Positions 1 through 55,920 of a DNA stretch of 55,920 nucleotides are shown one piece after another. Positions within the stretch are counted from its first letter, which is position 1; each line of letters opens with the position of its first letter. The DNA lies in the IMG/VR virus record IMGVR_UViG_3300006143_000014, positions 1 to 55,920 of that record. The stretch is one strand, 5' to 3'. The notes below the pieces were generated by a model. That model had not been told where the DNA came from, searched no databases, and saw only the letters and a list, made by a program, of their open reading frames with translations. Origin of the DNA: a virus. The position numbers and the translations under genes are program-made.

Positions 1-77
1 GCGGCACGCCGTACTCCTCGCAGCTTTCCGCCAGCGCCTCGACCACGGGCTTGTCCAGCGGGACATCCGGCCCCGGC
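1..77. repeat. Terminal overlap, identical to 55844-55920
   Basis: Direct comparison of both ends. An ORF reads continuously across the junction. Confidence 0.9.
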
Positions 78-277
78 CGGCGCGTCGGCTCCGCTGCGAC
101 GCAGAGCACTGGGACCGATTCGGCGGGAAGGTCCTGGGTCTGCGCGGGCCGCGCCGGGGGCGGCTCCCGCCGCGCCTGCTCGATGGAGTGGGACAGCACC
201 CACGTCCCCGCCAGCACCACCGCAACCCCAGCCGCCAGCATCAGCCCAGCGAATATGTTGTCAAAGTATTTTTGCAT
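1..277 (-). CDS. Lytic transglycosylase (SLT domain), N-terminal part with TM anchor; continues at 55843..55557
   Basis: ATG at 277 lies behind AAGGAGGA. It reads MQKYFDNIFAGLMLAAGVAVVLAGTWVL... and runs off the window edge. The joined length with 55557..55843 is 564 nt, which is in frame. Confidence 0.75.
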   Translation of the reverse strand, partial: MQKYFDNIFAGLMLAAGVAVVLAGTWVLSHSIEQARREPPPARPAQTQDLPAESVPVLCVAAEPTRRPGPDVPLDKPVVEALAESCEEYGVP

Positions 278-295
278 CGGAATCCTCCTTGGCGA

Positions 296-504
<209 letters not shown>

Positions 505-517
<13 letters not shown>

Positions 518-876
518 ACCGGGACCCCCTCAATGCTTTTTTGAGCCTTTTCTGTGATCGAAATGACTTCAATCACTTCGGTCAAAATAACTTTATCCAC
601 TGGGGCGGGAAATTTACATTCATTAGGGCAGCTTGTCCCATCCATAGCAAGCTGGGACAAGCTCGCAGCCCCGGCCCAGCGCCACATTCTGCGTGCATTC
701 CGCAGAACAGCCTCTTTCCCATCCCGGCGCTCAACATATCCGGCAAACACGCCGGCTGAATAAGTTCGAACCATGCAGTACTCCATGCCGTCCCACTCAG
801 GGGCCATCTGCACCGCTATTCCCTTTGGCACATACGTAACGCCGTTGATCTCGATCTCATTGATTTTCTGTTCCAT
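505..876 (-). CDS. Conserved phage hypothetical protein, 123 aa
   Basis: ATG at 876 lies behind AAGGAGAA. The motif RMWRWAGAASLSQLA resembles a widespread phage family of unknown function. Confidence 0.6.
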
Positions 877-898
877 AATGATTCTCCTTATCAATAAA

Positions 899-1822
899 TT
901 ATTTTCCCATGTTGATGATAGAGTCCGCGCCGGTGACGCTGGGAAGCTGGCCGTTCCATTGCTCATATTTCAGCTTCTCAATCAGCTCTGGAGTGAGAGA
1001 CCCCGCAATTTCTCTGTTTGCCTTTGCCTCAGCCTGCGCCGCAATCATCGTCGCCTCCGCTTTGGCATTTGCCTCAATAATCGCCTTTTCCGCCTCAATC
1101 TCTGCAACCATCTTATCCTGCTCAGCAGCGATTTCCGCCACCTGCTTGTCCTTCTCCGCTTGAATCTTTGCGGTTTGCGCCTCAATATTGGCAAGCTCAA
1201 GCTCCTGCTGCGCTGTTACCTTCTTCTGAATGGCCGCCGCCGTCTCATCGTCCACAGAAATGTCCGTAAAATTCACCGTATCAATGATAATGCCGTACTG
1301 GTCAAACTTTTGACGCAAATATGTATCAAGCTCCGCGTTGATTTTCGTGCGCTTATCCCCAAAAATATCCGTTACAGGGTAATTTGCGGAAACCTCCTGC
1401 GTCCAGGCGATCACTTTCGGTTTGATAAATGAGTCCTTAATGGCCTCTCCAGACTTTCCCTTAAACTGAGTAAACGTCTGCGCCACCCGTTCCTCGTCGA
1501 ACCGATAGGAAAACTCCAAATTCACCTTGACCGTTTTGCCGTCTGAAGTTGGAATGCTGAAGCTTTCATCCTTTTTTGAGTCGCCCTTATCCTCCGCAGT
1601 GAGGTAGGATTGCTCAATGCCGATGGAGTAGGTGGTCACCTTCTTCGTCGGAGAAACCACGTGCCAGCCTTGGGACAGAACCTCGCCGTCTACGCCGCCG
1701 TTCATGTTGTAAACCACGCCCACATATCCAGCCGGAATCCTTTCCATGCAGATGATCGCGGAAACCAAACCCATCACCAAAATAACCGCCAGCGCGATTG
1801 CGCCAATTATGCCCTTTTTCAT
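899..1822 (-). CDS. SPFH/Band 7 (prohibitin/stomatin-like) membrane protein
   Basis: N-terminal TM, an SPFH core (IPAGYVGVVYN..., PVTDIFG) and a long Ala/Glu/Lys coiled-coil tail. Confidence 0.9.
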   Translation of the reverse strand: MKKGIIGAIALAVILVMGLVSAIICMERIPAGYVGVVYNMNGGVDGEVLSQGWHVVSPTKKVTTYSIGIEQSYLTAEDKGDSKKDESFSIPTSDGKTVKVNLEFSYRFDEERVAQTFTQFKGKSGEAIKDSFIKPKVIAWTQEVSANYPVTDIFGDKRTKINAELDTYLRQKFDQYGIIIDTVNFTDISVDDETAAAIQKKVTAQQELELANIEAQTAKIQAEKDKQVAEIAAEQDKMVAEIEAEKAIIEANAKAEATMIAAQAEAKANREIAGSLTPELIEKLKYEQWNGQLPSVTGADSIINMGK

Positions 1823-1824
1823 GT

Positions 1825-1995
1825 TTATTTTTCCTCCTTATTTGTTTCGTTTTCGTCTGTTATGTCTTCTTTGGCTTCAGTCCACAAATCAGCCAAAAAG
1901 TTCCCAAAGGCCTTAAAGCAAAAGCTCATGAGAAACCAAATTGCAGCCATCACGATGACCACCAGGAACCAAAATACAATGTTTATATGCCTCAC
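1825..1995 (-). CDS. Small membrane protein with acidic tail, 56 aa
   Basis: GTG at 1995 lies behind GGGAG. One TM (IVFWFLVVIVMAAIWFLMSF). It abuts the SPFH gene. The start is uncertain. Confidence 0.45.
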   Translation of the reverse strand: MRHINIVFWFLVVIVMAAIWFLMSFCFKAFGNFLADLWTEAKEDITDENETNKEEK

Positions 1996-2178
1996 CTCCT
2001 TTGCTCCCAAAGCTTCCGACCAACCCTGGCCTATCAATCCACCGGCGGCAGCTGCTTTTCGCGCTCGTCATACAAACACCTCCATCATTCACCGCCAGGG
2101 GTTGTCCCGGTCCCGCCCCGGACCTCCTCGAACTGCGTGAAGCCCGCGCCGCCCGGTGCCAGCCGGACGGGGCGTTTT

Positions 2179-2820
2179 TTATCCTCCGCCATCCCTGGGC
2201 TTCCAGTAGCCTGACATGAGGTTCTTTGGCTTTTCGCTTGCTGTCACAACCGCATCAAATTCCCAGTACGACGTGCGAATGCGCAACCCGGCAAATACAC
2301 AGAAATCCTCGCCAGCCTCGATGCCACCGCCAGCCTTGATGCCCTCGCCAGCCTCGATGCCCTCGCCAGCCTCGATGCCACCGCCAGCCTCGATGCCCCA
2401 GCCAGCCTCGATGCCACCGCCAGCCTTGATGCCATAGCCAGCTTTGATGCCCTCGCCAGCCTTGATGCCCTCGCCAGCCTTGATGCCCTCGCCAGCCTCG
2501 ATGCCACAGCCAGCCTCGATGCCACGGCCAGAAATCAGTGTTTTGATTTTTACGCCAAGTCTGACCTCTACTCGGCCAGCAAAAATAATGTTTTCATCCG
2601 GGGTGTCAACCGCATCCTCATAAGCACGGACATCATCCGTAGCGCCGATGTGGTCAAGCAGCCACTGGCCAAAGCCCAAACGGCCCTCTTTGGCACAGCG
2701 GTCAAGCACTTCCTGGTACTCGCCACCGTCCGGGAACGCTTTCTGAAACTCCCTCTGCCCATCACGGCAGGCCCCCAACTCCTTCAAATACGCCAGGGTA
2801 ATCTTAAATGTACCTTTCAT
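2179..2820 (-). CDS. Hexapeptide-repeat (predicted beta-helix) protein, 213 aa
   Basis: ATG at 2820 lies behind AAAGGAGGAG. It has a globular N-terminal domain followed by about 12 repeats of G-I-(E/K)-A-G-x. Confidence 0.7.
   Translation of the reverse strand: MKGTFKITLAYLKELGACRDGQREFQKAFPDGGEYQEVLDRCAKEGRLGFGQWLLDHIGATDDVRAYEDAVDTPDENIIFAGRVEVRLGVKIKTLISGRGIEAGCGIEAGEGIKAGEGIKAGEGIKAGYGIKAGGGIEAGWGIEAGGGIEAGEGIEAGEGIKAGGGIEAGEDFCVFAGLRIRTSYWEFDAVVTASEKPKNLMSGYWKPRDGGG
2311..2530. repeat. 18-bp tandem repeat (gccagcctcgatgccacc-like units)
   Basis: Read directly. It encodes the GIEAGx/GIKAGx hexapeptides of 2179..2820. Confidence 0.9.
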
Positions 2821-2848
2821 GGCTCCTCCTTTGTTTAATGCAAGCCCT

Positions 2849-2998
2849 TCACGCCCAAGCCATCGCGCACAGGGCCGACAACTCCGCCAGCTCAACGCCC
2901 GTCAGCTTGCCGCTCTTGTCCGCGTCTTGCAGCAGCCGTTCCCGCGCCATCTCGCCGGGCGTGCACAGCAGCCGCTCCTTGATTCCCTCGAATGTCAT
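2849..2998 (-). CDS. Small hypothetical protein, 49 aa
   Basis: ATG at 2998 lies behind GAAGGAGGGA. MTFEGIKERLLCTPGEMARERLLQDADKSGKLTG.... It is below the ORF-track cutoff. Confidence 0.4.
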   Translation of the reverse strand: MTFEGIKERLLCTPGEMARERLLQDADKSGKLTGVELAELSALCAMAWA

Positions 2999-3031
2999 GA
3001 TCTTCCCTCCTTCTTCAGCCCCTATAGTCCA

Positions 3032-3157
3032 TTACCGTTGGGGCGTTTCCTTGTTGCCTACCTTGCAAGTGACACGACAAGGAATCCCTCGCTGCTCCGC
3101 CAATTCATTGAAAATCATCTGTAAAAAGCGCGCGAGAACTTCATTTTCAGTTTTCAT
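3032..3157 (-). CDS. Small hypothetical protein, 41 aa
   Basis: ATG at 3157 lies behind GGGGAGG. MKTENEVLARFLQMIFNELAEQRGIP.... Confidence 0.35.
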   Translation of the reverse strand: MKTENEVLARFLQMIFNELAEQRGIPCRVTCKVGNKETPQR

Positions 3158-3224
3158 GGCTTCGCCTCCCCTTGAAGGTATGCTGTATGGCCTGTCCAGA
3201 TTTACCGTATGAATGATCGCTCGC

Positions 3225-3374
3225 TCACACCATCAGGCCAAAGAATTTCAGAATCCCGGAACCAATGATGAAAATGCCGATCAGAACGCAGATAGCATTG
3301 AACCGCCCCTCCGCCATCGGCTCCCGCTTGAACTCCACCGACCCGCCGCCGGGGAGCTTGATTTTCACTTCCAA
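3225..3374 (-). CDS. Small membrane protein, 49 aa
   Basis: TTG at 3374 lies 8 nt after AGGAGG. C-terminal TM AICVLIGIFIIGSGILKFFGLMV. The start is uncertain. Confidence 0.35.
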   Translation of the reverse strand: MEVKIKLPGGGSVEFKREPMAEGRFNAICVLIGIFIIGSGILKFFGLMV

Positions 3375-3554
3375 AAAAATTTCCTCCTTTTGCTCTTGCG
3401 GCCAACAGGAGGAATATGGTACAATATCCTCGGTGCTGGCCTGGGCGTGACAGGTCTGCTCCTGCCCTCGTCTCTGCTCCAATCAGGGACGGGGGCGCTT
3501 TTGTTGCTCCATTTGCCGAACTATGGTACACTTTCCGGGAAAGGAGGTGAAACT

Positions 3555-3716
3555 ATGGCGGAAGACAAGCGGTATCACTTCAACGATGGAGAATACCCTC
3601 CGCCGGGTGTGTACGTCTGCACGAATTGTGGAGAACACACCGTTCTTGTGCCGGAAATAGTTAAGGAGCTTCTGGCGTGCGAAAAGTGCAAAGGAAAAGA
3701 TTGGATGAAAGTCTAA
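3555..3716 (+). CDS. Zinc-ribbon small protein, 53 aa
   Basis: ATG at 3555 lies behind AAAGGAGGTG. It carries CTNCG...CEKCKG (CxxC x2). A TGgTACACT extended -10 lies upstream. Confidence 0.6.
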   Translation: MAEDKRYHFNDGEYPPPGVYVCTNCGEHTVLVPEIVKELLACEKCKGKDWMKV

Positions 3717-3994
3717 TCGCTGGTGGTGGCCGGTGGCTCGGCCACCACTTTCCTTTCCTTGAAGTGGAAAGATCGAAAGCCAATTTCCTTCCATCCCGGA
3801 ATTGTGGACTCCGGGTCAAACTCCCTTAGAACCTCAAACTTTGCTATGGCTTTCGCCCCCCAGGGGCGTCTTTGGACGACCACGACCCGCCGTATCCCGT
3901 CGTAATCGGTGAGCCTGACTATCTGCACGGGATTCTTGATGCTTCTTGCGGCGAAGCGGAGTTTTTCAAAGAAACTTCTAATTGGATTTTTCAT
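3713..3994 (-). CDS. Hypothetical protein, 93 aa
   Basis: ATG at 3994 (MKNPIRSFFEKL...) overlaps the end of the upstream ORF. Confidence 0.5.
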   Translation of the reverse strand: MKNPIRSFFEKLRFAARSIKNPVQIVRLTDYDGIRRVVVVQRRPWGAKAIAKFEVLREFDPESTIPGWKEIGFRSFHFKERKVVAEPPATTSD

Positions 3995-4226
3995 CGGTGA
4001 TCCCATCCTCTTTTTTGCGTATGGTGGGAAGGTTGGAAATGTAGTCCTCTTTGATTTTCTCCCAGTCAATAGCCGCTGCAATTCCCCGCATACACATCGA
4101 AAACGCAATGGTCGTGTTATGAAGGACTTCGGTCGCCTTGTGGGCCGTGTCAGCCGTCTTTTCGGCTTCAATGGTTTTCTCATACAGCCGGGTCAAAAGG
4201 TCTGTCTGCATTTCTTGTAAGGTCAT
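3978..4226 (-). CDS. Hypothetical protein, 82 aa
   Basis: ORF with an AAGGGGA RBS and helical composition. Confidence 0.55.
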   Translation of the reverse strand: MTLQEMQTDLLTRLYEKTIEAEKTADTAHKATEVLHNTTIAFSMCMRGIAAAIDWEKIKEDYISNLPTIRKKEDGITDEKSN

Positions 4227-4292
4227 AAGTTCATCCCCTTCTTACGGATCCTCACCCCATCTCTCCGATGCGCTCGGAATTATGCACCGTTA

Positions 4293-4321
4293 TTGACTTT
4301 TCTTTCCTGCTACGGTATAAT
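4293..4321 (+). promoter_or_regulatory. Sigma70-type promoter TTGACT-17-TATAAT, antisense to the early operon
   Basis: Hexamers and spacing read directly. It lies 33 nt upstream of the 4354 ORF. Confidence 0.5.
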
Positions 4322-4353
4322 ATTTCTTAGCTAATCAGGAAGGACGTGAGTGA

Positions 4354-4524
4354 ATGACCGTAGAGGAAAAGGCCAAAATTATCGCTCTGGCAAGATTGGC
4401 CGGTGTCACAGGCGAAGATTCCGAGATTTTGGATAAGTATTCAGAGTACTATCAAACCACACTGGAATCTCTCAAGAAGCAGGTGCCAAGTCCGACCGTA
4501 AAGGTAATCAAGCGTCCGTTTTAA
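4354..4524 (+). CDS. Small hypothetical protein, 56 aa
   Basis: ATG lies behind AGGAAGGA. MTVEEKAKIIALARLAGVTGEDSEILDKY.... It is convergent with, and overlaps, the 3' end of 4508..4738. Confidence 0.45.
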   Translation: MTVEEKAKIIALARLAGVTGEDSEILDKYSEYYQTTLESLKKQVPSPTVKVIKRPF

Positions 4525-4738
4525 AGTTCTTCTGCTCCCAAATACACGACGCTTGCTCAATGGCCATCTCCGCTGCGGCGAGGATGGCCTTTGAATATGC
4601 CACGCTCCGCTTTTCGCCAATTTGAAGGATTGCAATGATTGCGTTGACCTTGTCCGCTCCCTCGTTGCCCAGCTTGCTTCTGACCTCGCTCAACGGCGCG
4701 TTCAATTCGTCTGCCAGTTCCCTAAAACTTCTGTTCAT
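4508..4738 (-). CDS. Hypothetical early protein, 76 aa
   Basis: ATG at 4738 lies behind GGGGGGTG. MNRSFRELADELNAPLSEV.... Confidence 0.55.
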   Translation of the reverse strand: MNRSFRELADELNAPLSEVRSKLGNEGADKVNAIIAILQIGEKRSVAYSKAILAAAEMAIEQASCIWEQKNFKTDA

Positions 4739-4751
4739 TAAATTCACCCCC

Positions 4752-4961
4752 CTACGCGCTGTCCTGCTCCGCACGGGCGAAGAGGTACTCAATGCGAAGC
4801 CCAGGGAAAAACGTGTCCCGAATTTTGATTGCTTCATTAATAGAAAACGAAGTGTTATCGGCCAGCTTATTGGTCACAGTCTTGTTGGAACAGCCAAGGA
4901 GCGCTTGAATGTCAGTATTAGAAACACCATAGCGGGCCATTTCAGCCGAAAGATTCCTCAC
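4752..4961 (-). CDS. Cro-like HTH regulator (XRE type)
   Basis: MARYGVSNTDIQALLGCSNKTVTNKL is an HTH. The gene is divergent from the CI-like gene, with a GGAGGTGA RBS. Confidence 0.75.
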   Translation of the reverse strand: MRNLSAEMARYGVSNTDIQALLGCSNKTVTNKLADNTSFSINEAIKIRDTFFPGLRIEYLFARAEQDSA

Positions 4962-5004
4962 TTTTAATCACCTCCAGAATTTATGAATTTTCGGTCACAA
5001 GCAA

Positions 5005-5033
5005 ATAATAGCCGATTATTCGGCCATTGTCAA
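5005..5033 (-). promoter_or_regulatory. Leftward early promoter TTGACA-17-TATTAT
   Basis: Read on the minus strand. The GCCGA-TTAT-TCGGC inverted repeat lies in the spacer. Confidence 0.6.
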
Positions 5034-5074
5034 CCCCTTTCAGGAAAAATTTTTGAAAATTCGTAAATTAATTC

Positions 5075-5103
5075 TTGACAACAATTAAACTCTAACGTAC
5101 AAT
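5075..5103 (+). promoter_or_regulatory. Rightward repressor promoter TTGACA-17-TACAAT
   Basis: Consensus hexamers lie 26 nt upstream of the CI-like start. Confidence 0.65.
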
Positions 5104-5128
5104 TGAATTAAAGCTAGGAGGTGGGTGT

Positions 5129-5533
5129 ATGACACTAGAAGATCAATTAAAACAAGAAATTTTGACAAGATATAAAAGTATTAGAGAGTTCTCGGCTATG
5201 ACAGAGATACCATATAGTACGGTAGATTCCGTTTTAAAACGAGGCATCAAAAATTCTGGCATTAATACAGTTCTAAAAATTTTTTCTTTTCTTGACATTG
5301 ATGTGGAAAGTATTCCATCCGGAAAGCTTAAGCATATCAATCGCTTGGAAGAAACAAAAAAATCCCCCAGTACGGACGAATCCGCACCAAGGGAAGATGA
5401 AATTGCTATGTTCAATAAGTTGCTGGATATGCTTATTTCAACAGGCGCTGTCAGAGAGGGAGAGGACATCACTGACCGTCAGGCCGAAGTCCTCGCTGCT
5501 GTTTGCAGAATCCTTAACGCTACCTTCCAATAG
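5129..5533 (+). CDS. CI-like phage repressor (XRE-family HTH)
   Basis: N-terminal HTH (SIREFSAMTEIPYSTVDSVLKRG), AGGAGGTG RBS, and a position next to the integrase module. Confidence 0.85.
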   Translation: MTLEDQLKQEILTRYKSIREFSAMTEIPYSTVDSVLKRGIKNSGINTVLKIFSFLDIDVESIPSGKLKHINRLEETKKSPSTDESAPREDEIAMFNKLLDMLISTGAVREGEDITDRQAEVLAAVCRILNATFQ

Positions 5534-5795
5534 TATTTTGAGTGCCCCCAATACATTATCGGGATGCTTGCAACGGGCCAGCTCCTGGGCGACTCGAAAC
5601 ACATTTGGATAATCTTGATATTTACACATAAAATTATGCCCCCTCTGTTTTGTTCAGTGGGGCTATTATAGGACAACTGTTTTAATTTGTCAAGAGCACT
5701 ATAGAAAATTTGTTCTATTAAACAACCGATTTATTGGACAATTGAAAGTGTAATATATTTCGCCGGACTTGTAAAAATAGAAAGGGGATCAAGAG

Positions 5796-6188
5796 ATGTA
5801 TTGCAGAAACTGCGGCCAGCCGCTCAACCCGCGGGCGGATTATTGCGTTAAGTGCGGCGTGGGCGTGGGGAAGGGGGCAAGCTTTTGCCCAAATTGTGGT
5901 TTCCAGGTTTCTGAAATTGCCGACGTCTGTGTCCGCTGCGGAACGTCTCTTGCAAGAATAGCTCCAAAGTCCAAGGTTTTGGCCGGCCTTTTAGGTATCA
6001 TTTTCGGGTGCTTTGGGGTACATAATTTCTATCTCAACTATGTGGGGAAAGCTGTTGCGCAGCTGCTCATCACGCTTTTGAGTTTTGGGCTTTTGGCGTG
6101 GGTCTCCGCCTTATGGGGGCTCATTGAAGGAATACTTATCCTGACAGGTTCCATCAACAGGTCGAAAAAAGGAGTTCCAATTGAGTAA
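5796..6188 (+). CDS. Double zinc-ribbon plus TM2-domain membrane protein
   Basis: CRNCG..CVKCG..CPNCG..CVRCG followed by the TM2 motif GLLGIIFGCFGVHNFYLNYVGKA. Confidence 0.85.
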   Translation: MYCRNCGQPLNPRADYCVKCGVGVGKGASFCPNCGFQVSEIADVCVRCGTSLARIAPKSKVLAGLLGIIFGCFGVHNFYLNYVGKAVAQLLITLLSFGLLAWVSALWGLIEGILILTGSINRSKKGVPIE

Positions 6189-7533
6189 TGATATGAAGCG
6201 GGTATTTCTTTACGTGCGCGTCAGCACCGAAGAACAGGCTGTCCATGGGCTGTCCATCGAGGCGCAGACCGCCGCCCTGGAAGACTGGGCAAAGGCAAAT
6301 GGGCACAAGGTCGTGGGCCTCTATGTAGACGCTGGAATTTCTGCCCGGAAGCCATCCACGAAACGGCCTGCGCTCCAACGCTTACTTGATGACGTAAGGG
6401 CAGGCAAGGGCAACATGGTTGTATTTACCAAGCTGGACAGGTGGTTTCGGTCGGTGAGCCAATACTACCAGGTGCAGGACGTGTTAGAGGCGCACAATGT
6501 ATCGTGGCGGGCAATCCATGAGGACTACGAGACCGCCACCGCATCCGGGCGCTTAAAGGTCAATATCATGCTCAGCGTGGCCCAGGATGAGGCGGATCGA
6601 ACATCGGAGAGGATCAAGGCAATCAACGAAATGAAGCGTCAGAAGCTGGAGCCGCTTACCGGGCAAATGCCATATGGATATATACTTGAGGGCAAAAAAA
6701 TTGTCAAGGACCCAAAAACGCAAAAGGCCGTAGAGATATTTTTCAAAACGCTGCTTGAAACCGGGTCGGTTTCCGGGTCGCAGCAGGAAGTTTTTGAGCA
6801 GTGCGGGATTGTCCTTAACTATGAGCGGGTGTACCGAATGATGAAAAGCACCGCCTATTATGGGCGGTACTTTAACGCAGATGGTATGGTTCCCCCATAT
6901 GTGACAAAACAGGATTATGATAAGATACAGGAAGCGAGGCGGAAACTTGTAAGAAAATCTCCAAAAAACCATATTTTCCTCTTTTCTGGGCTTATGGTAT
7001 GCGCAGAATGCGGTCGCAGAATGGGCACACGGCGGGCCACGCACTCGAATTACCAATATTATGCTTGCCCGTCTTCATACCGAAAGACGGCGGATTGCAA
7101 TAATAGGGTTTGCATAAACGAAAAGAACATAGAGCAATACATCCTCGATACGCTGGATGAAAAAATAAGGCAAAAAAAAATTGAGTACGAAAAAGAAGCC
7201 GCACAGCGGAAAGAAAAAAATTACAAAGCGGAGATATCTGCTGTGCGCGGAAAGCTAAAGCGGCTCAAAAGCCTTTATATTGAGGACATAATCTCAATAG
7301 AAGATTACAGGGAAGATTATGCTAAGCTGACCGAAAAATTGGAGGAGCTGTCTAAACTGGATAAACCCGAGCCGCAACCTAATTTTGGGACCCTGGATAC
7401 GTTCGTACAGTCCGGATGGAAAGAGGCATACTTTGCCCTTGAAAAAGAGCGCAAAAAGAAAGTTTGGCGTTCTGTTATAAGGGAGATACGGGTCTACCCG
7501 GACCGGCATATTGAGTTTGATTTGGACGTTTAA
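6181..7533 (+). CDS. int: Large serine recombinase (phage integrase)
   Basis: YVRVSTEEQ catalytic-Ser motif, recombinase domain, CAECGRRMG...YYACP zinc ribbon and a C-terminal coiled coil. Confidence 0.95.
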   Translation: MSNDMKRVFLYVRVSTEEQAVHGLSIEAQTAALEDWAKANGHKVVGLYVDAGISARKPSTKRPALQRLLDDVRAGKGNMVVFTKLDRWFRSVSQYYQVQDVLEAHNVSWRAIHEDYETATASGRLKVNIMLSVAQDEADRTSERIKAINEMKRQKLEPLTGQMPYGYILEGKKIVKDPKTQKAVEIFFKTLLETGSVSGSQQEVFEQCGIVLNYERVYRMMKSTAYYGRYFNADGMVPPYVTKQDYDKIQEARRKLVRKSPKNHIFLFSGLMVCAECGRRMGTRRATHSNYQYYACPSSYRKTADCNNRVCINEKNIEQYILDTLDEKIRQKKIEYEKEAAQRKEKNYKAEISAVRGKLKRLKSLYIEDIISIEDYREDYAKLTEKLEELSKLDKPEPQPNFGTLDTFVQSGWKEAYFALEKERKKKVWRSVIREIRVYPDRHIEFDLDV

Positions 7534-7546
7534 TTTTTGCCCAAGG

Positions 7547-7594
7547 TATTACATAGTTTTTCGACATCTACGCAAGATATAAAACTATGTAATA
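7547..7594. other. Candidate attP core (14-bp perfect inverted repeat around a 20-bp centre)
   Basis: TATTACATAGTTTT-N20-AAAACTATGTAATA lies directly 3' of the serine integrase gene. Confidence 0.4.
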
Positions 7595-7599
7595 TAAAA

Positions 7600-7629
7600 G
7601 GGAGTGGCAGATACCACTCCCTTTTATTT
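7600..7629. terminator. Bidirectional rho-independent terminator
   Basis: GGGAGTGG-cagata-CCACTCCC, flanked by AAAA and TTTTATTT, between convergent genes. Confidence 0.8.
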
Positions 7630-8486
7630 CAGTGCTTAGTAACGTAGGTAAAGTATGCCGCAAGTTTGTCAGCCACAGCGTCTTTATCATCCAGCCAAAA
7701 AGCCTTTGCGAAGTCCACATAGGCGTCAACAGTGTTAATGCCGTATTTCTTGAACATTTTGCAAAGGTCGCTGTATGTTGCGTTCAGCGCCGCCCAAAAC
7801 TCCCAAGGCGACCCATCAATCTCTTTCTGCGCCATCACCTGTTTGGCCTGGTCCATGGTCCAGTGGGGGCCGCGGGTGCCATCCTCGTTCTTTAGGCTGC
7901 CCATCCACTCCTCGGCCATCTCCCGGTCGAAGCGGGGCATCCGTTCACTGGCAGCGTAGCCCTGCATAGGCCGCTGGCCCTGCATCCGCTCCATCTCGTC
8001 ATAGCGGGGCATGGTCGCGTCTGAGCCGTTCATGCTGGGCGCGAAGCCAATTGGGTTCATCCTGCGTTCTCTCCTTTCCTCCTCATAGATGGGATAGGTG
8101 GGGTAATACCTGCTGTCCATCTCCGGGTTATCGTAGCCGCCGCGAGAGTCGGGATAGCGCGGGTAGTTTCCGCCCATCATGGACATAGGCGCGAAGCGCC
8201 CGTTGTCATAGTGCTCCCGGCCACGGCGGTCACGGAAGCGGCTGTCCGGGCCGTAGCCCTCGCCGTCATACTCGGCGCGGCCATAGTTCATTCCGCCCTC
8301 GTATTCGCTGCGGCCATATTCGCTTCTGCCGCCGGAACCGCCGTACTCGCCCCGCCCATAGCCGGATCCCCGGCCACGCGAGCTGCCGCCGCCGGCCTCG
8401 GCTCGCGCGCCCCAATCCTCATACTCCACGTTGACGCGCCGGCCTTTGTCACGGTTTGCCATCATCATAAGCGCTTTTTTGTTCAC
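7629..8486 (-). CDS. Arg/Gly/Tyr/Glu-rich low-complexity protein with globular C-terminal domain, 285 aa
   Basis: SRGRGSGYGRGEYGGSGGRSEYGRSEYEGG..., then ...GPHWTMDQAKQVMAQKEIDGSPWEFWAALN.... It is the last gene of the post-lysis operon. Confidence 0.65.
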   Translation of the reverse strand: MNKKALMMMANRDKGRRVNVEYEDWGARAEAGGGSSRGRGSGYGRGEYGGSGGRSEYGRSEYEGGMNYGRAEYDGEGYGPDSRFRDRRGREHYDNGRFAPMSMMGGNYPRYPDSRGGYDNPEMDSRYYPTYPIYEEERRERRMNPIGFAPSMNGSDATMPRYDEMERMQGQRPMQGYAASERMPRFDREMAEEWMGSLKNEDGTRGPHWTMDQAKQVMAQKEIDGSPWEFWAALNATYSDLCKMFKKYGINTVDAYVDFAKAFWLDDKDAVADKLAAYFTYVTKH

Positions 8487-8498
8487 GTTCAGCCCTCC

Positions 8499-8903
8499 TT
8501 ATGCACCGGGCGGCGCGGGCGCGGCGGGAGCCGTCCCGTCAATGCTGGGCAGATTATTGGTCGGGCAGGGGCAGGCGTTGCCCAGCAGCTTGAAGGTGCC
8601 GCCGGTTTCGCTGGTGGAGACCACAGTGGAATACCGGGTCCGCGTGCGGATCGCGCAGGCGGTGAGCTGGGCGCAGCACTTGTTGGTCAGCGGGTAAAGC
8701 TCCGTGCCGTCGCCAATCGTCACGACCACTGGGGCGTTGATGGTAGTTGCGGCGGGAATGGCCTGGGCAACCACGATGCAGTATTTGCACCCATCGCCGT
8801 AGGCCCCGGCGGGAAGGTTGATGACCAGGTTTCCGCCGGTAAAGGTCACCGCCGCCGAAATGACCAAATGGTCGCACAGGCGGCACACAGGTTTACAGGA
8901 CAT
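8499..8903 (-). CDS. Cys-rich hypothetical protein, 134 aa
   Basis: ATG at 8903 lies 7 nt after AAGGAGGA. MSCKPVCRLCDHLV...GCKYC...KCCAQLTAC...CPCP. Confidence 0.6.
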   Translation of the reverse strand: MSCKPVCRLCDHLVISAAVTFTGGNLVINLPAGAYGDGCKYCIVVAQAIPAATTINAPVVVTIGDGTELYPLTNKCCAQLTACAIRTRTRYSTVVSTSETGGTFKLLGNACPCPTNNLPSIDGTAPAAPAPPGA

Positions 8904-8999
8904 AAACATTCCTCCTTGAAAGTCAGGGGCGGCGAGAACCACCGCCGCCCCGAAGTCGTCACCCGTCATTCGGGGAAATTTAACTTGCCGGTAACTTGC

Positions 9000-9821
9000 T
9001 CAGCAGCAGGAACCGCAGCCCTGGTTGCAGCCGCAGCCGTTGGCGAGAACCTGCGGAGCCCAGTTGCCCAGGCCGCAGGGAGACGCGGCGGGGTAAGCGG
9101 GCACGGGGCGCGGGTTGATTACGCCGGTGAGCTGGTTGATGATGTAGTTGGCGGTGGACTGATCGCCGCACTGGGCCAGCTGAGTGCGCAGGTTGGCAAT
9201 CGTCTCGTCCTTGCGGGCCATCTCCATCGCGTCCAGCTTGGCCAGCACACGGTCGGTGTCGTTGTGGGCGTTTTGGATGATGGCGGTGGTGTTGGCCTGG
9301 TCGTTGTAGCTGGTCTGGCAGAAGCCGCGCTCCACCTGGTTGCCAAGCTGCATGAGGTTGGTCTGCGTCTTGCAGCAGCAGTCCGCGGCCTGGGCCTGAG
9401 CGGCGTTGAAGCCCTGCATCATGGCAACCTGCGTGGCATTGAACCCGCCCTGCATGGCGTTGCCCAGGGTGCACACAGCGTTGTCAACCCCGTGGAAGCC
9501 CTGCATCATGTTCATGCCCAGGTTGCTCAGGGCATTGCTCTGCGCGTAGAAGCCGTCACAGATACCGGCGTTGATGCCGTCCAGCTTGCCGATGATGCTC
9601 TGGGTGTCCAGGCTGCGCTGAAGGATCGCCTCAGTGGGGTAAGCGCCGCCGCCACCGCCGCCGCCAAAGCCGCCGAAGCCGTTGCCGCCCCACAGACAGG
9701 CCAGCAGGATAATGGCCCACAGCCACTCGCCGCCGAAGCCGTTGCCCCAGCCGTTGTTGCCGCCGCCGTTGTTGTCCTGGCCCAAAGCGTAGCCAAGAGA
9801 GAAATCGTTTCCATCAGCCAT
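9000..9821 (-). CDS. Gly/Asn/Phe-rich, Met/Gln-repeat protein with one TM and a Cys-rich C-terminus, 273 aa
   Basis: GGGNNGWGNGFGGEWLWAIILLACLWGGNGFGGFGGGGGGG, repeated MQGF-type motifs, and an ending of GCGCNQGCGSCC. Confidence 0.65.
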   Translation of the reverse strand: MADGNDFSLGYALGQDNNGGGNNGWGNGFGGEWLWAIILLACLWGGNGFGGFGGGGGGGAYPTEAILQRSLDTQSIIGKLDGINAGICDGFYAQSNALSNLGMNMMQGFHGVDNAVCTLGNAMQGGFNATQVAMMQGFNAAQAQAADCCCKTQTNLMQLGNQVERGFCQTSYNDQANTTAIIQNAHNDTDRVLAKLDAMEMARKDETIANLRTQLAQCGDQSTANYIINQLTGVINPRPVPAYPAASPCGLGNWAPQVLANGCGCNQGCGSCC

Positions 9822-10038
9822 AATAAAATCTCCTTTTCAAATATTTGCAAGCCGGGGCCGTACGCTCCCCAGCGTTTGCACGTTGGAAAGCGGTTTTGGT
9901 CAAGACCCGCAAAACTGAAAAAGAGTTGCAATTACTTTTGATATGTGGTATCATGACAGTGGAACACATCATCTGCCACGACTGTGTTTTTCCGTGCCTA
10001 CCCCTGTCAGCGTTGCCGCGCTGCCGGGGGTTTTCTTT

Positions 10039-10275
10039 TTATTTTGGAACCTGAATACCAAGCTGCTGAGCGATCTGCTCCACGCTTGTCCCCCGCTCCT
10101 TCGCCATGTTCTCTGCCATCTGCCGAAGCTGCTGTGGGTTTTTCCCGTTCATCATCTGCATGACCTGGGCGATTTGAGGATTGGACCGCGACATCTGCTG
10201 CATCACTGCCATAGGGTTTCCGCCGTTTCTGGCCGTGTTCATAAGCATAAAGATCGGGTTATTCATCGGCATCAT
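10039..10275 (-). CDS. Met/Gln/Asn-rich small protein, 78 aa
   Basis: MMPMNNPIFMLMNTARNGGNPMAVMQQMSRSNPQIAQVMQMMNGKNPQQ.... It overlaps the upstream stop. Confidence 0.55.
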   Translation of the reverse strand: MMPMNNPIFMLMNTARNGGNPMAVMQQMSRSNPQIAQVMQMMNGKNPQQLRQMAENMAKERGTSVEQIAQQLGIQVPK

Positions 10276-10729
10276 TTTTTCTGCCTCCCTTTCCGCCCGA
10301 AGCGGGTTTTTTTAGCTGCTCCAAGTCCTTTTTGATTTCGCCGAGTAAGCCTTTCAGTTCGTCTACCTGGGCAGTCGTGGCAAAGGCGGTGGCGGTTTGC
10401 TCCTGTATGGCTTCCGGCACAGCGGGAGTAAACTCGGCGAATTCAGCGGCCCCCGTCGCCATGTTCCACCGCTTCAGATAAATTCTGTTGTGCGTCACGT
10501 CAGGGAACAGCATCATGGCTCCGCTAAAATCGGCCTGAACCGCGTTTGCCTCGTCTTTGTTGGACACGGGGCGGCTGGCAGGTGAAATCCCCTGGCCCAT
10601 CTGTTGGGCTGTCTGAAAGGCCTGTACGGGCATTTGCTGGGGCGTCTGCATCATCATTTGATTTTGGTACGGCTGGGCCATGCCGTACCCGGAGCCATAG
10701 GCCGGGTAATTCCCATAATTAAATGCCAT
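10259..10729 (-). CDS. Protein with Tyr/Gly/Gln/Met-rich N-terminus, central domain and C-terminal coiled coil, 156 aa
   Basis: MAFNYGNYPAYGSGYGMAQPYQNQMMMQTPQQMPVQAFQ.... GAGGAGG RBS. Confidence 0.6.
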   Translation of the reverse strand: MAFNYGNYPAYGSGYGMAQPYQNQMMMQTPQQMPVQAFQTAQQMGQGISPASRPVSNKDEANAVQADFSGAMMLFPDVTHNRIYLKRWNMATGAAEFAEFTPAVPEAIQEQTATAFATTAQVDELKGLLGEIKKDLEQLKKPASGGKGGRKNDADE

Positions 10730-10748
10730 CGCTTAAACCTCCTCAGTG

Positions 10749-10901
10749 TCAATCGTTGGGCCTCTGCCTTTGTCCGCGCTCAAACTCGCAGATGTAGCGT
10801 TCCAGTCCGGCGTCGTTGCCCTGCTGGAAAAACCAAAACGCGGTGTCAAAAGCGGTTTCTGCGTCCATGCCTACGGCCACCAGCCGGTCTACGGCTTGCA
10901 T
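10749..10901 (-). CDS. Small hypothetical protein, 50 aa
   Basis: ATG at 10901 lies behind GGAGGGGA. MQAVDRLVAVGMDAETAFDTAFWFFQQGNDAGLERYI.... Confidence 0.4.
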   Translation of the reverse strand: MQAVDRLVAVGMDAETAFDTAFWFFQQGNDAGLERYICEFERGQRQRPND

Positions 10902-10921
10902 AATATCCCCTCCAAGAAAGA

Positions 10922-10986
10922 ATAGGAGGGCGCAGAAATGCCGTTTGGCATGGCGGCTTTGCCGCCTTATCTCCGCGTCCTCCTAT
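10922..10986 (-). other. GC-rich structured element: closing stem plus two internal hairpins
   Basis: ATAGGAGGgCGC pairs with GCGtCCTCCTAT. The stem encloses ATGCC-gttt-GGCAT and GGCGGC-ttt-GCCGCC. It lies between a terminator and the first cargo ORF. Confidence 0.35.
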
Positions 10987-10999
10987 GAATTTATGATAA

Positions 11000-11040
11000 C
11001 AAAAAAACAGGCGGGCGCTCTATCAGCTTCCCGCCTGTTT
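11000..11040 (-). terminator. Rho-independent terminator after the sigma-like gene
   Basis: ACAGGCGGG-14 nt-CCCGCCTGT, flanked by A7 and T5, so it could act in both directions. Confidence 0.75.
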
Positions 11041-11055
11041 TTCATCAAAAAACTA

Positions 11056-11259
11056 TCACAGAACCTTGAATATCTTCCTTTTTATGGACTTAATGCGCCT
11101 ATCCACCGTTGCAACCGACATATTGAGCGCCATGGCGATTGCAACGCGGCTGTTGTCCTTCACGCGCAGGTTGAATACCTTCAGTTCCTCCCCGGTAAAG
11201 TTGCATTGACGCCGAAAGTATTCGCATTCCGGCTCTGTAAACTCAGTCTTGAGGTTCAA
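11056..11259 (-). CDS. Sigma-70 region-4-like HTH regulator, 67 aa
   Basis: ...FTGEELKVFNLRVKDNSRVAIAMALNMSVATVDRRIKSIKRKI resembles small sigma-like or LuxR-type HTH proteins of phages and Tn916-type elements. Confidence 0.65.
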   Translation of the reverse strand: MNLKTEFTEPECEYFRRQCNFTGEELKVFNLRVKDNSRVAIAMALNMSVATVDRRIKSIKRKIFKVL

Positions 11260-11285
11260 AGGGTCACCTCTTTTTCTTTTTGACC

Positions 11286-11597
11286 CTAACGCCCTTGGAC
11301 TTCCCCTTCCCCTTTTTGCGTACTCGTGCTGCTATCCGTGCCATTGTTGATATTACCCGTGTTATCGCCCTGGACGAAATTGGCATATCCGCCCTCGCCG
11401 CTGTCTACGACATAAGTATCGAACTCGCTCCACTTGTGGATGTGGTAGAAGTGCTGCGCGATCATTCCGGCGACCAGTATGCCAATCACAACAAAGCAGG
11501 CGATCAAGACCTTTCGAAGAAACATATTTGTTTCCTTCAGGTCTGCATACATTTCAGAAGCCAGCGGATTATTATTTTTCTCGTCCATGCGGTTCAC
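11286..11597 (-). CDS. Single-pass membrane protein, 103 aa
   Basis: TM LIACFVVIGILVAGMIAQHF. It is located directly after the endolysin. Confidence 0.6.
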   Translation of the reverse strand: MNRMDEKNNNPLASEMYADLKETNMFLRKVLIACFVVIGILVAGMIAQHFYHIHKWSEFDTYVVDSGEGGYANFVQGDNTGNINNGTDSSTSTQKGEGEVQGR

Positions 11598-11643
11598 GTC
11601 CTTTCTTCAAAAATTTTATCACAACGTGGGTCTGTTTGCAAGC

Positions 11644-12363
11644 TTAATCCAACTTTCCCAACCGGTCCAGCACGGTCATGGTCCGGCAGAAGTCCTCGGA
11701 CACGTTCAGCGCCCCGTCCCCGGTGCCCTTGAGCGCACCCTTCTTCACAAGCTTGTCCACCGTGGGCCGGTAGTGGCTGGGCACATCCTCCAGCTTCTCG
11801 TAAATAACAACCATCTCGTCGTCCTCCTTTTTGTCGTCGGGCACAAGGGACCAGTCCGGCCGCCCATAGCCCTTGATTTTTGCGTACCGCAGGGAGTATT
11901 TACACGAGCGCACCGCGCTGGGGCTGCCCGCGTTGCCCTCAATGGTGTGCACGTACCCGTCCTTCACCGCCGCCACCAGCCCCGTATGGCTGGTCACCGT
12001 GGCCGTGCCGAAAAAGATTTGGTCCCCCGGTTGGGGCGTCTGGAAAAACTGCTTCCTTGCCTTGTAGTAGTCCATGGAGTACTTCGTGCCCGCGCCCAGG
12101 GATTTGTTGGGCTGGCACAGCAGCTTTTGGCCCAGCTCCCGCCCAAAGGTGCGCACGAAGCACCAGTCCACGAACACGTCGCACCAGTCGTAGCCGTTTT
12201 TCCGTCCATTGTAGAAGTCCCCCAGGGCGTCCAGATCACGGGCGAACCTGTTCCACAGCCCGCCAGCGTTGGCCCCTGGGTCGTCCAGGGCGGCGTTGGT
12301 CTTCTTGCCCAAGTAGCCCACCTGATCCTCCGCAGTGGCGATGACCCGTTCCGGAGCCGTCAT
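11644..12363 (-). CDS. CHAP-domain endolysin, 239 aa
   Basis: NGYDWCDVFVDWC...SHTGLV shows the Cys/His CHAP signature. An ATGA overlap joins it to the holin stop. Confidence 0.85.
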   Translation of the reverse strand: MTAPERVIATAEDQVGYLGKKTNAALDDPGANAGGLWNRFARDLDALGDFYNGRKNGYDWCDVFVDWCFVRTFGRELGQKLLCQPNKSLGAGTKYSMDYYKARKQFFQTPQPGDQIFFGTATVTSHTGLVAAVKDGYVHTIEGNAGSPSAVRSCKYSLRYAKIKGYGRPDWSLVPDDKKEDDEMVVIYEKLEDVPSHYRPTVDKLVKKGALKGTGDGALNVSEDFCRTMTVLDRLGKLD

Positions 12364-12560
12364 AGGCTCAGCTCCATAGCGTCCTGCACCTTCTGGCTCT
12401 GGGTGCCGAAGTAGAACGCGATCACCACGGCGTACACCGTCATGAAGTCCTGGCTGATGGCCTGACGCACCGTCATCACGGCGAACACCACCGTGAGTGC
12501 CAGGGTGACCAGGGACTTCACGCTGAGCAGGTTGCCCAAGCGCTTGTAAATAGTTTCCAT
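12360..12560 (-). CDS. Holin, 66 aa
   Basis: Two TM segments, small size, and a position immediately upstream of the endolysin. Confidence 0.75.
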   Translation of the reverse strand: METIYKRLGNLLSVKSLVTLALTVVFAVMTVRQAISQDFMTVYAVVIAFYFGTQSQKVQDAMELSL

Positions 12561-12805
12561 TATGTACCCTCGCTTTCCTTTGTGTGTCCGAATAGGACAC
12601 CGTCGTTGTGCTCAAAAACGTTCTCCACCACCTTCAGGACGTTCACGCCCAGGATGGTGGTAATGGCCTGCTGGCTCAGTTCCACCACAGGAAAGGGCTG
12701 TCCAAGCTTTACCGTAGCGTACATGGCGATAAGATAGGACGTGCTCACCCACACCAAGGCGGCCAGCTGCGTGGTGACGAACAGCCACCGGGTGACGCGC
12801 TTCAC
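12560..12805 (-). CDS. Second holin-like membrane protein, 81 aa
   Basis: GTG at 12805 forms a GTGA overlap with the XhlA-like stop. Two hydrophobic segments. Confidence 0.55.
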   Translation of the reverse strand: MKRVTRWLFVTTQLAALVWVSTSYLIAMYATVKLGQPFPVVELSQQAITTILGVNVLKVVENVFEHNDGVLFGHTKESEGT

Positions 12806-13128
12806 TTGCCCACCCCCGGCATCCCCGCCGCCAGCCACACCAGGAACGCGCCCACCAGGGCGCTCAGGGCATACCCAACCAGGCTTTCCCATCGCTTGGC
12901 AGGCTTTTCGGCCAATTCTTTGGCTGTGGCGTTCAGCTCGTCCAGCTTCTCATCGATGCTGTCCAGCTTCGTGTTGACGGAAGCCCCATTTTGCTCCAGC
13001 GCTCCAATACGCTCAAACATCTGCCGGTGGGTGTCGGACGAATTTTCCCGGTAGCGGTTGAACTCCTTTTCCAAGGCGTCCACCCTCGTGGACACCGGGC
13101 AGTCTTTGGGGTTGCAGTTTTCAGGCAT
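12802..13128 (-). CDS. xhlA: XhlA-like protein (coiled coil plus C-terminal TM)
   Basis: VDALEKEFNRYRE...LDSIDEKLDELN, then TM LVGYALSALVGAFLVWLAAG. Synteny resembles PBSX xhlA-xhlB-xlyA. Confidence 0.7.
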   Translation of the reverse strand: MPENCNPKDCPVSTRVDALEKEFNRYRENSSDTHRQMFERIGALEQNGASVNTKLDSIDEKLDELNATAKELAEKPAKRWESLVGYALSALVGAFLVWLAAGMPGVGK

Positions 13129-13143
13129 ACCAAAATCCCTCCT

Positions 13144-13362
13144 TTAACAGCCGCAGCCCGTGATAAGCGGTGGCGAGTATGTCACGCCCATCATTCGGCA
13201 CGTGCGGATTGTCTCCGGCTCTTTTGTTGGCGAAAACGGAACGGCGGACGAAAACTCATAGTACGCCAGACACCGGCTACCATAGCAGTCTGCGAACTCC
13301 CCGTTTTCCTCTTTACGGAATGGGCATTTCATGGTGCGTTCTTTTTCAGGCATTGATATCAT
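13144..13362 (-). CDS. Small Cys-rich protein
   Basis: MKCPFRKEENGEFADCYGSRCLAYYEF...ITGCGC. The start is ambiguous (13362, 13353 or 13332). Confidence 0.5.
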   Translation of the reverse strand: MISMPEKERTMKCPFRKEENGEFADCYGSRCLAYYEFSSAVPFSPTKEPETIRTCRMMGVTYSPPLITGCGC

Positions 13363-13366
13363 TCCT

Positions 13367-14197
13367 TTACAAAAATTCTATTTCACTGATAGTGGATTGG
13401 TCTTGTCCGTTGTATGCCGCCCCACAAAGCAGTTTGCAATAGCGGCACGAGACCGAAGATGCAAATATGATTTCCCGCCAGCGTTTACTTTCTGGGCTGT
13501 AACCCTCTCCAGAATTGTCAATAACCGTAGCCCATTCATTTCCATCTTCGGAAACTTGAACTGTCACCATCTTAGGGAAATACGCCGCAGCGGTTTCCGC
13601 AGGAAACATTCGTATTCCAGTTATGGCAACTGCATCGCCGAAGTACAACTGAACGAAACGTCCAGATCGCGCAGCAGAATACCAGTATTGCCCTCTTGTT
13701 CCAGATATTGAACCGTCAAATGCCTTGTATGCATAATACACGTTCCCAGTAGAATCAGTGTATTCCGCATCTGCGCTCGCAACATATGGCGCTGGCTTAG
13801 CGTTATCTGTCATATGCGGGCTCCACCATACCAGTATTGGTTGAGAGGCCGACACCATTTTTAGCCCCCACTGGAAATTGACCGTTATGGCCGATGTTCC
13901 TTTCTCAAGTGGTCCTGTTGGGTCAAAAGTCAGGTTTGCGTGGTCAATATGCAGAACATTTCCGTCTGAAAAGTTTGCATAAACTGACATATCGGAAGGA
14001 TCAAATTCTTCCCCAGCGGTGTATATCGTTTTTAGTGGCGGTTCTGCAATTTCAATGGACTCTAAGTGCGGCCCTTCAATGCCGGCAGGAATGGCCAGTA
14101 TCCGTGCGGGAAAGTCTTCCGCTGCAATCCCATCCGTTTTCCCGTCTTTCTCGTGGATGGCGGCGGCGATGGCGTTAAACAGCGCTTCAAGTGCCAT
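13367..14197 (-). CDS. Fibre-associated protein with Ig-like and discoidin (F5/8 type C)-like domains
   Basis: YKAFDGSISGTRGQYWYS...VQLYFGDAVAITGIRMFP...VTVQVSEDGNEW fits a carbohydrate-binding discoidin pattern. Confidence 0.75.
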   Translation of the reverse strand: MALEALFNAIAAAIHEKDGKTDGIAAEDFPARILAIPAGIEGPHLESIEIAEPPLKTIYTAGEEFDPSDMSVYANFSDGNVLHIDHANLTFDPTGPLEKGTSAITVNFQWGLKMVSASQPILVWWSPHMTDNAKPAPYVASADAEYTDSTGNVYYAYKAFDGSISGTRGQYWYSAARSGRFVQLYFGDAVAITGIRMFPAETAAAYFPKMVTVQVSEDGNEWATVIDNSGEGYSPESKRWREIIFASSVSCRYCKLLCGAAYNGQDQSTISEIEFL

Positions 14198-14480
14198 AAT
14201 ACACCTTCTTTATCGCGCCTGTGATAGAGGCGTTAATTGCATCGTTGACCTGGTCCATCGTTGCGCAAGTCGGGTCTTCCCATCTCGCATCATAATCGGC
14301 ATCAGATGCTTTCATGAGCATCTGCCCGACGGTTCCGCCTGGGGGAACGCCCATTCCGTCTTTTCCGGGCGGCCCCTGGTCTCCCGGATCGCCTTTTTCA
14401 CCCTTGACTGCGCCCATCCCTTCAGCCGTTTCCTTTGTGTAATCCTTGCTCAGCGCAAGGGAAATTGGGTCAAATGCCAT
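14187..14480 (-). CDS. Collagen-like repeat fibre protein, 97 aa
   Basis: GEKGDPGDQGPPGKDG is a run of G-X-Y triplets. Confidence 0.7.
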   Translation of the reverse strand: MAFDPISLALSKDYTKETAEGMGAVKGEKGDPGDQGPPGKDGMGVPPGGTVGQMLMKASDADYDARWEDPTCATMDQVNDAINASITGAIKKVYYGT

Positions 14481-14492
14481 GACCAGCCCCCC

Positions 14493-14678
14493 TTATTGCT
14501 TCCACCATTTCTTTTCGTCCGAATCGAACATATACAGAGTGGCGTCAAGACCGAGCTCCGCCGCGTCCATGACGTAAAACGTACTTCCATTGGGCACTCC
14601 TTCTGTTGGCTTCTCATCGGTGGACTTTCCCCGAATGTCCCAGATAGCGGAACCTGAGTTTGTGGTTACGCTAATCAT
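14493..14678 (-). CDS. Hypothetical protein, 61 aa
   Basis: ATG at 14678 forms an ATGA overlap with the XkdX-like stop. MISVTTNSGSAIWDIRGKSTDEKP.... Confidence 0.5.
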   Translation of the reverse strand: MISVTTNSGSAIWDIRGKSTDEKPTEGVPNGSTFYVMDAAELGLDATLYMFDSDEKKWWKQ

Positions 14679-14806
14679 ACGTACGCTTCCCCCGTGATTT
14701 CCCTGTATTCGGTCCTGGTGATAACGCCCTTCTTTACAGCAACCTTCACCTGGGCCTTGCTCCACAGCTTGCGCTCGTAGTTTCTCTTGATGGTTTCGAA
14801 GTTCAT
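14675..14806 (-). CDS. xkdX: XkdX-family small phage protein, 43 aa
   Basis: MNFETIKRNYERKLWSKAQVKVAVKKGVITRTEYREITGEAYV. AAGGAGGA RBS. It is below the ORF-track cutoff. Confidence 0.65.
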   Translation of the reverse strand: MNFETIKRNYERKLWSKAQVKVAVKKGVITRTEYREITGEAYV

Positions 14807-14818
14807 ACAGTTTCCTCC

Positions 14819-15178
14819 TTATACGGTTTCGGTATCGTCGGGCAGGCTGCTCATGGCCAGGAATTCCAGCGCAGCGGCAGTGCGTTCCTCCACGCTGGGG
14901 CCGGGGTCCGGGGGATTGTTCTCAAAATCCTCAATGGCGGCCAGAACCTCGTCGTCCGTCATTGCGTCGGTGATATTCGCGCCCCGGCGGATGAAAGATT
15001 CCTTATACGCCTCAAACTCCATGGCGCACCCGCCGTTAATGGGCGGCGTGGTGATAATCATCTTTACGCCTTGAATTTTGGCCCACGGATACATATTGGC
15101 CCATTCTGTGGCAGTGAACTGCTTCCCGCTGGGGGTGATGATGTCGTCGGTTTTGTTCCAGATTTGGTAGTGTGACAT
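14819..15178 (-). CDS. Hypothetical protein in the XkdW position, 119 aa
   Basis: ATG at 15178. It lies between the fibre genes and the XkdX-like gene. The functional call rests on synteny only. Confidence 0.55.
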   Translation of the reverse strand: MSHYQIWNKTDDIITPSGKQFTATEWANMYPWAKIQGVKMIITTPPINGGCAMEFEAYKESFIRRGANITDAMTDDEVLAAIEDFENNPPDPGPSVEERTAAALEFLAMSSLPDDTETV

Positions 15179-15208
15179 GATATGTGCTCCTTTCATATTG
15201 TGCGGAAT

Positions 15209-15916
15209 TTAAACGGCGGGACCTGCGGTAAGTTTGCCTGTGCCGGCGTTGCCGTAGAACTTCGCGCCCACCAGGTCGTAAAGGCCAACCGCGCCGGATG
15301 GGTTGATGCAGGGAACAAGGTCGGCCACAGGGGTGCCGTTCTTATCAGCCTTTACGGAGTACAGCTTGGCATCAAGGCCGCTGGTGGCGCTTGTAAGGGA
15401 TGAATTAAGCAATTTAATTCCAGGGACAGCGGAAACCATTGTTCCATTTGTATAAGTATATTTGTCGCTTCCAACAAAAAATTGCTTTGTTGATCTGTTA
15501 ATAGAAATTTTGGTCTTCCTTGGAGTAGAATCTGAACTTACCGTGTAGTTTGGGGCCGAGCTGTAGTTTCCAAGAAGCCCCACAAATCCACCGCTCGTTT
15601 TTACATAAAGGTGGCAAAAATACTTGCTTGTGCTCGTTTTTTGATAATAAGCGTAAAAAACATATCGACTGTATGTAGAAGTCGTCTCCAGTATCTCCAC
15701 GTCCATATCCATAATGTAAAAGGAATATGGGCTAATATTTGTGTTGATGCAAGCCCCTCCGCTTGACTGGATATACTCCACCTCCGTATACCCCTCCGGC
15801 AGCCGGGACGGTTTTTTCTCCGCCCCAAACACCAGCTTGTCCCCCAGGTACGCCTTTTGAATCTTCTGTTCCCCCAAATACAGGCCCTTGATTTCCTGTT
15901 CTCCCAGTTTAAGCAT
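15209..15916 (-). CDS. Tail fibre / receptor-binding candidate, 235 aa
   Basis: N-terminal YLGEQKIQKAYLGDKLVF repeats typical of fibre proteins. The central part is visibly AT-richer than its flanks. Confidence 0.65.
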   Translation of the reverse strand: MLKLGEQEIKGLYLGEQKIQKAYLGDKLVFGAEKKPSRLPEGYTEVEYIQSSGGACINTNISPYSFYIMDMDVEILETTSTYSRYVFYAYYQKTSTSKYFCHLYVKTSGGFVGLLGNYSSAPNYTVSSDSTPRKTKISINRSTKQFFVGSDKYTYTNGTMVSAVPGIKLLNSSLTSATSGLDAKLYSVKADKNGTPVADLVPCINPSGAVGLYDLVGAKFYGNAGTGKLTAGPAV

Positions 15917-15920
15917 GGCG

Positions 15921-16412
15921 TCACCCCGCGATGAGATATATCGTGGTGGCGTCCTTCGTGGCCAGCGCGTCGTACTCCGCCTGGGTCAGCGCCTGGATGG
16001 CGGAGACTGACCCGGCGGGCACCGCGCCCACCTCTGCCGCCGTCGGCGTCCAGGTGTCGGGCCGCGCCCCCACCATCTCCGCCGTATAGTCCCCGCTCTG
16101 CGGGACCACCGCCCCCGCGCGTCCATTAAAACTTTCCACGCTGCCGGGCGGGTCCTCCCATGAGGCTCCGCTTTCCGTCTTAGTAAGTACTTGTCCCGCT
16201 GCCCCGCCGGACGGAACGCCCTCGCCCCGTTCTCCTGGCGGTCCCTGCGGCCCAGCCTCCCCACGCGTCCCCTGTTCTCCCTGGGGTCCGGGCGGCCCAA
16301 TCTTGCCTTGTTCGCCCTGCGGACCGATGGGGCCTCGCTCCCCTTGTGGGCCGGGAGGTCCGCGCCGTCCGCCGAACCCGGCGACCTTTATGCCATCTAC
16401 ACAAATTGCCAT
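15921..16412 (-). CDS. Collagen-like repeat tail fibre protein, 163 aa
   Basis: [48 protein letters not shown]. Confidence 0.8.
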
Positions 16413-16423
16413 TATCTCATCTC

Positions 16424-18751
16424 CTATACATAGCGGTAAGCGGCTACCGTGTCGAAAGCAACACCATTGATGCCACCCCCGAGCAGGGCGTAATTTCCTA
16501 TAGGGGCCGCAGCAGAACTTGAGTAATTTTGCATATTATCCAGCGATGTCCTGACGAGATAAGCATCGTATATGTCCCCGGTTGTCCCTTCATATGACCC
16601 AGAGAGTATCGCAAATCCGTTCAGCGTTGTACTGGCCATAAACTTGCGTGGGCTGTTCAAAGGCTCCGGGAGCGTTCGGGTCAAAAACATATCATATGCC
16701 TCCACGGTATCACAAGTCTTAGATCCGTTTGCCCCGCCAGCAAATAATACATAATTCCCTGCCCGCACAGCTGAAAGGTCTTTCCGTTCTTCCACCAAGC
16801 TAACCGGCAGAGTCCGCGTCAACGCGGAGTTATATGCGGTGACGTTGACCGCTGATCCCCCGCCGAATACAACATAGGAATCGTTAGACGCAGCCGCAAG
16901 ATAGGAAGACGGGGAAATAAGTCCAGATGATGGAGAAGACCTGGACAAATCATCATTATAAGCGTCCACAATATTGAGCGTACTTGTATTGCCACTTCCA
17001 CCGCCGAACAGGGCGTGGTTTCCTACTGTGGCCGCCGCAAGGCTGCCCCTTGCCTCGCTTAAATCTGCCGGCATAGATCGAACCAAATTTTCATCATACG
17101 CACTGACGAATCCAAGAAACTTTGGTGTTCCACCAAGCGCACTGAACTCTCCTCCCAACCCTCCGCCGAACAAAATATAACCTCCAATTACGGTTGCGGC
17201 GAGATTGGACGCCCGAGTTGTTAAGTCGCCCGCTGTACTATGGGTCAAATTCATATTATATACATCTACGTTTGGCTTGTAATTTCCTGGCCCGTATCCG
17301 CTTCCGCTATCGTATCCCCCGCCAAACAGCGTATACATTCCATTTGACGCGGCTGCAAGGCTGGACCGCGCCACACTCAGCGGCGTAATATTCGCCACAA
17401 ACTCAATATGCACCTCCGCCGTCAGCGACGCATTGTACTGCGATGTCACCTCAATGGTAACTGTGTTATACTGCGCCGCGCCCCGCACCGCGCTCACCGT
17501 CCACGTGCCCTCTTTAGGCAGGTCGAGAACCACCGTCCCAGTCTGGGACAAAGCGGAAACCTCTATTCCGTCCGTGTGTTTCGCTGTAACCACCGCGCCT
17601 GCGTCCGCCGTCACCGTCAAAACGGCCTGGAACGTGGATTCCAGCGCTCCCTCCACTCCAAACAGGGTAACGCCCTTTTTGATGTTGCCGGAAGACAGGT
17701 TTCCGTCTCCCTTAATCACCTGGTCGCCGCCCAAATACTGGCCGCCGGAAATTATTTTATCCGCCGTCCCCGGCATAATGCTTTGGCCCAGGAGGGTGGG
17801 AATTGCCCCCTCCACCTTTCCCGCGGCGGTATAGGCCGTCTTGGGCGAGAGGATGTCAAAGGAGGTGGCCGTGGCGTCGGAGGTGTCGCTCCCGCCGCTG
17901 ATCTGGCCGATGTTGTCCGCCATCTGGGCGAAGGTCGCGTCCTGGGCCGTGGGAACTCCCTTGTCAGTGATGGCGGACGCGACCAGGGCTTTCCCATCAC
18001 TGACAGAGGCTTTTAAACCGTCGATTGCGTCCTTTACCGACTCCTCCCCGCTGTAGACGATATCGTCCGCGTTGAGCGGCGCTTCCTCCTCCTCATCAAA
18101 TCGGACCGTGTGCGGACCGTCCCCCAGAATCAGCGGGAACTCCAGCGACGCCCCGCCCTCCGCCGTGACCACGTTCTCGGGCAGCGGCCCGCCTCCCCCG
18201 CCGCCGGACAGGGGTCCGTTGTTCACCCAGTCCCCTTTCACCCCGTCGTACACGTAGATGTCATAAGGGGCCGCAGTCCCCACGCCGTATGCGTCCCCGG
18301 CGCTTGGTAAGGGCACAGCGGCGCGCAGCGCCCATTCTGTGTCATAGTAGCCCAGGATGGTAAGGCCCTTTCCCGGGGGCCCCTGGGGCCCTCTGGGGCC
18401 GGTCTCACCATCGAGGCCAGGTACGCCCTGCTCCCCGCGTGGCAGCCCAAAGGCCAGGTTGACTTTTCCGTTTTTGGTGCTTTTGGTGACCGTGGCGCTC
18501 TGCCCGCTGGGCAGCGTGGCCGCCTCCACCGTCATATCGGTGACGGCGCTCACCGCGTCCGCAGCCCGATTAGCCGCCGCTTCCGCCTGGTCCACATAGC
18601 CTTGCACCTGCCCAATGACCGCCTGCCGCCCAAACTCCTTGAGCTGTGCGCCGGTAACCTTTACCGCCTGCCCCTGCTGTTCCGCTACAAGAAACGAATC
18701 ATCGTCCAGTGTCTGTGCCTGTGGCAGAGAACCAATATTGCTGTCAGCCAT
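16424..18751 (-). CDS. Large tail fibre / receptor-binding protein with collagen-like stretch and Kelch-like repeats, 775 aa
   Basis: [24 protein letters not shown], then about seven repeats of the type YxLFGGGxxG. Confidence 0.85.
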
Positions 18752-19333
18752 TTACTTTCCTCCTTCCAGGGCCGCGACGCGGGAGTCCAGCTGCGTTACC
18801 GCGTTGGTTACGGCCTCCAGCACCGTTGTCAGGCGCTGAACCTCGCCCTTCATGCTGTTGAGTTCAATCTGCATTTCGCCCAGCGCCTTTTGAAAATAGG
18901 CCCGCAGACTGTCCGTATCGCTGCTCAAATTCTTTTTGGACGTGCTGGTGTATCGGTACTCGTGGGTGATTTCCTTTTCTCCCGGCGCTGATATGTCGGC
19001 CATATGTCCAGGGCCAAATTCCACCTTACGGTAGGCCAGCATGGAATACACTCCGCACACCGTCACAGCGTCTCCCATCTCGGCGTCCGGCGGAAGATAC
19101 GCTCCTCCGGCCTGAAAGCCCCGGTATTTCTTTTGATGGATAGCAAACAGGACGTTGTTCGCCATCTCCTGCGTCCCAAAGGTGCATTGCATCGTCAGAA
19201 CATACCCGCTGGCGTCCCCGGCGGTATACTCCGTGTTTTGGTCCACCAGGAGCTGCACTCCCGTGATAGGCCCCACGTCGCTGTACCGCTCAAAGTCGGC
19301 CACGGCCCGGCCCAGAAAATGTTTTCCGTTCAT
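18752..19333 (-). CDS. Tail tip / baseplate-associated protein, 193 aa
   Basis: Position between the tail-tip and fibre genes. C-terminal coiled coil. Confidence 0.6.
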   Translation of the reverse strand: MNGKHFLGRAVADFERYSDVGPITGVQLLVDQNTEYTAGDASGYVLTMQCTFGTQEMANNVLFAIHQKKYRGFQAGGAYLPPDAEMGDAVTVCGVYSMLAYRKVEFGPGHMADISAPGEKEITHEYRYTSTSKKNLSSDTDSLRAYFQKALGEMQIELNSMKGEVQRLTTVLEAVTNAVTQLDSRVAALEGGK

Positions 19334-19947
19334 ATCAGTATCCGCGTCCCTCCAAAGGTGATGGCGCTGCCCCCCTCGGTCACCAGGTAATGGGTCTCCG
19401 GGGGCAGGGCGGAGAACAGCGGAATCAGCAGCAGCTTATCCTCCGCCGTCATAATCCAGTTCCCGCCGTGGGCGGCGGCCACGTCCCGCAGCAGGTCCCG
19501 CCGGGAGTAGTCCCCCTCCGGGTAGGCGGGTATCGTGTAGGGCCGGAACACATTGCGCGGGTCCAGCTCCACGCCCATGCTGGCCGCGCAGTCCCGGACG
19601 GCCTCCTCCATGGTGCACGGGAAGACAAACCCTGTTCGCGGCGTCCAAATGGTCTCCGACTTCATCATGGAGTCGTATGCAATCACGTGCATCAAATCCC
19701 CGCTTGTCTCCCGCGTGTCGATGTAGAACACGCCCAGCGGCGTCCAGTCCTCCGTCTCCCATTTCCGGCAGAAAGGCGCGATCTTCGCCATGCGCGGGAT
19801 GATTCCCTTGGGCCAGAACCTTATTTCCAGCTCCGCCACGCAGGCATTTCCAACTGACAGTTCCTTAAATAACGGCTGAGTTATGGTCACGGACTGAATG
19901 TCCTTCATCTGATAGGCCGCGCCGCCGATGTCAACCTTGTACTGCAT
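19330..19947 (-). CDS. Tail tip protein (Tal-like N-terminal region), 205 aa
   Basis: ATG at 19947 lies behind AGGTGG. Position after the Dit-like gene. Confidence 0.6.
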   Translation of the reverse strand: MQYKVDIGGAAYQMKDIQSVTITQPLFKELSVGNACVAELEIRFWPKGIIPRMAKIAPFCRKWETEDWTPLGVFYIDTRETSGDLMHVIAYDSMMKSETIWTPRTGFVFPCTMEEAVRDCAASMGVELDPRNVFRPYTIPAYPEGDYSRRDLLRDVAAAHGGNWIMTAEDKLLLIPLFSALPPETHYLVTEGGSAITFGGTRILI

Positions 19948-19954
19948 GGCCCAC

Positions 19955-20332
19955 CTACTTCTCAATCAGCGGGAAGGTCACGCCGCTCCACCACTCCGTG
20001 CCGTCCGGGTGCTTAATCTGAAACGCCGCGGGGTTGTTGTTGGAGTACATCGTCCGGGTGACCTCCTGCCCCTGCTGGGGGTCATAGTAAGTCACCTGCA
20101 CCCACTCCGGCATGATGAGGGACAAAACCGTGCTCAGCTCTTTTTCCTTCAGAATGCGGCAGGTAATATCCAACCTCCGCTTGGTCGCCACCCGGTTCCG
20201 GCGCAGATCCCCGGTGAGGTCCCGCCCCGCGCCGGGTCCGTCCACGTCGGAGCGCTGCCACTTGAAGCCGCCGTAGGCGATATACGGCAGAATGTCCACG
20301 CCGTCTATCCTGCACACCATTGCCACGTTCAT
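19955..20332 (-). CDS. Small distal-tail (Dit-like) protein, 125 aa
   Basis: First conserved structural ORF after the island that follows the tape measure. The start is uncertain (20332 or 20320). Confidence 0.5.
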   Translation of the reverse strand: MNVAMVCRIDGVDILPYIAYGGFKWQRSDVDGPGAGRDLTGDLRRNRVATKRRLDITCRILKEKELSTVLSLIMPEWVQVTYYDPQQGQEVTRTMYSNNNPAAFQIKHPDGTEWWSGVTFPLIEK

Positions 20333-20395
20333 CACCACCAAAACATAAAATCCCCGCCATCTGAATGCAGATAGCGGGGAGTTCGATGGATTCAA

Positions 20396-20572
20396 TTATT
20401 GCAGCAGCGAGAAGAACCCGAGAACGAGAACACACGCCGCAATCAAGGAGACCACCAGCATAATGAGGTTGTACTTCTGCTGTGCGCTCATGGGGTTTGG
20501 GTTCGCGTGGCGAATACGAATGCCTTTTTCATTCACGGTCAGCTCATAAAGCTTTATCTTTTCCTCCTTCAT
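20396..20572 (-). CDS. Small membrane-anchored protein, 58 aa
   Basis: ATG at 20572 forms an ATGA overlap with the Rha stop. C-terminal TM LIMLVVSLIAACVLVLGFF. Confidence 0.5.
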   Translation of the reverse strand: MKEEKIKLYELTVNEKGIRIRHANPNPMSAQQKYNLIMLVVSLIAACVLVLGFFSLLQ

Positions 20573-21312
20573 GCTGTCGCGCCCCCTTTCAGGAGTCCTC
20601 TCAGCTTTTCTACAGCCCGGTCGTTGTACCGCCACACGGGAATCTGCTTTGCGCTGTGCTTGGACTTGTCCCATACTTCGATGCCATACTCCGCGCTTTT
20701 TAGCCCATGCTGGTTCGCCATCCGGCCTACCATGTTTGCGCTCACGCCGCCCAGAATCTCGCCAACCTCAGCCGCACTGTAGGTCTTCTCGGCCACCGGC
20801 GGAAGCGGAAGCACCGCCTCCCCGCCCGTCAGCTCCGCGCTGGCGTAGTGGGCGCATATCTGCTGGAACGTGGGGATGGGGTTCGTCTGGGCCAGCTTCA
20901 GCCAGACGGACGCTTTCCGCGCCCTGCTGTTGTTCAGCTTGGCTTCGGCCAGGGCGGCCTTGTCCGGCGGGAGCTGCTTGCGCTGGATATGTTCCCGCAT
21001 CTTCTCAAAGGCGGTCACGTAGGCCGCGGTGAACAGCACGCCCTTCTCCCCGGTCATCTTGTTCGCCACCATGTCGCACCCCTTCTTGGTCAGGAGGTAG
21101 CACGGAAGGGCGCGGCCCGTGGTGTCGTAGTAGGTGTGCGGGATGAAAAAGTCACTCGGCTGAAATTTCAGCTCAGTGGAATCATCCATAGTCTGGATAT
21201 ACCCGCGAATATCGGCAAGCAGGTTCTTGTGTTGCTTCTCCACCATCCGGGCCACTTCCCGGCTGTCCACCACCTCGTTTTTCTTGTAGGTGAATACTTG
21301 CAGGCCGTTCAT
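20569..21312 (-). CDS. Rha-family phage regulatory protein
   Basis: VVDSREVARMVEKQHKNLLADIRGYI matches the Phage_pRha N-terminal signature. Confidence 0.85.
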   Translation of the reverse strand: MNGLQVFTYKKNEVVDSREVARMVEKQHKNLLADIRGYIQTMDDSTELKFQPSDFFIPHTYYDTTGRALPCYLLTKKGCDMVANKMTGEKGVLFTAAYVTAFEKMREHIQRKQLPPDKAALAEAKLNNSRARKASVWLKLAQTNPIPTFQQICAHYASAELTGGEAVLPLPPVAEKTYSAAEVGEILGGVSANMVGRMANQHGLKSAEYGIEVWDKSKHSAKQIPVWRYNDRAVEKLRGLLKGGATA

Positions 21313-21533
21313 GCGGGCACCCCCTTTTTAGCCTGACACTCCGCACAGTCAATGTCTGCTTGGAAGTCTTGGCAGATACAGGATAAGAGGTCGCTTGCGT
21401 AGGACATAGAATCTACCATCTTGTCGTCATCATCCATTGCGAAGCGGATTGTCTCTAACAGGGAACCAAAGCAAATCAGACACCCCATGATATCGTCCAG
21501 CTTAGAGGCGGACATAACAAGGTTTTTGCTCAT
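21309..21533 (-). CDS. Hypothetical Cys-containing acidic protein, 74 aa
   Basis: ORF coupled to its neighbours by overlapping stop and start codons. Confidence 0.5.
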   Translation of the reverse strand: MSKNLVMSASKLDDIMGCLICFGSLLETIRFAMDDDDKMVDSMSYASDLLSCICQDFQADIDCAECQAKKGVPA

Positions 21534-21739
21534 GCCGTCGCCCTCCCCTCTGCTTTCGCAGCACGGTAGCCTTTGGCGCAGCCATAGTCGAACGCCAGAC
21601 AGATAATGTCAACAGGCGTTTCCGCTGCGCCCTTCGCCAAGTCCAGCGTTTCTCTGACGCTCATTTGGTAGGGGCTTGCGAGTGAAACATTCATTTTCGT
21701 CCGCTCGATGTACTTCTTCATCTTCTCGATCTCGGTCAT
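21530..21739 (-). CDS. Hypothetical protein, 69 aa
   Basis: ATG at 21739 lies behind AAGGAGGA. MTEIEKMKKYIERTKMN.... Confidence 0.5.
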   Translation of the reverse strand: MTEIEKMKKYIERTKMNVSLASPYQMSVRETLDLAKGAAETPVDIICLAFDYGCAKGYRAAKAEGRATA

Positions 21740-21848
21740 TTTGTCATTTCCTCCTTGCAATTACGGGGGAGGAGTGATACAATGGTGGTATCAATCCTCC
21801 GGGGTTGGTTTAGGGTTTCGGCGTTGCTTTGACGGGCTGCCGGAACCC

Positions 21849-22004
21849 TTACTTTTTTTCTTCCAGGTACTCCAGGACAATCATTCGGATGAGCCCACTT
21901 ACAGAAGTTCCCTTTTTCTCTGCAAGCGCTCTAAGTTTCTCCATGATTTCTGGCGAGAAGAATACATTCGTTCTTTCGCTGTTGGCCTTTGGCTTTGGGG
22001 ACAC
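21849..22004 (-). CDS. Ribbon-helix-helix (CopG/Arc-type) protein, 51 aa
   Basis: GTG at 22004 lies behind GAGGAGGTG. ...TNVFFSPEIMEKLRALAEKKGTSVSGLIRMIVLEYLEE. It is below the ORF-track cutoff. Confidence 0.65.
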   Translation of the reverse strand: MSPKPKANSERTNVFFSPEIMEKLRALAEKKGTSVSGLIRMIVLEYLEEKK

Positions 22005-22026
22005 TGTTTTCACCTCCTCGCCACTT

Positions 22027-22055
22027 ATAATATCACCATTTTATCATCATGTCAA
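22027..22055 (-). promoter_or_regulatory. Promoter TTGACA-17-TATTAT driving the RHH/Rha operon
   Basis: Consensus hexamers read on the minus strand, 23 nt upstream of the RHH start. Confidence 0.55.
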
Positions 22056-22145
22056 GGTGATTTTATAAAATAATTTGGTGACTAAAGGCTCTCGTGTGTG
22101 GACAATCTGCGCTCATTGTGGTATTCTTCCTTTGGGGTGAGGAAT

Positions 22146-22457
22146 ATGGCAAACTATACAACCAGCACAAGCGACAAATCTAAGGATGAGGCGCTCAAGC
22201 GGTGGAAGTTAGGAGCTTTAGGGCTCTTTGGTTTGGAGTACTTTTATGTTGGAAGGGTAAAGGCAGGAATCGTCCGGGTTTTGATTGGAGTTTTTCTGAT
22301 ATTAGGTATTTTTAGCGGACTTATTGGAGGCAGCATTGACTTTCTGAGCGCAATAATTGGGTTACCGATTTTGTGGGCAATTATTGCCACACCAAATTTT
22401 TACAGACTAAAAATGGGGACATTTCGTGATAACGTTGGGAACCCATTAAGAGAATAA
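22146..22457 (+). CDS. TM2-like membrane protein, 103 aa
   Basis: ATG at 22146 lies behind GGGGTGAGGA. LGLFGLEYFYVGRVKAGIVRVLIGVF. Confidence 0.65.
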   Translation: MANYTTSTSDKSKDEALKRWKLGALGLFGLEYFYVGRVKAGIVRVLIGVFLILGIFSGLIGGSIDFLSAIIGLPILWAIIATPNFYRLKMGTFRDNVGNPLRE

Positions 22458-22498
22458 AGCAACAAGCCCTCTGCTGATTTTTAAAAGATGGTGATGAT

Positions 22499-23086
22499 AT
22501 GGGAATATTTTTTGCTTTCTTTGAGCTTTTTAATGCCATGTTTGCCGCATTTAAAATCTTTTTGCTTTTAATACCAGTCTTAATTATTATAATTGTTTTA
22601 ATTTTAGTTCAGGGGAAGAAAAACAGGGACAAGGCAAAAGAGATTCAAGCGCAACAGAAATCTTACAGATATTGTCGCAACTGCGGGCAAACACTGAGCG
22701 CGAATTCAACTATATGCGCCAGTTGTGGTGCACGGGCTGGAACCGGGAAAAGATATTGCCCTCGGTGTGGGAACAAGACAGATGAGCTTGCTGTGATTTG
22801 CGTGAATTGTGGGATTCCTCTTGAAAAGACATCTTTGCGTGATGTTTCTCCTAAGTCGAAAGTCGCAGCAGGATTGTTTGGGATTTTGTTTGGAAGTTTA
22901 GGAGTACATAATTTTTACCTTGGATATACACTTAAAGCAGTTTCACAAGTTATAATTACTGTATTTTGCTTTATATTCGGCCTGTTTTTCGGAAATTTCA
23001 TTGTGGCTATATGGGGATTGATTGAAGGAATCATGATACTGGCTGGTGGGATTTCAAAAGATGCAAACGGAAGGGTGCTATCCTAA
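22499..23086 (+). CDS. Zinc-ribbon plus TM2-domain membrane protein
   Basis: CRNCG..CASCG..CPRCG..CVNCG, then GLFGILFGSLGVHNFYLGY. Paralog of 5796..6188. Confidence 0.8.
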   Translation: MGIFFAFFELFNAMFAAFKIFLLLIPVLIIIIVLILVQGKKNRDKAKEIQAQQKSYRYCRNCGQTLSANSTICASCGARAGTGKRYCPRCGNKTDELAVICVNCGIPLEKTSLRDVSPKSKVAAGLFGILFGSLGVHNFYLGYTLKAVSQVIITVFCFIFGLFFGNFIVAIWGLIEGIMILAGGISKDANGRVLS

Positions 23087-23097
23087 AATTAGATACG

Positions 23098-23550
23098 ATG
23101 AAGGGAGCGATTTCTGTGTTCTGCCAAAAGTGCGGTACAAGCATTCCAGATAACAGCGAAAAGTGCCCCAATTGCGGTGCTCTGCGCGATGGGCTGAAAT
23201 ATTGCAAATATTGTGGAAAAATTATTGATAAAGAATGTGTTGTCTGCCCGAAATGCGGAAAGCAGGTAGAAGAAATAAGGGGCGGACAACCAAATATCGT
23301 CATCAACAATTCAAATAGCAACCAAAACGTCAATCAAAACGCGATGATTGCTGGCGGTCGTCTCAGAAACAAGTGGGTTGCGCTTATCTTGTGTATCTTG
23401 CTGGGAGTCTTTGGGGCACACAAATTCTATGAGGGAAAGATCGGAATGGGGATATTGTATTTGTTCACCTTTGGCCTATTGGGCATTGGGTGGCTTGTTG
23501 ATATTTTTGTCCTTGCTTTTAAGCCAAATCCCTATATCGTATACGCCTAA
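23098..23550 (+). CDS. Zinc-ribbon plus TM2-domain membrane protein
   Basis: CQKCG..CPNCG..CKYCG..CPKCG, then ILLGVFGAHKFYEGKIGMGILYL. Confidence 0.8.
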   Translation: MKGAISVFCQKCGTSIPDNSEKCPNCGALRDGLKYCKYCGKIIDKECVVCPKCGKQVEEIRGGQPNIVINNSNSNQNVNQNAMIAGGRLRNKWVALILCILLGVFGAHKFYEGKIGMGILYLFTFGLLGIGWLVDIFVLAFKPNPYIVYA

Positions 23551-23554
23551 AAAA

Positions 23555-23593
23555 CAGCCCTCCGCTGAAAATCAGCGGAGGGCTGCTTTTTTG
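23555..23593. terminator. Strong rho-independent terminator
   Basis: Perfect 14-bp stem CAGCCCTCCGCTGA-aaa-TCAGCGGAGGGCTG followed by CTTTTTTG. Confidence 0.85.
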
Positions 23594-23768
23594 TTAAAAT
23601 CCAAAGTTATGGGCCTGATTTACAACAATTTCATAGTCATCATATTCAACAACGTGATAGTCATTCCCAACAGGGCGATAGAACTCAATCGTTACATACA
23701 CCTCTAATCCTTAAAGAGTGCCCCCTCCACGTTTTCGCGGAGGGGGTATTGTTTTTCTTAAATTTCCG

Positions 23769-24455
23769 CTATGCCGTTTTCTCTGGCAGGAATGCGGCTG
23801 GGTTGTCAAGAATCGCTTTCACGCCTTGGTAGTCCTGGCCCAGCTGAACCAGTCCCTGGATGATGCTCTCATACCGGGTAACTTCCCGCATCTGCTGGGG
23901 CGTCAGCAACTCCCGAACATTGAAGTCTTTCGGTTTGTCGTACATTTCCCGCAGCTGCTTCGCGTTGTAACCCGTCACGTGCTTATATACCAGGTCGGTG
24001 TACTGCTTATAGGCCCACTTTTTATTGGGGCTCTCCGGGAGGGCCTCTTTGAGAATGTCAGTGAACAGACGGCGTTCAGCCTTAGACCTGGCCCGGATAA
24101 TTTTCATCTCTCGGTAACGCTTTTCTGCCTCAATGAAGTACCGGCGGATCATCTTCCCCATATCACTTCGTTCAAGCATCGCCATTTCTTTAGCGGTGTC
24201 CATTGTTACGATGTAATCTACCAGGGTTTGACGACCGTCTTTTTTGACGACCGTCACATAATCTCTGTTTTCGGCCGCGTCAACATCTTCCAATCTGCGT
24301 CTTGCCCAATGTGAATACTCAGTTTTAACTTTGAGTGCCGCCCATAATTCACGGCTATTCACTACTTGCTCATGGAAGTTGCTCCCATCAATGCAGTTCT
24401 TTTCGTAGATAGGAACAATGCTTTTTTCGAGAACTTTCATTTCTTCAAATTTCAT
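23769..24455 (-). CDS. AntA/AntB-type antirepressor-like protein
   Basis: VVNSRELWAALKVKTEYSHWARRRLEDVDAAENRDYV matches the AntA N-terminal pattern. Confidence 0.8.
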   Translation of the reverse strand: MKFEEMKVLEKSIVPIYEKNCIDGSNFHEQVVNSRELWAALKVKTEYSHWARRRLEDVDAAENRDYVTVVKKDGRQTLVDYIVTMDTAKEMAMLERSDMGKMIRRYFIEAEKRYREMKIIRARSKAERRLFTDILKEALPESPNKKWAYKQYTDLVYKHVTGYNAKQLREMYDKPKDFNVRELLTPQQMREVTRYESIIQGLVQLGQDYQGVKAILDNPAAFLPEKTA

Positions 24456-24577
24456 AAAGACATCCTTTCTAATACATTAAGGTTTGAAATCATCAAAATC
24501 TCCGCTATCTGTATTCAGTTGACAAGGTGCGCTGGCTTTCGCCGGTCCAAACCCGCGAACCCGCTTGGTTCACAGGC

Positions 24578-24609
24578 TTGGACTGGCGGCGGCTAACTGC
24601 CGCCCCAGT
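24578..24609 (-). repeat. 32-nt conserved hairpin, copy A (just downstream of the tape-measure stop)
   Basis: TTGGACTGGCGGCGGC-taact-GCCGCCCCAGT. It is identical to 29054..29085 except for the 5-nt loop. Confidence 0.8.
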
Positions 24610-24625
24610 GTTGAAGCTTTGCCGC

Positions 24626-27600
24626 TCAGGTATTTTGCAGCGACTTTCCGTACATCATGTTTCGCCGGTTCTGCATGGCCGTGGTCTGCGCGGCGGCCTT
24701 GGCCCAGTCGATACTGATGGGCCGGTCGCCGTTCTCGTTGATGGCGTTCACAATCATTTGGCCCACTTGCTGCCCCATCGCAAGCATAGCGTTTATGATG
24801 TCAGAATTGTTCGCATCTTGGTCTCCCTGGCCGGACACATTGATTGAATCTGCATTTGCCCCACCATAGACGGGCTGAATAGAAGCAAAGAAATCTTCGT
24901 GAGCAGAGAGCTTGGGTTCCACTGGCTCGATGTTCCCCAGGGCGCGGGACATGGAATCGGCCAGGTCGTTGGCGGCGTTCACCGCCAAGTAGCTGTTGTC
25001 CCGAATCCCGCTTGCCATCAGCTTGAGCATATCGGGCATATAGGTGTGGAAGTCGCTCAGCGGGCCCACGTCCGGCTCGGAGAAGTGAACGCGGTCACGA
25101 ATGCTCTGCGCAAGGGCGGTTGCCGCTCCGGCCACCGCGCCTTTTGCGACTCCCTGCATACCAGCGGCAAGACTCTTGCAGATGTCCTCGCCCCAGCCTG
25201 TAGCTTCCTTTATAACGTCTTCCATGGGGCGTCGTATGCTGTCCGCGACGCCTTCAAAATCAATGCCCGCCTGCGTCTGAATTTCCTCTGACTTTCCATG
25301 AACTTCGTCTTTCAGCTCCCCCATCAACCGCCCGGTCTCCGTGTTGGTTTCGCTGAATGCACTTGTAATGGTTTTCTTGACCTCTCCAAACTGCGTCCCG
25401 GCGTCAGTATTGATTCCGCCCCAAGTTGTTCCCAAGTCAGTCCTGATGCCGTTCCATTTGGTATTGGTTTCAACGCTGGTTCCGTCCCATGCGCCGATAA
25501 CAGCTCCTTTTACTGACGCAAACTGTATCACGGCGCTGGTATTGATGCCCGTCCAAGCAGCCTCCAGATTGTTTTTGATGAAGTTCCACTTTCCGTCCGT
25601 TTCTGTATTAGTTTCTTCCCACGCTTTTCCTATTTCGTTTTTCGTGTTTCCAAATTTTTCTGTTGCATTTCCCGTTATTCCATCCCAGATTGCGCCAAGC
25701 CCCTCTGTGATAGTTCCCCACGGGTCCAGGATGAAGCCTCTCAGCCCTTCGACTGCGCCGCTAAAGAAATCAATGATTCCCTGCCATCCCTCTTTGATGC
25801 CCTCGAGAATGCCGGCGGAGATATTTATCCCGACATCATTTTTCATGACCTCCGACGGCGAGTGGATTCCGAACAGCCCCTTAATCGCAGACATGAACAG
25901 ATCGAAGATATTCCGCTTAATCCATCCTCCGATGCCGCCGCCTGCCTCAAATTCGGCCCAGATGCCGTCCCAAAGGCCCTTGACGATGTTCGCGCCCACT
26001 TCCATAATCCCGGAAACGTCGATGACTTTCATCTTGGCGCTCATAAATTCGCCCAGGAGCTGCCCCCACTTGGTCAGCAGCGTGTCCCAGTCGATGTTTT
26101 CCAGGAACTCGGCGATGTGCTTACCGATGGAATCCCAGTCCACCTTCTGCATGAACTCGATCATGAAGTCCAGGGCGGCTTCGATCCCCTTGCTCAGCAC
26201 CCGGCCCGTCTCGGCCCAGTCTATCTTGTCAAAGAACTCGTTGACCTTTTGGGCAATCCCCGCGGCGATTTTCTTTATGTTTGGCCCAATCGTGTCAATC
26301 AGCCCGCCCAGCGCGCCCACGGCGGCGTTGATGCCCGCCGCAATCACATTGGTCAGCCCCGCGAACACCGCAACCCAGTCAATGCCGATGAGGAAATTCC
26401 CGATGTCCCGTCCGATCTGCGGCCAGTCGATGTGGGAAATGATCTCCACCGCGAACTTCAGCGCCGTAACCACCAAATTGCCCAGGGTTTTCCCCAGTCC
26501 GGGCCAGTCCACGTCATTCCAAGCCCTGTTGATCGCCTCATAGACCTGCCGCGCCATATCCTCCCAGTTCCAGTCTTGCAGGAAGGAGTCGATGGCCTGC
26601 TTCAGCGCGGCCAGCCCGTTTGTGATGATGCTCAGCGCCCCGTAAATGGCCCCGTACCAGTCCACATTGTTCAAAAACTCGGCCAGCTTCGCGCCCAGAA
26701 CGCCCCAGTTGGTTTCCGCAATGGCGGTGCTGATGGTGTCAAACAGGCCGGTGATGAACTTGGAGACCGCCTCCGCCGCCCGTGTGGCGTCCAGCTCGTC
26801 CAAAAATCCGTTGATGGCCCGGGCGATGTCCATCCCAATCTCGTGCCATTTCAGCGTCGTGGCAAAGCCGTAGATGAAGTCGAACAGCGCGTTCCACTCC
26901 GCGGCGAAGGTCCTGCCCAGAAGATCCCAGTCCACGGTGTCAAAAATGCCGTTCAGCCCGTCGGCCACCTTGCTACCCAGGTTCTCAAAATCGAACTTGT
27001 CCAAAAAGCCGTAGGCCACGTTCAGTCCGTTGTTGATGAGCGTGCCCAGCTTTTCTCCCCAGGCGTAGGAATCCCAGGCGTCCACCACTTTGTTGAGCTT
27101 TTCCGCCACCAGCTCGCCCACGGACCGCCATTCGCCATTCTCAATGGCCTCCCGAATCTGGCGTACCCAGTCGAACTGATCCTGGTCAATCTCCACTTCC
27201 TCGAACATGGAGCCGAAATCAGAGGCCGCGCCCCCGCCGCCCCCGGCGGGGTTGTCCAGAATGGTCAGCTCGTCGATGCCCAGCAGGAATTTTTGGGTGG
27301 CCTTGGCCGCGGCGTTGGCCGCGTCGCCGTACTCCACCGCGTGCTTCTTGGCCTGGGTGTAGACGCTTTTGCCCGTGAGCATGGCAAAGGCCTTGCCAAT
27401 CACGTTGATGAGGGCCACAAACTTGTCAATGAGAAAGTCGATGGCCGGGGCCACCGCCTGGATGAGCGGCGCGGCCATAGCCCCCAGGCTGTTCTTTAAG
27501 TACAGTGCGCTGGTGGCAAGGGAGTTCATGGCCGGGGCGAACTGAGTGCCCACCAGCTTGCTGTACTGGTACAGGTTCTCAATGCCGATTTTGAACCCGT

Positions 27601-28996
27601 CGGTCACCGCCTTGATGGCCTCCCGGACCGCCCGGTAAAAGGCGATGCGGCCAATGGCGCTTTTCCACTTGGCAAATGCGTCCAGCGCATTTTTGAATGG
27701 CCGGGTGAACCTGGAAACCAGCCCCTGCCCGATGGACTTCAGCCCCGCGCCGATTTTGTTCAGCCCGGAGCGCAGCAGGTCTTTCAGCGACGCGGCCAGG
27801 TTCCTTGCCGCGCCAGCCACCGCTTCCAGCCCTTTCTTTGCCACAGAAAAGGCGGACTGGCCCAGCTTTTTCATCTCGCCGCCTATCTTTTTCGCCGCCA
27901 GCACCACGCCGCCCAGGGCCGCCGCAATCACCGGGTGGGCGGCCACAAACCCCAGCGCCTTGCTGGTCAGCCCCTCAAACGCGCCGCCCAGGGCACTGAC
28001 GGACGACTGTGCGCCTTTTGGAATCAATGCCGTTACATTTTTTTCCATCCCGCCCAGCTTTGTTTTTACAATGTCGCTCAGGACATTTTTCAGGCCGTCC
28101 GCCGCCCCTGTGGCGTCCACGATATGGTCCTTCAGCCGCAGCAGGAGGTTTACTTTCTTTTCCAGCGAGGTCTCCGATTCCACCAGCTCGGTCCCGGAGT
28201 CCTGGGCCTGGCCCGCCTCGTCCTGCAACTGCGCAAGCTGTTCTTTCAGCTTTTGTATCTGCGCGGTGTAGGTGGCGACCTGGGACTGGTTTCCCTTCTC
28301 AAAGGCCCCGCGCAGCTTCTCCTGCAAGCCGTCCAGCTTTACATTGAGGATGGCCGCTTGGTCGTTCAGTTCCGCCATCCGGCTGACCGCCTCGTCAATG
28401 CTCTTGGCGTTGCCCACCAGCTCCCCCAGCGTACTGCCCTTGAGCTTGGCCTTGACGCCTGCCCAGGGGTCCTCGGGCCGCTGCGTCTTCTCGGCGGCCT
28501 GGGCCGCGTTCACCGCCACGGCGGAAAGGTGCTCCCGCTGCCGGATCAGCCCGTCTAAAATCCCCTGCTGCTCCCGGAGCTGCTGGTTGAGCTGTTCAAT
28601 CATCTGTGCGCCCTGTTCTTTGTCGTGGGCGAACCCCAGCATTCTGATCTGCTCGTTCAGCTCGGAGATATTGGCCTGGGCCTTTTCAATCTTCTGATTT
28701 ACGCTCTCAATTTTCTCCCCGGCCTTGTCCGCGTCCACGCCGGCCGCCGGGGCCGGATTGACGGAGCCTGCCGCCCGGTCCAGCGCCTCTTTTTTCCGCC
28801 GGACTTTGGTCTGTGCGCCGGCGTCTTCCGCGGCCTCTCCCACGCCGCGAATCTGCTCCGAGATGTTTCCGAATCCGGCGCTCTCTTTTTTCAGCCGCTT
28901 GAGCGCATCGGCAAGGGCGCTGACCTTCTGTTCCGCCTCGCTGGACGACGCCTCGATTTCAATTTCCAGGGTATCGACGGTATTCCCCTCTGCCAT
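24626..28996 (-). CDS. Tail tape measure protein, 1456 aa
   Basis: Size, N-terminal coiled coils, central TM/Gly-rich region, repeated W/F-rich motifs, and position after the G/GT chaperones. Confidence 0.9.
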   Translation of the reverse strand: MAEGNTVDTLEIEIEASSSEAEQKVSALADALKRLKKESAGFGNISEQIRGVGEAAEDAGAQTKVRRKKEALDRAAGSVNPAPAAGVDADKAGEKIESVNQKIEKAQANISELNEQIRMLGFAHDKEQGAQMIEQLNQQLREQQGILDGLIRQREHLSAVAVNAAQAAEKTQRPEDPWAGVKAKLKGSTLGELVGNAKSIDEAVSRMAELNDQAAILNVKLDGLQEKLRGAFEKGNQSQVATYTAQIQKLKEQLAQLQDEAGQAQDSGTELVESETSLEKKVNLLLRLKDHIVDATGAADGLKNVLSDIVKTKLGGMEKNVTALIPKGAQSSVSALGGAFEGLTSKALGFVAAHPVIAAALGGVVLAAKKIGGEMKKLGQSAFSVAKKGLEAVAGAARNLAASLKDLLRSGLNKIGAGLKSIGQGLVSRFTRPFKNALDAFAKWKSAIGRIAFYRAVREAIKAVTDGFKIGIENLYQYSKLVGTQFAPAMNSLATSALYLKNSLGAMAAPLIQAVAPAIDFLIDKFVALINVIGKAFAMLTGKSVYTQAKKHAVEYGDAANAAAKATQKFLLGIDELTILDNPAGGGGGAASDFGSMFEEVEIDQDQFDWVRQIREAIENGEWRSVGELVAEKLNKVVDAWDSYAWGEKLGTLINNGLNVAYGFLDKFDFENLGSKVADGLNGIFDTVDWDLLGRTFAAEWNALFDFIYGFATTLKWHEIGMDIARAINGFLDELDATRAAEAVSKFITGLFDTISTAIAETNWGVLGAKLAEFLNNVDWYGAIYGALSIITNGLAALKQAIDSFLQDWNWEDMARQVYEAINRAWNDVDWPGLGKTLGNLVVTALKFAVEIISHIDWPQIGRDIGNFLIGIDWVAVFAGLTNVIAAGINAAVGALGGLIDTIGPNIKKIAAGIAQKVNEFFDKIDWAETGRVLSKGIEAALDFMIEFMQKVDWDSIGKHIAEFLENIDWDTLLTKWGQLLGEFMSAKMKVIDVSGIMEVGANIVKGLWDGIWAEFEAGGGIGGWIKRNIFDLFMSAIKGLFGIHSPSEVMKNDVGINISAGILEGIKEGWQGIIDFFSGAVEGLRGFILDPWGTITEGLGAIWDGITGNATEKFGNTKNEIGKAWEETNTETDGKWNFIKNNLEAAWTGINTSAVIQFASVKGAVIGAWDGTSVETNTKWNGIRTDLGTTWGGINTDAGTQFGEVKKTITSAFSETNTETGRLMGELKDEVHGKSEEIQTQAGIDFEGVADSIRRPMEDVIKEATGWGEDICKSLAAGMQGVAKGAVAGAATALAQSIRDRVHFSEPDVGPLSDFHTYMPDMLKLMASGIRDNSYLAVNAANDLADSMSRALGNIEPVEPKLSAHEDFFASIQPVYGGANADSINVSGQGDQDANNSDIINAMLAMGQQVGQMIVNAINENGDRPISIDWAKAAAQTTAMQNRRNMMYGKSLQNT

Positions 28997-29053
28997 GCGC
29001 TCACCACCTTGCCGGTTATCTCTCCACTCCAACGGGCCGGAGCTTCCGGCCCA

Positions 29054-29085
29054 TTGGACTGGCGGCGGCGTTCAGCCGCCCCAGT
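29054..29085 (-). repeat. 32-nt conserved hairpin, copy B (just upstream of the tape-measure start)
   Basis: TTGGACTGGCGGCGGC-gttca-GCCGCCCCAGT. The loop contains the gpT-like stop codon. Confidence 0.8.
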
Positions 29086-29485
29086 TCTTTCCCGCCCGCA
29101 TCATCTGGCTCATGTAGAGCCTTGCCTGTAGGCGTTCCTGTTCCTCCCGCGACTCCCGCTCCTGCCTGGTCTCCCGCTTGGGGAAGATGTCATAGGGCTG
29201 GGCGGGGTACTGCGCGGGCGGGTCGCTCTTTTTGCGGAATGCGTTTTGCAGGGCGCAGCACAGCGCGTCGTAGCCGTACACGCCCTGAAGCCACGCCTGC
29301 GTGTTCGTCCGCTCCTGCCTCAGCCGGTCCGCCTCCCGAAACAGCCCCGTTATCCACACGTCCCCGTACCAGTACTGGTCGAAGGTCATGCCGATGGACA
29401 GATAGTAGGGCGCGTCCCGCTGAAACAGCTCTGAGAGTGACCGTGGGCCGCCGGTTACATCTCCACGGTCGCCGTCTCGTTTTTT
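29072..29485 (-). CDS. gpT-like -1 frame ORF of the tail assembly chaperone (G-T fusion)
   Basis: The -1 frame is open from the slippery site to 29072. It also has its own ATG at 29389. Confidence 0.6.
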   Translation of the reverse strand, partial: KKRDGDRGDVTGGPRSLSELFQRDAPYYLSIGMTFDQYWYGDVWITGLFREADRLRQERTNTQAWLQGVYGYDALCCALQNAFRKKSDPPAQYPAQPYDIFPKRETRQERESREEQERLQARLYMSQMMRAGKNWGG

Positions 29486-29820
29486 TCCGCGTCCTCGTCC
29501 ACCTGAATGTTGTTGGCGGTGGCTGCCTGGGTGTAAAGCTCAATCAGCCGCTTCAAAACGCTCTCGGGCAGCCCGCCCCAGGCGTCCATGAACTTGTCCG
29601 TCTTTTCCCGCGCCACGCTGCGGTGCTTCTTGCGGAAGGCGTAGTAGAACAGCTCGGAGATGCGGGTGACGGGGTACACCGGGACCTCCTCCACCTTAAA
29701 GCCCTTGCTCTCCGCAAAGGCCACGCTCTCCCGGCTGAAGTCCAGCTCGTACACATCCTCCGGGTCCTTGATGATGCCCTTATGGTCCGTCAGGCGGATG
29801 GGATTGACTCGTTCGTCCAT
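29455..29820 (-). CDS. Tail assembly chaperone (gpG-like), 121 aa
   Basis: Position between the major tail and tape-measure genes, acidic C-terminus, and a slippery site near the 3' end. Confidence 0.75.
   Translation of the reverse strand: MDERVNPIRLTDHKGIIKDPEDVYELDFSRESVAFAESKGFKVEEVPVYPVTRISELFYYAFRKKHRSVAREKTDKFMDAWGGLPESVLKRLIELYTQAATANNIQVDEDAEKNETATVEM
29479..29485 (-). promoter_or_regulatory. -1 programmed frameshift slippery heptamer A_AAA_AAC
   Basis: gcg gaA AAA AAC gag in the gpG frame. The downstream -1 frame has no stop before the gpT-like ORF. Confidence 0.65.
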
Positions 29821-29833
29821 TTATGTTCTCCTT

Positions 29834-30358
29834 TCAGACTTCCACGTCCTGGCCGCCCTTTTTGGCGGCGCTGTAGCTGGCCCCGGAGGCCGCGGTGGGC
29901 TTCGGCTCCATCACGGGCGCGCTCTGGGGGGTGATGTAAAGGGTGGTCTCCGCCATGGCGTTGACCGCCGCCTCGTTGAAGCTGAGGTTGGCCGGTTCGC
30001 CCACGAAGTACAGCGCCTTTTTCAGTTTGGGATGGACCACGCAGAACCACATCTGCTTGTCCGCCGCCACGGCGGCCTCATAGGCGGCCATCAGGTCGTC
30101 CCAGAAGTCGATCAGGTCGTCGGTCAGGTTCGCGCCGTATTCCAGCGCGCCGCCCAGGTCCTTCAGGCCCTTCACGTAGGTCATGTACTCCGTCTCCAGT
30201 AAAGTGGTGCTTTCGATGGTGTTGGGCGCGGGGTTGAAGCTGGGCATGGATTTCACTTCCGGGATAATCGTATATCCCGTGGTAGGCCGGGTTCCCGCAG
30301 TGGTCTCAACAGCGTACTGCAAAGACATCCCGGCGGTGGATACGCGGGGAGATGCCAT
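29834..30358 (-). CDS. Major tail protein, 174 aa
   Basis: Position upstream of the chaperones, size, and an AAGGAG RBS. Confidence 0.7.
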   Translation of the reverse strand: MASPRVSTAGMSLQYAVETTAGTRPTTGYTIIPEVKSMPSFNPAPNTIESTTLLETEYMTYVKGLKDLGGALEYGANLTDDLIDFWDDLMAAYEAAVAADKQMWFCVVHPKLKKALYFVGEPANLSFNEAAVNAMAETTLYITPQSAPVMEPKPTAASGASYSAAKKGGQDVEV

Positions 30359-30374
30359 AATCAATTCACTCCTT

Positions 30375-30788
30375 TTAGGTTTGGTAGATCATAAATCCTG
30401 TGTCTACGGTGGCTTCATACCGGGCCACCAGCCGGTAAATGGTCGCGTCGGACAGGTTGTCGATGGGCTGCATCATGGTGCGGGTGAAGTTCAGGCCGGC
30501 CAGAATCTCATCAATGAAGGACATGATCTCCTGGGCGTCCTGCTTTTTGTAGCCCACGCGGTTGGTGTATACGTTGACCTCGTACATCACGTTGGCGGCG
30601 TTCTCAATGCGCCTGGTGCTCATGCGGCGAACAACGTAGTTGTCCTTCTCCTCGATGGTCACGGCGGGGAACCGGGCAGGCACGTCGGCGCTCTCGCCGG
30701 ACACCCAGATTCTGTACTGCCCCTTGGCATCCTTGCCGTACTTCTCCCGGAGGGGAACGGCCACGGCGGAAAAAATGTCGTTTTCCAT
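30375..30788 (-). CDS. Tail completion / terminator-type protein, 137 aa
   Basis: Synteny between the connector genes and the major tail gene. Confidence 0.55.
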   Translation of the reverse strand: MENDIFSAVAVPLREKYGKDAKGQYRIWVSGESADVPARFPAVTIEEKDNYVVRRMSTRRIENAANVMYEVNVYTNRVGYKKQDAQEIMSFIDEILAGLNFTRTMMQPIDNLSDATIYRLVARYEATVDTGFMIYQT

Positions 30789-30793
30789 GTCAA

Positions 30794-31336
30794 TCACGGC
30801 TGCCGCCCCCCTTCCCGGAATACTTCCCTTGCCACTTCCAGCAGCTTTTCCCGCATCTCCTTGTCCGCGTTGTAGAACGGCATATAGGGCTTGTTGCCGT
30901 AGGAATGGCCCCAGCCCTGGCCGTCCTTGTCGGTGCGGATGATGAGCCGCGGGTCGTCGGTGGGGAACCACCAGCCCTTGGGGTCGTCCCAGTGGCCGTT
31001 GCCGGGGTAGGTGCCCGGCCCAAAGCCCAGGTCATCGTCCCAGGGGTGGCCCCCGCCGTAGCGGATGCCCGCGCCGAACTCAAAGAACAGCAGTGCGCTG
31101 GACTCGTCCCGCAGGATGTACCGCCCAGGCCCGTCCTCAATCACATCCAGATTTCCGATGGTCTCCCCGCTGAACACGTGGCCGGACATGATGCCGTAGG
31201 CCACAGCGTAGCCCGCGTGGGCCAGCTCCCGGGCAATCCTGTCCGCCATGTCCGGCAGTTTATCCCGGTAGTCCTCCACCTGCCTGATAGCGGCCTGGAT
31301 GGACTCAGGGTTCAGGCTCAACTTGATTTTTTGCAT
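30794..31336 (-). CDS. HK97 gp10-like head-tail joining protein, 180 aa
   Basis: Synteny and an N-terminal helical pattern. Family membership was not verified. Confidence 0.5.
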   Translation of the reverse strand: MQKIKLSLNPESIQAAIRQVEDYRDKLPDMADRIARELAHAGYAVAYGIMSGHVFSGETIGNLDVIEDGPGRYILRDESSALLFFEFGAGIRYGGGHPWDDDLGFGPGTYPGNGHWDDPKGWWFPTDDPRLIIRTDKDGQGWGHSYGNKPYMPFYNADKEMREKLLEVAREVFREGGRQP

Positions 31337-31338
31337 GG

Positions 31339-31641
31339 TTACGCTTCGATAATTCTTTCGATTCCATACTCCTTGGCGCACCGGTTTTCAATGCGACAGC
31401 CTCGCATTTTTTCCCAACCAGGCGCAAAATAAACAACATCAGCTGTGGACAAAAGCTCCAGAGATTTTCCCAGATACCAGAGGGGCTGCGCCTCGGCCGG
31501 TGCGTTCTTGAAAAAGCTGTCGATTACCTCGACTTCCTCTCCCAAAGAATCCCGCGCCGCTTGAATTGCGTTTGCGCGAACCGCCAAAATCTCATCATCT
31601 GTTTTCCCGTTCATGGGCTGAGAAATAAAAAGTTTCTTCAT
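31339..31641 (-). CDS. DUF4406 / nucleoside 2-deoxyribosyltransferase-like protein, 100 aa
   Basis: MKKLFISQPMNGKTDDEI...ADVVYFAPGWEKMRGCRIENRCAKEYG fits the DUF4406 pattern. It is AT-richer than its neighbours. Confidence 0.6.
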   Translation of the reverse strand: MKKLFISQPMNGKTDDEILAVRANAIQAARDSLGEEVEVIDSFFKNAPAEAQPLWYLGKSLELLSTADVVYFAPGWEKMRGCRIENRCAKEYGIERIIEA

Positions 31642-31652
31642 ATTTGCCTCCA

Positions 31653-32093
31653 TTATTTTTCTTGCTCCCCTTGATTTCCACCGGAAGCCGCCCTCGCTTT
31701 CGCCTGTTCAATCTCCTCCTTCTGGGCCTGGTACTGGCTCACTGTTACCTTCTTGATTGCGTACTGGGCAGAGTTCTTCCAGCGGCCCACTTCCTTCACG
31801 ATGTAGTTCCACGGCCCGTCCGTGTCCGCCCCGTCCACCCACAGCACGGCGTTCTCGTCGATGGGACAGTTGGGGTCGGCGGTGGTCATGGTGCGGTCGT
31901 AGTCCTCGGTGGAGCCGAACTGCTCCACCTCGGAGCTGCCCTTGTTGGGGGAGACGCAGAGCATGGCGGATTTCAGGTTGCTGTACTGTGGGATAAATGA
32001 GCCGGTCGGATTGCCGTAGGCGTCGATGATTTCCTCCCGTCCCTCATACAGCTTGTAGAACACGGGCTGTTGGTTACGGAGCAGGCTTCTCAA
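31653..32093 (-). CDS. Head closure / head-tail adaptor-type protein, 146 aa
   Basis: Call rests on synteny only. Confidence 0.5.
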   Translation of the reverse strand: MRSLLRNQQPVFYKLYEGREEIIDAYGNPTGSFIPQYSNLKSAMLCVSPNKGSSEVEQFGSTEDYDRTMTTADPNCPIDENAVLWVDGADTDGPWNYIVKEVGRWKNSAQYAIKKVTVSQYQAQKEEIEQAKARAASGGNQGEQEK

Positions 32094-32274
32094 TTTCAGT
32101 CACCGCCGTTCCAACAAACTCAACTTCTCTTGCAATGATTTCAAGCGTAACCAGCGGAAGTTCTTGCCCAACTTCTCGCTCACATTTGAAACGCCGAACG
32201 CCCTCAATTTCTTTCCCATCTGCGATAATTCTTGTGCATCTTGGATTAGCGTCGATTGTCACCTTCTGAATCAT
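32074..32274 (-). CDS. Small hypothetical protein, 66 aa
   Basis: ORF coupled to its neighbours. AT-richer than the flanks. Confidence 0.45.
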   Translation of the reverse strand: MIQKVTIDANPRCTRIIADGKEIEGVRRFKCEREVGQELPLVTLEIIAREVEFVGTAVTEIEKPAP

Positions 32275-32678
32275 CCCACCACCCCCACCATGGGCACTAC
32301 CTCATTGAGCAGTTCCTGGGAAATCCACTCCGCGCCCCATCCTCTGGAAATTCCGTTTTCGCTGTGACTTATCTGTCCCTCCGCGCCGGTACGGTTGTAG
32401 AGGTCGATGGCGCAGCGGTACTGCAAATCCAGATACCGGGGCTCCAACGCGAAGACGGTCTGTGTCTCCGTTCGTCCCGGCGTGACCACGATGGTCTCCC
32501 CCGTGTCGGGGTTGGTCCCCGTCACGGGGGGGATCGCCACCTCTATTTCCTCAGTGGGCCAGGGCCGGTAGGGGAAGCGGCGGGCCAGAATGGCCGACTT
32601 TGCGCTCTCCAGGCAATCCAGCAGCACCGCGTCATCGGGCTCATTCGTCCGCAGGCGCATCCTTTCCAGGTTCGTCAT
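32271..32678 (-). CDS. gp6-like head-tail connector protein, 135 aa
   Basis: ATG at 32678 lies behind GGAGGAGAG. MTNLERMRLRTNEPDDAVLLDCLESAKSAILARRFPY is typical of this family. Confidence 0.7.
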   Translation of the reverse strand: MTNLERMRLRTNEPDDAVLLDCLESAKSAILARRFPYRPWPTEEIEVAIPPVTGTNPDTGETIVVTPGRTETQTVFALEPRYLDLQYRCAIDLYNRTGAEGQISHSENGISRGWGAEWISQELLNEVVPMVGVVG

Positions 32679-32925
32679 CTGCTCTCCTCCGTCTGCCCCG
32701 GCGGGGCCTCTCCTCAGCGGGCGGTTCCGACTCCTCGGCGGTCTCGTCGGCGGTCTCGTCGGCGGTCTCCTGCTCGTCAGACGTGTTTCCGGCGTCCTCC
32801 GGCTCGTCAATGACCTCCCCGTGCCGCCGCATCTCCTCCGCATCGGCGGGGTCGATTTGTAGCTCCTCCTCTGCCTCGTAGAACCGGCCCTTGTAGCTCA
32901 CTCGGTAATCCGGGATGAACCTCAC
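32641..32925 (-). CDS. Hypothetical protein with acidic repeat tail, 94 aa
   Basis: GTG start after the capsid gene. ETADETADETAEE is encoded by a 12-bp x3 repeat at 32737..32772. Confidence 0.45.
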   Translation of the reverse strand: MRFIPDYRVSYKGRFYEAEEELQIDPADAEEMRRHGEVIDEPEDAGNTSDEQETADETADETAEESEPPAEERPRRGRRRRADDEPGKDAPADE

Positions 32926-32937
32926 GCCCTCGCCCCC

Positions 32938-34008
32938 TTACGCCACTTTCAGCACGGCCACCTCGTCCATGCGCTCGAAGGAGGGCAGCACGATCTCGCT
33001 AGCGATGGTGTTCACATTCACGGGATGGGGGTCCACAATGCGGGTGATGGCAACGCCGTCGTTGACAATAGCCACCTCGGCCTGATTGCTGCCCATCAGG
33101 TCCGCCTCCTCTGGAGTGGTGCCGCGCCAGGTGTTGCCCAGGCTGCCGTCAGGCAGCAGGGACACATAGCCATAGGGCACGAAGGGATGGGCGGTCTTGC
33201 TCTCGTCCCTGTACTGCTTGTCATAGAGGGCGATGTTGATGCCGATGGTGTCCCGGATGATGGCGGCGACCTCCTGACGGGTCAGGTAGCCGATAGACTT
33301 GCCGTTGACGGTCAGGTATCGGTCCTTGATGGCCTTGGCCTTCATCAGCAGATTGAAGGTCTTGGAGTTCATCAGGGCGGTGGTCAAGGTGGTGCCGGTG
33401 GCGGTATTCACGCTCTCCATGGCTGTCTGAAGGGCCACAAAGGGGTCCGCCGTGTCGGGTGCGGTCCACAGGTCCGTGCCGGTCAGGGCGGTGTAGTTGT
33501 TGGTCTTCCAGCTCCCGTCGGGGTCGTAGTTGTAGCTGTAGTCCACGCCGTTGGCCTTGATGGAGATACCAACATCGCCGCCCTCGGGGAACAGCAGGCT
33601 CATGCGCATCCGCTCCGCCACCACCTCAGAGCCCGCGATCAGCTCATTGGCGTCGTCAAACACCCGGTCAATGACGGCCTGGGCGTAGGGGTCGTTGGCG
33701 TCCCGCACCCGAAGCAGCTCCTGCCGGTCCCGCTCCTTAATCTTGAAGCCCTCGCGGAAGAAGGGCATCTCCGTCTCCAGCTTCTCAAAGCCGATCCGGT
33801 CCCGGAAGGTGGCCTTGGCGTCAAAGGCGGAGGGCATCAGGGACACAGGCAGGCCCTTGGAGCCCTTGATAAAGGACAGGTCCAGGCCGGCTTTCTTCTG
33901 GGCGGGGAACAGGCTGGGGCCCACATAGTCCATGTAGTTGGAGGCCACTTCCTCCCACTGGGCGGCGATGGCCGCCGGGGTGAAAAATTCTACCAAGTTG
34001 ATAGGCAT
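32938..34008 (-). CDS. Major capsid protein (protein E-like, HK97 fold)
   Basis: Size, position after scaffold and decoration genes, and N-terminal ...FTPAAIAAQWEE.... Confidence 0.85.
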   Translation of the reverse strand: MPINLVEFFTPAAIAAQWEEVASNYMDYVGPSLFPAQKKAGLDLSFIKGSKGLPVSLMPSAFDAKATFRDRIGFEKLETEMPFFREGFKIKERDRQELLRVRDANDPYAQAVIDRVFDDANELIAGSEVVAERMRMSLLFPEGGDVGISIKANGVDYSYNYDPDGSWKTNNYTALTGTDLWTAPDTADPFVALQTAMESVNTATGTTLTTALMNSKTFNLLMKAKAIKDRYLTVNGKSIGYLTRQEVAAIIRDTIGINIALYDKQYRDESKTAHPFVPYGYVSLLPDGSLGNTWRGTTPEEADLMGSNQAEVAIVNDGVAITRIVDPHPVNVNTIASEIVLPSFERMDEVAVLKVA

Positions 34009-34021
34009 TTTTTATCCCTCC

Positions 34022-34369
34022 TTAAACCGCGTCGTCGGCGTTCACGCCGATGTTCTCGCGGAACGTGATGGCAGGCAAGATTCCCTTCATGGTCTCCGCC
34101 GTGGCGGTGGCACCGCTGTGCTCCTTGCACTTGGCCCAGTCCACAATGCCGGACACCACAAGGGCGCAGTTGGGGTTGGCGGTGGGGTCCACGTCGTACA
34201 GCAGAATGCCGGCGGCCCCGGTCCCGGCGGGGGCGGCGGCACCGGCCAAAGTGACGGGCATCCCGGCCTTTACGGCATCAGTCCCGCTAATCTTGGCGGG
34301 GATGGCCTTGAACCTATCGGATGCAAGAATTTCAACCGTCCCGCCCACGCTGGTGGTTTTCATCTTCAT
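34022..34369 (-). CDS. Capsid-associated / decoration-type protein, 115 aa
   Basis: Lies between the scaffold and major capsid genes. Its Ala/Gly-rich beta-type composition resembles DUF2190-like proteins. Confidence 0.55.
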   Translation of the reverse strand: MKMKTTSVGGTVEILASDRFKAIPAKISGTDAVKAGMPVTLAGAAAPAGTGAAGILLYDVDPTANPNCALVVSGIVDWAKCKEHSGATATAETMKGILPAITFRENIGVNADDAV

Positions 34370-34389
34370 GTGTGGGTTTCAGCTCCTTT

Positions 34390-34986
34390 TCAAAGTAAAA
34401 ATTTTTTCAGATTTTCGCTGCCCGCCGACATGGCGGCTGCCCTCTGCTTGGCCCGGTCTCGGGCAAACTTCACGTTGTCCGGCTCACCATCACCTGTTCC
34501 ACCGGCCCCACCGGGCTTGGGGTCGCCCTTCACCAGCTCGGCCTTGATCTGCTTCTCGTGCTCCTCGTTGGCCTTCTGCTGGTTGACAAACACCTTGTCC
34601 ATGTCGCCCGCCGCCATGGCCTTAGCGGTCTCCTCGGCCAGCTTCTCGTCGAAACCGGGCATGGCAAGGTACTTGGCCTTGTAGATGGACTCCGTGCGCT
34701 CCTTCTGGAGCTTTTCGTTGTCCGCCTGAAGCGCGGCCATCTGCTCCTTCAGTCCGTTCAGCTCCGCCGCCCGCTCAGCGGCAGCGGCCTCCTCCTCGGT
34801 CATCTTGCCTTGCAGCTGCTTCTTCAGAGCGGCGGCCTCAGAGGAATACTTGTCCGCCGTGGCCTTGGGCACATACTGGGTCAGATCCACTTTGTCCGGG
34901 ATGTCCAGCTTGAGCAGGGCCTCTACCTTCTGCTCGGGGGTGAGGGCGTCGAAGCCCTCGATGGTGGAAGTGTCGATGTTCGCCAT
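34390..34986 (-). CDS. Scaffolding protein (GP20-like), 198 aa
   Basis: ATG at 34986 lies behind AAAGGAGAA. Long coiled coil. Position upstream of the capsid gene. Confidence 0.8.
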   Translation of the reverse strand: MANIDTSTIEGFDALTPEQKVEALLKLDIPDKVDLTQYVPKATADKYSSEAAALKKQLQGKMTEEEAAAAERAAELNGLKEQMAALQADNEKLQKERTESIYKAKYLAMPGFDEKLAEETAKAMAAGDMDKVFVNQQKANEEHEKQIKAELVKGDPKPGGAGGTGDGEPDNVKFARDRAKQRAAAMSAGSENLKKFLL

Positions 34987-35214
34987 AACAATTTCTCCTT
35001 TGCGTTTTTTGGTGGGCGTTCTCTCGCCCGTGCTGCGCTTGATTATCCTGGCATCTCCGCCAGCTTGCGAAACTTGTACCGCCCCTTCTCTGGGGCCTAT
35101 TTGAACGGCGTTGCCGCTTAAATACAAAAAGCGTGGTCACTCACCCATTTCTGGATGAATAACCACGCTCGGTCGTTACGCTGAAACGCTTGTCAGCGCC
35201 AAATTGTATTTAGT

Positions 35215-35457
35215 TTATAGAACTCGAACTTCATTCCTTCTGCCTGAGTATGCGTTGAAAACAAGAGTCTTGCCATGTATTTCGTTCAAGTATGCTTCAC
35301 ATGCGTCTTCAAATGTTTTCCCGGTTCCATATGTCCCTTTCAAAAAATATCCTTCTTTTACTTCACAATGTTCATAAGAAACTGCAACTTCACCGTTAGG
35401 GATTTTCCAAACTTCTATTCTTTCTCCTAGAGAAAGCAAAATATTTTCTGCTGTCAT
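35215..35457 (-). CDS. Hypothetical protein, 80 aa
   Basis: ORF in an AT-richer block, with an ATGA overlap to the upstream ORF. Confidence 0.5.
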   Translation of the reverse strand: MTAENILLSLGERIEVWKIPNGEVAVSYEHCEVKEGYFLKGTYGTGKTFEDACEAYLNEIHGKTLVFNAYSGRRNEVRVL

Positions 35458-35576
35458 TTTTTTACTTCCTCCCTCCGCACTCGCACGACTTTCACGCCGT
35501 CCTTGATTGGGATAAGTTCCACGCGCTCACCTTTCGCAAGGACAGCTTCTGCGGCTTTGATGGTCTTTTCATCCAC
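35454..35576 (-). CDS. Small protein, 40 aa; paralog-like to 38962..39099
   Basis: GTG start. VDEKTIKAAEAVLAKGERVELIPIKDGVKVVRVRREEVKK. Confidence 0.4.
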   Translation of the reverse strand: MDEKTIKAAEAVLAKGERVELIPIKDGVKVVRVRREEVKK

Positions 35577-35964
35577 CAAACGACACCTCCCCGCCCATAA
35601 ACTTCACGTCCTCCAACTTCACGCCGGTGAAAGAATAGTTGACTTGCTTCTCTCTATCGAAAATGTGGAGCTGATATCCACCATTGATTGACGGTACATT
35701 CAAACCGCCAATACTAGTGGTGTTTAGCTCTAGTTTCACCAATTCCCCGGTGAAGCCGTTGTAGGTTACTTGCATGGTGGCGGCCTCCTTTTTGGTCGAT
35801 TTCAAAGTTGTGGGTGGTTCATATTGTCTATCCCATTGATAATTGCAGTCACAGCAGAAAAAGTGCAGCATGAGAGGCTTACCAACCAACGCACAAACCG
35901 GGTCTTGCGCAACTTTGTTACTCAAACATTTTGGACACGGATATGTTACTGGAATATAGTCCAT
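35569..35964 (-). CDS. Hypothetical protein with N-terminal zinc ribbon, 131 aa
   Basis: CPKC...CCDC. AT-richer block. Confidence 0.5.
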   Translation of the reverse strand: MDYIPVTYPCPKCLSNKVAQDPVCALVGKPLMLHFFCCDCNYQWDRQYEPPTTLKSTKKEAATMQVTYNGFTGELVKLELNTTSIGGLNVPSINGGYQLHIFDREKQVNYSFTGVKLEDVKFMGGEVSFGG

Positions 35965-35969
35965 TTCTA

Positions 35970-36635
35970 TTACTCCTTAACCGCTTCTAGCCAACAACGA
36001 CAGCCATAATGCGGCTTTACTGGCACTTTGTCGATTGGGTAAACCTCTTTGTCCCGGGGGCCGCAGACCTCACAGACTTTGCCGTCATCTTCTGTGCGCC
36101 AGCGGACTTTCTTCACTCCAGCGTCCTGATATGATTTCAGGGTGGCTTCATCGGTAATCCGATCAGTCATATGCCCGGACATCCGCGCCCAGTATTTCAG
36201 CGCCCTCCGGAACTCCTTAACTTTCCCCTTTGAAGCTACCACGCTCTCTATTGCATAGTCCCGCTTGCGGTCTACCTCATGAGCGTATATGTACAGCGCA
36301 ACTGGGTCGTAGCTGTCCATCAGAGCCAGCAGCCAGCTCATGTCAGGCTCTTTCTTCCCGTGAGGCTGTGCGTCCTGATAGGCCATCACAGCAAGGTCAA
36401 AAAACGCTTTCTTGTTGTCCGCCGCAAGGTCTTTGTAGAGAGCGGTCAGCACCTTAATGACGTTCAGCTCGTCGATATGAAGGAGATTGCAGTCACGTTT
36501 TGCCTTGTCAAACCGGCGGATCGCTTTGCGGTTTAGGATTTTGGAGGCTCGGTCGGAGAGTTCGTATGGGTTCCCACCCAAATTAAATCCCTCCATGCTG
36601 AAAGCATGTTGCAATGTATTCGGAAACGTAAGCAT
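35970..36635 (-). CDS. Minor head protein (Mu F / SPP1 gp7 family)
   Basis: The C-terminal VRWRTEDDGKVCEVCGPRDKEVYPIDKVPVKPHYGCRCWLEAV signature. The start is uncertain. Confidence 0.85.
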   Translation of the reverse strand: MLTFPNTLQHAFSMEGFNLGGNPYELSDRASKILNRKAIRRFDKAKRDCNLLHIDELNVIKVLTALYKDLAADNKKAFFDLAVMAYQDAQPHGKKEPDMSWLLALMDSYDPVALYIYAHEVDRKRDYAIESVVASKGKVKEFRRALKYWARMSGHMTDRITDEATLKSYQDAGVKKVRWRTEDDGKVCEVCGPRDKEVYPIDKVPVKPHYGCRCWLEAVKE

Positions 36636-36843
36636 TAAGTAAAATTTTCAGTTTTCTTTTATCGCTATCGCTTTCAAGGCTAAACTGCTTGATTGCCATG
36701 TCAATTACAGCCTCCATCCCGCCAAAATCGGTAATAGGCATATAATATGGGCAAGTATCTGTACATTCGCACTCGTCCACATTTATTTCCCCGTGTTGCA
36801 TAGGGCAAAGTGACCCGCTGCATTTTTGTTGTTTCTTTTCCAT
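36583..36843 (-). CDS. Cys-rich hypothetical protein, 86 aa
   Basis: MEKKQQKCSGSLCPMQHGEINVDECECTDTCPYY.... Confidence 0.5.
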   Translation of the reverse strand: MEKKQQKCSGSLCPMQHGEINVDECECTDTCPYYMPITDFGGMEAVIDMAIKQFSLESDSDKRKLKILLNAYVSEYIATCFQHGGI

Positions 36844-36847
36844 TACA

Positions 36848-37072
36848 CTAACCCACAACTGCGTTTCTCTGATATTCCAATTCTTCGTCGTTTAGATGCT
36901 TGTGTCTGACCATGTATCTTTGAATTTCGTTTTCTTGATAGTTTTTAATGCAATTTAACTCTCGTACATAAATATCATGTGTCGTTCCTGTGGTGTTTCC
37001 AATCCATGATTTGACGACAACACCAATTAAAGTTTCTTCAACAACTACAATATCGCCAAAGCAAAACTTCAT
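36848..37072 (-). CDS. Hypothetical protein, 74 aa
   Basis: ATG at 37072 forms an ATGA overlap with the upstream stop. Confidence 0.5.
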   Translation of the reverse strand: MKFCFGDIVVVEETLIGVVVKSWIGNTTGTTHDIYVRELNCIKNYQENEIQRYMVRHKHLNDEELEYQRNAVVG

Positions 37073-37419
37073 ACCGCTCCCGCCTTTTCCCACGCCTTGT
37101 AAATTTTCGGGCCTTGCAAAGCAATCCAATCCACCATTTCCTCGTTTTTGGCCCAGCAATCTGTTGATTGCGAGTTCGATTGCAAGCCGCTTTCGTTGAA
37201 GAACGCATGAACGATTTCATGGCGAAGATTACACCGCTTTAATTCATCTTTTTCGCGGTCAGAATCCTCACACCTGTCAAGGTTCGCAATGACGATTTCC
37301 CTTGCGGCGGCGCTACAGTAACCGCCGCAATCGCCAACGTTTACACCCATTGCGGCGCACACTTCCTCATCATTTTTGAACATGATGGTATACTCAGTCC
37401 CCAAAATGTTGATTGTCAT
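37069..37419 (-). CDS. HExxH zinc-metallopeptidase-like protein, 116 aa
   Basis: The HEIVHAF motif. It lies directly after the portal gene. Confidence 0.65.
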   Translation of the reverse strand: MTINILGTEYTIMFKNDEEVCAAMGVNVGDCGGYCSAAAREIVIANLDRCEDSDREKDELKRCNLRHEIVHAFFNESGLQSNSQSTDCWAKNEEMVDWIALQGPKIYKAWEKAGAV

Positions 37420-38864
37420 TCCTCTGTCACTTCCCCGCTGCCCTCATTTCCGGGCGCATTTTCCGCCGGCTGCTGCCGTTCCATCTGCCGCTCCAGCTCC
37501 GCTTGCTCTGCCTGGTAATTCTCCATAGAAATGCGATACCATTCCTCGGCGTTGGGCATACCGGAGATAATCCACGGGATTTTCGGGTGAATCTTGTCGT
37601 TGTTCAGCCCCTCGCAGAGAATCTGCATCCGGCTCTGCATATTTGACAGGTTGTTCCGGGTGTGCTCAATTTTGATGTCGGACACTGCCAAATCAAGGTT
37701 GGTCGTCGTCCGGCAGATGTAGAGGGCGATTTTCAGGAATTGGCGCTCTGAACGGTTGAACATCTTCTCGGTGTCCTCGGCCCGGCTTTCCGCCGCCTGC
37801 CACCCATCCCGCATGATGGTGGCCCGGCCCGTGTCGCTGGTGGAGCTGCCGCCGTTGCGGTTGGGCATCCCGCAGATGGTGAGCACCGCGTCGTACAGGT
37901 CGTCTACGATGGTCTGCGCCCCGCCCTGGTCCAGTTGGCCGTCTACCCGGTAGACCTTGGCGGGCTTGGAGGGGTCGCTGGAAATCATCAGTCCCAGCTT
38001 TTCCTTCAGCTCTTTGGCCTGCTCCTCGTCAATTTGGCAGTTCTCAAAAATGAGAATACTCTGGACGAACTGCTGGATATCGTCCACCCGGCTGCTCTCC
38101 ATGGTGTTGATGGCGTTCAGGAGCGGCAGAACCGGCTCAAAAGCCCCCATCCGAGCGCTGTTGTTTTCATACTCAATGACAGGAATGTAGGGAATTGTCC
38201 GGGGCTTATGGTTCTGGATTTTTCCTTCCTTGACCTCGCAGTAAAACTCCGTGGTATACACGCAGCTCATCCACTGCCCGTCCTCATCCTTCTGCCGGAT
38301 GACGCCCGCCAGGGGCTTGCGCCCAATGCCGCTGTGGTAGATGACAAAGGCTTCTCTTGGGTCCAGGCTGTAGACCGCGAAGGGCGAACCGTTTTCTTCC
38401 GGCTGGTCATCCACTGTCACCATCCGCACACCCACGCCGCAGATGTGCATCCAGTCCACGATCTCTTTGTCCAGGGAAACCTTGTCCACGGCGGTCATAT
38501 GCCCGTTGAGCTGCTTGACGCTCTTGGAGGTAGAGTCGCTCCCGCCGTTGGCAATGTACTGGATGGGCTCATCCAGAAAGTACGCTGATTTGAACGTGAC
38601 GATCTCATTGGCCCGGTTTACTACGACCTTGTTGTTGATTTCCGGGCGGACCTGCTTCTGCTTGCAGCGGATGTCCTGCTTGCCCCGAAAGAAGTCGTAG
38701 AGATATTGAATTTCCACCCGGTTTGTCTGATGGGTGGAGTATGCCTTGCCGACCACCTCCGCCACGTTGTCCGGCGTGATCTCCTTCTTGTCGGCGTAAA
38801 TGCGCCTCCTACCGTGCAGGCCATCATCGGACCACCGTTCCATTACGCGTTCACGTTCCGACAC
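37416..38864 (-). CDS. Portal protein (SPP1 gp6-like)
   Basis: Size, position after terL, and a conserved central region. Confidence 0.9.
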   Translation of the reverse strand: MSERERVMERWSDDGLHGRRRIYADKKEITPDNVAEVVGKAYSTHQTNRVEIQYLYDFFRGKQDIRCKQKQVRPEINNKVVVNRANEIVTFKSAYFLDEPIQYIANGGSDSTSKSVKQLNGHMTAVDKVSLDKEIVDWMHICGVGVRMVTVDDQPEENGSPFAVYSLDPREAFVIYHSGIGRKPLAGVIRQKDEDGQWMSCVYTTEFYCEVKEGKIQNHKPRTIPYIPVIEYENNSARMGAFEPVLPLLNAINTMESSRVDDIQQFVQSILIFENCQIDEEQAKELKEKLGLMISSDPSKPAKVYRVDGQLDQGGAQTIVDDLYDAVLTICGMPNRNGGSSTSDTGRATIMRDGWQAAESRAEDTEKMFNRSERQFLKIALYICRTTTNLDLAVSDIKIEHTRNNLSNMQSRMQILCEGLNNDKIHPKIPWIISGMPNAEEWYRISMENYQAEQAELERQMERQQPAENAPGNEGSGEVTEE

Positions 38865-38878
38865 TCCACCACCTCCAG

Positions 38879-38937
38879 AAAAACAAAAAGAGGGCCAACT
38901 ACCGAGAAATACTCGGTAATTGACCCTGTGGCCCTCT
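38879..38937 (-). terminator. Terminator-like branched hairpin with U-tract between terL and portal
   Basis: AGAGGGCCA...TGGCCCTCT encloses TACCGAG-aaata-CTCGGTA. It is followed on the minus strand by TTTTTGTTTTT. Confidence 0.5.
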
Positions 38938-38961
38938 CTTCCAACGCCAGTGCGTTGGCGC

Positions 38962-39099
38962 TCAAGATATTTTCTTCTTCGCGACCATGATGACGGTGAC
39001 TTCTCCGTTTTCCTGGTGAACGACCGCCTCTGTCCTTCCTTTATGGTTCAAAGCCTTTTCGATAGCCTCAATATGCCGAGGCGTCAGTTTTACCGCCAT
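38962..39099 (-). CDS. Small protein, 45 aa
   Basis: ATG at 39099 lies behind GGAGG. MAVKLTPRHIEAIEKALNHKGRTEAVVHQENGEVTVIMVAKKKIS. Confidence 0.45.
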   Translation of the reverse strand: MAVKLTPRHIEAIEKALNHKGRTEAVVHQENGEVTVIMVAKKKIS

Positions 39100-39197
39100 A
39101 GCGCCGCCTCCATACAGCTTCCAGAATTGTATCTTATGTTACAATCTGATTCTACCCCATTTCCGTCTGGAAGTCAAGCCACTTGTTCGATTTTTTA

Positions 39198-40820
39198 TCA
39201 GAATGGCCGCTGGAACACGTCAACTTTCGTCCCGCCGTGATAAATCTCATCCGCCAGCATGGCAAGGGAGTCGCAGGCATCGTCATGAGGGTTCTTCCCC
39301 GTCTGAACGAACGTAGTCACTTCCCGCATAAAAGCTCGGTACTCCTTGCTCCTGTGTTTATCATCCAGAAAATAAAATTTCTTGATATCGGGTGCAAATT
39401 GAATGATTCTTGCCAGCTTTGATTGTGTGTTTGGTGCTTTTCGGGTGGTAATGTTCATCTGATACCCACCTTTTCTCAATTCTTCATCCACATGGTCCGC
39501 ATACTCAGCGCCGCCGTTGTTCGCCTCAAACCTGGCATGGTGGAGAGCGTGCTGTTTTGCTCGTCCTACTACAACGGGGTAGGTCACTGTCTTGTCCCCC
39601 TGGTTGAACACGACGTCGTGGATATAGACTCTATCGCCAAATTTATAAGCAATCGGCATGGAAAGGCTGTCCCCACCTCCCCACGCTACGTCGCATACCG
39701 CCAATCTTTCCAACTCTCCATCCGGCAGAACACCGTTATAGGTCAGAAGCTCGTCCTCCGGGAACAAAAGCCCCTCCCGAATATACGGATTTCCCTTGTA
39801 CTTTGCGTTCCACGTGGCATCGTCAATACTTTCTTTCATGTCCTGATAATAAGCTGTGTCAAATCCAAGATTGTATTTGTAATTAAAATTGCTCTCGTTA
39901 TCGTCATTCAAAGCTGGTATCACTCGAAAACGGTATCTATCATTATCAGCATACTGCTCTTGAATGCGGCCCAGCGGATCGAAAACATTCCACCGAGTTC
40001 CGACCATTAATTCAAGCGCTCCCAACTTCTTGCGGTCTTTCAGTTGATTCAGGTATGCGTCATACTTTGCTTGAAGTCGGAGAGGGTTCAGACTTTCCTC
40101 CAAGTCCTCAATCAAGTCGTCACAATAAAGCACGCCGCCAGTCCCGATCTCCACAGCGCCGGTCAGTGTTCCGCCGATAGACCGGCACGTCATGGTTGGG
40201 AAACGTTTCTTCTTCACAAGATCTATCGTTTCATTCTTCGCGGAGGTGTCCACGACCTTGACCCCGGGGAACACATCTTCCCATAGATATGTTTCCTTGT
40301 CGTTCAGAATGGACAGCAGTTCCCGGTAAAACCCGTCTGTCAGTTTGTCGGAATGGCCTGACATGACGCTTGCGGCATCCGGGTTTCGCCCCATTATCCA
40401 GGTCATGAAGAAAATCCCAAGCGTTGATTTTCCGACCCGAGGCGGCAACGATATTCCCAGGAAATCCAACTTCCCATCCGCAAGGTCTTGAAGATCGTCC
40501 ACCAGTACCTTCAAAACGTGACGCCTTGGCAAATAGAACATCTTCTCCAACGGCCTGTCGCTCTCCACATAGCGGAGATATGCGTCAAAGTCATAGGGCG
40601 CATCAAACAGCAGCGCCCGCTTGTTCAGCTCAAACATCCGGGCGCTGCCCTGCTCTGCGGCGTACTTGGCCGACAGCCGCCGTATCTCCTTCCCCCTCCG
40701 GTGGGCCTCCTGAAAGTCTTCGGCTTCCAACAGCCGCACCGTCTCGAAATAGTCCCCCAGCGCCGAAGCGTCCGACAAATTCCGCCCCGCAGCTCTCTCT
40801 GTCAATGCCCTTATATCCAT
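39198..40820 (-). CDS. terL: Terminase large subunit
   Basis: Walker A-like PPRVGKST, a nuclease C-terminal half, and a TAATG overlap with the upstream RuvC-like gene. Confidence 0.9.
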   Translation of the reverse strand: MDIRALTERAAGRNLSDASALGDYFETVRLLEAEDFQEAHRRGKEIRRLSAKYAAEQGSARMFELNKRALLFDAPYDFDAYLRYVESDRPLEKMFYLPRRHVLKVLVDDLQDLADGKLDFLGISLPPRVGKSTLGIFFMTWIMGRNPDAASVMSGHSDKLTDGFYRELLSILNDKETYLWEDVFPGVKVVDTSAKNETIDLVKKKRFPTMTCRSIGGTLTGAVEIGTGGVLYCDDLIEDLEESLNPLRLQAKYDAYLNQLKDRKKLGALELMVGTRWNVFDPLGRIQEQYADNDRYRFRVIPALNDDNESNFNYKYNLGFDTAYYQDMKESIDDATWNAKYKGNPYIREGLLFPEDELLTYNGVLPDGELERLAVCDVAWGGGDSLSMPIAYKFGDRVYIHDVVFNQGDKTVTYPVVVGRAKQHALHHARFEANNGGAEYADHVDEELRKGGYQMNITTRKAPNTQSKLARIIQFAPDIKKFYFLDDKHRSKEYRAFMREVTTFVQTGKNPHDDACDSLAMLADEIYHGGTKVDVFQRPF

Positions 40821-41254
40821 TACAGCCGTCTCCTCGCCCACTCTGCCATCAAAAGTGCCTCTGCCATCCCATCATGGTCTTTCTTGCACCTGTCTGTCCA
40901 GCGCAGGCTCATGTCCGGGAACAGCCGCTTACACACGGCAATGGAGCTATTCTTGTCCCCGGTTACCTGAAACTCCTTCTTCCACTTTCCAGGCGTCACC
41001 AGCTCATATGGGATAGAGTAGGCGGTCAGAAGCCCCTGGATAAATCCGAAGTTCTCCCCGAACTTGAACATGGAGGTCACGCCCTGGCCCGGCATGGCTC
41101 CCACACGCTCCAGGCAGCATTTTGCATTCCCGCCAACATCGTGGAGAAGGTCACGGTATCGCTCCTCGTCAAACGTCACCACGTCAGCATTCCCATTCTC
41201 CCGGATAACTGCCATCGCCCCGTCCTTGCCAGGGTCTACGCCTATGTAGATCAT
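40820..41254 (-). CDS. RuvC-like Holliday junction resolvase, copy 1
   Basis: IYIGVDPGKDGA and DHDGMAEALLMA motifs. Paralog of 50467..50907. Confidence 0.8.
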   Translation of the reverse strand: MIYIGVDPGKDGAMAVIRENGNADVVTFDEERYRDLLHDVGGNAKCCLERVGAMPGQGVTSMFKFGENFGFIQGLLTAYSIPYELVTPGKWKKEFQVTGDKNSSIAVCKRLFPDMSLRWTDRCKKDHDGMAEALLMAEWARRRL

Positions 41255-41296
41255 ACATCGCTCCTTTTTTGATTTTGAAAAATTTTGGGAAACACG

Positions 41297-41851
41297 CTAT
41301 CCTCCACAGGACCGCAACTTCTGAATATCCTTCCATTCGCCACGGGCAAAGAACGCCGGATTAAACTGATACAACCCACGGTCCACCCGAAGGATAGCCC
41401 CGTATTTCACCAAATCAGACACAGCGTGGTTTATCTGGCTGATCTTCACTTGCAGCTCTCCCGCCGCCCTCTGCCGCATAGGGTTCCCAAATTCAAAGCA
41501 CGGGTCCCCGTTTGCGTAGGGCATCCGCCCCAAAAGCCACAGCAGCACAGGCCAGCAGTAAAGCGGTATTTCCCGCAGTCTGACCAGCCCATCCAGATAT
41601 AGCTTCAAATATGCGGGCTCACTCTGGGGCGCGGAGACATACACGGTGGACATACCCTTCACTTCTCCTGTTGTATCGTCCACCGAAATAACCGTCCGCA
41701 CAGGCCGCCCCACACTATCACCCCCGCCCAATTCTACCACTTCTTGCAGGATTTTCGCAATACTTGTTGCAGCCAAACCGCGTTTTCGTTGCAGGAATCC
41801 TGCAAGATGAAAAATCCTCGAATCCGTTGCGGCAGTAAGGCGGAAGCCCAT
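41297..41851 (-). CDS. Winged-helix protein, possibly RepL-like replication/maintenance protein
   Basis: ...QVKISQINHAVSDLVKYGAILRVDRGLYQFNPAFFARG is a wHTH pattern. The start may instead be ATG 41653. Confidence 0.45.
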   Translation of the reverse strand: MGFRLTAATDSRIFHLAGFLQRKRGLAATSIAKILQEVVELGGGDSVGRPVRTVISVDDTTGEVKGMSTVYVSAPQSEPAYLKLYLDGLVRLREIPLYCWPVLLWLLGRMPYANGDPCFEFGNPMRQRAAGELQVKISQINHAVSDLVKYGAILRVDRGLYQFNPAFFARGEWKDIQKLRSCGG

Positions 41852-41860
41852 TTTAGGGGG

Positions 41861-42163
41861 TCAATTCCCTTCTTTTCTATTATCGGACGTTTTTTCGCTG
41901 TTCGGCCCGCCCGCCGCCTCCACCTTCTTCCCCGCCTCATCTATCACGATCGGGTCCTCATACTCCAAGGCATGACGGCGTACTAAAAGGACATCATATC
42001 CAACAGCATTTGCCATGCGTATAAGCGATGATACCTTCATTTCGTTCCTGCTGATCGGCGTTGTCAAAGCAGTCGTACAACTATTTCCCGCTTTCTCAGC
42101 CATTTTTTTATACGTCAGCCCTGTCCTTTTGGACAGCTCTTTTAACGCTTCCGACAACGTCAT
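41861..42163 (-). CDS. HTH DNA-binding protein, 100 aa
   Basis: MTLSEALKELSKRTGLTYKKMAEKAGNS... is an HTH-like N-terminus. Confidence 0.55.
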   Translation of the reverse strand: MTLSEALKELSKRTGLTYKKMAEKAGNSCTTALTTPISRNEMKVSSLIRMANAVGYDVLLVRRHALEYEDPIVIDEAGKKVEAAGGPNSEKTSDNRKEGN

Positions 42164-42667
42164 GGCATCATCCCCCGTCTTTTATTGTATCACACTTTCG
42201 TATATTTTGCAACCTTTTTTGTTTTTCAGTAATTCAAGGGACTCACCAAGAAAATGGCCAGACCTTCATATCCCCCACGGGTGCCCGTTGCCCGAGCAAG
42301 CCGGAAAAGCCGCCAAAAAATTGGCTGATTTCAACGGCCCCAAGCCGAACTACTCAACAAAATCAGTATTTTGTTAAGTAATTCGGCCTTGTTTTGCGCC
42401 ACCATAGCCGCGGATTTGACGAAGTGCACAATAAATATGCGTTTGTATACCATCTTTTGCCCGCCGTTCCGCCTGATTGCAAGCATGGCGCAGAGCAAAA
42501 GCAAAAATCCCAAATGCTGGGAATATCCCCCGCTTTTTCCTCGCTGTGAGAATTGTATCATGGTTTACAATTCACCATATTGTAAACCAATCTGACAAAA
42601 CAGCTTACAAAATCACCCGAAGCAGTTTACAATATGCCCAACACAGTGCAAAAAAGAAGCCGGGGAA

Positions 42668-42862
42668 CTACTCCCCGGCTCTGTGCTGGTCTGTGCGCTG
42701 GTTGTCTCGCTCTATGGTTTCCTGTATGGCCCGCTTGATAAAGCCGTTGACGCTCTCGCCCTGGGCCTGTGCGTGGGCCTGGTCAGCTCTCCAGGCTTTC
42801 CTTGATGCGCTGGAGCATCTTCCCGATCTTTCTTTGGAAGGCGGCTTTGTTTTCGGTCTCAA
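42668..42862 (-). pseudogene. Possible decayed Arc/RHH paralog
   Basis: Only the C-terminal half (GESVNGFIKRAIQETIERDNQ) matches the paralogs at 42925..43155 and 43629..43811. Confidence 0.3.
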
Positions 42863-42932
42863 AATATTCGTTGAGTTCTTCCAGATCGTCCTTCTGAATA
42901 CGCAGATTGTCTTTCCACTGGTTATCAGTCAT
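42783..42932 (-). CDS. Small hypothetical protein, 49 aa
   Basis: ATG at 42932 overlaps the upstream stop. MTDNQWKDNLRIQKDDLEELNEYFETENK.... Confidence 0.4.
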   Translation of the reverse strand: MTDNQWKDNLRIQKDDLEELNEYFETENKAAFQRKIGKMLQRIKESLES

Positions 42933-43155
42933 TTGTAACGCCTCCATTTAAATTTCCTCCTGTCTGATTGTCTCGTTGCATGGTTTCGGAGATGGCACGT
43001 TTTAGAAATGCGTTGATAGATTCCCTCCGCTTGTCTGCGTGTGCCTTTATGATTGCCTTATCTCCTATGGGAAGCATAAGCGTTACACGGTCATACTTCC
43101 CGGCGTTGTACTGGTTATTGTAGGCAATCATCTTTTCTCTGTCCTTATATGCCAT
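42925..43155 (-). CDS. Arc/RHH-type small DNA-binding protein
   Basis: ...YDRVTLMLPIGDKAIIKAHADKRRESINAFLKRAISETMQRD has a strand-helix-helix pattern. Confidence 0.6.
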   Translation of the reverse strand: MAYKDREKMIAYNNQYNAGKYDRVTLMLPIGDKAIIKAHADKRRESINAFLKRAISETMQRDNQTGGNLNGGVTND

Positions 43156-43191
43156 GACATCACCTCTATAAAGTATTATAGCCCACAGTAG

Positions 43192-43273
43192 AACATTTCA
43201 CAATGTACTAAATAGACAAAATAATCCCATGAACATTGTGCAATATTCCATCTTGAAGAACATTTATAAATGT
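43192..43273. promoter_or_regulatory. Three operator-like palindromes ACATT-N4-AATGT
   Basis: Sites lie at 43192-43207, 43231-43246 (one mismatch) and 43258-43273, in the AT-rich divergent region. Confidence 0.5.
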
Positions 43274-43281
43274 GCTATCAT
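43253..43281 (+). promoter_or_regulatory. Promoter TTGAAG-17-TATCAT with TGc extended -10
   Basis: It overlaps the third palindrome. Confidence 0.45.
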
Positions 43282-43336
43282 ATAATTACAGCAAGGGACA
43301 ACACCCGAGCTAAAGTACCTTGAAATCTGAATAGGG

Positions 43337-43365
43337 TTTACACTCAATGCAAAACATGATATAAT
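43337..43365 (+). promoter_or_regulatory. Promoter TTTACA-17-TATAAT
   Basis: It lies 34 nt upstream of the 43399 ORF. Confidence 0.5.
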
Positions 43366-43398
43366 TCTCTTATCATCAAGCAGGAAGGAGGGATTACA

Positions 43399-43569
43399 AT
43401 GTCAGATAAGGAATTAGTTACTATAACAATTCAGCATTACGGAGATTTACAGCGTATCAAGCAAGCGAACGGCGACCACGAAAACCCGGCACTTGATTAT
43501 GTGCTGAAATTAACCATTGCACAGCTTTCCTCCCTGGGCGTGAACGTGGAAGATATCACACTGAACTAA
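43399..43569 (+). CDS. Small hypothetical protein, 56 aa
   Basis: ATG lies behind AGGAAGGAGGG. MSDKELVTITIQHYGDLQRIKQANGDHENP.... Confidence 0.5.
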   Translation: MSDKELVTITIQHYGDLQRIKQANGDHENPALDYVLKLTIAQLSSLGVNVEDITLN

Positions 43570-43583
43570 CCAGCCATCAAACG

Positions 43584-43627
43584 AAAGAGTGTAGACCCTA
43601 TTCAGTTTTCAAGGGTCTACACTCTTT
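43584..43627. terminator. Bidirectional terminator (15-bp perfect stem)
   Basis: AAAGAGTGTAGACCC-14 nt-GGGTCTACACTCTTT, then ATTATTTTT. It lies between convergent ORFs. Confidence 0.85.
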
Positions 43628-43628
43628 A

Positions 43629-43811
43629 TTATTTTTCCCGCTCTATGCGCTCCTCCACCGCTTTCAAGATGTAGCCCTGGAGACTTTCACCGGCGGCGCT
43701 GGCAGCTTCCCTGATAGCTTGTCCGCGCTCCTTGATTGGCTGTATCACAATCCGATCACATTTTGCGTTGTATGCGTCGTTGTTGCGTCGCTTTGTCTCT
43801 GATATCGGCAT
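43629..43811 (-). CDS. Arc/RHH-type small DNA-binding protein, 60 aa
   Basis: ...CDRIVIQPIKERGQAIREAASAAGESLQGYILKAVEERIERE. Paralog of 42925..43155. Confidence 0.6.
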   Translation of the reverse strand: MPISETKRRNNDAYNAKCDRIVIQPIKERGQAIREAASAAGESLQGYILKAVEERIEREK

Positions 43812-43919
43812 AGAATCACCCCGCACATATCATACCACAGGCAGACAGACACGGCAACGTGTCAAAATGAACAAAAACACATTGCCGTGTTTGTACAAAT
43901 CGTAGAACCACAAGAAAAG

Positions 43920-43960
43920 CACGTGAACGTGTTGACAGCGACACGTGAACGTGTTAGAAT
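43920..43960 (+). promoter_or_regulatory. Promoter TTGACA-17-TAGAAT overlapped by two direct 14-bp repeats CACGTGAACGTGTT
   Basis: -35 at 43932-43937 and -10 at 43955-43960. The repeats lie at 43920-43933 and 43942-43955. Confidence 0.6.
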
Positions 43961-44015
43961 AAGACCATAGAAACAAACCAAACACAACAGGCCGCAGGCC
44001 GGAAAGGAACATAAA

Positions 44016-44192
44016 ATGAACACCATGAATTTTGTCATCGAGAAGGTTTCCAATATGATCTTCATTTCCTGCAAAGACCACATTTTCAAATCCTGGGAGG
44101 AAAGCGAGTTCACGGAGCGCAAACTGGCCAACGCCAAAAAGAAGATCGCCGCTTGCTACGGCGGCCCGGTGACGTTCTCCAGAACATTTTAA
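44016..44192 (+). CDS. Small hypothetical protein, 58 aa
   Basis: ATG lies behind GGAAAGGAA. MNTMNFVIEKVSNMIFISCKDHIFKSWEESEF.... Confidence 0.5.
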   Translation: MNTMNFVIEKVSNMIFISCKDHIFKSWEESEFTERKLANAKKKIAACYGGPVTFSRTF

Positions 44193-44243
44193 CCCGTCTG
44201 ATGATGGCCCGCTGGTCACGGGCCGAAACCGCCAACCAGGCGG
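44190..44243 (+). other. Post-ORF structured motif, copy 1
   Basis: TAACCCgtCTGAtGATG-[GGCCCG-ctggtca-CGGGCC]-GAAAC-[CCGCC-aacca-GGCGG]. Confidence 0.5.
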
Positions 44244-44306
44244 TCACGGGAGACCAAAGCCCGTACACTATCAACTATAACAGGCCGCAGGCCAGGAGGG
44301 AAAAAT

Positions 44307-44537
44307 ATGTATATCAGTGGAACAGTTGAGGGCTACACCTACAGCGCTAAGGTATTTGACAAGGCCAGCAGCATGGGGATCAACGAAGGTCGTATCTCCA
44401 AGCTTACGATCAAGAAGGACAGCAAAATCATCTGCCACTATGACCGGGGCTGGGATGTGAAGCCCTCCACTGCAGAAGACAAAAAGGCTACGAAAAAGGC
44501 AATAGCTCAGGCAATCCAGGCCGCAATGGCCTCATAA
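44307..44537 (+). CDS. Hypothetical protein, 76 aa
   Basis: AGGAGGGA RBS. MYISGTVEGYTYSAKVFDKASSMGINEGRISKLTIKKD.... Confidence 0.6.
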   Translation: MYISGTVEGYTYSAKVFDKASSMGINEGRISKLTIKKDSKIICHYDRGWDVKPSTAEDKKATKKAIAQAIQAAMAS

Positions 44538-44558
44538 CTCAGTTGGGAGGAAAAGAAA

Positions 44559-44702
44559 ATGACACTTATCGAAAAGAAAGCCCTTGCAAGAGCCACCTAC
44601 AGCGACGCCAAAGCCCGCTATCTTGAGACCATGAGCAATACTGACTGGATCGCATTCTGCGACGCCAAAAGGGCGTGTATGCTCCTTGGTGTGATTATTT
44701 AA
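44559..44702 (+). CDS. Small hypothetical protein, 47 aa
   Basis: ATG lies behind GGGAGGAA. MTLIEKKALARATYSDAKARYLETMSNTDW.... Confidence 0.45.
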   Translation: MTLIEKKALARATYSDAKARYLETMSNTDWIAFCDAKRACMLLGVII

Positions 44703-44751
44703 CCCACCTGACGATGGCTGGATGACCACCAGCCGAAACGCCTCCGGGCGT
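44700..44751 (+). other. Post-ORF structured motif, copy 2
   Basis: TAACCCacCTGAcGATG-[GGCTGG-atgacca-CCAGCC]-GAA-[ACGCC-tccg-GGCGT]. The stems differ from copy 1 by compensatory changes. Confidence 0.5.
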
Positions 44752-45033
44752 CGTGGGAAGTCCACCCCGCAAGGGAAGCGAAAACCGGCAGGAACAGCGC
44801 ATGATAGCGCGGCGGGTAGCCGGAAGCCCACATAAGGCGCAGCCTGGAGAAGTGCCACGGCTCCAGAAGAAAACAGATTAGGCAGGAGGGCCCCGCCAGA
44901 GAGGGCAACAAGGAAAAATAAACGCCCCGGCCAGCCTAAGCCGACCAGGGCAGCCCCCACAGAACCACCACGAACCACAGAGGCAAGGCTATTATACAGC
45001 TTTCTGCCTCCACACGTCAAGGAGGAAATCACA

Positions 45034-46245
45034 ATGGAAAAGACTACTTCTATCAAGTTTTTCTGGAACGGCATCAAGATCAACGGCGAAAATAAGCTGA
45101 TCCGCTGCTTCTACAGCGTTGATAACTCAATCTCTGTTTCTGGCCCATGCGTAACTATCTCTGCCCGCGATTATTCCGGCCACCTGCCTGGCGACCTGTT
45201 CCCCGTCCGCAATGAAACAGACCTGTACACTGATTATTTTGATACCGACCGCGCCACGCTGGAGTCGTCCCACCCGCTTTATAAGTTTGCCCGCGCCGCT
45301 GCTCTAAGAGCGGAAATCCGCGACCTTGAACGTTACCCCGGCTGCTGTGAGATTGACCGCCGCGCCCGCTCCGAGAAGCTGACACGATACCGCGCCGAGC
45401 TGGCTGCACTGCCCGAATCCCAGCCCACCGCCGCCGAAGTGGCCGCCGTCCACGCCCTGAACCTTGCCGCCGAGACGGCCCGCCTGGAGGCGGAGAAGGA
45501 AGCGCAGCAGAAAGAGCGGGAGGAAGTTCTGGCTATGCGCAACGCTGGCCGTGTGTACATTGATGAGATTGCCGCCGCTCACCCCATCCAGGACGGCGCG
45601 CCGGTGGTAACCATCCAGTGGAGCGAACACCCCGCGTTTTACTCCTGGAAAGACGGGGAGCTGAAGCTGTCCGTGGCCGCCGCCGAGATCGTTCTGCGGC
45701 ACTATGACGAGCAGTTGGCCCAGCAGAACGCCGCAGAGGGACGCGGTGGCTATGACAAGACCGGCTTTGTCATTGATTACACCGCCCAAAACGGTGAGCC
45801 GTCTACCTACACGGGCCGCTATGATTTGGGGGACAATGACGGCGGGCTGATTGCTCACATCCGGGCCTTTGCGGAAAGCTACCGTGACAAGAGACTCCCG
45901 TATCATAGCGAGGAGGACGCCGCAGAAATTTTCGCCCTTGCTGACCTCCTGGAGAGCTACACAGCCGCCGGGCGGGTGGTGTCCGTATCCGTGGCCCCGT
46001 GGCTGGAAAAGGCCGTGGAGGCCCGGAGAGAAGCCGAACGGCAGCGGACGCAGAATACCTTGGATATGGTGGATATGCTCACAGATGAGCAGTTAGCCGC
46101 CGCTGTTCTGTGCTCCCCGAAGGAACAGCCCGACGTAGCCCGGTTTTTCCTTCAGGCGCTGTCCCGCAGGGACGAGAAAAAAGCCCTTTCTGTCTTCAAG
46201 GTGTGGCGTTCCGGCGCTGGCCTGGAAGCCTTGGGTGAGATTTGA
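45034..46245 (+). CDS. Large conserved hypothetical protein of conjugative-element type, 403 aa
   Basis: AAGGAGGAA RBS. IKFFWNGIKINGENKLIRCFYSVDN..., a central coiled coil, and IQWSEHPAFYSW.... No family could be assigned with confidence. Confidence 0.75.
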   Translation: MEKTTSIKFFWNGIKINGENKLIRCFYSVDNSISVSGPCVTISARDYSGHLPGDLFPVRNETDLYTDYFDTDRATLESSHPLYKFARAAALRAEIRDLERYPGCCEIDRRARSEKLTRYRAELAALPESQPTAAEVAAVHALNLAAETARLEAEKEAQQKEREEVLAMRNAGRVYIDEIAAAHPIQDGAPVVTIQWSEHPAFYSWKDGELKLSVAAAEIVLRHYDEQLAQQNAAEGRGGYDKTGFVIDYTAQNGEPSTYTGRYDLGDNDGGLIAHIRAFAESYRDKRLPYHSEEDAAEIFALADLLESYTAAGRVVSVSVAPWLEKAVEARREAERQRTQNTLDMVDMLTDEQLAAAVLCSPKEQPDVARFFLQALSRRDEKKALSVFKVWRSGAGLEALGEI

Positions 46246-46290
46246 CTTTCCGCCCGCCCCGGAGGTCACGAGGGCAAAGGAGGCAACAGC

Positions 46291-46479
46291 ATGAAAACGC
46301 CCGACGAAATGTACGACGCCGCTTTTCTTTCGTCTGTAAATCGCTTGAAATCTGCCACAGCCGGATTAGATTTGACACCCGGCGAGCAAAGAACTTTTAA
46401 ATGGCTGACCGACCTGGAAATCTCCACTATAAACAACATCGCCAGTATTATCGAGAAAGCAAAGGAGGCCGCACAATGA
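46291..46479 (+). CDS. Hypothetical protein, 62 aa
   Basis: AAAGGAGG RBS. An ATGA overlap joins it to the FtsK-like gene. Confidence 0.55.
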   Translation: MKTPDEMYDAAFLSSVNRLKSATAGLDLTPGEQRTFKWLTDLEISTINNIASIIEKAKEAAQ

Positions 46480-47240
46480 ACCGTACATGGACAACGCCCG
46501 CAGGGCATCGTTACGCCCTTTACCGCTCACTTTTGGAGCAGCCGCACGTTATGGTTGCCGGCGCCACCGGCAGCGGTAAGAGCGTCGTTATCAACGCCCT
46601 GATATACACCGCCCTGTTCTGCGCCCCTACCGACGGCCCCAACGGGGCGCAGTTTGTCCTTATCGACCCGAAAAGGGTCGAGATGGTGGATTACAAAGGC
46701 CTCCCGCACACGCTCAGATACGCCTCAGAGCCCGCCGAGATGGTTCAGGCTATCCAGTACGCCATGGACCTTACAGAGGCCAGATACCGCACCATGCAGC
46801 GCCAGAGGGTCAAGAAATGGGACGGCGGGCAGGTTTATGTTGTCATCGACGAGTTCGCAGATCTGATGACCACCAACCGAAAGCAGGTCCAGCCCCTGAT
46901 CCAGCGTCTTGCCCAGGTAGGCCGCGCCGCTGGGGTGCATATCATCCTTGCCACTCAGTGCCCATTGGCGAAGGTCATCCCCACGGAAATCAAGGTCAAC
47001 TTTGACGCCCGCATAGCTCTCCGCACCCGTTCCGCCCAGGACAGCCGGAACATTTTGGGCGTTACCGGCTGTGAGCTTCTGCCCCGCTATGGTCGGGGCT
47101 ACTACATGACGCCGGAGGGGACCACGCTCTATAACATCCCCATGATAGAGCAGGAGGAGCTTGACGCCCGGGTAAAGTGGTGGATGGACCAGGCGCGGCC
47201 CAAAGGATTCTTTTCCGGCCTGTTCAGGCGTTCTGCTTAA
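46476..47240 (+). CDS. FtsK/SpoIIIE-family ATPase (DNA translocase-like), 254 aa
   Basis: Walker A VAGATGSGKS, Walker B VYVVIDEFADL, and ILATQ. Confidence 0.85.
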   Translation: MNRTWTTPAGHRYALYRSLLEQPHVMVAGATGSGKSVVINALIYTALFCAPTDGPNGAQFVLIDPKRVEMVDYKGLPHTLRYASEPAEMVQAIQYAMDLTEARYRTMQRQRVKKWDGGQVYVVIDEFADLMTTNRKQVQPLIQRLAQVGRAAGVHIILATQCPLAKVIPTEIKVNFDARIALRTRSAQDSRNILGVTGCELLPRYGRGYYMTPEGTTLYNIPMIEQEELDARVKWWMDQARPKGFFSGLFRRSA

Positions 47241-47246
47241 TGCGAT

Positions 47247-47277
47247 AAAGCCGCTCTGCATAGCGCAGGGCGGCTTT
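47247..47277. terminator. Hairpin between convergent FtsK-like and terS genes
   Basis: AAAGCCGCtCTGC-atagc-GCAGgGCGGCTTT has one mismatch. The T-tract is weak. Confidence 0.5.
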
Positions 47278-47379
47278 CTGTTGCGTTCTGAGCGGGCTTT
47301 ATGTATGAGTGCCTAATTTTATACACCCCGCCCTTCCGAGCCCTCACAGGCCCGTTTCTGCGGCTTCTACGGCTTCAAT

Positions 47380-48024
47380 TTATCCATCCTCCTGCGTCTC
47401 CTCCAATTCCTGCACAACCGTTCCTTCAATCCGCTTTCTGAGTTCTTCCGGGTTTTGCAGCTCGCCCAGCGGGTCTTTCTGCGACACCACCACGTCCTGC
47501 TGATCCTTGTAGCCGAACATATTTTTCAAAAGGAAGATCCCGGACGGCGGGCTGATCTGGCCGCTTTGGAGCTGTTCGTACAAGTCTTCCTCCAAAATGG
47601 CGAACGCCTTTTCTATGATGGGCCGATGGGTGGTCCCCCTCAGCTCGCCGGAATACCAATTATCCAACGTTTGCCGGCTCACCCCGATCCATTTGGCAAG
47701 TCCCGGCTTCTGCGGTTTTATGTCGTTTAAATAGCAGCACGAAAAATATTCTGCGACCCGTTGAGATACCGCTATAGGGTCGGCAACGTTAATTGGCTGA
47801 AGGTCGATTGTCGCAAGCATATATTTTCGGAATTTAGAGCGCTTACTTTGCTTGTCCTCATCGTTTTCGCCTGCGTCTGCGCCGTTTCCATCTACCGCCG
47901 AAATCAGGCCTGGGATATCGCTGGGTTTCGGCTTTTGGCTGTCAATATCGCGCTGTCTGTTTTGGAAATATTCTTCTCGTTTTTTTACCCAGTTTCCCTT
48001 CTTGGAGTGGTTGTTCAGCCCCAT
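47380..48024 (-). CDS. terS: Terminase small subunit (annotated from first canonical start; the true N-terminus is probably upstream)
   Basis: ...HSKKGNWVKKREEY..., LAKWIGVSRQTLDNW, and IFLLKNMFGYKD. An HTH-like segment is encoded in frame in 48025..48132. Confidence 0.7.
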   Translation of the reverse strand: MGLNNHSKKGNWVKKREEYFQNRQRDIDSQKPKPSDIPGLISAVDGNGADAGENDEDKQSKRSKFRKYMLATIDLQPINVADPIAVSQRVAEYFSCCYLNDIKPQKPGLAKWIGVSRQTLDNWYSGELRGTTHRPIIEKAFAILEEDLYEQLQSGQISPPSGIFLLKNMFGYKDQQDVVVSQKDPLGELQNPEELRKRIEGTVVQELEETQEDG

Positions 48025-48132
48025 TGTGGATATTCCATATTTTTCCGCAAGCTCCCGCTGGCCGACGGTGGTCGTTATGTATTCGCGCTCAATTTCCGCC
48101 CATGGAATTTTCGTTCCGCCCGCCTCCCTTCT

Positions 48133-48735
48133 TCAAAAAAGGCTGCACCCGCCGCTTCTTTGATTGCCCCAGCAATCCGGCTGTGGATAGTACACAGGGC
48201 TGGACATAATATATCTTTGTGTTGCTTCGTTTATTGCCTGCATCTGTGCCTGTAAGGAAAAGTTGAAATTTGACATATCCAGTTGCATTTTCAGCGCCGC
48301 AAGCTGCTCCCTTGTGGCTTGAGCGCTTTGGCACATATCGTACCGCGGCATTGGTGCAATCGTTTGACGGATCGGATAAAAAATATTTTGCGGAACAGGC
48401 GCTGATTTTTTGCGGCTGATCCATTCCGCCGTTCCGTCTCCGTTCATCCGCAATCCGTCCAGTCCCCACCAAAGAATAGTACCTTGCTCAACAGGCTTCC
48501 GGCTCTCCAAAATATCAAGGCCGGCCTTTTCCATTCTGGCAAAATATTCAGAGACGACAAACGGCTCTGCGTCCTTGCTTTGCGGTTCGCTGTGTTCAAA
48601 CAAGTTGGAAATCCACTCACATACAGGAGAAAGAATCATCTTAATGGCTGATTCTATTGTACAATCAAGAACAAGGTCATCAAATAGCCACCCTATAAAT
48701 CCTATCATCAGGATTCCAATGACCACGCCCTCCAA
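48133..48735 (-). CDS. Membrane-anchored hypothetical protein, 200 aa
   Basis: N-terminal TM MEGVVIGILMIGFIGWLF. It is a coherent ORF. Confidence 0.6.
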   Translation of the reverse strand: MEGVVIGILMIGFIGWLFDDLVLDCTIESAIKMILSPVCEWISNLFEHSEPQSKDAEPFVVSEYFARMEKAGLDILESRKPVEQGTILWWGLDGLRMNGDGTAEWISRKKSAPVPQNIFYPIRQTIAPMPRYDMCQSAQATREQLAALKMQLDMSNFNFSLQAQMQAINEATQRYIMSSPVYYPQPDCWGNQRSGGCSLF

Positions 48736-48815
48736 ATTCTCTACCTCCTTCGCCTTTCCATACGGCCCAATATATCAACCCCGTAGGGGTTGTATATATG
48801 GACCTACGGAAAGTG

Positions 48816-48917
48816 TCATCGTTTGCTTATAAAATATCCAATAATTACAAGCACTGCACCAATTAAACAACCGCAAAAAAGTGTAAGAGCCCCAACAATA
48901 ATTGCCTCACCGCTCAT
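48816..48917 (-). CDS. Small hydrophobic peptide, 33 aa
   Basis: ATG lies behind GGGAG. MSGEAIIVGALTLFCGCLIGAVLVIIGYFISKR. Confidence 0.35.
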   Translation of the reverse strand: MSGEAIIVGALTLFCGCLIGAVLVIIGYFISKR

Positions 48918-49020
48918 AATTGTCTCCCTAATCGTCATCTCCGCCATCCGTCGTACAGGCTCGAATACGGCCCGCCGTTACAGACTTTGCGGGTTGATAC
49001 GCCCGTGGGCGTGTACTGCC

Positions 49021-49094
49021 TGGTGGCCCATCCGGGAATCGAACCTGGTCCAGCTGGTTATGAGTCAGCCGCTCGACCTTCGAGCTAATGGGCC
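49021..49094 (-). tRNA. tRNA-Met (anticodon CAT), CCA encoded
   Basis: Manual cloverleaf: acceptor GGCCCAT/ATGGGCC, D arm GCTC/GAGC, loop CTCATAA, and T loop TTCGATT. There is one A-C mismatch in each of the anticodon and T stems. Confidence 0.7.
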
Positions 49095-49377
49095 GTTTGA
49101 TGCCGGGAGGCAGGTATGGCCCGCCACGCCCTCGCCGCCGTTCTTATGGCTGCGGTCTTGGTTTCTGCTGCGCACCCGGCATATGCGGCACTATCGCAGG
49201 TCCCGCGCCGTTTTCCTCCCGCTTGTCCCGGCGGTACAATCGGCATTTTGGCTTTAGCGGTAAGTTCCTGTCTGGCACAGCCCCCGGTTCATGCGCCGGG
49301 TGGTTGCATATCTCCCCGCCGTCGTTTTCAGGCGGCGGTGGATGTACAATTTGAAAGCATTTTTGACCCCATGTATG

Positions 49378-49476
49378 TGGAAGCGGTTGGATTCGAACCA
49401 ACGAATGAGGGCGAACCGGCTGCCGAGACAGCCGCCCGGGTGCTCCCCTTGCGCTAAACCTTTTCGCCACGCTTCC
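49378..49476 (-). ncRNA. tRNA-like element, 99 nt, with a long extra arm and no canonical anticodon arm
   Basis: Perfect acceptor GGAAGCG/CGCTTCC, a D arm containing GG, and a perfect T arm GTTGG-TTCGAAT-CCAAC. The interior folds as a 3-bp mini-hairpin plus a roughly 29-nt hairpin. Confidence 0.4.
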
Positions 49477-49693
49477 ATGCGCCCCGCCGCTCCAAATACC
49501 CCACGTAGACACGCAGGGCTTTGGAGTTGCGAGGCTTTGCCAGTCTTGCGGGGCAAGTCATGGCGCCGGCCCCGCTCTATCGCTCTACCATGAGTAAGAG
49601 CGCACCACCCGAAACTGGTCTGTGGTGATTGCCCCGTATGTTGTCTTTGTCCCGCACGAGGCGGCGGGTGCTCCGTGTACTTTGGAGCGTGTA

Positions 49694-49760
49694 AGCCGCC
49701 GACTTGGAATCGAACCAAGTGCATGGCAATGGCCTTGCTCTCCCTCTGAGCTACAGCGGC
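49694..49760 (-). ncRNA. tRNA-like element, 67 nt, with a truncated anticodon region
   Basis: Acceptor GCCGCTG/CGGCGGC, perfect D arm GCTC-AGAGGGA-GAGC, and T arm CTTGG-TTCGATT-CCAAG. Only about 16 nt lie between the D and T arms. Confidence 0.4.
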
Positions 49761-50254
49761 ATATATGCCATTGAACTACTCGACGCTTAGGCGCACATTC
49801 TACCCAGAAACGGCGTATCAAATTTCGTTTCCTTCTTTGTGTTGGCCTACGTCGCCACGCCATTCATCCCGCCTCGTTCTCTGGCAAATATCCAGCGTTC
49901 CTGTTGATTTATCATGGGCCGGAACGCCAGAAATCAGCCCACCCGTCCCCGCTACAACAATACGCCTGTTTTTTACGGGTCGTACCTGCAATCGACACTA
50001 ACGGCAATCACAATTAGCGGGGCGTTTATTCACAGCTGGCAGCGGTGAATTTTTCCTGAAACGCCCAAAGGGTTTCCGGTTTCGCCCTCAGTGCGGGCTA
50101 TCCCGGCATATATCCCACATCCGGGGCGGCGGTAACGGCCCGCCGCCCCTTCCGTTGATGCGTGTGGGAGGAGGCGGTGGAGGGAGGGGTCCTCCACGCT
50201 TCTATGATAGCATATACAACGGCTGATATAAACCCCCGCAATCTTCGAAATTGT

Positions 50255-50470
50255 TTATTTATCTGCCGGTGGCCCCGGCTTTCTCCTGACATATGGCACC
50301 CGATATTTCGTCTCCTTCAAGATTTTTGAAATATACGAGTTGATGTTCTTTGGCGTGGTGCAAAGGACTTCCGCAATCTGTTCCGTCGTAAGGTCTTCCC
50401 AGTCTCCTTCCATGACGCTCCAAGCGAGTGTTCCCTTTTGGTACGGATTCTTCGGTTTTTCTGTGGTCAT
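50255..50470 (-). CDS. Small HTH protein, 71 aa
   Basis: LTTEQIAEVLCTTPKNINSYISKILKE is an HTH. It follows RuvC-like copy 2. Confidence 0.55.
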   Translation of the reverse strand: MTTEKPKNPYQKGTLAWSVMEGDWEDLTTEQIAEVLCTTPKNINSYISKILKETKYRVPYVRRKPGPPADK

Positions 50471-50907
50471 AATCTCCTCCTGGCATATTCAGCCATCAGC
50501 AACGCCTCCGCCATCCCGTCATGGTCTCTTTTGCAGCGGTCTGTCCGGCGCAGAGAGACGCCAGGGAACAGCCGCTTGCACACAGCAATGGAGCTGTTCT
50601 TGTCGCCAGTGATCTGAAATTCTTTCTTCCACTTCTGCGGCGTAACAAGCTCATAGGGAATGGCATAGGCCGTCAGCAGGCCCTGAATGAACCCAAAATT
50701 CTCCCCAAATTTAAACATGGAGGTCACGCCCTGCCCAGGCATGGATCCGACGCGTTCCAAGCAGCATTTCATAGCATCACCCTGCCACCGCGAAAAAACG
50801 CCTTTGTAGGTATCCGGTTCAAATGTCCATATTTCTGGAATCGTTTCATTGTTCCAGAGAAGCGCCATCGCCCCGTCCTTTCCAGGGTCTATGCCTATGT
50901 AAATCAC
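50467..50907 (-). CDS. RuvC-like Holliday junction resolvase, copy 2
   Basis: IYIGIDPGKDGA and DHDGMAEALLMA motifs. It is the last gene of the replication/recombination module. Confidence 0.8.
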   Translation of the reverse strand: MIYIGIDPGKDGAMALLWNNETIPEIWTFEPDTYKGVFSRWQGDAMKCCLERVGSMPGQGVTSMFKFGENFGFIQGLLTAYAIPYELVTPQKWKKEFQITGDKNSSIAVCKRLFPGVSLRRTDRCKRDHDGMAEALLMAEYARRRL

Positions 50908-51623
50908 TTCTCCGCGCCCTCCTCTCCTCCATGATTTTTCTCAAGCCATTCATCCAGCCAGTCGGCGTTTTTCTGGATGCGCTCGGTATCCGGTTGAAAA
51001 TTAGGCTGGACGTTCTGTTTACCCGACCGCTTCTTTTCTCCCGCTTCCCAGTCCGCAAGACACGTTACGCCTTTAGCCTGCTTGTCCCGCAATATGGCAC
51101 GAATGTAAGGCCATGTGGCCTTTTTTGCATCCAGAGCGATGTCAAAGGCGCGTTTGCACACCGCCTCCCCCATCGTCTCGGCAAAAGAGGCCAGCTCATC
51201 CAGACAGTTTTGCGAGGCGGTCGGATTAATGCGGTCCAGAAAATCAGCACACACGGCGGCCACAACGGCGTTGACGGGCGTTTTCTTTGCCCCTCCCCCG
51301 TCAGGGGGAGGGGTTTCTTGATTTCCTTTTCCCTTTCCCTTTCCTTTTGTGGACGGTTGTTGGCGGTCGTCATCGACCGTTGTCGCCTGTTGACGGTTGT
51401 TTCTGTTCGTTTCGCACTTCTTGCAATACGCCTCTTTCGCCCGGTCAATATCCACCGCAATAAAGTCAAACGCTACGCTTTCCCGTCCCGTAAGTTCCTG
51501 CGTCTCTCCGGTCTCGTTATACTTTGCGAGTGCCCGTACAAGCCGCCCTACCTCTTGATCTGAGAGCTTTGCCAACCTTTTGCAGTAGCTGTTATACCAG
51601 GGAAAATACTCTAATTCCGCCAC
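50904..51623 (-). CDS. DnaD-domain replisome organizer / replication initiation protein
   Basis: The C-terminal ...MGEAVCKRAFDIALDAKKATWPYIRAILRDKQAKGV pattern matches DnaD/DnaB_2 domains. Confidence 0.7.
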   Translation of the reverse strand: MAELEYFPWYNSYCKRLAKLSDQEVGRLVRALAKYNETGETQELTGRESVAFDFIAVDIDRAKEAYCKKCETNRNNRQQATTVDDDRQQPSTKGKGKGKGNQETPPPDGGGAKKTPVNAVVAAVCADFLDRINPTASQNCLDELASFAETMGEAVCKRAFDIALDAKKATWPYIRAILRDKQAKGVTCLADWEAGEKKRSGKQNVQPNFQPDTERIQKNADWLDEWLEKNHGGEEGAEK

Positions 51624-51635
51624 AGAAACACCGCC

Positions 51636-52070
51636 TCAGAACGGCAGATCGCCGTCGTCGTCCGTCAGCTCGGCGAACTGGTCGCCAGCGGACGGAACGC
51701 CGTAATCTGCGGCAGGCGCGGCGGGCGAGCCGCCGGCCCCCTCCCGCTTGGCGTCGCCGAAGTAGATGTTGCTGGCCACCACCTCCGCGGAGGTGCGCCG
51801 GTTGCCGTCCTTATCGGTCCAATCCCGCATTTGCAGCCGCCCCTCCACCACGGCCAGACGGCCCTTGCTGAGATACTTGGCGGCAAATTCGCCCGTGGAG
51901 CGCCAAGCCGCCACGTCGATCCAGTCTGTCTGGCGCTCGCCGGTGCTCTTGTTCTTGAAATCCCGATCAACCGCCAGCGAAAAGTTGGCCACAGGCGTGC
52001 CGCTCTGCGTGTGGCGCAGCTCGGGATCGCGCCCGAGGCGGCCCATAATAACGATATGGTTCAAGCTCAT
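51636..52070 (-). CDS. ssb: Single-stranded DNA-binding protein
   Basis: MSLNHIVIMGRLGRDPELR is an OB fold. Acidic tail DDDGDLPF. Confidence 0.95.
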   Translation of the reverse strand: MSLNHIVIMGRLGRDPELRHTQSGTPVANFSLAVDRDFKNKSTGERQTDWIDVAAWRSTGEFAAKYLSKGRLAVVEGRLQMRDWTDKDGNRRTSAEVVASNIYFGDAKREGAGGSPAAPAADYGVPSAGDQFAELTDDDGDLPF

Positions 52071-52084
52071 ATAACGCGCCCCTC

Positions 52085-52270
52085 CTACTTAGAACACCAC
52101 GTGCCATCGATCGTTCTCATGCTCTTGAGCGGGCAAAGCTGTCCGTGGTAACTTGGGGTAATAGACACTTCCTCCTCGTTGATGAAAATTGAAACCGAGG
52201 TTGCGCCAGGGAACATCTTGATCGCATCGGCCCGCAATAGTGCAATGTAGTCATTCATCATCTCGCTCAT
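52085..52270 (-). CDS. Hypothetical protein, 61 aa
   Basis: ORF coupled into the early operon. Confidence 0.5.
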   Translation of the reverse strand: MSEMMNDYIALLRADAIKMFPGATSVSIFINEEEVSITPSYHGQLCPLKSMRTIDGTWCSK

Positions 52271-52419
52271 TGTGGTTCCCTCCTATACTCAATGTAAATC
52301 ACGGTCTTGTTCCCATCCTTCCGCCTCCACTGGCGGATGGTATCCCCAGTGTGGCAAAGTGCCAGGCAAACTTCGTCCCGTTCAGCGGGAGTAGCTATAT
52401 CAAGGGGTATCCAGTCCAT
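52267..52419 (-). CDS. Small hypothetical protein, 50 aa
   Basis: ATG at 52419 lies behind AAGGAGG. MDWIPLDIATPAERDEVCLALCHTGD.... Confidence 0.4.
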   Translation of the reverse strand: MDWIPLDIATPAERDEVCLALCHTGDTIRQWRRKDGNKTVIYIEYRREPQ

Positions 52420-52750
52420 CAGTGGCCTCCTTGTCCATCTTTGCACCGCAGTTGGGGCAGTAAGGGGAAAGCAGATCATCCCCATTGCAAAGTCTTTGCG
52501 CTGCATCGTGGCACACAGAGCACTCAAATTTGTCTGCAAACGGGATGAAATCCCCAGCTTCATCCCAACTTATCCACCACCCATGCACCACCGGGGCAAC
52601 ATCGGCGGCGGGAAGCGTTTCTAGTTCATCTTGTAACGATTGAAGTTCGTGTGGCGTGATGAATCTGTCCTCGACAAAGCCAGTGGCCATCAAGTGCGCT
52701 ATAGCGTCAACCGCTTTATTACGTTCAATGTATTCAGCCATTCCTGTCAC
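52400..52750 (-). CDS. Hypothetical protein with C-terminal zinc ribbon, 116 aa
   Basis: CSVCHD...CPNCG. A GTGA overlap joins it to the RecT stop. Confidence 0.55.
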   Translation of the reverse strand: MTGMAEYIERNKAVDAIAHLMATGFVEDRFITPHELQSLQDELETLPAADVAPVVHGWWISWDEAGDFIPFADKFECSVCHDAAQRLCNGDDLLSPYCPNCGAKMDKEATDGLDTP

Positions 52751-53391
52751 TCCAATACAATCGTTGTCGTTGTTTTCTCGGGTTCCTCATACCCGCGCAC
52801 GTCCTGAACTTCCTCCACCGTCTGGATACCAAGCAAAACCTCGGGACAATGCGCACGGGCAAAAAAGCTGGCGGCACGGTACATCATCATCTGCCGGGGC
52901 ATGGTTTTCCACTTGCTACCGGACTTGTTAAGCCATCCCTCATCCTGTGCCATCCTCATGGTGATAGTTTCCGAAACACACTGTGCCCCACTTAAAATCC
53001 GTGTTGCCCTGGCAAAACACCCCTCTGATATCTGTCCGGGTTCGCCCACAAACACGTATTCCAGCGGCGTGAACTTCCCGCACCCGTTGATGGCCGCGGC
53101 GCAAAATGAGCCAGACCACGCGGGCTTGCCCTTCACCACATAGAGATTTTGCATAACCATCATAGGAGAAAGGCCCTGCCGATTCGCCAGGTCAATGGCA
53201 ATCAGGCAGTTCTCCGGACTGTTGCGGTAGTTGTCCGGGACAAGCCCGGATTTAGACAGCATTCCAGCGGTACGATAGGACAGGTTCATCATGCCCCGGT
53301 CATTCCACATGGTGAGGCCACCTGGAACGGGCGCTTGCGGCGCAAGGGAAAGCTGCTCCTGCAGCTCCTCGCTGTTCAATTCTTCAGGCAT
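52747..53391 (-). CDS. recT: RecT-family single-strand annealing protein
   Basis: MMVMQNLYVVKGKPAWSG...WKTMPRQMMMYRAASFFAR. It is paired with an upstream nuclease. Confidence 0.85.
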   Translation of the reverse strand: MPEELNSEELQEQLSLAPQAPVPGGLTMWNDRGMMNLSYRTAGMLSKSGLVPDNYRNSPENCLIAIDLANRQGLSPMMVMQNLYVVKGKPAWSGSFCAAAINGCGKFTPLEYVFVGEPGQISEGCFARATRILSGAQCVSETITMRMAQDEGWLNKSGSKWKTMPRQMMMYRAASFFARAHCPEVLLGIQTVEEVQDVRGYEEPEKTTTTIVLE

Positions 53392-53977
53392 TCTTCTTCC
53401 TCCGTTTCTTTTTTAGCGCGTTGTGCAAGGCGATCAACCCATCTGGCACTGCATCATCAAAATCAAACTCCTGCAGCTTGTAACTGCTGTCTTTTTTCAG
53501 ATGCAGGATATACAGCTTGTCCATCGGCATTCCATTTGCAGACAGCATCCGGCGGTATAAGTTCAACTGTGCGGAACACAGCGGCACGTGTATGGTGTAA
53601 CTGGTTTTGATATCCAGCAGAGTCAGCACGCCGTCAAGCTTTCCGTATCGGTCTATTGTGCCTGCATACCTATCCTTTGGGTGGTACGCCGAAAACTCGA
53701 TTTTTTCCCATTCCGCCGCGTGTTCTTGCCTAAATTTGAGATACGCCTGCACATATGGCAGTATGCTATCATCAACATCAACGGAGCCGTATTTGTCCAA
53801 CGCATCACAAGCCTTGTGCACCGCGGTGCCCCGTTCGGCTGCCTGGTCGATCCTCCACTGTGTTACGTCTGCGTAAATCTCCCTCGAAATAAACCGGCAC
53901 AGCTCAGACACACTGGGGAGCTCCTCCCCGTCCAGAGTGTATTTGTGGCCCTGGTCAAAAAACAATAGCGTTGCCAT
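53384..53977 (-). CDS. PD-(D/E)XK family exonuclease (RecE/YqaJ-like partner of RecT)
   Basis: GTIDRYGKLDGVLTLLDIKTS shows a D...D/E-x-K pattern. Synteny with recT supports the call. Confidence 0.7.
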   Translation of the reverse strand: MATLLFFDQGHKYTLDGEELPSVSELCRFISREIYADVTQWRIDQAAERGTAVHKACDALDKYGSVDVDDSILPYVQAYLKFRQEHAAEWEKIEFSAYHPKDRYAGTIDRYGKLDGVLTLLDIKTSYTIHVPLCSAQLNLYRRMLSANGMPMDKLYILHLKKDSSYKLQEFDFDDAVPDGLIALHNALKKKRRKKNA

Positions 53978-53986
53978 GCGCCCCTC

Positions 53987-54256
53987 CTAAGTACAAAGCA
54001 TCACTTCATAACCCATCATTTCCGCAATTTCGAAGATCGTGAAGTTTTCTTTTAAAATGGTTTGGAAGCAGTCAGCGCACCAGGTCTCCCCGCCGCCGTC
54101 TCCAAAACAGCGTTCAAAGCGATATATCCCCTGCCCGCACTTCGAGCATATATGGGACGGCTCCGGCTCGTTCTCCGTCCAGTTGACATCCGGCGGCTCC
54201 AATGGCTGTTCAGCCAGCTCAAAGCGTTGTCCCGCCATGTTGTAATAATAGCTCAT
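53987..54256 (-). CDS. Hypothetical zinc-binding protein, 89 aa
   Basis: CSKCG...CADC. Confidence 0.55.
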   Translation of the reverse strand: MSYYYNMAGQRFELAEQPLEPPDVNWTENEPEPSHICSKCGQGIYRFERCFGDGGGETWCADCFQTILKENFTIFEIAEMMGYEVMLCT

Positions 54257-54498
54257 TTTGACTCCTCTCGCTCCGGCACCGCCCCGATGATTTCAAAATT
54301 GAGCAGCCCAGCCTTGATGTGCTTGATTGCCTTTGCCATGTAATCACCTCATTTTGTGTCCGATTCGGGCACCGCTTCCTGTGGCCCGCGCCATTTCCAG
54401 CGCGGGCATTTGCATTTTCCGCCGCCGCGGGCAAGCACACCGAGTTCCGAGAGATGCTCACAGCCTGTCAGCTTACTGAGCGGTCCGGCCTGCTCCCA

Positions 54499-54786
54499 TC
54501 ACTTCCCGTGGACGCAGCACCAGCACAGGCCGCGCAAATCCTCTAACGCCGCGTCCAGCGCCTCAGACAGGGCGGTAATGGCGTCTGCGGCTGCTTCGAG
54601 CGTCGACGATTGGTCAAACTCCAAAAGACGCTCAGCCAGTCCCCTGAAAGCCATTTTCTGCGGTTCAGGGGTCAGCCCGTCATTGTCCTCGTCACCCCCC
54701 TCGACAGATACTAAGAAGTCAGATTTGGGACACAAAGTCGGACGGGCGCCCCACCCCAGGTCATTGAGCTTGACTTTTCTGCTCAT
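54499..54786 (-). CDS. Hypothetical protein, 95 aa
   Basis: ATG at 54786 lies behind GGAGGAGGAG, with an ATGA overlap. Confidence 0.5.
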   Translation of the reverse strand: MSRKVKLNDLGWGARPTLCPKSDFLVSVEGGDEDNDGLTPEPQKMAFRGLAERLLEFDQSSTLEAAADAITALSEALDAALEDLRGLCWCCVHGK

Positions 54787-55193
54787 GTCGTCTCCTCCTC
54801 CGGCCTGCGGCGGTAGGCCTGCCATTCTGTTCCGTAATCCTCAAAAGTTGCAGAATATACGCTGTTTGCAACCGTTTCGTCTTTAGCGTCAATCAACCCC
54901 CAAAATGGCGGAAGCAGATTATCCGTTTGAACCACCCACACCGGCTCCCCGTCCATCTCCCACAGCTCCTCCAAGGTCAGCGGGTCGTTGGGCGGCGGGA
55001 TCAGGGCCTGAACTTCCTCCGGCCCCAGCCCGGTATCCTCGTAGGCGGCAAGGCGGTCCCAAACAGCATCTTCCCATGGGCATCCTTCCGTACAACATCC
55101 GCCTAAAATCTGACATTCCGGCCCTGTGAAGTGCGTACAGCATACGCCCGGCAGTCCGCTTACCCTGGCTTCTCTTACTGTCAACCTCTCCAT
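54783..55193 (-). CDS. Hypothetical Cys-rich protein, 136 aa
   Basis: ATG at 55193 lies behind GAGGGAGGA. MERLTVREARVSGLPGVCCTHFTGPECQILGGCCTEGCPWED.... Confidence 0.55.
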   Translation of the reverse strand: MERLTVREARVSGLPGVCCTHFTGPECQILGGCCTEGCPWEDAVWDRLAAYEDTGLGPEEVQALIPPPNDPLTLEELWEMDGEPVWVVQTDNLLPPFWGLIDAKDETVANSVYSATFEDYGTEWQAYRRRPEEETT

Positions 55194-55357
55194 TTTCCGT
55201 CCTCCCTCATTCTGATTTGCTCCGGCTCCCGTACCTCCACCCGCAGCACCCGCACCTGGCCGCCCAGCGGCTCCAGCGCCAGGGCCCCGGCCTCTTTGTC
55301 GCCCAGATGATTGCCCCAAAAGTCCTCAACGGCCACGCTCAGCACCAGGCGGCTCAT
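55181..55357 (-). CDS. Small hypothetical protein, 58 aa
   Basis: ATG at 55357 lies behind GGAGGAGG. Confidence 0.35.
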   Translation of the reverse strand: MSRLVLSVAVEDFWGNHLGDKEAGALALEPLGGQVRVLRVEVREPEQIRMREDGKWRG

Positions 55358-55387
55358 GGGGCGGCCTCCTCCAGCTTGAGGCGATTT

Positions 55388-55564
55388 TCATCGCCAAAAA
55401 CAACAACCATTTTCCGCTCCACGCTCCGCCTCCCAATAGGGACAGACATCCTTCCGATTCACAAAGTCGTAGTAGCTGTCGCTGTCCCGGTTCCCGCAGA
55501 GAAGTCCACCCCCGCACTCCGGCCTGCGCCATTTACACGTGCCGCAGCACTTGCCCTCAATCAT
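55388..55564 (-). CDS. Small Cys-rich protein, 58 aa
   Basis: MIEGKCCGTCKWRRPECGGGLLCGN.... It overlaps the SLT stop. Confidence 0.5.
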   Translation of the reverse strand: MIEGKCCGTCKWRRPECGGGLLCGNRDSDSYYDFVNRKDVCPYWEAERGAENGCCFWR

Positions 55565-55920
55565 CGCAATCCCACCTTTCCGCCGCCGCCAAAACGGCCT
55601 GGGCATACGCCCGGCTTCCGGCGTCCCATCCCGCGTTGTACGCCGTCAGGGCCGCCGCCGTGTCGCCGTGCCGCTCCAGCAGTTCGCCCAAGAACCGCAT
55701 CCCGTGCCGGACGTTGTCCGCCGGGGACAGCCCCTCCGGGAAGTACCTCGGGTTGAGCTGGCACAGCCCATAGCAGCCCTCCGCGCTCACCGCATCCGCC
55801 TGAAAGCCGCTCTCCACCTCAATCACGCCCAGCGCCAGGCTCAGCGGCACGCCGTACTCCTCGCAGCTTTCCGCCAGCGCCTCGACCACGGGCTTGTCCA
55901 GCGGGACATCCGGCCCCGGC
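55557..55920 (-). CDS. Lytic transglycosylase (SLT domain), C-terminal catalytic part
   Basis: VIEVESGF, GLCQL and AYNAG motifs. It is continuous with 1..277 across the circular junction. Confidence 0.85.
   Translation of the reverse strand, partial: PGPDVPLDKPVVEALAESCEEYGVPLSLALGVIEVESGFQADAVSAEGCYGLCQLNPRYFPEGLSPADNVRHGMRFLGELLERHGDTAAALTAYNAGWDAGSRAYAQAVLAAAERWDCDD
55844..55920. repeat. Terminal overlap, identical to 1-77
   Basis: Direct comparison. Confidence 0.9.

Follow-up and report, generated by a model that had tools for sequence, protein, structure and literature searches.

A conserved five-gene accessory cassette of gut phages that includes a protein with one membrane-type segment

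In phage T4 the holin T, which partner proteins tune, combines a short N-terminal tail and a single transmembrane segment with a large C-terminal domain that contains Cys. Here we describe a set of five genes, A-B-C-D-E, in a phage sequence of 55,920 nt (IMG/VR record IMGVR_UViG_3300006143_000014; the whole stretch is referred to as the window). Component C may be loosely compared in gross layout to T of the T4 T/RI/RIII system, and often lies beside lysis genes. However, C has no sequence or profile similarity to holin or antiholin families, the cassette has five components, C seems to be oriented towards the cytoplasm and not outwards, and canonical holin candidates coexist with it in cassette genomes. 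The lambda Rz/Rz1 spanins offer a second likeness, consisting of an N-terminally anchored coiled-coil Cys protein with a small Pro-rich, Cys-bearing partner near lysis genes; in crAss-like phages the cassette follows a LysB/FtsL-like gene. Unlike spanins, D has no signal peptide or lipobox, and there is no family match; the hosts of the window lineage are monoderm Clostridia without an outer membrane, and C homologues occur even in archaeal viruses.

Two further comparisons concern composition. Exosporium and spore-coat proteins of the BclA, ExsY/CotY and CotG types share Gly/Tyr/Cys-rich compositions with the cassette proteins, and the C-terminus of D2, an alternative D family, may resemble the BclA C-terminal domain, although searches gave no confirmation. 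Like class I fusion proteins (influenza HA2) and apolipophorin III, C has a Gly/Phe/Trp-rich hydrophobic segment followed by long amphipathic helices. These two gave the best PDB scores for a C profile (E=0.06-0.5); the scores are not significant and we attribute them to composition. HA2-like profile scores are probably also the reason why crAss-like phage records label the C gene 'spike protein/glycoprotein' or 'viral fiber'. By sequence, E, C and A are members of Pfam DUF7841 (PF25223), PHROG 16490 and PHROG 21718, respectively, catalogue entries in which each protein stands alone and has no assigned function. For the whole cassette we found no match to a characterised family, solved structure, PADLOC defence model or paper, and our literature search returned no paper mentioning DUF7841 or phrog_16490. 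We tentatively favour the reading that the cassette encodes a complex anchored in the membrane of the infected cell and working together with lysis.

Organisation of the locus

The first 77 nt of the window are repeated as its last 77 nt, making the contig circular. The window is therefore a circular-form phage genome and not the end of an integrated prophage, where a preliminary description of the sequence had placed the genes; every feature listed there is nevertheless present on the minus strand (Table 1). The cassette lies 3' of the CHAP endolysin gene, outside the structural operon and behind lysis genes and a terminator, in a genome that already has canonical holin-like and endolysin genes.

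Table 1. Features of the cassette and its surroundings in the window
Feature	Position (nt)	Strand	Description
Large serine recombinase (integrase)	6181..7533	+	convergent with cassette; context, outside cassette
Second perfect inverted repeat	7547..7594		14-nt arms, 20-nt spacer; directly after integrase stop codon
Bidirectional intrinsic terminator	7594..7627		common to cassette and convergent integrase gene
Component E, 285 aa	7629..8486	-	disordered region and C-terminal DUF7841
Component D, 134 aa	8499..8903	-	most conserved cassette member
Component C, 273 aa	9000..9821	-	phrog_16490 E=1.9e-19
B-C intergenic spacer, 217 nt	9822..10038	-	structured; hairpin directly after B stop codon
Component B, 78 aa	10039..10275	-	small helical protein
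Component A, 156 aa	10259..10729	-	phrog_21718 E=1.1e-11, full length
50-aa ORF	10749..10901	-	good ribosome-binding site
Y-shaped two-hairpin element	~10925..10983	-	59 nt; just 5' of ribosome-binding site of 50-aa ORF
Intrinsic terminator	~11001..11042	-	directly 3' of HTH gene; 13-bp G+C-rich stem, then T7
HTH67, 67-aa helix-turn-helix protein	11056..11259	-	LuxR/GerE or sigma-region-4 type
TM103, 103-aa single-pass membrane protein	11286..11597	-	between CHAP endolysin gene and HTH gene

TM103 has a hydropathy maximum (19-residue) of 2.67 at residues 30-48 and no Pfam or PHROG assignment; its homologue adjoins an HTH homologue in six loci from several lineages. The HTH gene does have its own terminator, as described earlier, but its sigma-like identity is not borne out: the best Pfam matches of HTH67, LuxR/GerE (E=7e-4, 19.6 bits against a cut-off of 23.5) and Sigma70_r4_2 (E=0.03), both fall under the curated cut-offs, and the PHROG scores are E=2e-3 to 2e-2 for sigma-factor and regulator families. 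Homologues of HTH67 lie 5' of A in about 12 genome loci, and HTH67 is a probable regulator of the cassette. Hairpins equivalent to its terminator occur in four other loci with other stem sequences, compensating changes and a TGATAG-like loop. The structured element that follows is real, although 59 nt long rather than 65 nt. In this Y-shaped element an outer stem, GGAGG/CCUCC, encloses two hairpins; it has no Rfam match, and a similar architecture with different sequence was seen in three other loci. The 159-nt stretch spanning terminator and Y element has a predicted fold of -73 kcal/mol (z=-7.4 against shuffles). The B-C spacer folds at -74.7 kcal/mol overall (z=-4.35) and may hold a putative internal terminator and promoter.

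Six ORFs follow the HTH gene, but they are not uniformly packed as tightly as had been thought, with successive gaps of 154, 19, -17, 217, 96 and 12 nt. At their far end, the expected bidirectional terminator is a perfect inverted repeat with 14-nt arms and a 6-nt loop, whose two flanks are an A-run and a T-run. The convergent recombinase gene beyond it matches Pfam Resolvase (E=2e-33) and Zn_ribbon_recom (E=1e-13) and the phrog_95 integrase family (E=1e-101); the inverted repeat next to its stop codon might be the attP core for this serine integrase.

Components of the cassette

Residue counts confirmed the compositional extremes already noticed in the ORF products. The 50-aa ORF has no family match in Pfam, PHROG or NCBIfam, was found elsewhere only in a near-identical contig and once in a further locus, and is probably lineage-specific and outside the conserved core. 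Component A consists of a Q/M/G/Y/P-rich disordered N-terminus, a conserved central domain of ~50 aa with the pattern RPVxxxxEA...F.G...D...IY.K, a coiled coil and a K/G-rich tail. B (M 17%, Q 15%, N 12%) begins 17 nt inside the 3' end of A in the window, with overlaps of 4-17 nt in 57/58 loci, showing that A and B are translationally coupled. Pfam matches of B are all sub-threshold (XPC-binding/STI1-like, E=0.004).

Component C begins with an acidic G/N-rich tail, followed at residues 33-45 by its one hydrophobic membrane-type segment, WLWAIILLACLWG, flanked by GFGG/poly-Gly. Beyond this lie QGF-type amphipathic repeats, a CCC motif at 148-150 that is invariant (alignments A1 and A4), a coiled coil at ~180-235, a PxPAY motif and a Cys-rich C-tail, GCGCNQGCGSCC; the protein has 14 Cys in all. 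Alternative central segments are distributed across the family as a mosaic. The AF2 model (pLDDT 45) gave a secondary structure but is otherwise unusable, its confidence being too low for a fold search. Relatives of C make up more than 6,000 unnamed protein clusters at 90% identity and, counted separately, number at least 464 in IMG/VR; they include proteins of Crassvirales and of Bacteroides, C. perfringens and Methanomassiliicoccales viruses.

Component E ends in DUF7841 (residues 179-279; PF25223, E=1.9e-30, above cut-off), preceded at residues 31-175 by a region rich in G (19%), R (15%), Y (11%) and E (10%). The disordered region carries the conserved short motifs SRFRDRRGREHYDNGR, PYVPPVY and MNKIGF (alignment A5). 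DUF7841 relatives form 1,239 clusters at 50% identity, and a disordered region followed by C-terminal DUF7841 was seen in 150/150 of the best clusters. In crAss-like phages the DUF7841 gene adjoins the C homologue, and an R/D/Y/E-rich partner persists where DUF7841 is absent or doubtful (77 aa in Bacteroides phage C3_41T2LP; 133 aa in locus L037). The long disordered regions of A and E with their conserved motifs, together with the retention of this partner, would suit an organiser or condensate, tethered to the membrane and analogous to phi29 p16.7 and p1, of phage nucleic acid or of replication and assembly; a condensate was also among the options of the preliminary description. Its driving elements would be the disordered stretches rich in RG/Y and Q/P/Y. 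Two stretches have residues that look suited to nucleic-acid binding, namely the K/G-rich tail in A and the R/G/Y-rich part of E, and the cassette abuts replication/recombination genes in several phages. No DNA- or RNA-binding domain was detected, however; composition alone is weak evidence, and placement beside replication genes is again placement at a module boundary. We consider such a role improbable.

In component D a group of Cys residues near the N-terminus (C3, C7, C10) precedes an all-beta domain of eight strands, and the tail is rich in Pro and Ala; C7, C10 and C42, among the 10 Cys of the protein, are invariant. Its relatives form 5,795 clusters. Among the best 120, nearly all are 134 aa long and identity is 79-100%, with 119/120 at 79-89%. 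The all-beta domain of D is compact, and constraint on the protein is very strong. D has no Pfam family and no confident PHROG. Its AF2 model (pLDDT 67, pTM 0.64) matched uncharacterised phage proteins in BFVD (E down to 3e-13) and, more weakly, C-terminal domains of tail-fibre/collagen-repeat phage proteins (E=1e-3 to 2e-2, TMq 0.42-0.50); it has no PDB fold match, the best PDB entry being a phage baseplate/tail-fibre chain at E=0.16, and neither does the D2 family. A D-like fold inside a 294-aa DUF7841 protein of crAss-like phages (Foldseek E=0.013, TMq 0.51), and a B-like Met-rich stretch at the N-terminus of Bacteroides-phage C homologues, are hints of physical linkage between components.

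The fibre-like resemblance of D could instead point to a virion accessory such as a fibre, a decoration or a part that penetrates membranes, with C as a coiled-coil stalk bearing a fusion-peptide-like hydrophobic segment, D as a distal knob and B as a chaperone. Cys-rich proteins are typical of extracellular structures, the C profile reaches E=0.14, under threshold, against the fusion peptide and helix of influenza HA2, and in Suoliviridae the cassette has tail genes as neighbours. Yet all these structural and profile likenesses are below significance, and predicted podo-, sipho- and myo-type phages alike carry the cassette. The window copy lies outside the structural operon and others lie among early or recombination genes. 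Moreover, a receptor-binding knob is expected to be variable, whereas D is the most conserved member. A virion role thus described seems to us quite unlikely.

Distribution of the cassette

A synteny survey, as the preliminary description had proposed, covered 113 loci from other genomes and found the gene order again in most, which places the gene set far beyond chance. Five of the six genes described earlier as a set, without the 50-aa ORF of a few related loci, form the conserved cassette, and these five are co-inherited in a fixed order: A precedes C in 79/80 IMG/VR loci and most genome loci, and the full order TM103-HTH-A-B-C-D-E is repeated in Oscillospiraceae prophage loci. We conclude that A-B-C-D-E is a conserved, horizontally mobile phage accessory cassette, here placed behind the HTH gene and the 50-aa ORF.

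Its surroundings vary. All 29 evaluable loci of one IMG/VR lineage have a same-strand gene for a C39-like peptidase within 4 kb upstream, and in L037 such a gene ends 4 nt before A. In another lineage, of 38 loci, the cassette comes after Tn916-type xis and tyrosine integrase genes, and no CHAP- or C39-type lysin was found within 4 kb. Carriers of the cassette or its C/D/E core include many crAss-like phages, a phage of Bacteroides uniformis isolated from a plaque, and isolates from C. perfringens, among them CPQ4 and XP41-N3; a prophage of Flintibacter muris DSM 110149 (L019) is a further carrier. The order in cr125_1 is holin, LysB-like gene, DUF7841 gene, C homologue and small beta protein, and in cr10_1 and cr1_1 the C/DUF7841/beta-protein set lies between a 'pholin' and a peptidoglycan-enzyme-like gene. 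The cassette genes sit within the late lysis and tail block in Suoliviridae, after holin and lysin genes in bajarodcaudo virus 5, among recombination genes in C3_41T2LP, and, in the C. perfringens phage XP41-N3, in a neighbourhood of early-type genes 3.3 kb beyond the holin gene. Viruses assigned to Methanomassiliicoccales have C only. The C/D/E core crosses host phyla and phage lifestyles.

Hosts of Bacteroides and crAss-like phages, and Methanomassiliicoccales, do not sporulate, and neither the crAss-like phages nor the Bacteroides uniformis phage are classical temperate phages. This bears on the view, put forward earlier, that the genes are lysogenic-conversion cargo for building or modifying a cell-surface matrix, spore coat or exosporium of sporulating Bacillota, while a sigma-like gene interferes with sporulation. 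The module is genuine, and in temperate relatives it is often found in the usual cargo slot at the lysis/integrase boundary, with an integrase within 5 kb downstream in 30/80 evaluable loci. Because the core also occurs in crAss-like and Bacteroides uniformis phages, however, 'lysogenic-conversion cargo' is too narrow a label. Besides the slot, the Gly/Tyr- and Cys-rich compositions, the LuxR/GerE top match of the regulator and the weak likeness of the D fold to collagen-like fibre knobs favour a spore role. It is contradicted by the presence of the cassette or core in phages of non-sporulating hosts, which holds for the cassette as a whole and not for the window phage's own host. In addition, coat and exosporium proteins gave no sequence, profile or structure match and no spore-coat family was matched in Pfam or NCBIfam, the partner proteins have no export signal, and no link between regulator and sporulation was found, GerE being a generic HTH family. 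We regard this role as very improbable; the earlier reading as a whole is partly supported.

The position of the cassette would also fit a superinfection-exclusion or host-protective membrane complex, expressed from a prophage or, in virulent phages, early, that would keep out incoming phage DNA or other threats by altering the membrane. Consistent with this are the boundary (moron) position by integrases, including that directly after xis-int, the dedicated HTH regulator and flanking terminators, the membrane protein C, and the mosaic segments of C, as expected under diversifying pressure. Known exclusion proteins, however, are usually single, fast-evolving and host- or phage-specific, whereas here five genes are kept across phyla and D is 79-89% identical over the 119 non-identical best clusters. 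PADLOC gave no hits, and the Suoliviridae copies lie inside a late block. Exclusion is, in our judgement, unlikely.

A possible membrane complex linked to lysis

Under our favoured reading of a lysis-linked complex, C would anchor an assembly of several proteins at the cytoplasmic membrane of the host, its large helical/coiled-coil domain with the Cys residues most likely facing the cytoplasm. Two features suggest this orientation: A, B, D and E all lack an export signal, and C has a short, acidic N-tail. The suggestion is weak, since the hydrophobic segment has net acidic flanks on both sides: across 87 family members K+R averages 0.7 and D+E 3.1 in the N-tail, and K+R is 1.6 in the 40 residues that follow the segment. 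The N-terminal Cys cluster of D may let it dock on C at the C-terminus, likewise rich in Cys, via disulfides or a metal site common to both; E and A would supply multivalent disordered arms, and Met-rich B may cover the Gly-rich hydrophobic segment of C. The function that we propose, with low confidence, is a fuller version in which the cassette is a late-infection device acting on the cytoplasmic membrane with the holin and endolysin genes and controlling or completing lysis and egress.

Proximity to lysis genes in the window, in bajarodcaudo virus 5, in crAss-like genomes and in the C39-peptidase lineage speaks for a link to lysis; the coexisting canonical holin-like and endolysin genes, the xis-int lineage with no lysin nearby and the placements in C3_41T2LP and XP41-N3 speak against it. 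Searches of Pfam, PHROG and NCBIfam matched no component to holin, antiholin, spanin or other lysis families, nor, in agreement with the earlier impression, to virion or replication families. Since it is insulated by a terminator from the late operon and has its own regulator, the window cassette fits a moron expressed apart from lysis, and adjacency to lysis genes may reflect only insertions accumulating at module boundaries.

The Pfam and PHROG catalogues contain no description of the five-gene cassette, its spread across phyla or the D family. The cassette is common to thousands of gut phages.

Organization of the locus

Downstream of a CHAP endolysin gene, the minus strand of the window encodes a single-pass membrane protein (TM103), a helix-turn-helix protein (HTH67) and then six ORFs, the last five of which, A to E, make up the cassette analysed here. 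A preliminary description of the locus listed six compositionally extreme products, and the listed compositions were correct on checking. It also described the ORFs as tightly packed, whereas their spacing is uneven, with gaps of 217 nt between B and C and 96 nt between C and D as against a 17-nt overlap of A and B. The terminator behind the HTH67 gene and the adjacent Y-shaped element fold at -73 kcal/mol (z=-7.4), and the 3' terminator region of the cassette also scores as structured (z=-7.5).

Coordinates of the cassette, its surroundings and other features discussed (window positions unless an L number, denoting a compared locus of another genome, is given)
Feature	Position	Strand	Remark
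CHAP endolysin gene	12615..11644	-	Pfam CHAP, E=2e-9
TM103 gene	11597..11286	-	103 aa, single-pass membrane protein
HTH67 gene	11259..11056	-	67 aa
TGATAG motifs	11019-11058		3' end of HTH67 gene and loop of its terminator
Intrinsic terminator	~11042-11001	-	after HTH67 gene
Y-shaped two-hairpin element	~10983-10925	-	precedes first ORF
First ORF		-	50 aa
Gene A	10259..10729	-	156 aa
Gene B	10039..10275	-	78 aa
Gene C	9000..9821	-	273 aa
Gene D	8499..8903	-	134 aa
Gene E	7629..8486	-	285 aa; terminator follows
Bidirectional terminator	7594-7627		perfect 14-nt inverted repeat
Second perfect inverted repeat	7547-7594		plausible attP
Large serine integrase gene	6181..7533	+	convergent with cassette
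Zinc-ribbon/TM2-domain protein gene	5796-6188	+	just upstream of integrase gene
Low-GC island	22098-23550	+	about 40-46% GC
FtsK/SpoIIIE-like ATPase gene	46401-47240	+
tRNA genes, Met-CAT and Ala-AGC	49021-49094 and 49695-49786	-
Tandem repeats, 6-nt unit AGCCGT	298-496		33 copies; 48-nt period also seen
Tandem repeats, 18-nt unit	2310-2531		12 copies
ORF holding the 18-nt repeats	2179..2895	-	238 aa
Y-shaped elements, other loci	L017 ~5040-5110; L021 ~2290-2350; L008 ~580-640
TGATAG direct repeats	L020 5035-5084; L023 4786-4813		11-nt spacing, just upstream of gene A
D2 genes (examples)	L003 10891-11319; L037 8912-9355
C homologues with Met-rich N-terminus	L030 4725-5642; L029 4601-5500; L031 4650-5573		Bacteroides phage; crAss-like phage cr125_1; Methanomassiliicoccales virus
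Cassette and adjoining lysis genes of cr125_1	L029 3277-6549		1-5 in-frame TAG in each gene

The locus had been placed at a prophage end. However, positions 1-77 and 55844-55920 of the window are identical, and this terminal repeat indicates a circular phage genome of ~55.84 kb, probably complete, rather than an integrated prophage. The rest of the genome is of siphovirus type. Terminase, portal, major head, tape-measure (1,468 aa) and tail-fibre genes are found upstream of the cassette, and the stretch from 16 to 41 kb, also upstream of the lysis genes, holds those for terminase, portal, capsid and tape measure. Separate holin candidates are 66-aa and 110-aa ORFs at 12360-12892, and there is a weak Phage_holin_6_1 match in the near-identical contig L005.

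Elsewhere in this otherwise minus-strand genome, an FtsK/SpoIIIE-like ATPase gene lies on the plus strand, and there are two tRNA genes. A low-GC island between the tail-fibre and tape-measure genes, on the opposite strand to them, encodes three membrane proteins, two with zinc-ribbon motifs, which resemble the zinc-ribbon/TM2-domain protein encoded beside the integrase gene; the island looks like a separate paralogous moron set. Tandem repeats occur at two sites, one of which encodes GIEAG/GIKAG repeats.

HTH67 had been described as a sigma-region-4-like regulator; the protein falls below every curated sigma or LuxR threshold. It scores 14.3 bits against a cut-off of 25.7 for Sigma70_r4_2 (Pfam) and 15.2 against 42.9 for TIGR02937 (NCBIfam), and at only 67 aa it cannot contain region 2 of sigma-70. 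Pfam GerE gives 19.6 bits (E=7e-4) against a gathering threshold of 23.5, short of formal LuxR/GerE membership; from its sequence, HTH67 is likely to be an HTH of this general type. TGATAG motifs near its gene, and the direct repeats of this motif upstream of gene A in two other loci, raise the possibility that TGATAG could be its operator. TGATAG shows no genome-wide enrichment in the window, both strands together having 29 sites, only two of them near the HTH67 gene, versus about 18 expected. Several lineages have a Y-shaped element (outer stem plus a pair of hairpins) ahead of the first cassette gene, differing in sequence; the hairpin CCCGG-ACACGYCGCC-GGG is common to L017 and L021. The element could be an undescribed cis-regulatory RNA. 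Rfam covariance models matched nothing overlapping 10925-11042, and their best match in the whole region was of the terminator/attP stretch to Termite-leu (27 bits; threshold 51).

Families and features of the cassette proteins

Searches of all proteins against Pfam, PHROGs, NCBIfam and PADLOC gave matches limited to DUF7841 and two PHROGs without function. Residues 179-279 of E match DUF7841 (PF25223; 105.9 bits, E=1.9e-30, gathering threshold 25.2 bits); residues 17-271 of C align to positions 20-281 of 286 of PHROG 16490 (E=1.9e-19), a label also carried by the vir335 homologue of C in its own record; and residues 2-150 of A align to positions 6-158 of 159 of PHROG 21718 (E=1.1e-11). Single families are catalogued without function, D belongs to no family, and the cassette as a system matches nothing known. 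Sequence and profile searches of B, C, D, E and D2, an alternative family found after C, against the PDB returned nothing or noise, and cluster look-up gave no names for the clusters of the window proteins. PADLOC 2.0 defence profiles gave only noise, to HTH67 and E (E>=0.005). Literature searches on DUF7841, phrog_16490, C3_41T2LP and the crAss label strings, and on Crassvirales lysis genes and Methanomassiliicoccales viruses, found nothing on the cassette genes.

C has an acidic G/N-rich N-tail of about 32 residues and a hydrophobic segment flanked by GFGG and poly-Gly, followed by QGF-type amphipathic repeats, an invariant CCC, a strongly conserved coiled-coil stretch, PxPAY and a Cys-rich tail. 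Counting charges in 87 members of the family points weakly to an N-out, C-in orientation; the AF2 model (pLDDT 44.8) was too poor for fold search. C resembles holins only in its single-pass layout and lysis-gene neighbourhood, and it matched no holin family. Matches to HA2 and apolipophorin-III were rejected as sub-threshold and compositional. The central segment (residues ~150-205; columns ~250-310 of the C-family alignment) occurs in two sharply different versions, ...TGQMQIGNQIERGFC...IIQNAHNDTDRV... and ...AALADLKYDMATSDCSIKTL...DLINNKFC..., which are shuffled among otherwise similar proteins, indicating recombination between alleles.

B is helical and Met-rich, with sub-threshold STI1/XPC-binding-like Pfam matches; its similarity to 7bqq 'Gogy' (E=0.0027), which we believe to be a designed helical protein, shows that B is helical and nothing more. 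The C homologues of three other viruses carry an extra Met-rich N-terminal stretch (for example GMMAMLAPLLQQKGIDPNLLVAMNGKN) that resembles B of Clostridia phages and may represent a B-C fusion; hhalign of B against the N-terminus of the C homologue of Bacteroides uniformis phage C3_41T2LP supports this weakly (P of about 0.02).

D is modelled as an eight-stranded beta domain (AF2 pLDDT 67, pTM 0.64), with C7, C10 and C42 invariant and C3 nearly so. It begins MSCKPVC, without a signal peptide, and no export signal was found in A, B, D or E. D differs from the outer-membrane lipoprotein partner of spanins in carrying neither a signal peptide nor a lipobox, and the related loci come from Oscillospiraceae genomes rather than from diderm hosts. 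Foldseek found nothing for D in the PDB at E<=0.001; in BFVD, it found strong matches to uncharacterised phage proteins and weak ones to C-terminal domains of fibre/collagen-repeat proteins. The cassette might thus encode a virion fibre or penetration accessory. Yet no virion structural family was matched significantly, with weak fibre-knob fold likenesses only, and the cassette lies outside the 16-41 kb structural region. Titles and abstracts on the Clostridium perfringens carriers, a genome announcement among them, yielded no virion proteome. D also matches part of a 294-aa crAss-like DUF7841 protein (E=0.013), a match that hints at a D-E fusion.

D2 proteins (~140 aa, Cys-containing) have no Pfam, NCBIfam or PDB match and share the motifs HREGSG, QCRARF, PRGCC and C-terminal NLIVERVA; hhalign of D versus D2 did not establish homology (E=0.15). 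A resemblance of D2 to the BclA C-terminal domain was considered and dropped, as neither phmmer nor a profile search against the PDB lent it support.

The disordered region of E conserves the short motifs SRFRDRRGREHYDNGR, PYVPPVY and MNKIGF in the window lineage. Its partner domain varies, an R/G/Y- or R/D/Y/E-rich disordered stretch being kept where DUF7841 is missing or doubtful, and the top 150 representatives of DUF7841 proteins carry no other Pfam domain. For proteins of this kind, a role as a nucleic-acid organizer or condensate is one rival to the membrane-associated function considered below.

Conservation, genomic context and spread

C matched more than 6,000 clusters at 90% identity (of 8,000 scored candidates), none named and none with a Pfam domain. 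D matched 5,795 clusters, the top 120 at 79-100% identity (119 at 79-89%) and almost all 134 aa long, and the DUF7841 domain of E matched 1,239 clusters at 50% identity. In IMG/VR, a scan found at least 464 relatives of C. The order TM103-HTH-A-B-C-D-E, or long stretches of it, recurs in 23 GTDB-genome loci (phmmer), mostly from Oscillospiraceae (Flintibacter muris, Oscillibacter, Colidextribacter and Pseudoflavonifractor). Of 80 IMG/VR loci, 79 have A ahead of C. An overlap of 4-17 nt between A and B, seen at 57 of 58 loci, indicates translational coupling. What had been proposed as a six-gene set is borne out for five genes, conserved in order across loci; the 50-aa ORF has counterparts at just two further loci. 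In those loci examined where D is not detected, the gene after C encodes D2, which is present in 85 loci in all.

C proteins from 113 loci were clustered at 60% identity, giving 21 groups, and their gene neighbourhoods were compared. In one group, every one of the 29 evaluable loci carries a same-strand gene for a CHAP- or C39-type peptidase no more than 4 kb upstream, and 16 of 17 carry a tyrosine integrase gene downstream; at L037, the peptidase gene ends 4 nt before A. In the group that includes the window, 4 of 9 loci have a lysin gene upstream and 8 of 14 have an integrase gene downstream. The cassette of a 38-member group directly follows DNA methylase genes, a Tn916-type xis and a tyrosine integrase, and no CHAP- or C39-type lysin was found within 4 kb. 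These group-by-group counts identify the cassette as a mobile unit landing at module boundaries, often, but not always, adjoining lysis genes. The idea that it occupies a slot for lysogenic-conversion genes thus captures a common arrangement, the boundary beside an integrase, but appears too narrow, since crAss-like copies lie inside a late block and A-B-C-D2 is also found on a contig of 139.6 kb that encodes a DNA polymerase III alpha subunit, NrdD and dUTPase of its own. Superinfection exclusion, or another membrane function expressed in the lysogen, is a rival explanation that belongs with the temperate-boundary setting.

The carriers are diverse. In Bajarodcaudo virus 5, a circular genome of 58 kb, holin and lysin genes come first, then the cassette in the same order, then a replication block on the reverse strand. 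Among C. perfringens phages, A is present in six isolates, and A-B-C-D is confirmed in XP41-N3. DUF7841 matched many crAss-like genomes; in cr125_1, a holin gene, a LysB/FtsL-like gene, a DUF7841 gene (147 bits), a full-length C homologue and a small beta protein follow one another, and cr10_1 and cr1_1 have the DUF7841/C/beta-protein set between genes annotated 'pholin' and 'transpeptidase catalytic domain'. The cr125_1 homologue, read through recoded TAG codons, keeps the hydrophobic segment, the CCC motif and the PxPAY...Cys tail. All of the cassette and adjoining lysis genes of this phage contain in-frame TAG and end in TAA, a pattern that fits TAG reassignment in its late genes. C3_41T2LP, isolated from a plaque, encodes a C homologue followed by proteins that are D-like, beta-plus-coiled-coil and R/D/Y/E-rich, and by a possible DUF7841 relative; hhalign of its 133-aa and 180-aa proteins against DUF7841 and D was no more than suggestive (P about 0.02 each). 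C homologues also occur in viruses assigned to Methanomassiliicoccales.

This distribution bears on the proposal that the cassette builds a spore-surface matrix in endospore-forming hosts. The C/D/E core is present in Crassvirales and in C3_41T2LP. Neither Bacteroides nor methanogens are known to form spores, and crAss-like phages do not count as temperate in the classical sense; hence, a spore-coat or exosporium role is not the general role of the cassette. Searches of the six proteins in Pfam and NCBIfam found no such family at E<=1, and PDB sequence and profile searches with D and D2 came back empty, as did Foldseek of D at the cut-off given above. We consider the spore matrix the least likely of the explanations.

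A possible machine at the cytoplasmic membrane

The cassette is a co-inherited, non-enzymatic set in which a single membrane anchor is combined with a beta domain under high constraint and several disordered partners that carry motifs. Together they would build a multiprotein complex anchored in the membrane of the infected cell, on its cytoplasmic side, in which D would bind the Cys-rich end of C. Since at least four unrelated lineages have the cassette next to their lysis genes or inserted among them, including crAss-like phages in which it lies between holin-type and wall-enzyme-type genes, it may act late, alongside the lysis machinery, although our confidence in this is low. The xis-integrase lineage has no lysin nearby, the cassette sits among early-type genes in C3_41T2LP and XP41-N3, that of the window is insulated by a terminator and has its own regulator, and none of the proteins resembles a lysis protein. 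We tentatively propose, while thinking it rather doubtful, that A-B-C-D-E is an unrecognised phage machine at the cytoplasmic membrane, perhaps a new lysis, egress or membrane-remodelling complex in which a Gly-zipper and coiled-coil anchor carries a beta knob with clustered Cys and disordered scaffolds. Such a machine would be common to phages infecting Bacillota, Bacteroidota and possibly archaea, and its genes would rank with the most abundant sets in gut viromes that still lack characterisation.

Recognition of the cassette corrects misleading database labels, among them 'spike protein/glycoprotein', 'outer capsid protein/viral fiber' and 'RNA polymerase sigma factor/ubiquitin-like protein'; those on crAss-like proteins trace, as judged from sequence comparison, to sub-threshold coiled-coil/fusion-peptide-like similarity. 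Most gut-phage genes have no known function, but here it is a whole five-gene set rather than a single orphan, conserved across thousands of phage genomes despite differences in host phylum, morphology and lifestyle, and unconnected to any characterised system. Some carriers can be cultured (C. perfringens phages, the B. uniformis phage and a prophage of F. muris DSM 110149), making its role directly testable. Should the cassette act in lysis, a pathway regarded as well charted would gain a new component; as an exclusion system or a virion appendage, it would be relevant to how phages compete or persist in the gut.

What the first reader, a model, noticed from the sequence alone, without database searches (positions are those of the whole stretch)
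20396..24625. A 4.2 kb accessory island inserted between the tape-measure gene and the distal tail genes
In siphophages the tape-measure gene is normally followed directly by Dit and Tal. Here the two are separated by several genes:
- An AntA-type antirepressor-like gene.
- A hairpin and a possible micro-ORF.
- A strong terminator.
- Three opposite-strand zinc-ribbon/TM2 membrane protein genes in a markedly AT-rich segment.
- A minus-strand unit with its own consensus promoter (TTGACA-17-TATTAT). It encodes an RHH protein, two small proteins, a Rha-family regulator and a small membrane protein.

The RHH/Rha unit reads straight into the tail-tip genes. Two anti-repressor or regulatory families plus membrane proteins, placed in the middle of the tail operon, suggest prophage-expressed morons. 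These could serve superinfection exclusion, cross-talk with other prophages, or defence. The island could also uncouple tail-tip expression from the rest of the late operon.
Basis: partly seen in the sequence, partly recalled or inferred. Interest (0 to 1): 0.65.

Follow-up and report, generated by a model that had tools for sequence, protein, structure and literature searches.

The report
Swappable accessory-gene slot in phage tail operon
The 4.2 kb stretch is a real accessory ("moron") island splitting the tail genes of a gut Clostridia phage, of the same general kind as the P22 "ant moron", and it sits in a swappable slot whose two conserved ends are complementary to each other.

Summary
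The tape-measure gene (29032..24626, minus strand) and the first distal-tail gene (DUF6711, 20320..19955) are separated by about 4.3 kb. In 80 of 80 related IMG/VR contigs these two genes abut: 78 have a 2-30 nt gap and 2 have a split tape-measure ORF.

The island holds:
- an AntA gene;
- a bidirectional terminator;
- three plus-strand membrane-protein genes at about 40% GC (two are zinc-ribbon+TM2, the third is only TM2-like);
- an operon RHH-p69-p74-Rha-small membrane protein, driven by a TTGACA-17-TATTAT promoter.

This operon does not read straight into the tail genes. A conserved intrinsic terminator (20380..20351) follows it.

The island is bounded by a conserved left end and a terminator right end that are mutually complementary (31 of 38 nt). 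The left motif occurs once per contig in 107 viral contigs, usually just upstream of the tape-measure gene. It brackets cargo of 0.6-5.4 kb: lipoproteins, membrane proteins, and Bro/Rha/AntA cassettes.

The closest known relatives are the P22 "ant moron" (immI plus sieA) and the HK97 gp15 moron.

Functions (superinfection exclusion, antirepressor-type regulation) are inferred, not shown. PADLOC, Rfam and PDB searches gave nothing.

The parts
24626..29032 (-). Tape-measure gene (upstream flank, not part of the island)
   Evidence: PHROG 1535/58/1272 tape-measure families, E=3e-30 to 1e-23.
24540..24585 (-). 17-bp-stem hairpin just after the TMP stop, with no U tract
   Evidence: The 131-nt stretch folds at -52.8 kcal/mol, z=-5.5.
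24484..24530 (-). Left end (L) of the slot: GCACCTTGTCAACTGAATACAGATAGCGGAGATTTTGATGATTTCAA
   Evidence: It is a 38-nt inverted repeat with 20358-20395, 31 of 38 matching. The motif gave 3 matches against 0.01 expected. The L motif is conserved in 107 IMG/VR contigs, once per contig.
23769..24455 (-). antA-type antirepressor-like gene (228 aa)
   Evidence: PF08346, E=4.6e-19; PHROG 5817 anti-repressor, E=2.6e-30. The exact protein occurs on 20 contigs.
23720..23745 (-). GC-rich hairpin after antA
   Evidence: -26.6 kcal/mol, z=-4.2.
23594..23701 (-). Possible 35-aa micro-ORF ending 9 nt before the terminator stem (unverified)
   Evidence: ORF listed. Only sub-threshold leader-like Rfam hits (31 bits against a 50-bit cut-off).
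23555..23585 (.). Bidirectional intrinsic terminator shared by antA and the plus-strand operon
   Evidence: 14-bp stem with U runs on both strands. -35.7 and -32.7 kcal/mol, z=-8.4 and -9.0.
23098..23550 (+). Zinc-ribbon + TM2 membrane protein (150 aa; public gene aa)
   Evidence: PF05154, E=3.6e-19; Zn_Ribbon_1, E=2e-11.
22499..23086 (+). Zinc-ribbon + TM2 membrane protein (195 aa; public gene aa)
   Evidence: PF05154, E=2.9e-8; Zn_ribbon_3, E=1.2e-9.
22465..22481 (.). Half-copy of the bidirectional terminator arm, lying at the variant A/B breakpoint (22484)
   Evidence: Repeat I5, 16 of 17 complementary. Breakpoint.
22146..22457 (+). TM2-like membrane protein without a zinc ribbon (103 aa)
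   Evidence: PHROG 10772, E=1.2e-6. Pfam TM2 only E=0.73. Aligned with its paralogues.
22099..22127 (+). Promoter-like site TGGACA-17-TATTCT (with TG) for the plus-strand operon
   Evidence: 9 of 12 matches. A TGTCCA/TGGACA motif recurs beside the RHH promoter in L085, L098 and L238 (read directly).
22025..22068 (.). Operator-like inverted repeat TTATAATATCACC/GGTGATTTTATAA bracketing the -10 and -35 of the RHH promoter
   Evidence: 12 of 13 complementary. Other cassettes carry their own palindromes over the promoter.
22027..22055 (-). Promoter TTGACA-17-TATTAT with extended -10
   Evidence: 11 of 12 matches.
21849..22013 (-). Ribbon-helix-helix protein (54 aa; public gene aa)
   Evidence: PF07878, E=2.4e-8; PF01402, E=1.9e-5; weak hits to Arc-like PHROGs.
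21530..21739 (-). p69, the small conserved hallmark protein of the cassette family
   Evidence: No Pfam, PHROG or PADLOC hit. 159 homologues found, none named. AF2 model is three helices, pLDDT 69, with no PDB match.
21309..21533 (-). p74, a variable small protein
   Evidence: No family hit. Homologues in L102, L099 and L113.
20569..21312 (-). Rha-family regulator or antirepressor-like protein (247 aa) with a conserved C-terminal domain
   Evidence: PF09669, E=2.1e-24; PHROG 1726 anti-repressor, E=1.3e-52. The C-terminal domain is 68-81% identical in cassettes that have a Bro-N N-terminus instead.
20396..20572 (-). 58-aa protein with a C-terminal hydrophobic helix
   Evidence: Sequence. 68% identical homologue in the L102 cassette. 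68-aa analogues follow Bro/Rha genes elsewhere.
20351..20395 (-). Right end (R) of the slot: intrinsic terminator plus upstream flank, complementary to L
   Evidence: Terminator scan. -29.9 kcal/mol, z=-5.2. Conserved in L085 and L098.
19955..20320 (-). DUF6711 gene, the first distal-tail gene (downstream flank)
   Evidence: PF20458, E=7e-8; PHROG 1194, E=1e-23. It directly follows the TMP in 78 of 80 relatives.

Best explanation
The island is a compound moron. It fills the one hypervariable accessory-gene slot that this lineage of Oscillospiraceae siphophages keeps inside its tail operon. It is not needed to build the tail.

From the sequence signals it contains three transcription units:
1. 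antA lies on the late strand and ends at a hairpin plus a strong bidirectional terminator.
2. A plus-strand, AT-rich operon encodes one TM2-like and two zinc-ribbon/TM2 membrane proteins. It has the same orientation as the repressor, a fourth zinc-ribbon/TM2 gene and the integrase module, and it ends at the same terminator. I infer that these are prophage-expressed envelope proteins acting at the membrane against incoming phage, most likely by superinfection exclusion. This is by analogy with HK97 gp15 and P22 SieA.
3. An operon RHH-p69-p74-Rha-small membrane protein is driven by a near-consensus housekeeping promoter bracketed by an inverted repeat, and it ends at a conserved terminator. I infer autoregulation by the RHH protein, and an immI-like regulatory or antirepressor role for Rha and AntA.

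The slot is delimited by a conserved left end and a terminator right end that travel with the cargo. Late transcription must read through the internal terminators to reach the distal tail genes. How it does so is unknown.

Shown: the anatomy, the accessory status, modular gain and loss, and family membership of the domains. Inferred: expression timing, autoregulation, exclusion activity and antirepressor activity.
For: - Absence: the island is missing from the TMP|DUF6711 junction in 80 of 80 relatives. The closest TMP relative, L098/L185 (57% identity), has the next gene overlapping the TMP stop.
- Variation among near-identical phages: variant B lacks the TM2-like gene, p69, p74 and most of Rha. 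It keeps a 37-aa Rha remnant and carries a different RHH gene with a perfect TTGACA-17-TATAAT promoter.
- Homologous cassettes at other positions: before the chaperones and TMP (L098); after the lysis genes (L102); between chaperone and TMP (L183, L232-L234, L238-L240); between the capsid and head-closure genes (L235-L237).
- L motif: once per contig in 107 IMG/VR contigs. There are 53 distinct slots of 0.67-5.4 kb. Most are followed by a TMP-sized ORF, and their cargo is lipoproteins, membrane proteins or Bro/Rha/AntA genes.
- Promoters: promoter-like sites occur within 140 nt downstream of L in 24 of 45 distinct slots, against 7.0 +/- 2.2 in shuffles. Palindromes overlap these promoters.
- Composition and terminators.
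- Lysogeny-direction paralogue: a zinc-ribbon/TM2 gene lies next to the CI-like HTH gene and the serine integrase.
- Literature precedent: HK97 gp15 is a membrane moron between the tail chaperone and TMP genes that blocks DNA entry (PMC3594210). The P22 ant moron combines RHH repressors, an antirepressor and sieA in a hypervariable region of the late operon before the tailspike gene (PMC2629481).
Against: - There are no expression data. All promoters and terminators are consensus or energy predictions.
- PADLOC found no known defence protein.
- No bacterial or phage TM2-domain protein with a demonstrated function turned up.
- The AntA and Rha families are named after antirepressors, but activity is untested for almost all members. 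An operon under constant RHH autoregulation would express Rha in lysogens. That fits poorly with an antirepressor aimed at the phage's own repressor.
- The strong bidirectional terminator and the R terminator should block late transcription of essential tail genes, and I found no antiterminator gene.
- Only the plus-strand part has deviant GC.
Confidence: 0.6

Rival explanations
1. The conserved L and R ends form a transcript-origin switch. In late transcripts that start upstream, the L RNA pairs with the upstream flank, 5' arm and loop of the R terminator. That prevents the terminator from forming, so the downstream tail genes are transcribed. Transcripts that start at the cargo's own promoter, which lies downstream of L, lack L and stop at R. 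This would insulate the lethal late genes in the lysogen.
For: - L is always 5' of R on the late strand and is complementary to the flank, 5' arm and loop of R. In the window 31 of 38 nt match.
- L and R co-vary within elements across at least 6 loop variants, with indels. One element has a different stem (L235: CAGATTGACGG) and its L tracks it.
- The mean duplex energy with an element's own R is -35.7 kcal/mol, against -26.5 with other elements' R (permutation p about 1e-5).
- The predicted L:R duplex (-30 to -42 kcal/mol; 238 Watson-Crick and 14 G-U pairs) is always more stable than the terminator hairpin (-22 to -29 kcal/mol in the 10 elements; 34 of 196 pairs are wobble).
- Cargo promoters lie downstream of the L core.
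Against: - The pairing would have to act over 0.6-5.4 kb, within the fraction of a second before the 3' arm is made.
- In the window, L-to-R differences show no bias towards G-U-compatible changes (1 of 7, read directly). In group 2 the count is 3 of 4. Overall there is no bias.
- Compound slots, including this window, contain further strong terminators that L cannot neutralise (23555-23585; L250 7017-7044). Some other read-through mechanism is therefore needed anyway.
- Co-variation could come from gene conversion or shared descent. The permutation test ignores relatedness.
Confidence: 0.2
2. The island is a non-autonomous mobile DNA element. In this reading it is a cargo cassette bounded by terminal inverted repeats that moves between intergenic sites of phage late operons. 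It would be moved in trans by an unknown recombinase, or the short conserved ends would serve as homology for the phage's own RecT-type recombinase.
For: - Both ends travel with the cargo to at least five kinds of site: TMP|DUF6711, chaperone|TMP, before the chaperones, capsid|head-closure, and before a head-tail connector gene.
- Empty sites have only 2-30 nt between the flanking genes.
- The ends are inverted repeats of about 25-45 nt.
- Within one lineage, identical ends enclose five different cargo sizes.
- The phage encodes RecT-like and SSB genes.
Against: - No transposase or recombinase lies in the island.
- No target-site duplication is visible in the flanks.
- There is exactly one L motif per contig in 107 contigs, so no sign of proliferation.
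- Most copies occupy the same genomic position, upstream of the TMP. That fits vertical inheritance of a slot with internal turnover.
- No contig has the segment in the inverted orientation.
Confidence: 0.25
3. The RHH-...-Rha operon is a toxin-antitoxin-like or abortive-infection module. A small repressor would hold a toxic Bro/Rha/KilA-type protein in check. Its role would be to protect the lysogen from other phages or to stabilise the prophage, not to act as an antirepressor.
For: - Small-repressor plus Bro/Ant pairs were flagged as toxin-antitoxin-like two-gene modules, and some Ant/KilA proteins are toxic (PMC2701414).
- The RHH protein gives weak hits to RelB-like antitoxin models (E=2.3e-5, but 24.5 bits against a 50-bit cut-off).
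- The operon has a constitutive-type promoter with an operator-like repeat.
- From my own knowledge, not checked here: the KilA-N protein BstA is a prophage abortive-infection defence.
Against: - No toxin domain was found, and PADLOC gave no hit.
- The RHH and Rha genes are separated by two other genes. The cassette's most conserved partner, p69, has no known fold.
- The RHH score is below the NCBIfam cut-off.
Confidence: 0.15
4. The genes are a fixed structural or assembly part of this lineage's tail module.
For: Their position is inside the tail operon. antA is co-oriented with the tail genes.
Against: - They are absent in 80 of 80 relatives at this junction.
- They vary between 95-98% identical phages.
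- The domain families are DNA-binding regulators and membrane proteins, not virion proteins.
Confidence: 0.02

Closest known systems
The 'ant moron' (immI region plus sieA) of P22-like phages (PMC2629481)
   Same: - It is a hypervariable, non-morphogenetic region inserted in the late operon just before the distal tail (tailspike) gene.
- It combines small ribbon-helix-helix repressors (Arc, Mnt), an antirepressor gene, a membrane superinfection-exclusion gene and genes of unknown function.
- Content differs among close relatives (ten types in sixteen genomes).
- Late transcripts must cross it to reach the tail gene.
   Different: - The host and virion type differ: Gram-positive Oscillospiraceae siphovirus against enterobacterial podovirus.
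- The antirepressor-like proteins here are AntA and Rha family, not P22 Ant.
- No Mnt-type divergent second repressor and no sar RNA were identified.
- The membrane proteins are TM2/zinc-ribbon, not SieA.
- The slot has conserved, mutually complementary ends, which are not described for P22.
HK97 gp15 moron (PMC3594210)
   Same: - It is an independently transcribed insertion in the tail operon next to the tape-measure gene, between the tail chaperone and TMP genes. That is exactly where the L/R slot lies in most relatives.
- It encodes a small inner-membrane protein expressed from the prophage.
- It meets the moron criteria of own promoter, own terminator and deviant GC.
   Different: - It is a single gene and shares no homology.
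- The exclusion function is demonstrated for gp15 and only inferred here.
- The window's slot lies after the TMP, not before it.
P1/P7 immI antirepressor AntA/AntB (source of Pfam PF08346) and phi80/P22 Rha (PF09669)
   Same: The N-terminal domains match these Pfam families well above their cut-offs.
   Different: - Only the N-terminal DNA-binding-type domain is shared.
- The C-terminal parts have no Pfam match.
- No c4-type antisense RNA context is present, and activity is untested.
Mobile insertion cassettes and other non-autonomous elements bounded by terminal inverted repeats
   Same: Passenger genes lie between inverted-repeat ends, with no transposase inside.
   Different: - No target-site duplication is seen.
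- There is one copy per genome, mostly at one conserved position.
- One end doubles as a transcription terminator.

Membership tests
Moron (Juhala/Hendrix definition as summarised in PMC3594210) | Lies between two genes that are adjacent in related phages | tested here: met
   In 78 of 80 relatives the TMP stop lies 2-30 nt from the DUF6711 start. The other 2 have a split TMP.
Moron (Juhala/Hendrix definition as summarised in PMC3594210) | Own promoter and own terminator | tested here: met
   Met at sequence level only. Promoter: TTGACA-17-TATTAT, 11 of 12. Terminators: 23555-23585 and 20351-20380. Function is untested.
Moron (Juhala/Hendrix definition as summarised in PMC3594210) | Nucleotide composition differs from the surrounding genes | tested here: met
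   GC is 0.37-0.43 at 22.2-23.6 kb against 0.55-0.65 in the flanks. This does not hold for the Rha region, which is at 0.62.
Moron (Juhala/Hendrix definition as summarised in PMC3594210) | Expressed from the repressed prophage | not testable with these tools
   This needs RNA-seq of a lysogen. Only gene orientation supports it: the plus-strand genes run the same way as the repressor and integrase.
P22-type immI / ant moron | Ribbon-helix-helix repressor controlling the antirepressor promoter | tested here: inconclusive
   An RHH domain is present (PF07878, 2.4e-8). Hits to Arc-like PHROGs are only weak (6e-4, 8e-3). An operator-like inverted repeat brackets the promoter. Binding is untested.
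P22-type immI / ant moron | Antirepressor homologous to P22 Ant | tested here: not met
   Pfam finds AntA and Rha domains only, with no P22 antirepressor family.
P22-type immI / ant moron | Hypervariable insertion in the late operon immediately upstream of distal tail genes | tested here: met
P22-type immI / ant moron | Second, divergently transcribed maintenance repressor (Mnt) and antisense sar RNA | tested here: not met
   The divergent unit encodes membrane proteins, not a repressor. There is no Rfam match. The sar RNA was not specifically searched for.
AntA/AntB antirepressor family (PF08346) | AntA domain above the Pfam gathering score | tested here: met
   69.2 bits against a cut-off of 27.
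AntA/AntB antirepressor family (PF08346) | Inactivates a phage repressor | not testable with these tools
   This needs binding or induction assays against the CI-like protein at 5129-5533.
Rha family (PF09669 / TIGR02681) | Rha domain above the curated cut-offs | tested here: met
   86.4 bits against 29.9 (Pfam); 62.3 against 45.95 (NCBIfam).
TM2 domain proteins (PF05154) | TM2 two-helix domain above the gathering score | tested here: met
   Two of the three genes pass (69.2 and 34.2 bits against 27.9). The third does not (E=0.73).
Known anti-phage defence systems (PADLOC-DB 2.0) | Any component protein matching a defence model | tested here: not met
   The best E-values are 1.2e-3 to 8e-2, to candidate families only, and on partial stretches.
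Type II toxin-antitoxin module | Antitoxin and toxin matching curated models | tested here: not met
   The RHH protein scores 24.5 bits against a 50-bit cut-off for RelB-like antitoxin. No toxin domain was found.
Transposon or mobile insertion cassette bounded by terminal inverted repeats | Terminal inverted repeats | tested here: met
   31 of 38 nt in the window, and 17-29 bp in ten other elements.
Transposon or mobile insertion cassette bounded by terminal inverted repeats | Target-site duplication, and multiple copies or a cognate transposase | tested here: not met
   No duplication is seen in the flanks. There is one L motif per contig in 107 contigs. No transposase domain lies in the island.

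The most novel reading that the evidence does not exclude
The conserved, co-varying L and R ends make the slot a self-insulating expression cassette. A left-end RNA segment, present only in late transcripts, acts over 0.6-5 kb as an antiterminator of the right-end terminator. Tail genes are then read in the lytic cycle, while transcripts from the cargo's own promoter are stopped in the lysogen. This would be a built-in, factor-independent solution to placing prophage-expressed genes inside an essential late operon. It would also define a new, recognisable class of cargo slot in gut Clostridia phages.
Probability: 0.2. Interest if true: 0.7.

Novelty: new variant of a known kind. Interest (0 to 1): 0.42.

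Why it matters
As a moron island the finding is expected biology. Temperate phages often carry prophage-expressed membrane and regulatory genes inside their tail operons.

Three things add value:
1. The island belongs to a recognisable slot. A simple DNA motif marks it in more than 100 uncultured gut-phage contigs. The motif can be used to harvest candidate superinfection-exclusion and lysogenic-conversion genes (lipoproteins, TM2 and zinc-ribbon membrane proteins) from Oscillospiraceae phages, whose biology is almost unstudied.
2. The recurrent RHH-p69-Bro/Rha cassette points to an uncharacterised regulatory module with an unnamed hallmark protein.
3. The complementary, co-varying ends raise a testable question. 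How can a phage without a known antiterminator transcribe essential tail genes across terminators that insulate its morons?

Tried and rejected
- Nucleotide search of 50,697 phage records with the whole region found only short 72-86% patches in Ruminococcus and Faecalibacterium phages. No related annotated phage turned up.
- A search with the TMP C-terminus in IMG/VR gave only two distant loci.
- Exact-protein look-ups failed for two ORFs, probably because the first-start ORF differs from the called gene.
- PADLOC, NCBIfam and Pfam at E up to 10 on the C-terminal halves and small proteins found no further domains.
- Rfam gave only sub-threshold leader or terminator look-alikes at the bidirectional terminator.
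- The p69 AlphaFold model had moderate confidence (pLDDT 69) and gave no PDB fold match at E<=0.001.
- Sequence searches of Rha, AntA and the TM2 protein against the PDB gave nothing useful.
- No late antiterminator gene was recognised among ten candidate regulatory ORFs.
- I aligned the L and R ends (A2) for a column-wise pair count. Indels in the loop segment made one fixed column pairing invalid. I used own-versus-cross duplex energies instead.
- I considered an invertible segment. I rejected it because all contigs show one orientation and no invertase gene is adjacent.
- I considered an insertion into the loop of an ancestral hairpin. I rejected it because empty sites have only 2-30 nt between the genes.
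- Literature searches for a described antitermination or insulation design of morons, and for Bro/Rha cassettes in Oscillospiraceae phage tail modules, found nothing specific. This covers only the held library.

Full report
**Anatomy**

The phage late genes run on the minus strand of the window. The tape-measure gene is 29032..24626 (PHROG tape-measure families). Reading downstream on the late strand, the features are:
- a 17-bp-stem hairpin without a U tract (24585..24540);
- an AntA-type gene, 24455..23769 (PF08346, E=4.6e-19);
- a GC-rich hairpin (23745..23720);
- a possible 35-codon ORF (23701..23594);
- a very strong bidirectional terminator, 23585..23555 (-35.7 and -32.7 kcal/mol, z=-8.4 and -9.0);
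- three genes on the opposite strand: 22146..22457, 22499..23086 and 23098..23550;
- a minus-strand operon made of an RHH gene (22013..21849), p69 (21739..21530), p74 (21533..21309), a Rha gene (21312..20569) and a 58-codon gene with a hydrophobic C-terminus (20572..20396).

The first distal-tail gene, DUF6711/PHROG 1194, starts at 20320.

GC falls to 0.37-0.43 across the plus-strand genes. It is 0.55-0.65 around them.

**Corrections to the observation**

Two of the plus-strand proteins are zinc-ribbon + TM2. The third has no zinc ribbon and is TM2-like only through PHROG 10772.

The RHH/Rha operon does not read straight into the tail genes. An intrinsic terminator lies at 20380..20351, between the last operon gene and DUF6711. 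It has a 13-bp stem followed by TTTTATGTTTT.

**Is it an insertion?**

I collected 80 IMG/VR loci encoding DUF6711 relatives at 56-77% identity.
- In 78 of them the gene starts 2-30 nt after the stop of a large upstream ORF.
- The other two have a tape-measure ORF split in two, not an insertion.
- None carries the island's proteins at that junction.
- The closest tape-measure relative (57% identity; L098, which is Colidextribacter sp. OB.20, L185) has the next gene overlapping the TMP stop.

Exact-protein look-ups found the same phage in several metagenomes. They also found a variant with 95-98% identical flanks. In that variant 1757 bp are replaced by 327 bp. The lost segment holds the TM2-like gene, the RHH gene, p69, p74 and most of Rha. 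The replacement carries a different RHH gene behind a perfect TTGACA-17-TATAAT promoter, and a 37-codon Rha remnant remains.

The region is therefore accessory and in flux. The idea that it is a fixed structural part of the tail module is rejected.

**A cassette family**

Homologues of p69, Rha and AntA show that the minus-strand operon is one version of a recurrent cassette. The cassette runs as follows:
- a strong housekeeping-type promoter overlapped by a palindrome;
- a small RHH protein;
- p69 (p72 in some versions);
- a variable protein of 53-74 aa;
- a Bro-N or Rha protein, often with the same C-terminal domain;
- a small protein with a C-terminal membrane helix;
- a terminator.

The cassette occurs at several positions:
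- before the chaperone and TMP genes (L098);
- after the lysis genes (L102);
- between the chaperone and TMP genes (L183, L232-L234, L238-L240);
- between the capsid and head-closure genes (L235-L237).

L183 and L238 repeat the window's compound layout. An Ant/Rha-type gene comes first, then opposite-strand membrane or lipoprotein cargo, then the RHH cassette.

p69 has 159 detectable homologues. None is named and none has a Pfam domain. Its model is a three-helix protein of moderate confidence with no PDB match.

**Conserved ends**

A 38-nt inverted repeat (31 of 38 matching) sits exactly at the two borders of the island, at 24484-24521 and 20358-20395. The motif gave 3 matches in the window against 0.01 expected.

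The right arm is the upstream flank plus 5' arm of the terminator. The same pair of ends bounds the homologous cassettes elsewhere:
- The left end reads GCACCTTGNNAACT, then a variable segment, then AGATAGCGGA(G/A)AT...
- The right end is the terminator, CCGCTATCT-loop-GGCGGGGATTTT.

The left motif occurs once per contig in 107 IMG/VR contigs. For 62 of them a complement with at most 4 mismatches in 21-23 nt lies 0.63-4.1 kb downstream. In most of these it is followed within about 120-150 nt by a TMP-sized ORF.

Across 53 distinct slots the cargo ranges from a single lipoprotein gene to the 5.4-kb compound of L183. The usual position, between the tail chaperone and TMP genes, is where the original HK97 gp15 moron lies (PMC3594210). 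The window's slot lies after the TMP instead.

**The ends co-vary**

The variable segment of L matches the loop of its own R in each lineage: GAATAC, TCATAG, TCATATCG, TTATATTG, TAATAG. In L235 the terminator has a different stem, and its L follows that stem.
- Predicted L:R duplexes with the element's own partner average -35.7 kcal/mol.
- Duplexes with other elements' partners average -26.5 kcal/mol (permutation p about 1e-5). This test ignores relatedness.
- The duplex is almost entirely Watson-Crick and always more stable than the terminator hairpin, which is richer in wobble pairs.
- Cargo promoters lie downstream of the L core. In 24 of 45 distinct slots a promoter-like site lies within 140 nt, against 7.0 +/- 2.2 in shuffles (example).

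This is the layout expected if L RNA, present only in late transcripts, prevents R from terminating them while cargo transcripts stop at R.

Several points count against that reading:
- the distance over which the pairing would have to act;
- no bias of L/R differences towards G-U-compatible changes;
- further strong terminators inside compound slots, such as the window's 23555-23585, or L250 7017-7044.

Gene conversion, or transposon-like ends, could also explain the co-variation. However, there is no transposase, no target-site duplication, and only one copy per genome. I therefore keep the switch as the most novel reading that is not excluded, at about 0.2.

**Function**

Nothing in the island matches a known defence protein, a curated toxin or antitoxin above its cut-off, or an Rfam family.

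The plus-strand genes share orientation with the lysogeny module. That module contains a weak Cro/CI-type HTH gene (5129-5533), a fourth zinc-ribbon/TM2 paralogue (5796-6188, 31-35% identical to the island copies) and a large serine recombinase (6181-7533).

Three observations make prophage-expressed envelope proteins acting against incoming phage the best guess:
- this shared orientation;
- the low GC of the plus-strand genes;
- the predominance of lipoprotein and membrane cargo in sister slots.

It remains a guess by analogy with HK97 gp15 and P22 SieA.

The RHH-Rha operon and antA resemble the immI part of the P22 ant moron in layout. That region also combines RHH repressors, an antirepressor, a membrane exclusion gene and unknown genes. 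It lies in a fast-changing region of the late operon before the tail gene, and it is thought to influence read-through into that gene (PMC2629481). The proteins themselves are not homologous to P22 Ant. A toxin-antitoxin-like reading of small-repressor plus Bro/Ant pairs has also been proposed (PMC2701414).

**Host and verdict**

The nearest genome hits are Oscillospiraceae: Colidextribacter, Pseudoflavonifractor and Flintibacter.

The kind is known. The recognisable slot with complementary, co-varying ends and the unnamed RHH-p69-Bro/Rha cassette are the new elements. I found no description of them in the literature I could search.

Noticed in passing
window 5129-7533 (+): This is the lysogeny module. 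It holds a weak Cro/CI-type HTH gene (5129-5533), a fourth zinc-ribbon/TM2 gene (5796-6188, overlapping the next gene) and a large serine recombinase (6181-7533). The TM2 paralogue beside the integrase suggests these membrane proteins are a regular lysogeny-phase function of this phage.
   Followed up: partly
window ~40820-48024: A second interruption of the late region lies between the small-terminase-like gene (47380-48024, -) and the large terminase (39198-40820, -). It contains plus-strand genes for DUF7678, an LPD25-domain protein (45034-46245) and an FtsK/SpoIIIE-type ATPase. It also holds an RHH-like 76-aa gene (42925-43155, PHROG 13890) and a second copy of a RusA-like Holliday-junction resolvase (40820-41254; the other copy is at 50467-50907).
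   Followed up: partly
window 22465-22481 and 22484: A half-copy of the bidirectional terminator arm sits just after the TM2-like gene. It lies exactly where variant B diverges from the window. This suggests that terminator hairpins are the breakpoints of module exchange.
   Followed up: partly
window 23594-23701 (-) with 23555-23585: The possible micro-ORF stops 9 nt before the terminator stem. Rfam gives sub-threshold leader-like hits here (rnk and His leaders, 31 bits against cut-offs of 49-50). An attenuator-like arrangement, in which translation masks the terminator, is conceivable but untested.
   Followed up: no
L095 1423-2298 versus window 11644-12363: A near-identical phage carries an Amidase_2+SPOR endolysin with an r1t-type holin in place of the window's CHAP endolysin. 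This is a lysis-cassette swap.
   Followed up: no
L184 1700-2311: In one cassette the gene after p69 is an AT-rich (GC3 0.25), 203-aa protein whose sequence looks like a T5orf172/GIY-YIG-type domain. It takes the place of the usual Bro/Rha protein. The domain assignment is by eye only.
   Followed up: no
L183 7794-9890: The sister compound slot carries a 620-aa AT-rich (GC3 0.33) multi-pass membrane protein and what looks like a restriction-endonuclease fragment as opposite-strand cargo. These are candidate defence genes.
   Followed up: no
L102 2667-3280: A RelE/YafQ-like toxin and antitoxin pair, a lipoprotein and a 328-aa membrane protein lie next to the homologous cassette at the end of another phage's lysis region. 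The toxin assignment is by eye only.
   Followed up: no
window 24540-24585 (-): A very stable 17-bp hairpin without a U tract lies directly after the TMP stop codon and just upstream of the left end motif. Its role is unknown.
   Followed up: no

Follow-up and report, generated by a model that had tools for sequence, protein, structure and literature searches.

An opposite-strand operon with predicted hammerhead ribozymes and a mini-FtsK gene between the terminase genes of a siphophage genome

The small and large terminase genes of the gut prophage studied here, terS and terL, are separated by about 6.5 kb, and the interval contains putative regulators and an operon that runs against the late genes, which raises the question of whether this DNA is a foreign element or a part of the phage itself. 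Here we report a computational analysis of the interval in IMG/VR record IMGVR_UViG_3300006143_000014, the whole 55,920-nucleotide stretch of which is referred to below as the window. We describe the anatomy of the interval, the families of its products, the covariation of its predicted ribozymes, and the distribution of its parts among relatives, and from these we rank possible functions for the plus-strand operon. The interval probably belongs to the phage itself, a temperate Oscillospiraceae siphophage, as an accessory region rather than as foreign DNA, and its opposite-strand operon is probably autonomous and processed by hammerhead ribozymes.

The terminase interval in the window and in related phages

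The gene at 47380..48024 (minus strand) encodes a P22 gp3-type small terminase, as proposed in an earlier, sequence-only reading of the window and borne out by a Pfam GP3_package match (9.7e-13; 48.6 bits, cutoff 29.4) and by terS PHROGs. The large terminase gene lies at 39198-40820/40841 on the same strand (phrog_38, 6e-58; NCBIfam terminase large subunit). The separation of the two genes had been noted correctly but taken to be unusual for such phages, whereas a gap of 2-5 kb is common in the clade and lacks FtsK at 15 loci. Next to terL, the minus-strand gene at 40820-41254 encodes a RuvC-like resolvase (phrog_1770, 2.4e-33), the stop codon of which shares TAATG with the terL ATG, in agreement with the proposed coupling; a RuvC-like duplicate with 76% identity to this copy is located at 50467-50907. 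A large serine recombinase, a lysin, RecT, and structural genes are encoded elsewhere in the window.

Two further genes of the late strand precede the resolvase. The winged-helix protein p184 (41297..41851, minus strand; core of ~138 aa) had been labeled RepL-like, a label that holds for its family, as 19 of 30 homologs match RepL (PF05732; best 2.3e-9), but not for the protein of the window, which gave no PF05732 match in Pfam and just a weak match to the AbiEi wHTH. HTH100 (41861..42163, minus strand) is the first gene in a transcription unit that continues into terL. Its earlier assignment as an XRE-like protein is retained for a putative transcription regulator but not for the XRE class, its sole basis being a PHROG match annotated 'transcriptional regulator' (phrog_24325, 4e-5).

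In related phages, retrieved partly via terL or FtsK and thus a biased sample for linkage counts, the mini-FtsK gene was found within ~2.5 kb of terS at 33 of 37 loci, always antiparallel to it. The reverse FtsK operon is situated just 5' of terS-terL at 22 loci, and the order terS, FtsK, terL is seen at nine or more loci (at least 9) plus three partial cases. This latter order, with the operon reversed, recurs where terL is 39-46% identical, and the adjacency of FtsK to terS extends to phages with terL just 39% identical, between which FtsK is 71% identical. Conservation of FtsK well above that of terL or terS could also mean that the cassette moves between phages.

Recurrence of the FtsK operon by terS does not extend to the gene set as a whole, the parts of which occur independently. 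A Colidextribacter locus (L089) has terS, p62-FtsK, HTH100, p184, RuvC, terL, and portal without LPD403, the large protein of the operon described below. HTH100 and p184 are found in relatives without FtsK, FtsK is found without LPD403, homologs of LPD403 are encoded in further prophage operons that have no FtsK, and most FtsK-bearing relatives are missing both RuvC and p184. Homologs of HTH100 lie 1.3-1.8 kb 5' of terL at six loci (L089 among them), and a homolog of the repressor-like protein RHH65 is encoded between the FtsK operon and terS at eight.

Genes and predicted ribozymes of the plus-strand operon

The operon on the plus strand comprises p58, p76, p47, LPD403, p62, and mini-FtsK, and the earlier view of it as running against the late genes was confirmed: it is a self-contained, separately regulated module, which we read, from its sequence signals, as expressed independently of the late genes. 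The first small ORF, p58 (44016..44192), is known from the ORF list, and its leader (43979-44009) is duplicated 5' of p76 as repeat D7. The p76 gene (44307..44537) encodes a DUF7678 protein (Pfam PF24726, 9.9e-26), and p47 (44559..44702), likewise from the ORF list, gave no match in a family search. LPD403 (45034..46245; 547 homologs) is a solo LPD25 protein (Pfam LPD25, 4.4e-17, 62.9 bits, residues 189-284), which agrees with the association of this 403-aa protein with conjugative elements, where the domain is otherwise typical. Its AF2 model (pLDDT 86.6) had no fold match in PDB or BFVD, which leaves half of the operon without a functional assignment. The small ORF p62 (46291..46479), with the duplicated RBS repeat D18 and with a homolog 5' of FtsK in L089, is translationally coupled to mini-FtsK by an ATGA overlap of its stop codon and the FtsK start at 46476.

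Mini-FtsK (46476..47240; 254 aa) consists of the RecA-like beta domain only (PF01580, 116 bits; phrog_1358, 6e-61), without a transmembrane anchor, alpha domain, or gamma domain. In an alignment to the motor of E. coli FtsK (2ius, chain residues 163-424), it retains the Walker A, Walker B, ATQ-P, and DSR motifs, which confirms its reading as an FtsK/SpoIIIE ATPase with intact Walker motifs and makes it look functional. The protein has over 3,800 close homologs of 243-260 aa and is nearest to chromosomal FtsK (NCBIfam, 1.4e-39; PDB 2ius, 8e-38); a tblastn search with FtsK returned 372 phage records, every one below 60% identity. Throughout the clade, what such operons have in common is the soluble, beta-domain-only ATPase, encoded beside terS and always antiparallel to it. 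A RepL-like protein, RHH proteins, and FtsK together form a plasmid-like gene set, an observation that counts against ownership of the interval by the phage.

Two type I hammerheads are predicted on the plus strand, HH1 at 44193..44250 (cleavage at C44245/A44246) and HH2 at 44703..44757 (C44752/G44753), each of which begins directly after a stop codon, that of p58 for HH1 and that of p47 for HH2. A descriptor scan gave two matches in the window and none in 50 shuffles. The minimum free energy structure of HH2 is a three-way junction (z = -3.6), this copy scores 72 bits with CM R1, and HH1 and HH2 differ by compensatory changes in stems I and II. In an alignment of eight copies, stems I and III pair at 100%, and 6 of 10 pairs are changed on both sides; the covariation score was reached by 0 of 500 shuffles, and slid controls pair at 30-46%. 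In both copies of the window one additional U lies between A9 and stem II (G10.1), and neither copy was reported by an Rfam search. Canonical or U-inserted hammerheads occur in FtsK/LPD operons of eight relatives, including L025, where the copy is an Rfam Hammerhead_1 match (23.3 bits). The U-inserted core was found at 119 or more viral loci (at least 119), 96 of which complete a full hammerhead outside the searched pattern. HH1 and HH2 would cleave the plus-strand polycistronic RNA at the two stop codons and free separate mRNAs, each starting with the same leader.

Similar ribozymes are known to flank genes or short blocks in prophages, for example ardA in Agrobacterium tumefaciens (Perreault et al. 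2011, PMC3088659). As here, several type I hammerheads occur in a prophage polycistron of variable gene content among relatives, with genes tied to establishment or anti-restriction. In contrast to those blocks, the copies of the window have the extra U missed by Rfam and abut stop codons exactly, and each freed mRNA opens with a duplicated leader.

Control elements of the interval

Three ribbon-helix-helix (RHH) paralogs, one of them decayed, had been recognized earlier, and all match phrog_13890. RHH65 (43629-43826, minus strand; 1.5e-7) is divergent from the FtsK operon, and RHH76 (42925-43155) and RHH64 (42668-42862) form a single minus-strand transcription unit, RHH76-p54-RHH64 (42668..43155), which ends at a terminator (42657-42681). 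The 3' ends of the three genes constitute the DNA repeat family D1. RHH64, which also matches an Arc-like PHROG, is fairly called decayed because what is left of the family sequence is its C-terminal ~30 residues and the N-terminus overlaps ORF p54. The late-strand genes, from RHH65 through RHH76-p54-RHH64 to HTH100, RepL-like p184, RuvC, and terL, would form at least three transcription units, and terL would therefore be transcribed separately from terS.

The three operator-like palindromes ACATT-N4-AATGT of the sequence-only reading were found within 81 bp between RHH76 and p56 (43193-43273; extended 21-nt repeat D3), two of them exact and one with a single mismatch; the 55.9-kb window holds no other sites. 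Its consensus sigma70 promoters were likewise supported by a scan that yielded 21 promoter-like sites against 5.9 expected, two of which score 11/12 with an extended -10 (43337-43365 and 43932-43960), all promoters and terminators being consensus predictions. Of the strong bidirectional terminators, one stands, with a perfect 16-bp stem (43584-43627, both strands; inverted repeat I14), but most others are unidirectional, such as those on the minus strand at 42657-42681 and 44923-44952. The p56 mini-cassette (43337..43569, plus strand) consists of the promoter TTTACA-17-TATAAT and a 56-aa ORF, framed by the 28-nt inverted repeat I1 (43318-43345/43587-43614); a homolog of p56 adjoins a small serine recombinase in L001.

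The region of divergent control that separates RHH65 from the operon (43845..43960, plus strand) contains the promoter TTGACA-17-TAGAAT at 43932-43960, inverted repeat I15 at 43845-43894, and ACGTGAACGTGTT repeats that cover the -35 and -10 boxes. Host RNA polymerase would read the operon from this near-consensus sigma70 promoter, which sits in a repeat-rich region that the operon shares with RHH65, and the RHH proteins probably act as repressors.

Upstream of LPD403, a promoter/terminator scan predicted an antisense sRNA gene (44913..45020, minus strand) with the consensus promoter TTGACG-18-TATAAT at 45020-44991. The candidate RNA of ~70 nt (~44985 to 44913) ends with a 13-bp terminator hairpin and a T run and folds with -37.2 kcal/mol (z = -5.1); L091 and L053 retain the promoter and terminator layout, the hairpin of the terminator being a different one there. 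As predicted, this countertranscript would cover the LPD403 leader, which also includes a conserved ~150-nt element (44767..44910, plus strand) with 81.5% identity to L089 and 92% to L091. The element is better conserved than the flanking genes in both comparisons, has ordinary fold stability (z = -0.8), and contains a possible basic micro-ORF.

Control would proceed as in the immI region of P22 (mnt/arc-ant with the sar antisense RNA), reportedly described by Susskind, Youderian and co-workers. In both cases a temperate phage that has a P22 gp3-type terS carries a secondary control region embedded in its late genes, and this region combines RHH repressors of the Arc/Mnt class, palindromic operators at divergent promoters, and a ~70-nt antisense RNA, here predicted only, against the leader of a large downstream gene. 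The window differs in lacking an Ant/KilAC or Bro-N antirepressor, its cargo being LPD25 and mini-FtsK, in the number of its RHH paralogs (three) and of its separate divergent units (two), and in hammerhead processing, which is without counterpart in immI. The resemblance to immI, the two hammerheads, and the candidate antisense RNA were absent from the sequence-only reading.

Possible functions and origin of the operon

We tentatively propose that the operon is expressed transiently at or after DNA entry, in establishment, counter-defense, or DNA handling; the interval may be an unrecognized accessory DNA-translocation system. LPD25 polyvalent proteins have been described in conjugative elements only (Iyer et al. 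2017, PMC5512222). As in the leading regions of such elements, the genes are expected to be active when DNA enters a new cell, and the hammerheads keep ardA-type company, but LPD25 is solo here and ssDNA transfer machinery is absent. Phage-encoded FtsK/SpoIIIE-type ATPases are also known from cluster J mycobacteriophages and, as p50 in an 'additional module', from the B. cereus-group phage phIS3501 (PMC3335513); mini-FtsK differs from these in its beta-domain-only form (243-260 aa), its very conserved family, and its fixed antiparallel position beside terS, the phIS3501 gene being near the integrase.

It is rather unlikely that the operon is a moron transcribed from the prophage, with mini-FtsK acting on incoming foreign DNA in superinfection exclusion or defense. 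Its own sigma70 promoter and terminators on the opposite strand inside the late region fit this design, as do its location in a variable hotspot and the matches of the FtsK domain to SspH (5.5e-32) and the 314-aa MADS mad8 (1.4e-25). However, other Ssp or MADS components are absent, three putative RHH repressors and a candidate antisense RNA suggest that the operon is normally shut, and the known links of LPD25 and of genes flanked by hammerheads, ardA among them, are to the counter-defense of an incoming element, not to host defense.

A helper role in lytic DNA metabolism, in which mini-FtsK would work with the RepL-like protein and the duplicated RuvC to resolve or translocate branched concatemers and feed the terminase, is improbable. 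The operon opposes the late genes, is isolated by terminators, and is read from promoters of the host type, not under late control; most FtsK-bearing relatives do without RuvC and p184, and mini-FtsK lacks the gamma domain, the part of FtsK that activates recombination. In favor of such a role are the constant adjacency of FtsK to terS, the duplication and terL coupling of RuvC, and the frequency of FtsK-family modules in temperate Firmicute phages.

That the interval is a captured or hitchhiking ICE/IME fragment, integrated small plasmid, or satellite, expressed or packaged with the phage, is very improbable. Its genes have a plasmid or ICE flavor (LPD25, the FtsK ATPase, the RepL-like protein, RHH regulators), the LPD25 domain is common to YodL/DUF4316 proteins of conjugative Enterococcus plasmids, in distant phages FtsK is conserved much better than the terminase genes, and small serine recombinases fill the corresponding interval of L001 and L002. 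However, searches of the block confirmed the lack of an integrase and relaxase already noted and turned up neither flanking repeats nor an ATPase of the coupling-protein type, and its composition is not deviant. The earlier suggestion was not sustained by the plasmid search, which found no full-length LPD403 homolog (matches are confined to the ~94-aa LPD25 domain) and no close FtsK homolog. The ATPase is of the FtsK type, not the T4CP or TraB type, p184, HTH100, FtsK, and LPD403 assort separately among relatives, and the layout recurs across a deep phage clade.

Conjugative mobilization as the function of the operon is scarcely credible: Streptomyces TraB (kil-kor) and the coupling proteins TcpA/Orf21 are likewise FtsK-fold pumps for dsDNA or ssDNA that a mobile element keeps under tight control by repressors, but similarity is weak (TraB 2.6e-7, TraD 6e-5, TcpA 1e-10, against 1e-39 for FtsK), mini-FtsK is without the membrane anchor and wHTH recognition domain, and the block is without clt, oriT, and relaxase.

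The terS-terL interval and its counterparts in related phages

The window represents a temperate siphophage whose late genes lie on the minus strand, and contains a large serine recombinase (6181-7533; the sole recombinase found in the window), a CHAP lysin (11644-12615) and a RecT-like gene (52747-53391). Just upstream of terS are two minus-strand tRNA genes, tRNA-Met (CAT; 49021-49094), in a region that is 94% identical in the related phage locus L089, and tRNA-Ala (AGC; 49695-49786). The sequence-only reading had placed terS and terL about 6.5 kb apart, and both assignments and the spacing hold: the product of 47380-48024 (-) is a small terminase by its match to Pfam GP3_package (48.6 bits vs a threshold of 29.4), and terL (39198-40820, -) matches phrog_38 at 6e-58. 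The RuvC-like gene (40820-41254, -) is coupled to terL, as that reading had noted, its stop codon overlapping the terL ATG. A second RuvC-like gene at 50467-50907 (-) shares 76% protein identity with it; this copy lies in the replication module, and L089 also has a terL-coupled copy. In another relative, L053, the gene directly upstream of terL (6726-7235, -) encodes a HAD_SAK_2 protein, of the RNA-repair 'Swiss army knife' HAD type. The slot directly upstream of terL, filled by RuvC in the window and by HAD_SAK_2 in L053, is a variable cargo position too.

Judged by sequence comparison with L089 and L053 over 39198-40585, the terL body is mosaic. The portal, RuvC, FtsK and p184 (a winged-helix protein, 41297-41851, -) of the window are closest to those of L089 and L053, with 58-81% identity and p184 lowest, but its terL shares only 44-46% identity with theirs, against 82% with that of L001, and DNA similarity between the window and L089 ends about 250 nt into terL. 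In L032, L033, L035 and L049, terL matches as two segments with about 1 kb between them, a pattern suggestive of an inserted intron, intein or homing endonuclease.

Relatives were collected as about 95 phage or prophage loci retrieved by terL, LPD403 and FtsK searches, a sample biased by query, with hosts that belong to the Oscillospiraceae according to the genome records, including Colidextribacter sp. OB.20. Three layouts were recognized among them. Layout A (22 loci) places an FtsK operon, on the reverse strand and in many cases followed by a homolog of the ribbon-helix-helix (RHH) protein RHH65, directly upstream of abutting terS-terL. Layout B, with the order terS, reverse FtsK operon, terL, is found in the window, L053, L079-L082, L084, L089, L093, probably L094, and three partial loci. 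In layout C (15 loci) terS and terL are 2-5 kb apart with no FtsK between them, and the gap often contains homologs of p184 or of the helix-turn-helix protein HTH100. FtsK lies within about 2.5 kb of terS in 33 of the 37 FtsK loci of this query-biased sample, and always on the opposite strand. Layout B occurs in phages that are only 39-46% identical to the window in terL and 27-47% in terS, but 71-80% in FtsK. L089 has terS, p62-FtsK, HTH100, p184, RuvC, terL and the portal in common with the window, and lacks both LPD403 and a hammerhead ribozyme. By reasoning, no simple inversion could turn an FtsK upstream of terS into an FtsK downstream of it. Small serine recombinases of the resolvase/invertase type (186-196 aa) occur in the terS-terL gap of L001 (5626-6216) and L002 (8662-9222), the relatives with the closest terL.

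The proposal that the block is a captured or hitchhiking ICE, IME or satellite is not supported. None of the block ORFs is an integrase or recombinase, none has a relaxase family match in Pfam, PHROGs or NCBIfam, and the block ATPase is of the FtsK type, not a type IV coupling protein of the VirD4/TraD/TcpA type. No att or direct repeats flank the block, there is no composition shift, and its components assort independently in relatives, not as a unit that is present or absent as a whole. As for a PICI or P4-like satellite, the block has no integrase, replication module or helper-hijacking packaging genes except for the RepL-like winged-helix protein p184, which is also found in relatives without the operon. 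Searches against plasmids gave only domain-level or distant matches for LPD403 and FtsK, and a megablast search of the block DNA against phages returned one unrelated short record. Rather than one inserted unit, the block is a mosaic of phage genes that are distributed independently of one another, at a hotspot typical of the lineage; the reading best supported by these sequence comparisons is a phage-resident accessory operon. Among Oscillospiraceae phages it is normal for terS and terL to be separated by an accessory hotspot of several kb, and annotation pipelines as well as prophage and satellite callers should allow for such gaps.

Transcription units and predicted control of the block

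The regulatory genes and signals first noticed in the block were all recovered. The three RHH paralogs, RHH65 (43629-43826, -), RHH76 (42925-43155, -) and RHH64 (42668-42862, -), each match phrog_13890, and their 3' ends constitute the DNA repeat family D1; RHH64 is the decayed one, retaining only the C-terminal ~30 residues. HTH100 (41861-42163, -) matches phrog_24325 at 4e-5. For the winged-helix protein p184, Pfam RepL (PF05732) is matched by 19 of 30 family members (best 2.3e-9) but not by the window protein itself. The three ACATT-N4-AATGT sites are the only ones in the 55.9 kb and all fall within 81 bp at 43193-43273. We found 21 sigma70-type promoter-like sites vs 5.9 expected, two of them with 11/12 matches to the consensus, and a bidirectional terminator with a perfect 16-bp stem at 43584-43627.

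Predicted terminators divide the minus strand into a terS unit ending at a hairpin at ~47249-47290, a stand-alone RHH65 unit, an RHH76-p54-RHH64 unit with a terminator at 42657-42681, and an HTH100-p184-RuvC-terL unit with a weaker promoter at 42212-42184, and terS and terL are therefore predicted to be on different transcripts. Between RHH64 and HTH100 (42164-42667) there are about 500 bp without a convincing gene or homology in L089 or L091, with a near-perfect 20-bp hairpin at 42344-42387.

The opposite-strand operon, reported earlier to carry an FtsK ATPase together with a protein now assigned an LPD25 domain, was likewise confirmed. From a predicted promoter at 43932-43960 (+) it runs through p58 (44016-44192), p76 (44307-44537; a DUF7678 protein), p47 (44559-44702), LPD403 (45034-46245), p62 (46291-46479) and FtsK (46476-47240). 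The FtsK start codon at 46476 forms an ATGA overlap with the p62 stop, and its RBS is duplicated (repeat D18). A leader (repeat D7), with a GGCC-GCA-GGCC mini-hairpin in both copies, is duplicated at 43979-44009 and 44272-44302 (+), immediately ahead of the p58 and p76 RBSs, so that the ribozyme-delimited mRNAs would share one start. The duplication suggests that a modular cassette was copied.

On the same strand, a tiny cassette encodes p56, a 56-aa ORF with its own promoter. Gene and promoter are flanked by the arms of the 28-nt inverted repeat I1 (43318-43345 and 43587-43614; 93% complementary), the right arm of which is half of the bidirectional terminator. It is possible that the p56 segment is invertible or recombined, because the p56 homolog in L001 adjoins the small serine recombinase.

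Opposite the LPD403 leader we predicted a candidate antisense sRNA of ~70 nt (44913-45020, -), with a consensus promoter, TTGACG-18-TATAAT, at 45020-44991 (-) and a strong 13-bp terminator ~70 nt further on. The promoter and terminator layout is kept in three loci (the window, L091 and L053), with the terminator hairpin swapped in L091 and L053. An unannotated ~150-nt segment of the LPD403 leader (44767-44910, +) is 81.5% identical to L089 8852-8997 and 92% identical to L091 at ~986-1130, and is thus more conserved than the neighbouring genes. It was rejected as a structured RNA for lack of significant folding (z = -0.8). Its substitutions hint at a basic micro-ORF of ~25 aa with a stop-to-stop change; the reading frame is shifted in L091 by a 1-nt deletion, and a pattern scan found only two further copies of the element.

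The immI region of P22 combines Arc/Mnt RHH repressors, divergent promoters with operators and a small antisense RNA with the antirepressor Ant as cargo. At the sequence level the block has putative RHH repressors and divergent promoters with palindromic operators, as well as a candidate small antisense RNA, and by this analogy the control logic of the operon would resemble that of immI. The block differs in lacking an antirepressor, with no ANT, KilAC or Bro-N match.

Hammerhead ribozymes in the operon

Repeat D2 consists of two predicted type I hammerhead ribozymes on the plus strand: one (44193-44250) starts directly after the TAA stop of p58, the other (44703-44757) directly after that of p47. 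They were found by inspection of the repeat and with a custom descriptor, which picked out exactly these two in the window and had no hit in any of 50 shuffles. Both keep the whole catalytic core (C3 U4 G5 A6 N7 G8 A9 / G12 A13 A14 / A15.1-U16.1 / H17, with U at N7 of one copy, C at N7 of its counterpart, and C at H17 of both), their minimum-energy fold is a three-way junction, and stems I and II carry compensatory changes between the two copies. Both contain a single additional U after A9, ahead of G10.1 and stem II.

A covariance model trained on the window hammerheads and relatives located further copies in eight loci (L015, L025, L046, L052, L055, L085, L091 and L094), all of them on the operon strand and upstream of FtsK or an LPD403 homolog; decayed copies were seen in L011, L012, L019 and L047. 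In a covariation test on eight copies, stems I and III were 100% paired with double-sided changes in 6 of 10 pairs, a score reached by none of 500 shuffles, and slid controls gave 30-46% pairing. All three stems are supported by covariation and stem I is open, as in type I hammerheads. The ribozymes would divide the operon transcript into separate mRNAs.

Rfam searches of the window and of a 631-nt sub-window, in gathering and E-value modes, returned only a tRNA and chance matches; RF00163 did not report the window hammerheads even at E<=10, and scored a canonical hammerhead of a relative at 23.3 bits, under its gathering score of 34. Scanning for the U-inserted core and stem II yielded at least 119 viral loci, and 96 of those listed complete the hammerhead outside the searched pattern. 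The U-inserted variant is, on this sequence scan, common, and because it escapes the Rfam models, ribozymes are probably undercounted in phage genomes. A specific partnership of hammerheads with FtsK was rejected, FtsK being nearby in only 2 of the 119 viral loci listed in the core-only search. Prophage polycistrons in which hammerheads flank genes, ardA among them, were reported in 2011 (PMC3088659).

The mini-FtsK, LPD403 and a possible role at DNA entry

The FtsK ATPase noted earlier, with intact Walker A and B motifs, was verified with PF01580 (116 bits vs a cutoff of 24) and in the alignment with the E. coli motor structure 2ius. The 254-aa protein, which we call mini-FtsK, aligns only to the RecA-like beta domain (2ius chain residues 163-424) and keeps the Walker A, Walker B, sensor and arginine motifs; it is without a membrane anchor, TM segment, alpha domain and gamma wHTH, and has no additional sequence at either end. 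It matches chromosomal FtsK best (NCBIfam 1.4e-39; PDB 2ius 8e-38), T7SS EccC/EssC next, and the conjugation ATPases far more weakly (TraB 2.6e-7, TraD 6e-5, PDB TcpA 1e-10). More than 3,800 homologs of 243-260 aa were found at E<=1e-10, the best 120 of them at ~70% identity or above; among cultured phages and plasmids no close relative was found, the plasmid matches being distant. A constant protein partner was sought and rejected, as the upstream genes vary by lineage. FtsK modules are known in temperate Firmicute phages, where their role was described as unclear (PMC3335513).

LPD25 is the only recognized domain of LPD403 (Pfam), and the plasmid matches of the protein are limited to this ~94-residue domain. 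Neither its N-terminal nor its C-terminal part matches a family or a fold; a PDB sequence search and the comparison of a confident AF2 model with PDB and BFVD were both negative. Polyvalent proteins (Iyer et al. 2017) carry several effector domains per polypeptide, unlike LPD403 with LPD25 alone. Its homologs, at ~50% identity, occur in other prophage operons beside DUF4942 genes, without FtsK.

We tentatively propose, at rather less than even probability, that the operon provides a transient function in establishment or counter-defence at DNA entry, because of its host-type consensus promoters, the heavy predicted repression, the LPD25/ardA-style company and its terS-proximal orientation against late transcription. 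That it is instead an exclusion or defence moron expressed in the lysogen seems doubtful to us; the moron design of the operon and the similarity of the FtsK domain to SspH and mad8 speak for this alternative, and in PADLOC these FtsK-domain matches were the only ones, the partner genes being absent. A helper of replication or packaging would be an improbable identity for the operon.

In P22 and SPP1, packaging begins at pac in or near terS and proceeds towards terL, headfuls are longer than one genome, and ejection starts with the DNA that was packaged last. In a headful (pac) virion, the DNA within a few kb of terS, on both sides, would therefore be the first to reach a new cell. By analogy, though we regard it as very unlikely, the operon may be a leading region, the first DNA in, whose mini-FtsK helps to import the rest. 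The terS-flanking DNA would then enter in the operon's own direction of transcription, and the operon would deliver an immediate, self-limiting burst of establishment functions. The soluble mini-FtsK would pull in or secure the remaining genome, in a manner likened to the first-step transfer of T5 and the push-pull of phi29, while the LPD25 protein, along with the small proteins, would act against host defences, in parallel with plasmid leading regions.

Thousands of gut-phage genomes carry an FtsK reduced to the motor core. The present locus makes the role of phage FtsK testable: its position beside terS and its orientation are fixed, the operon is compact, repressors and operators are predicted, and for both ribozymes the prediction gives exact cleavage sites.
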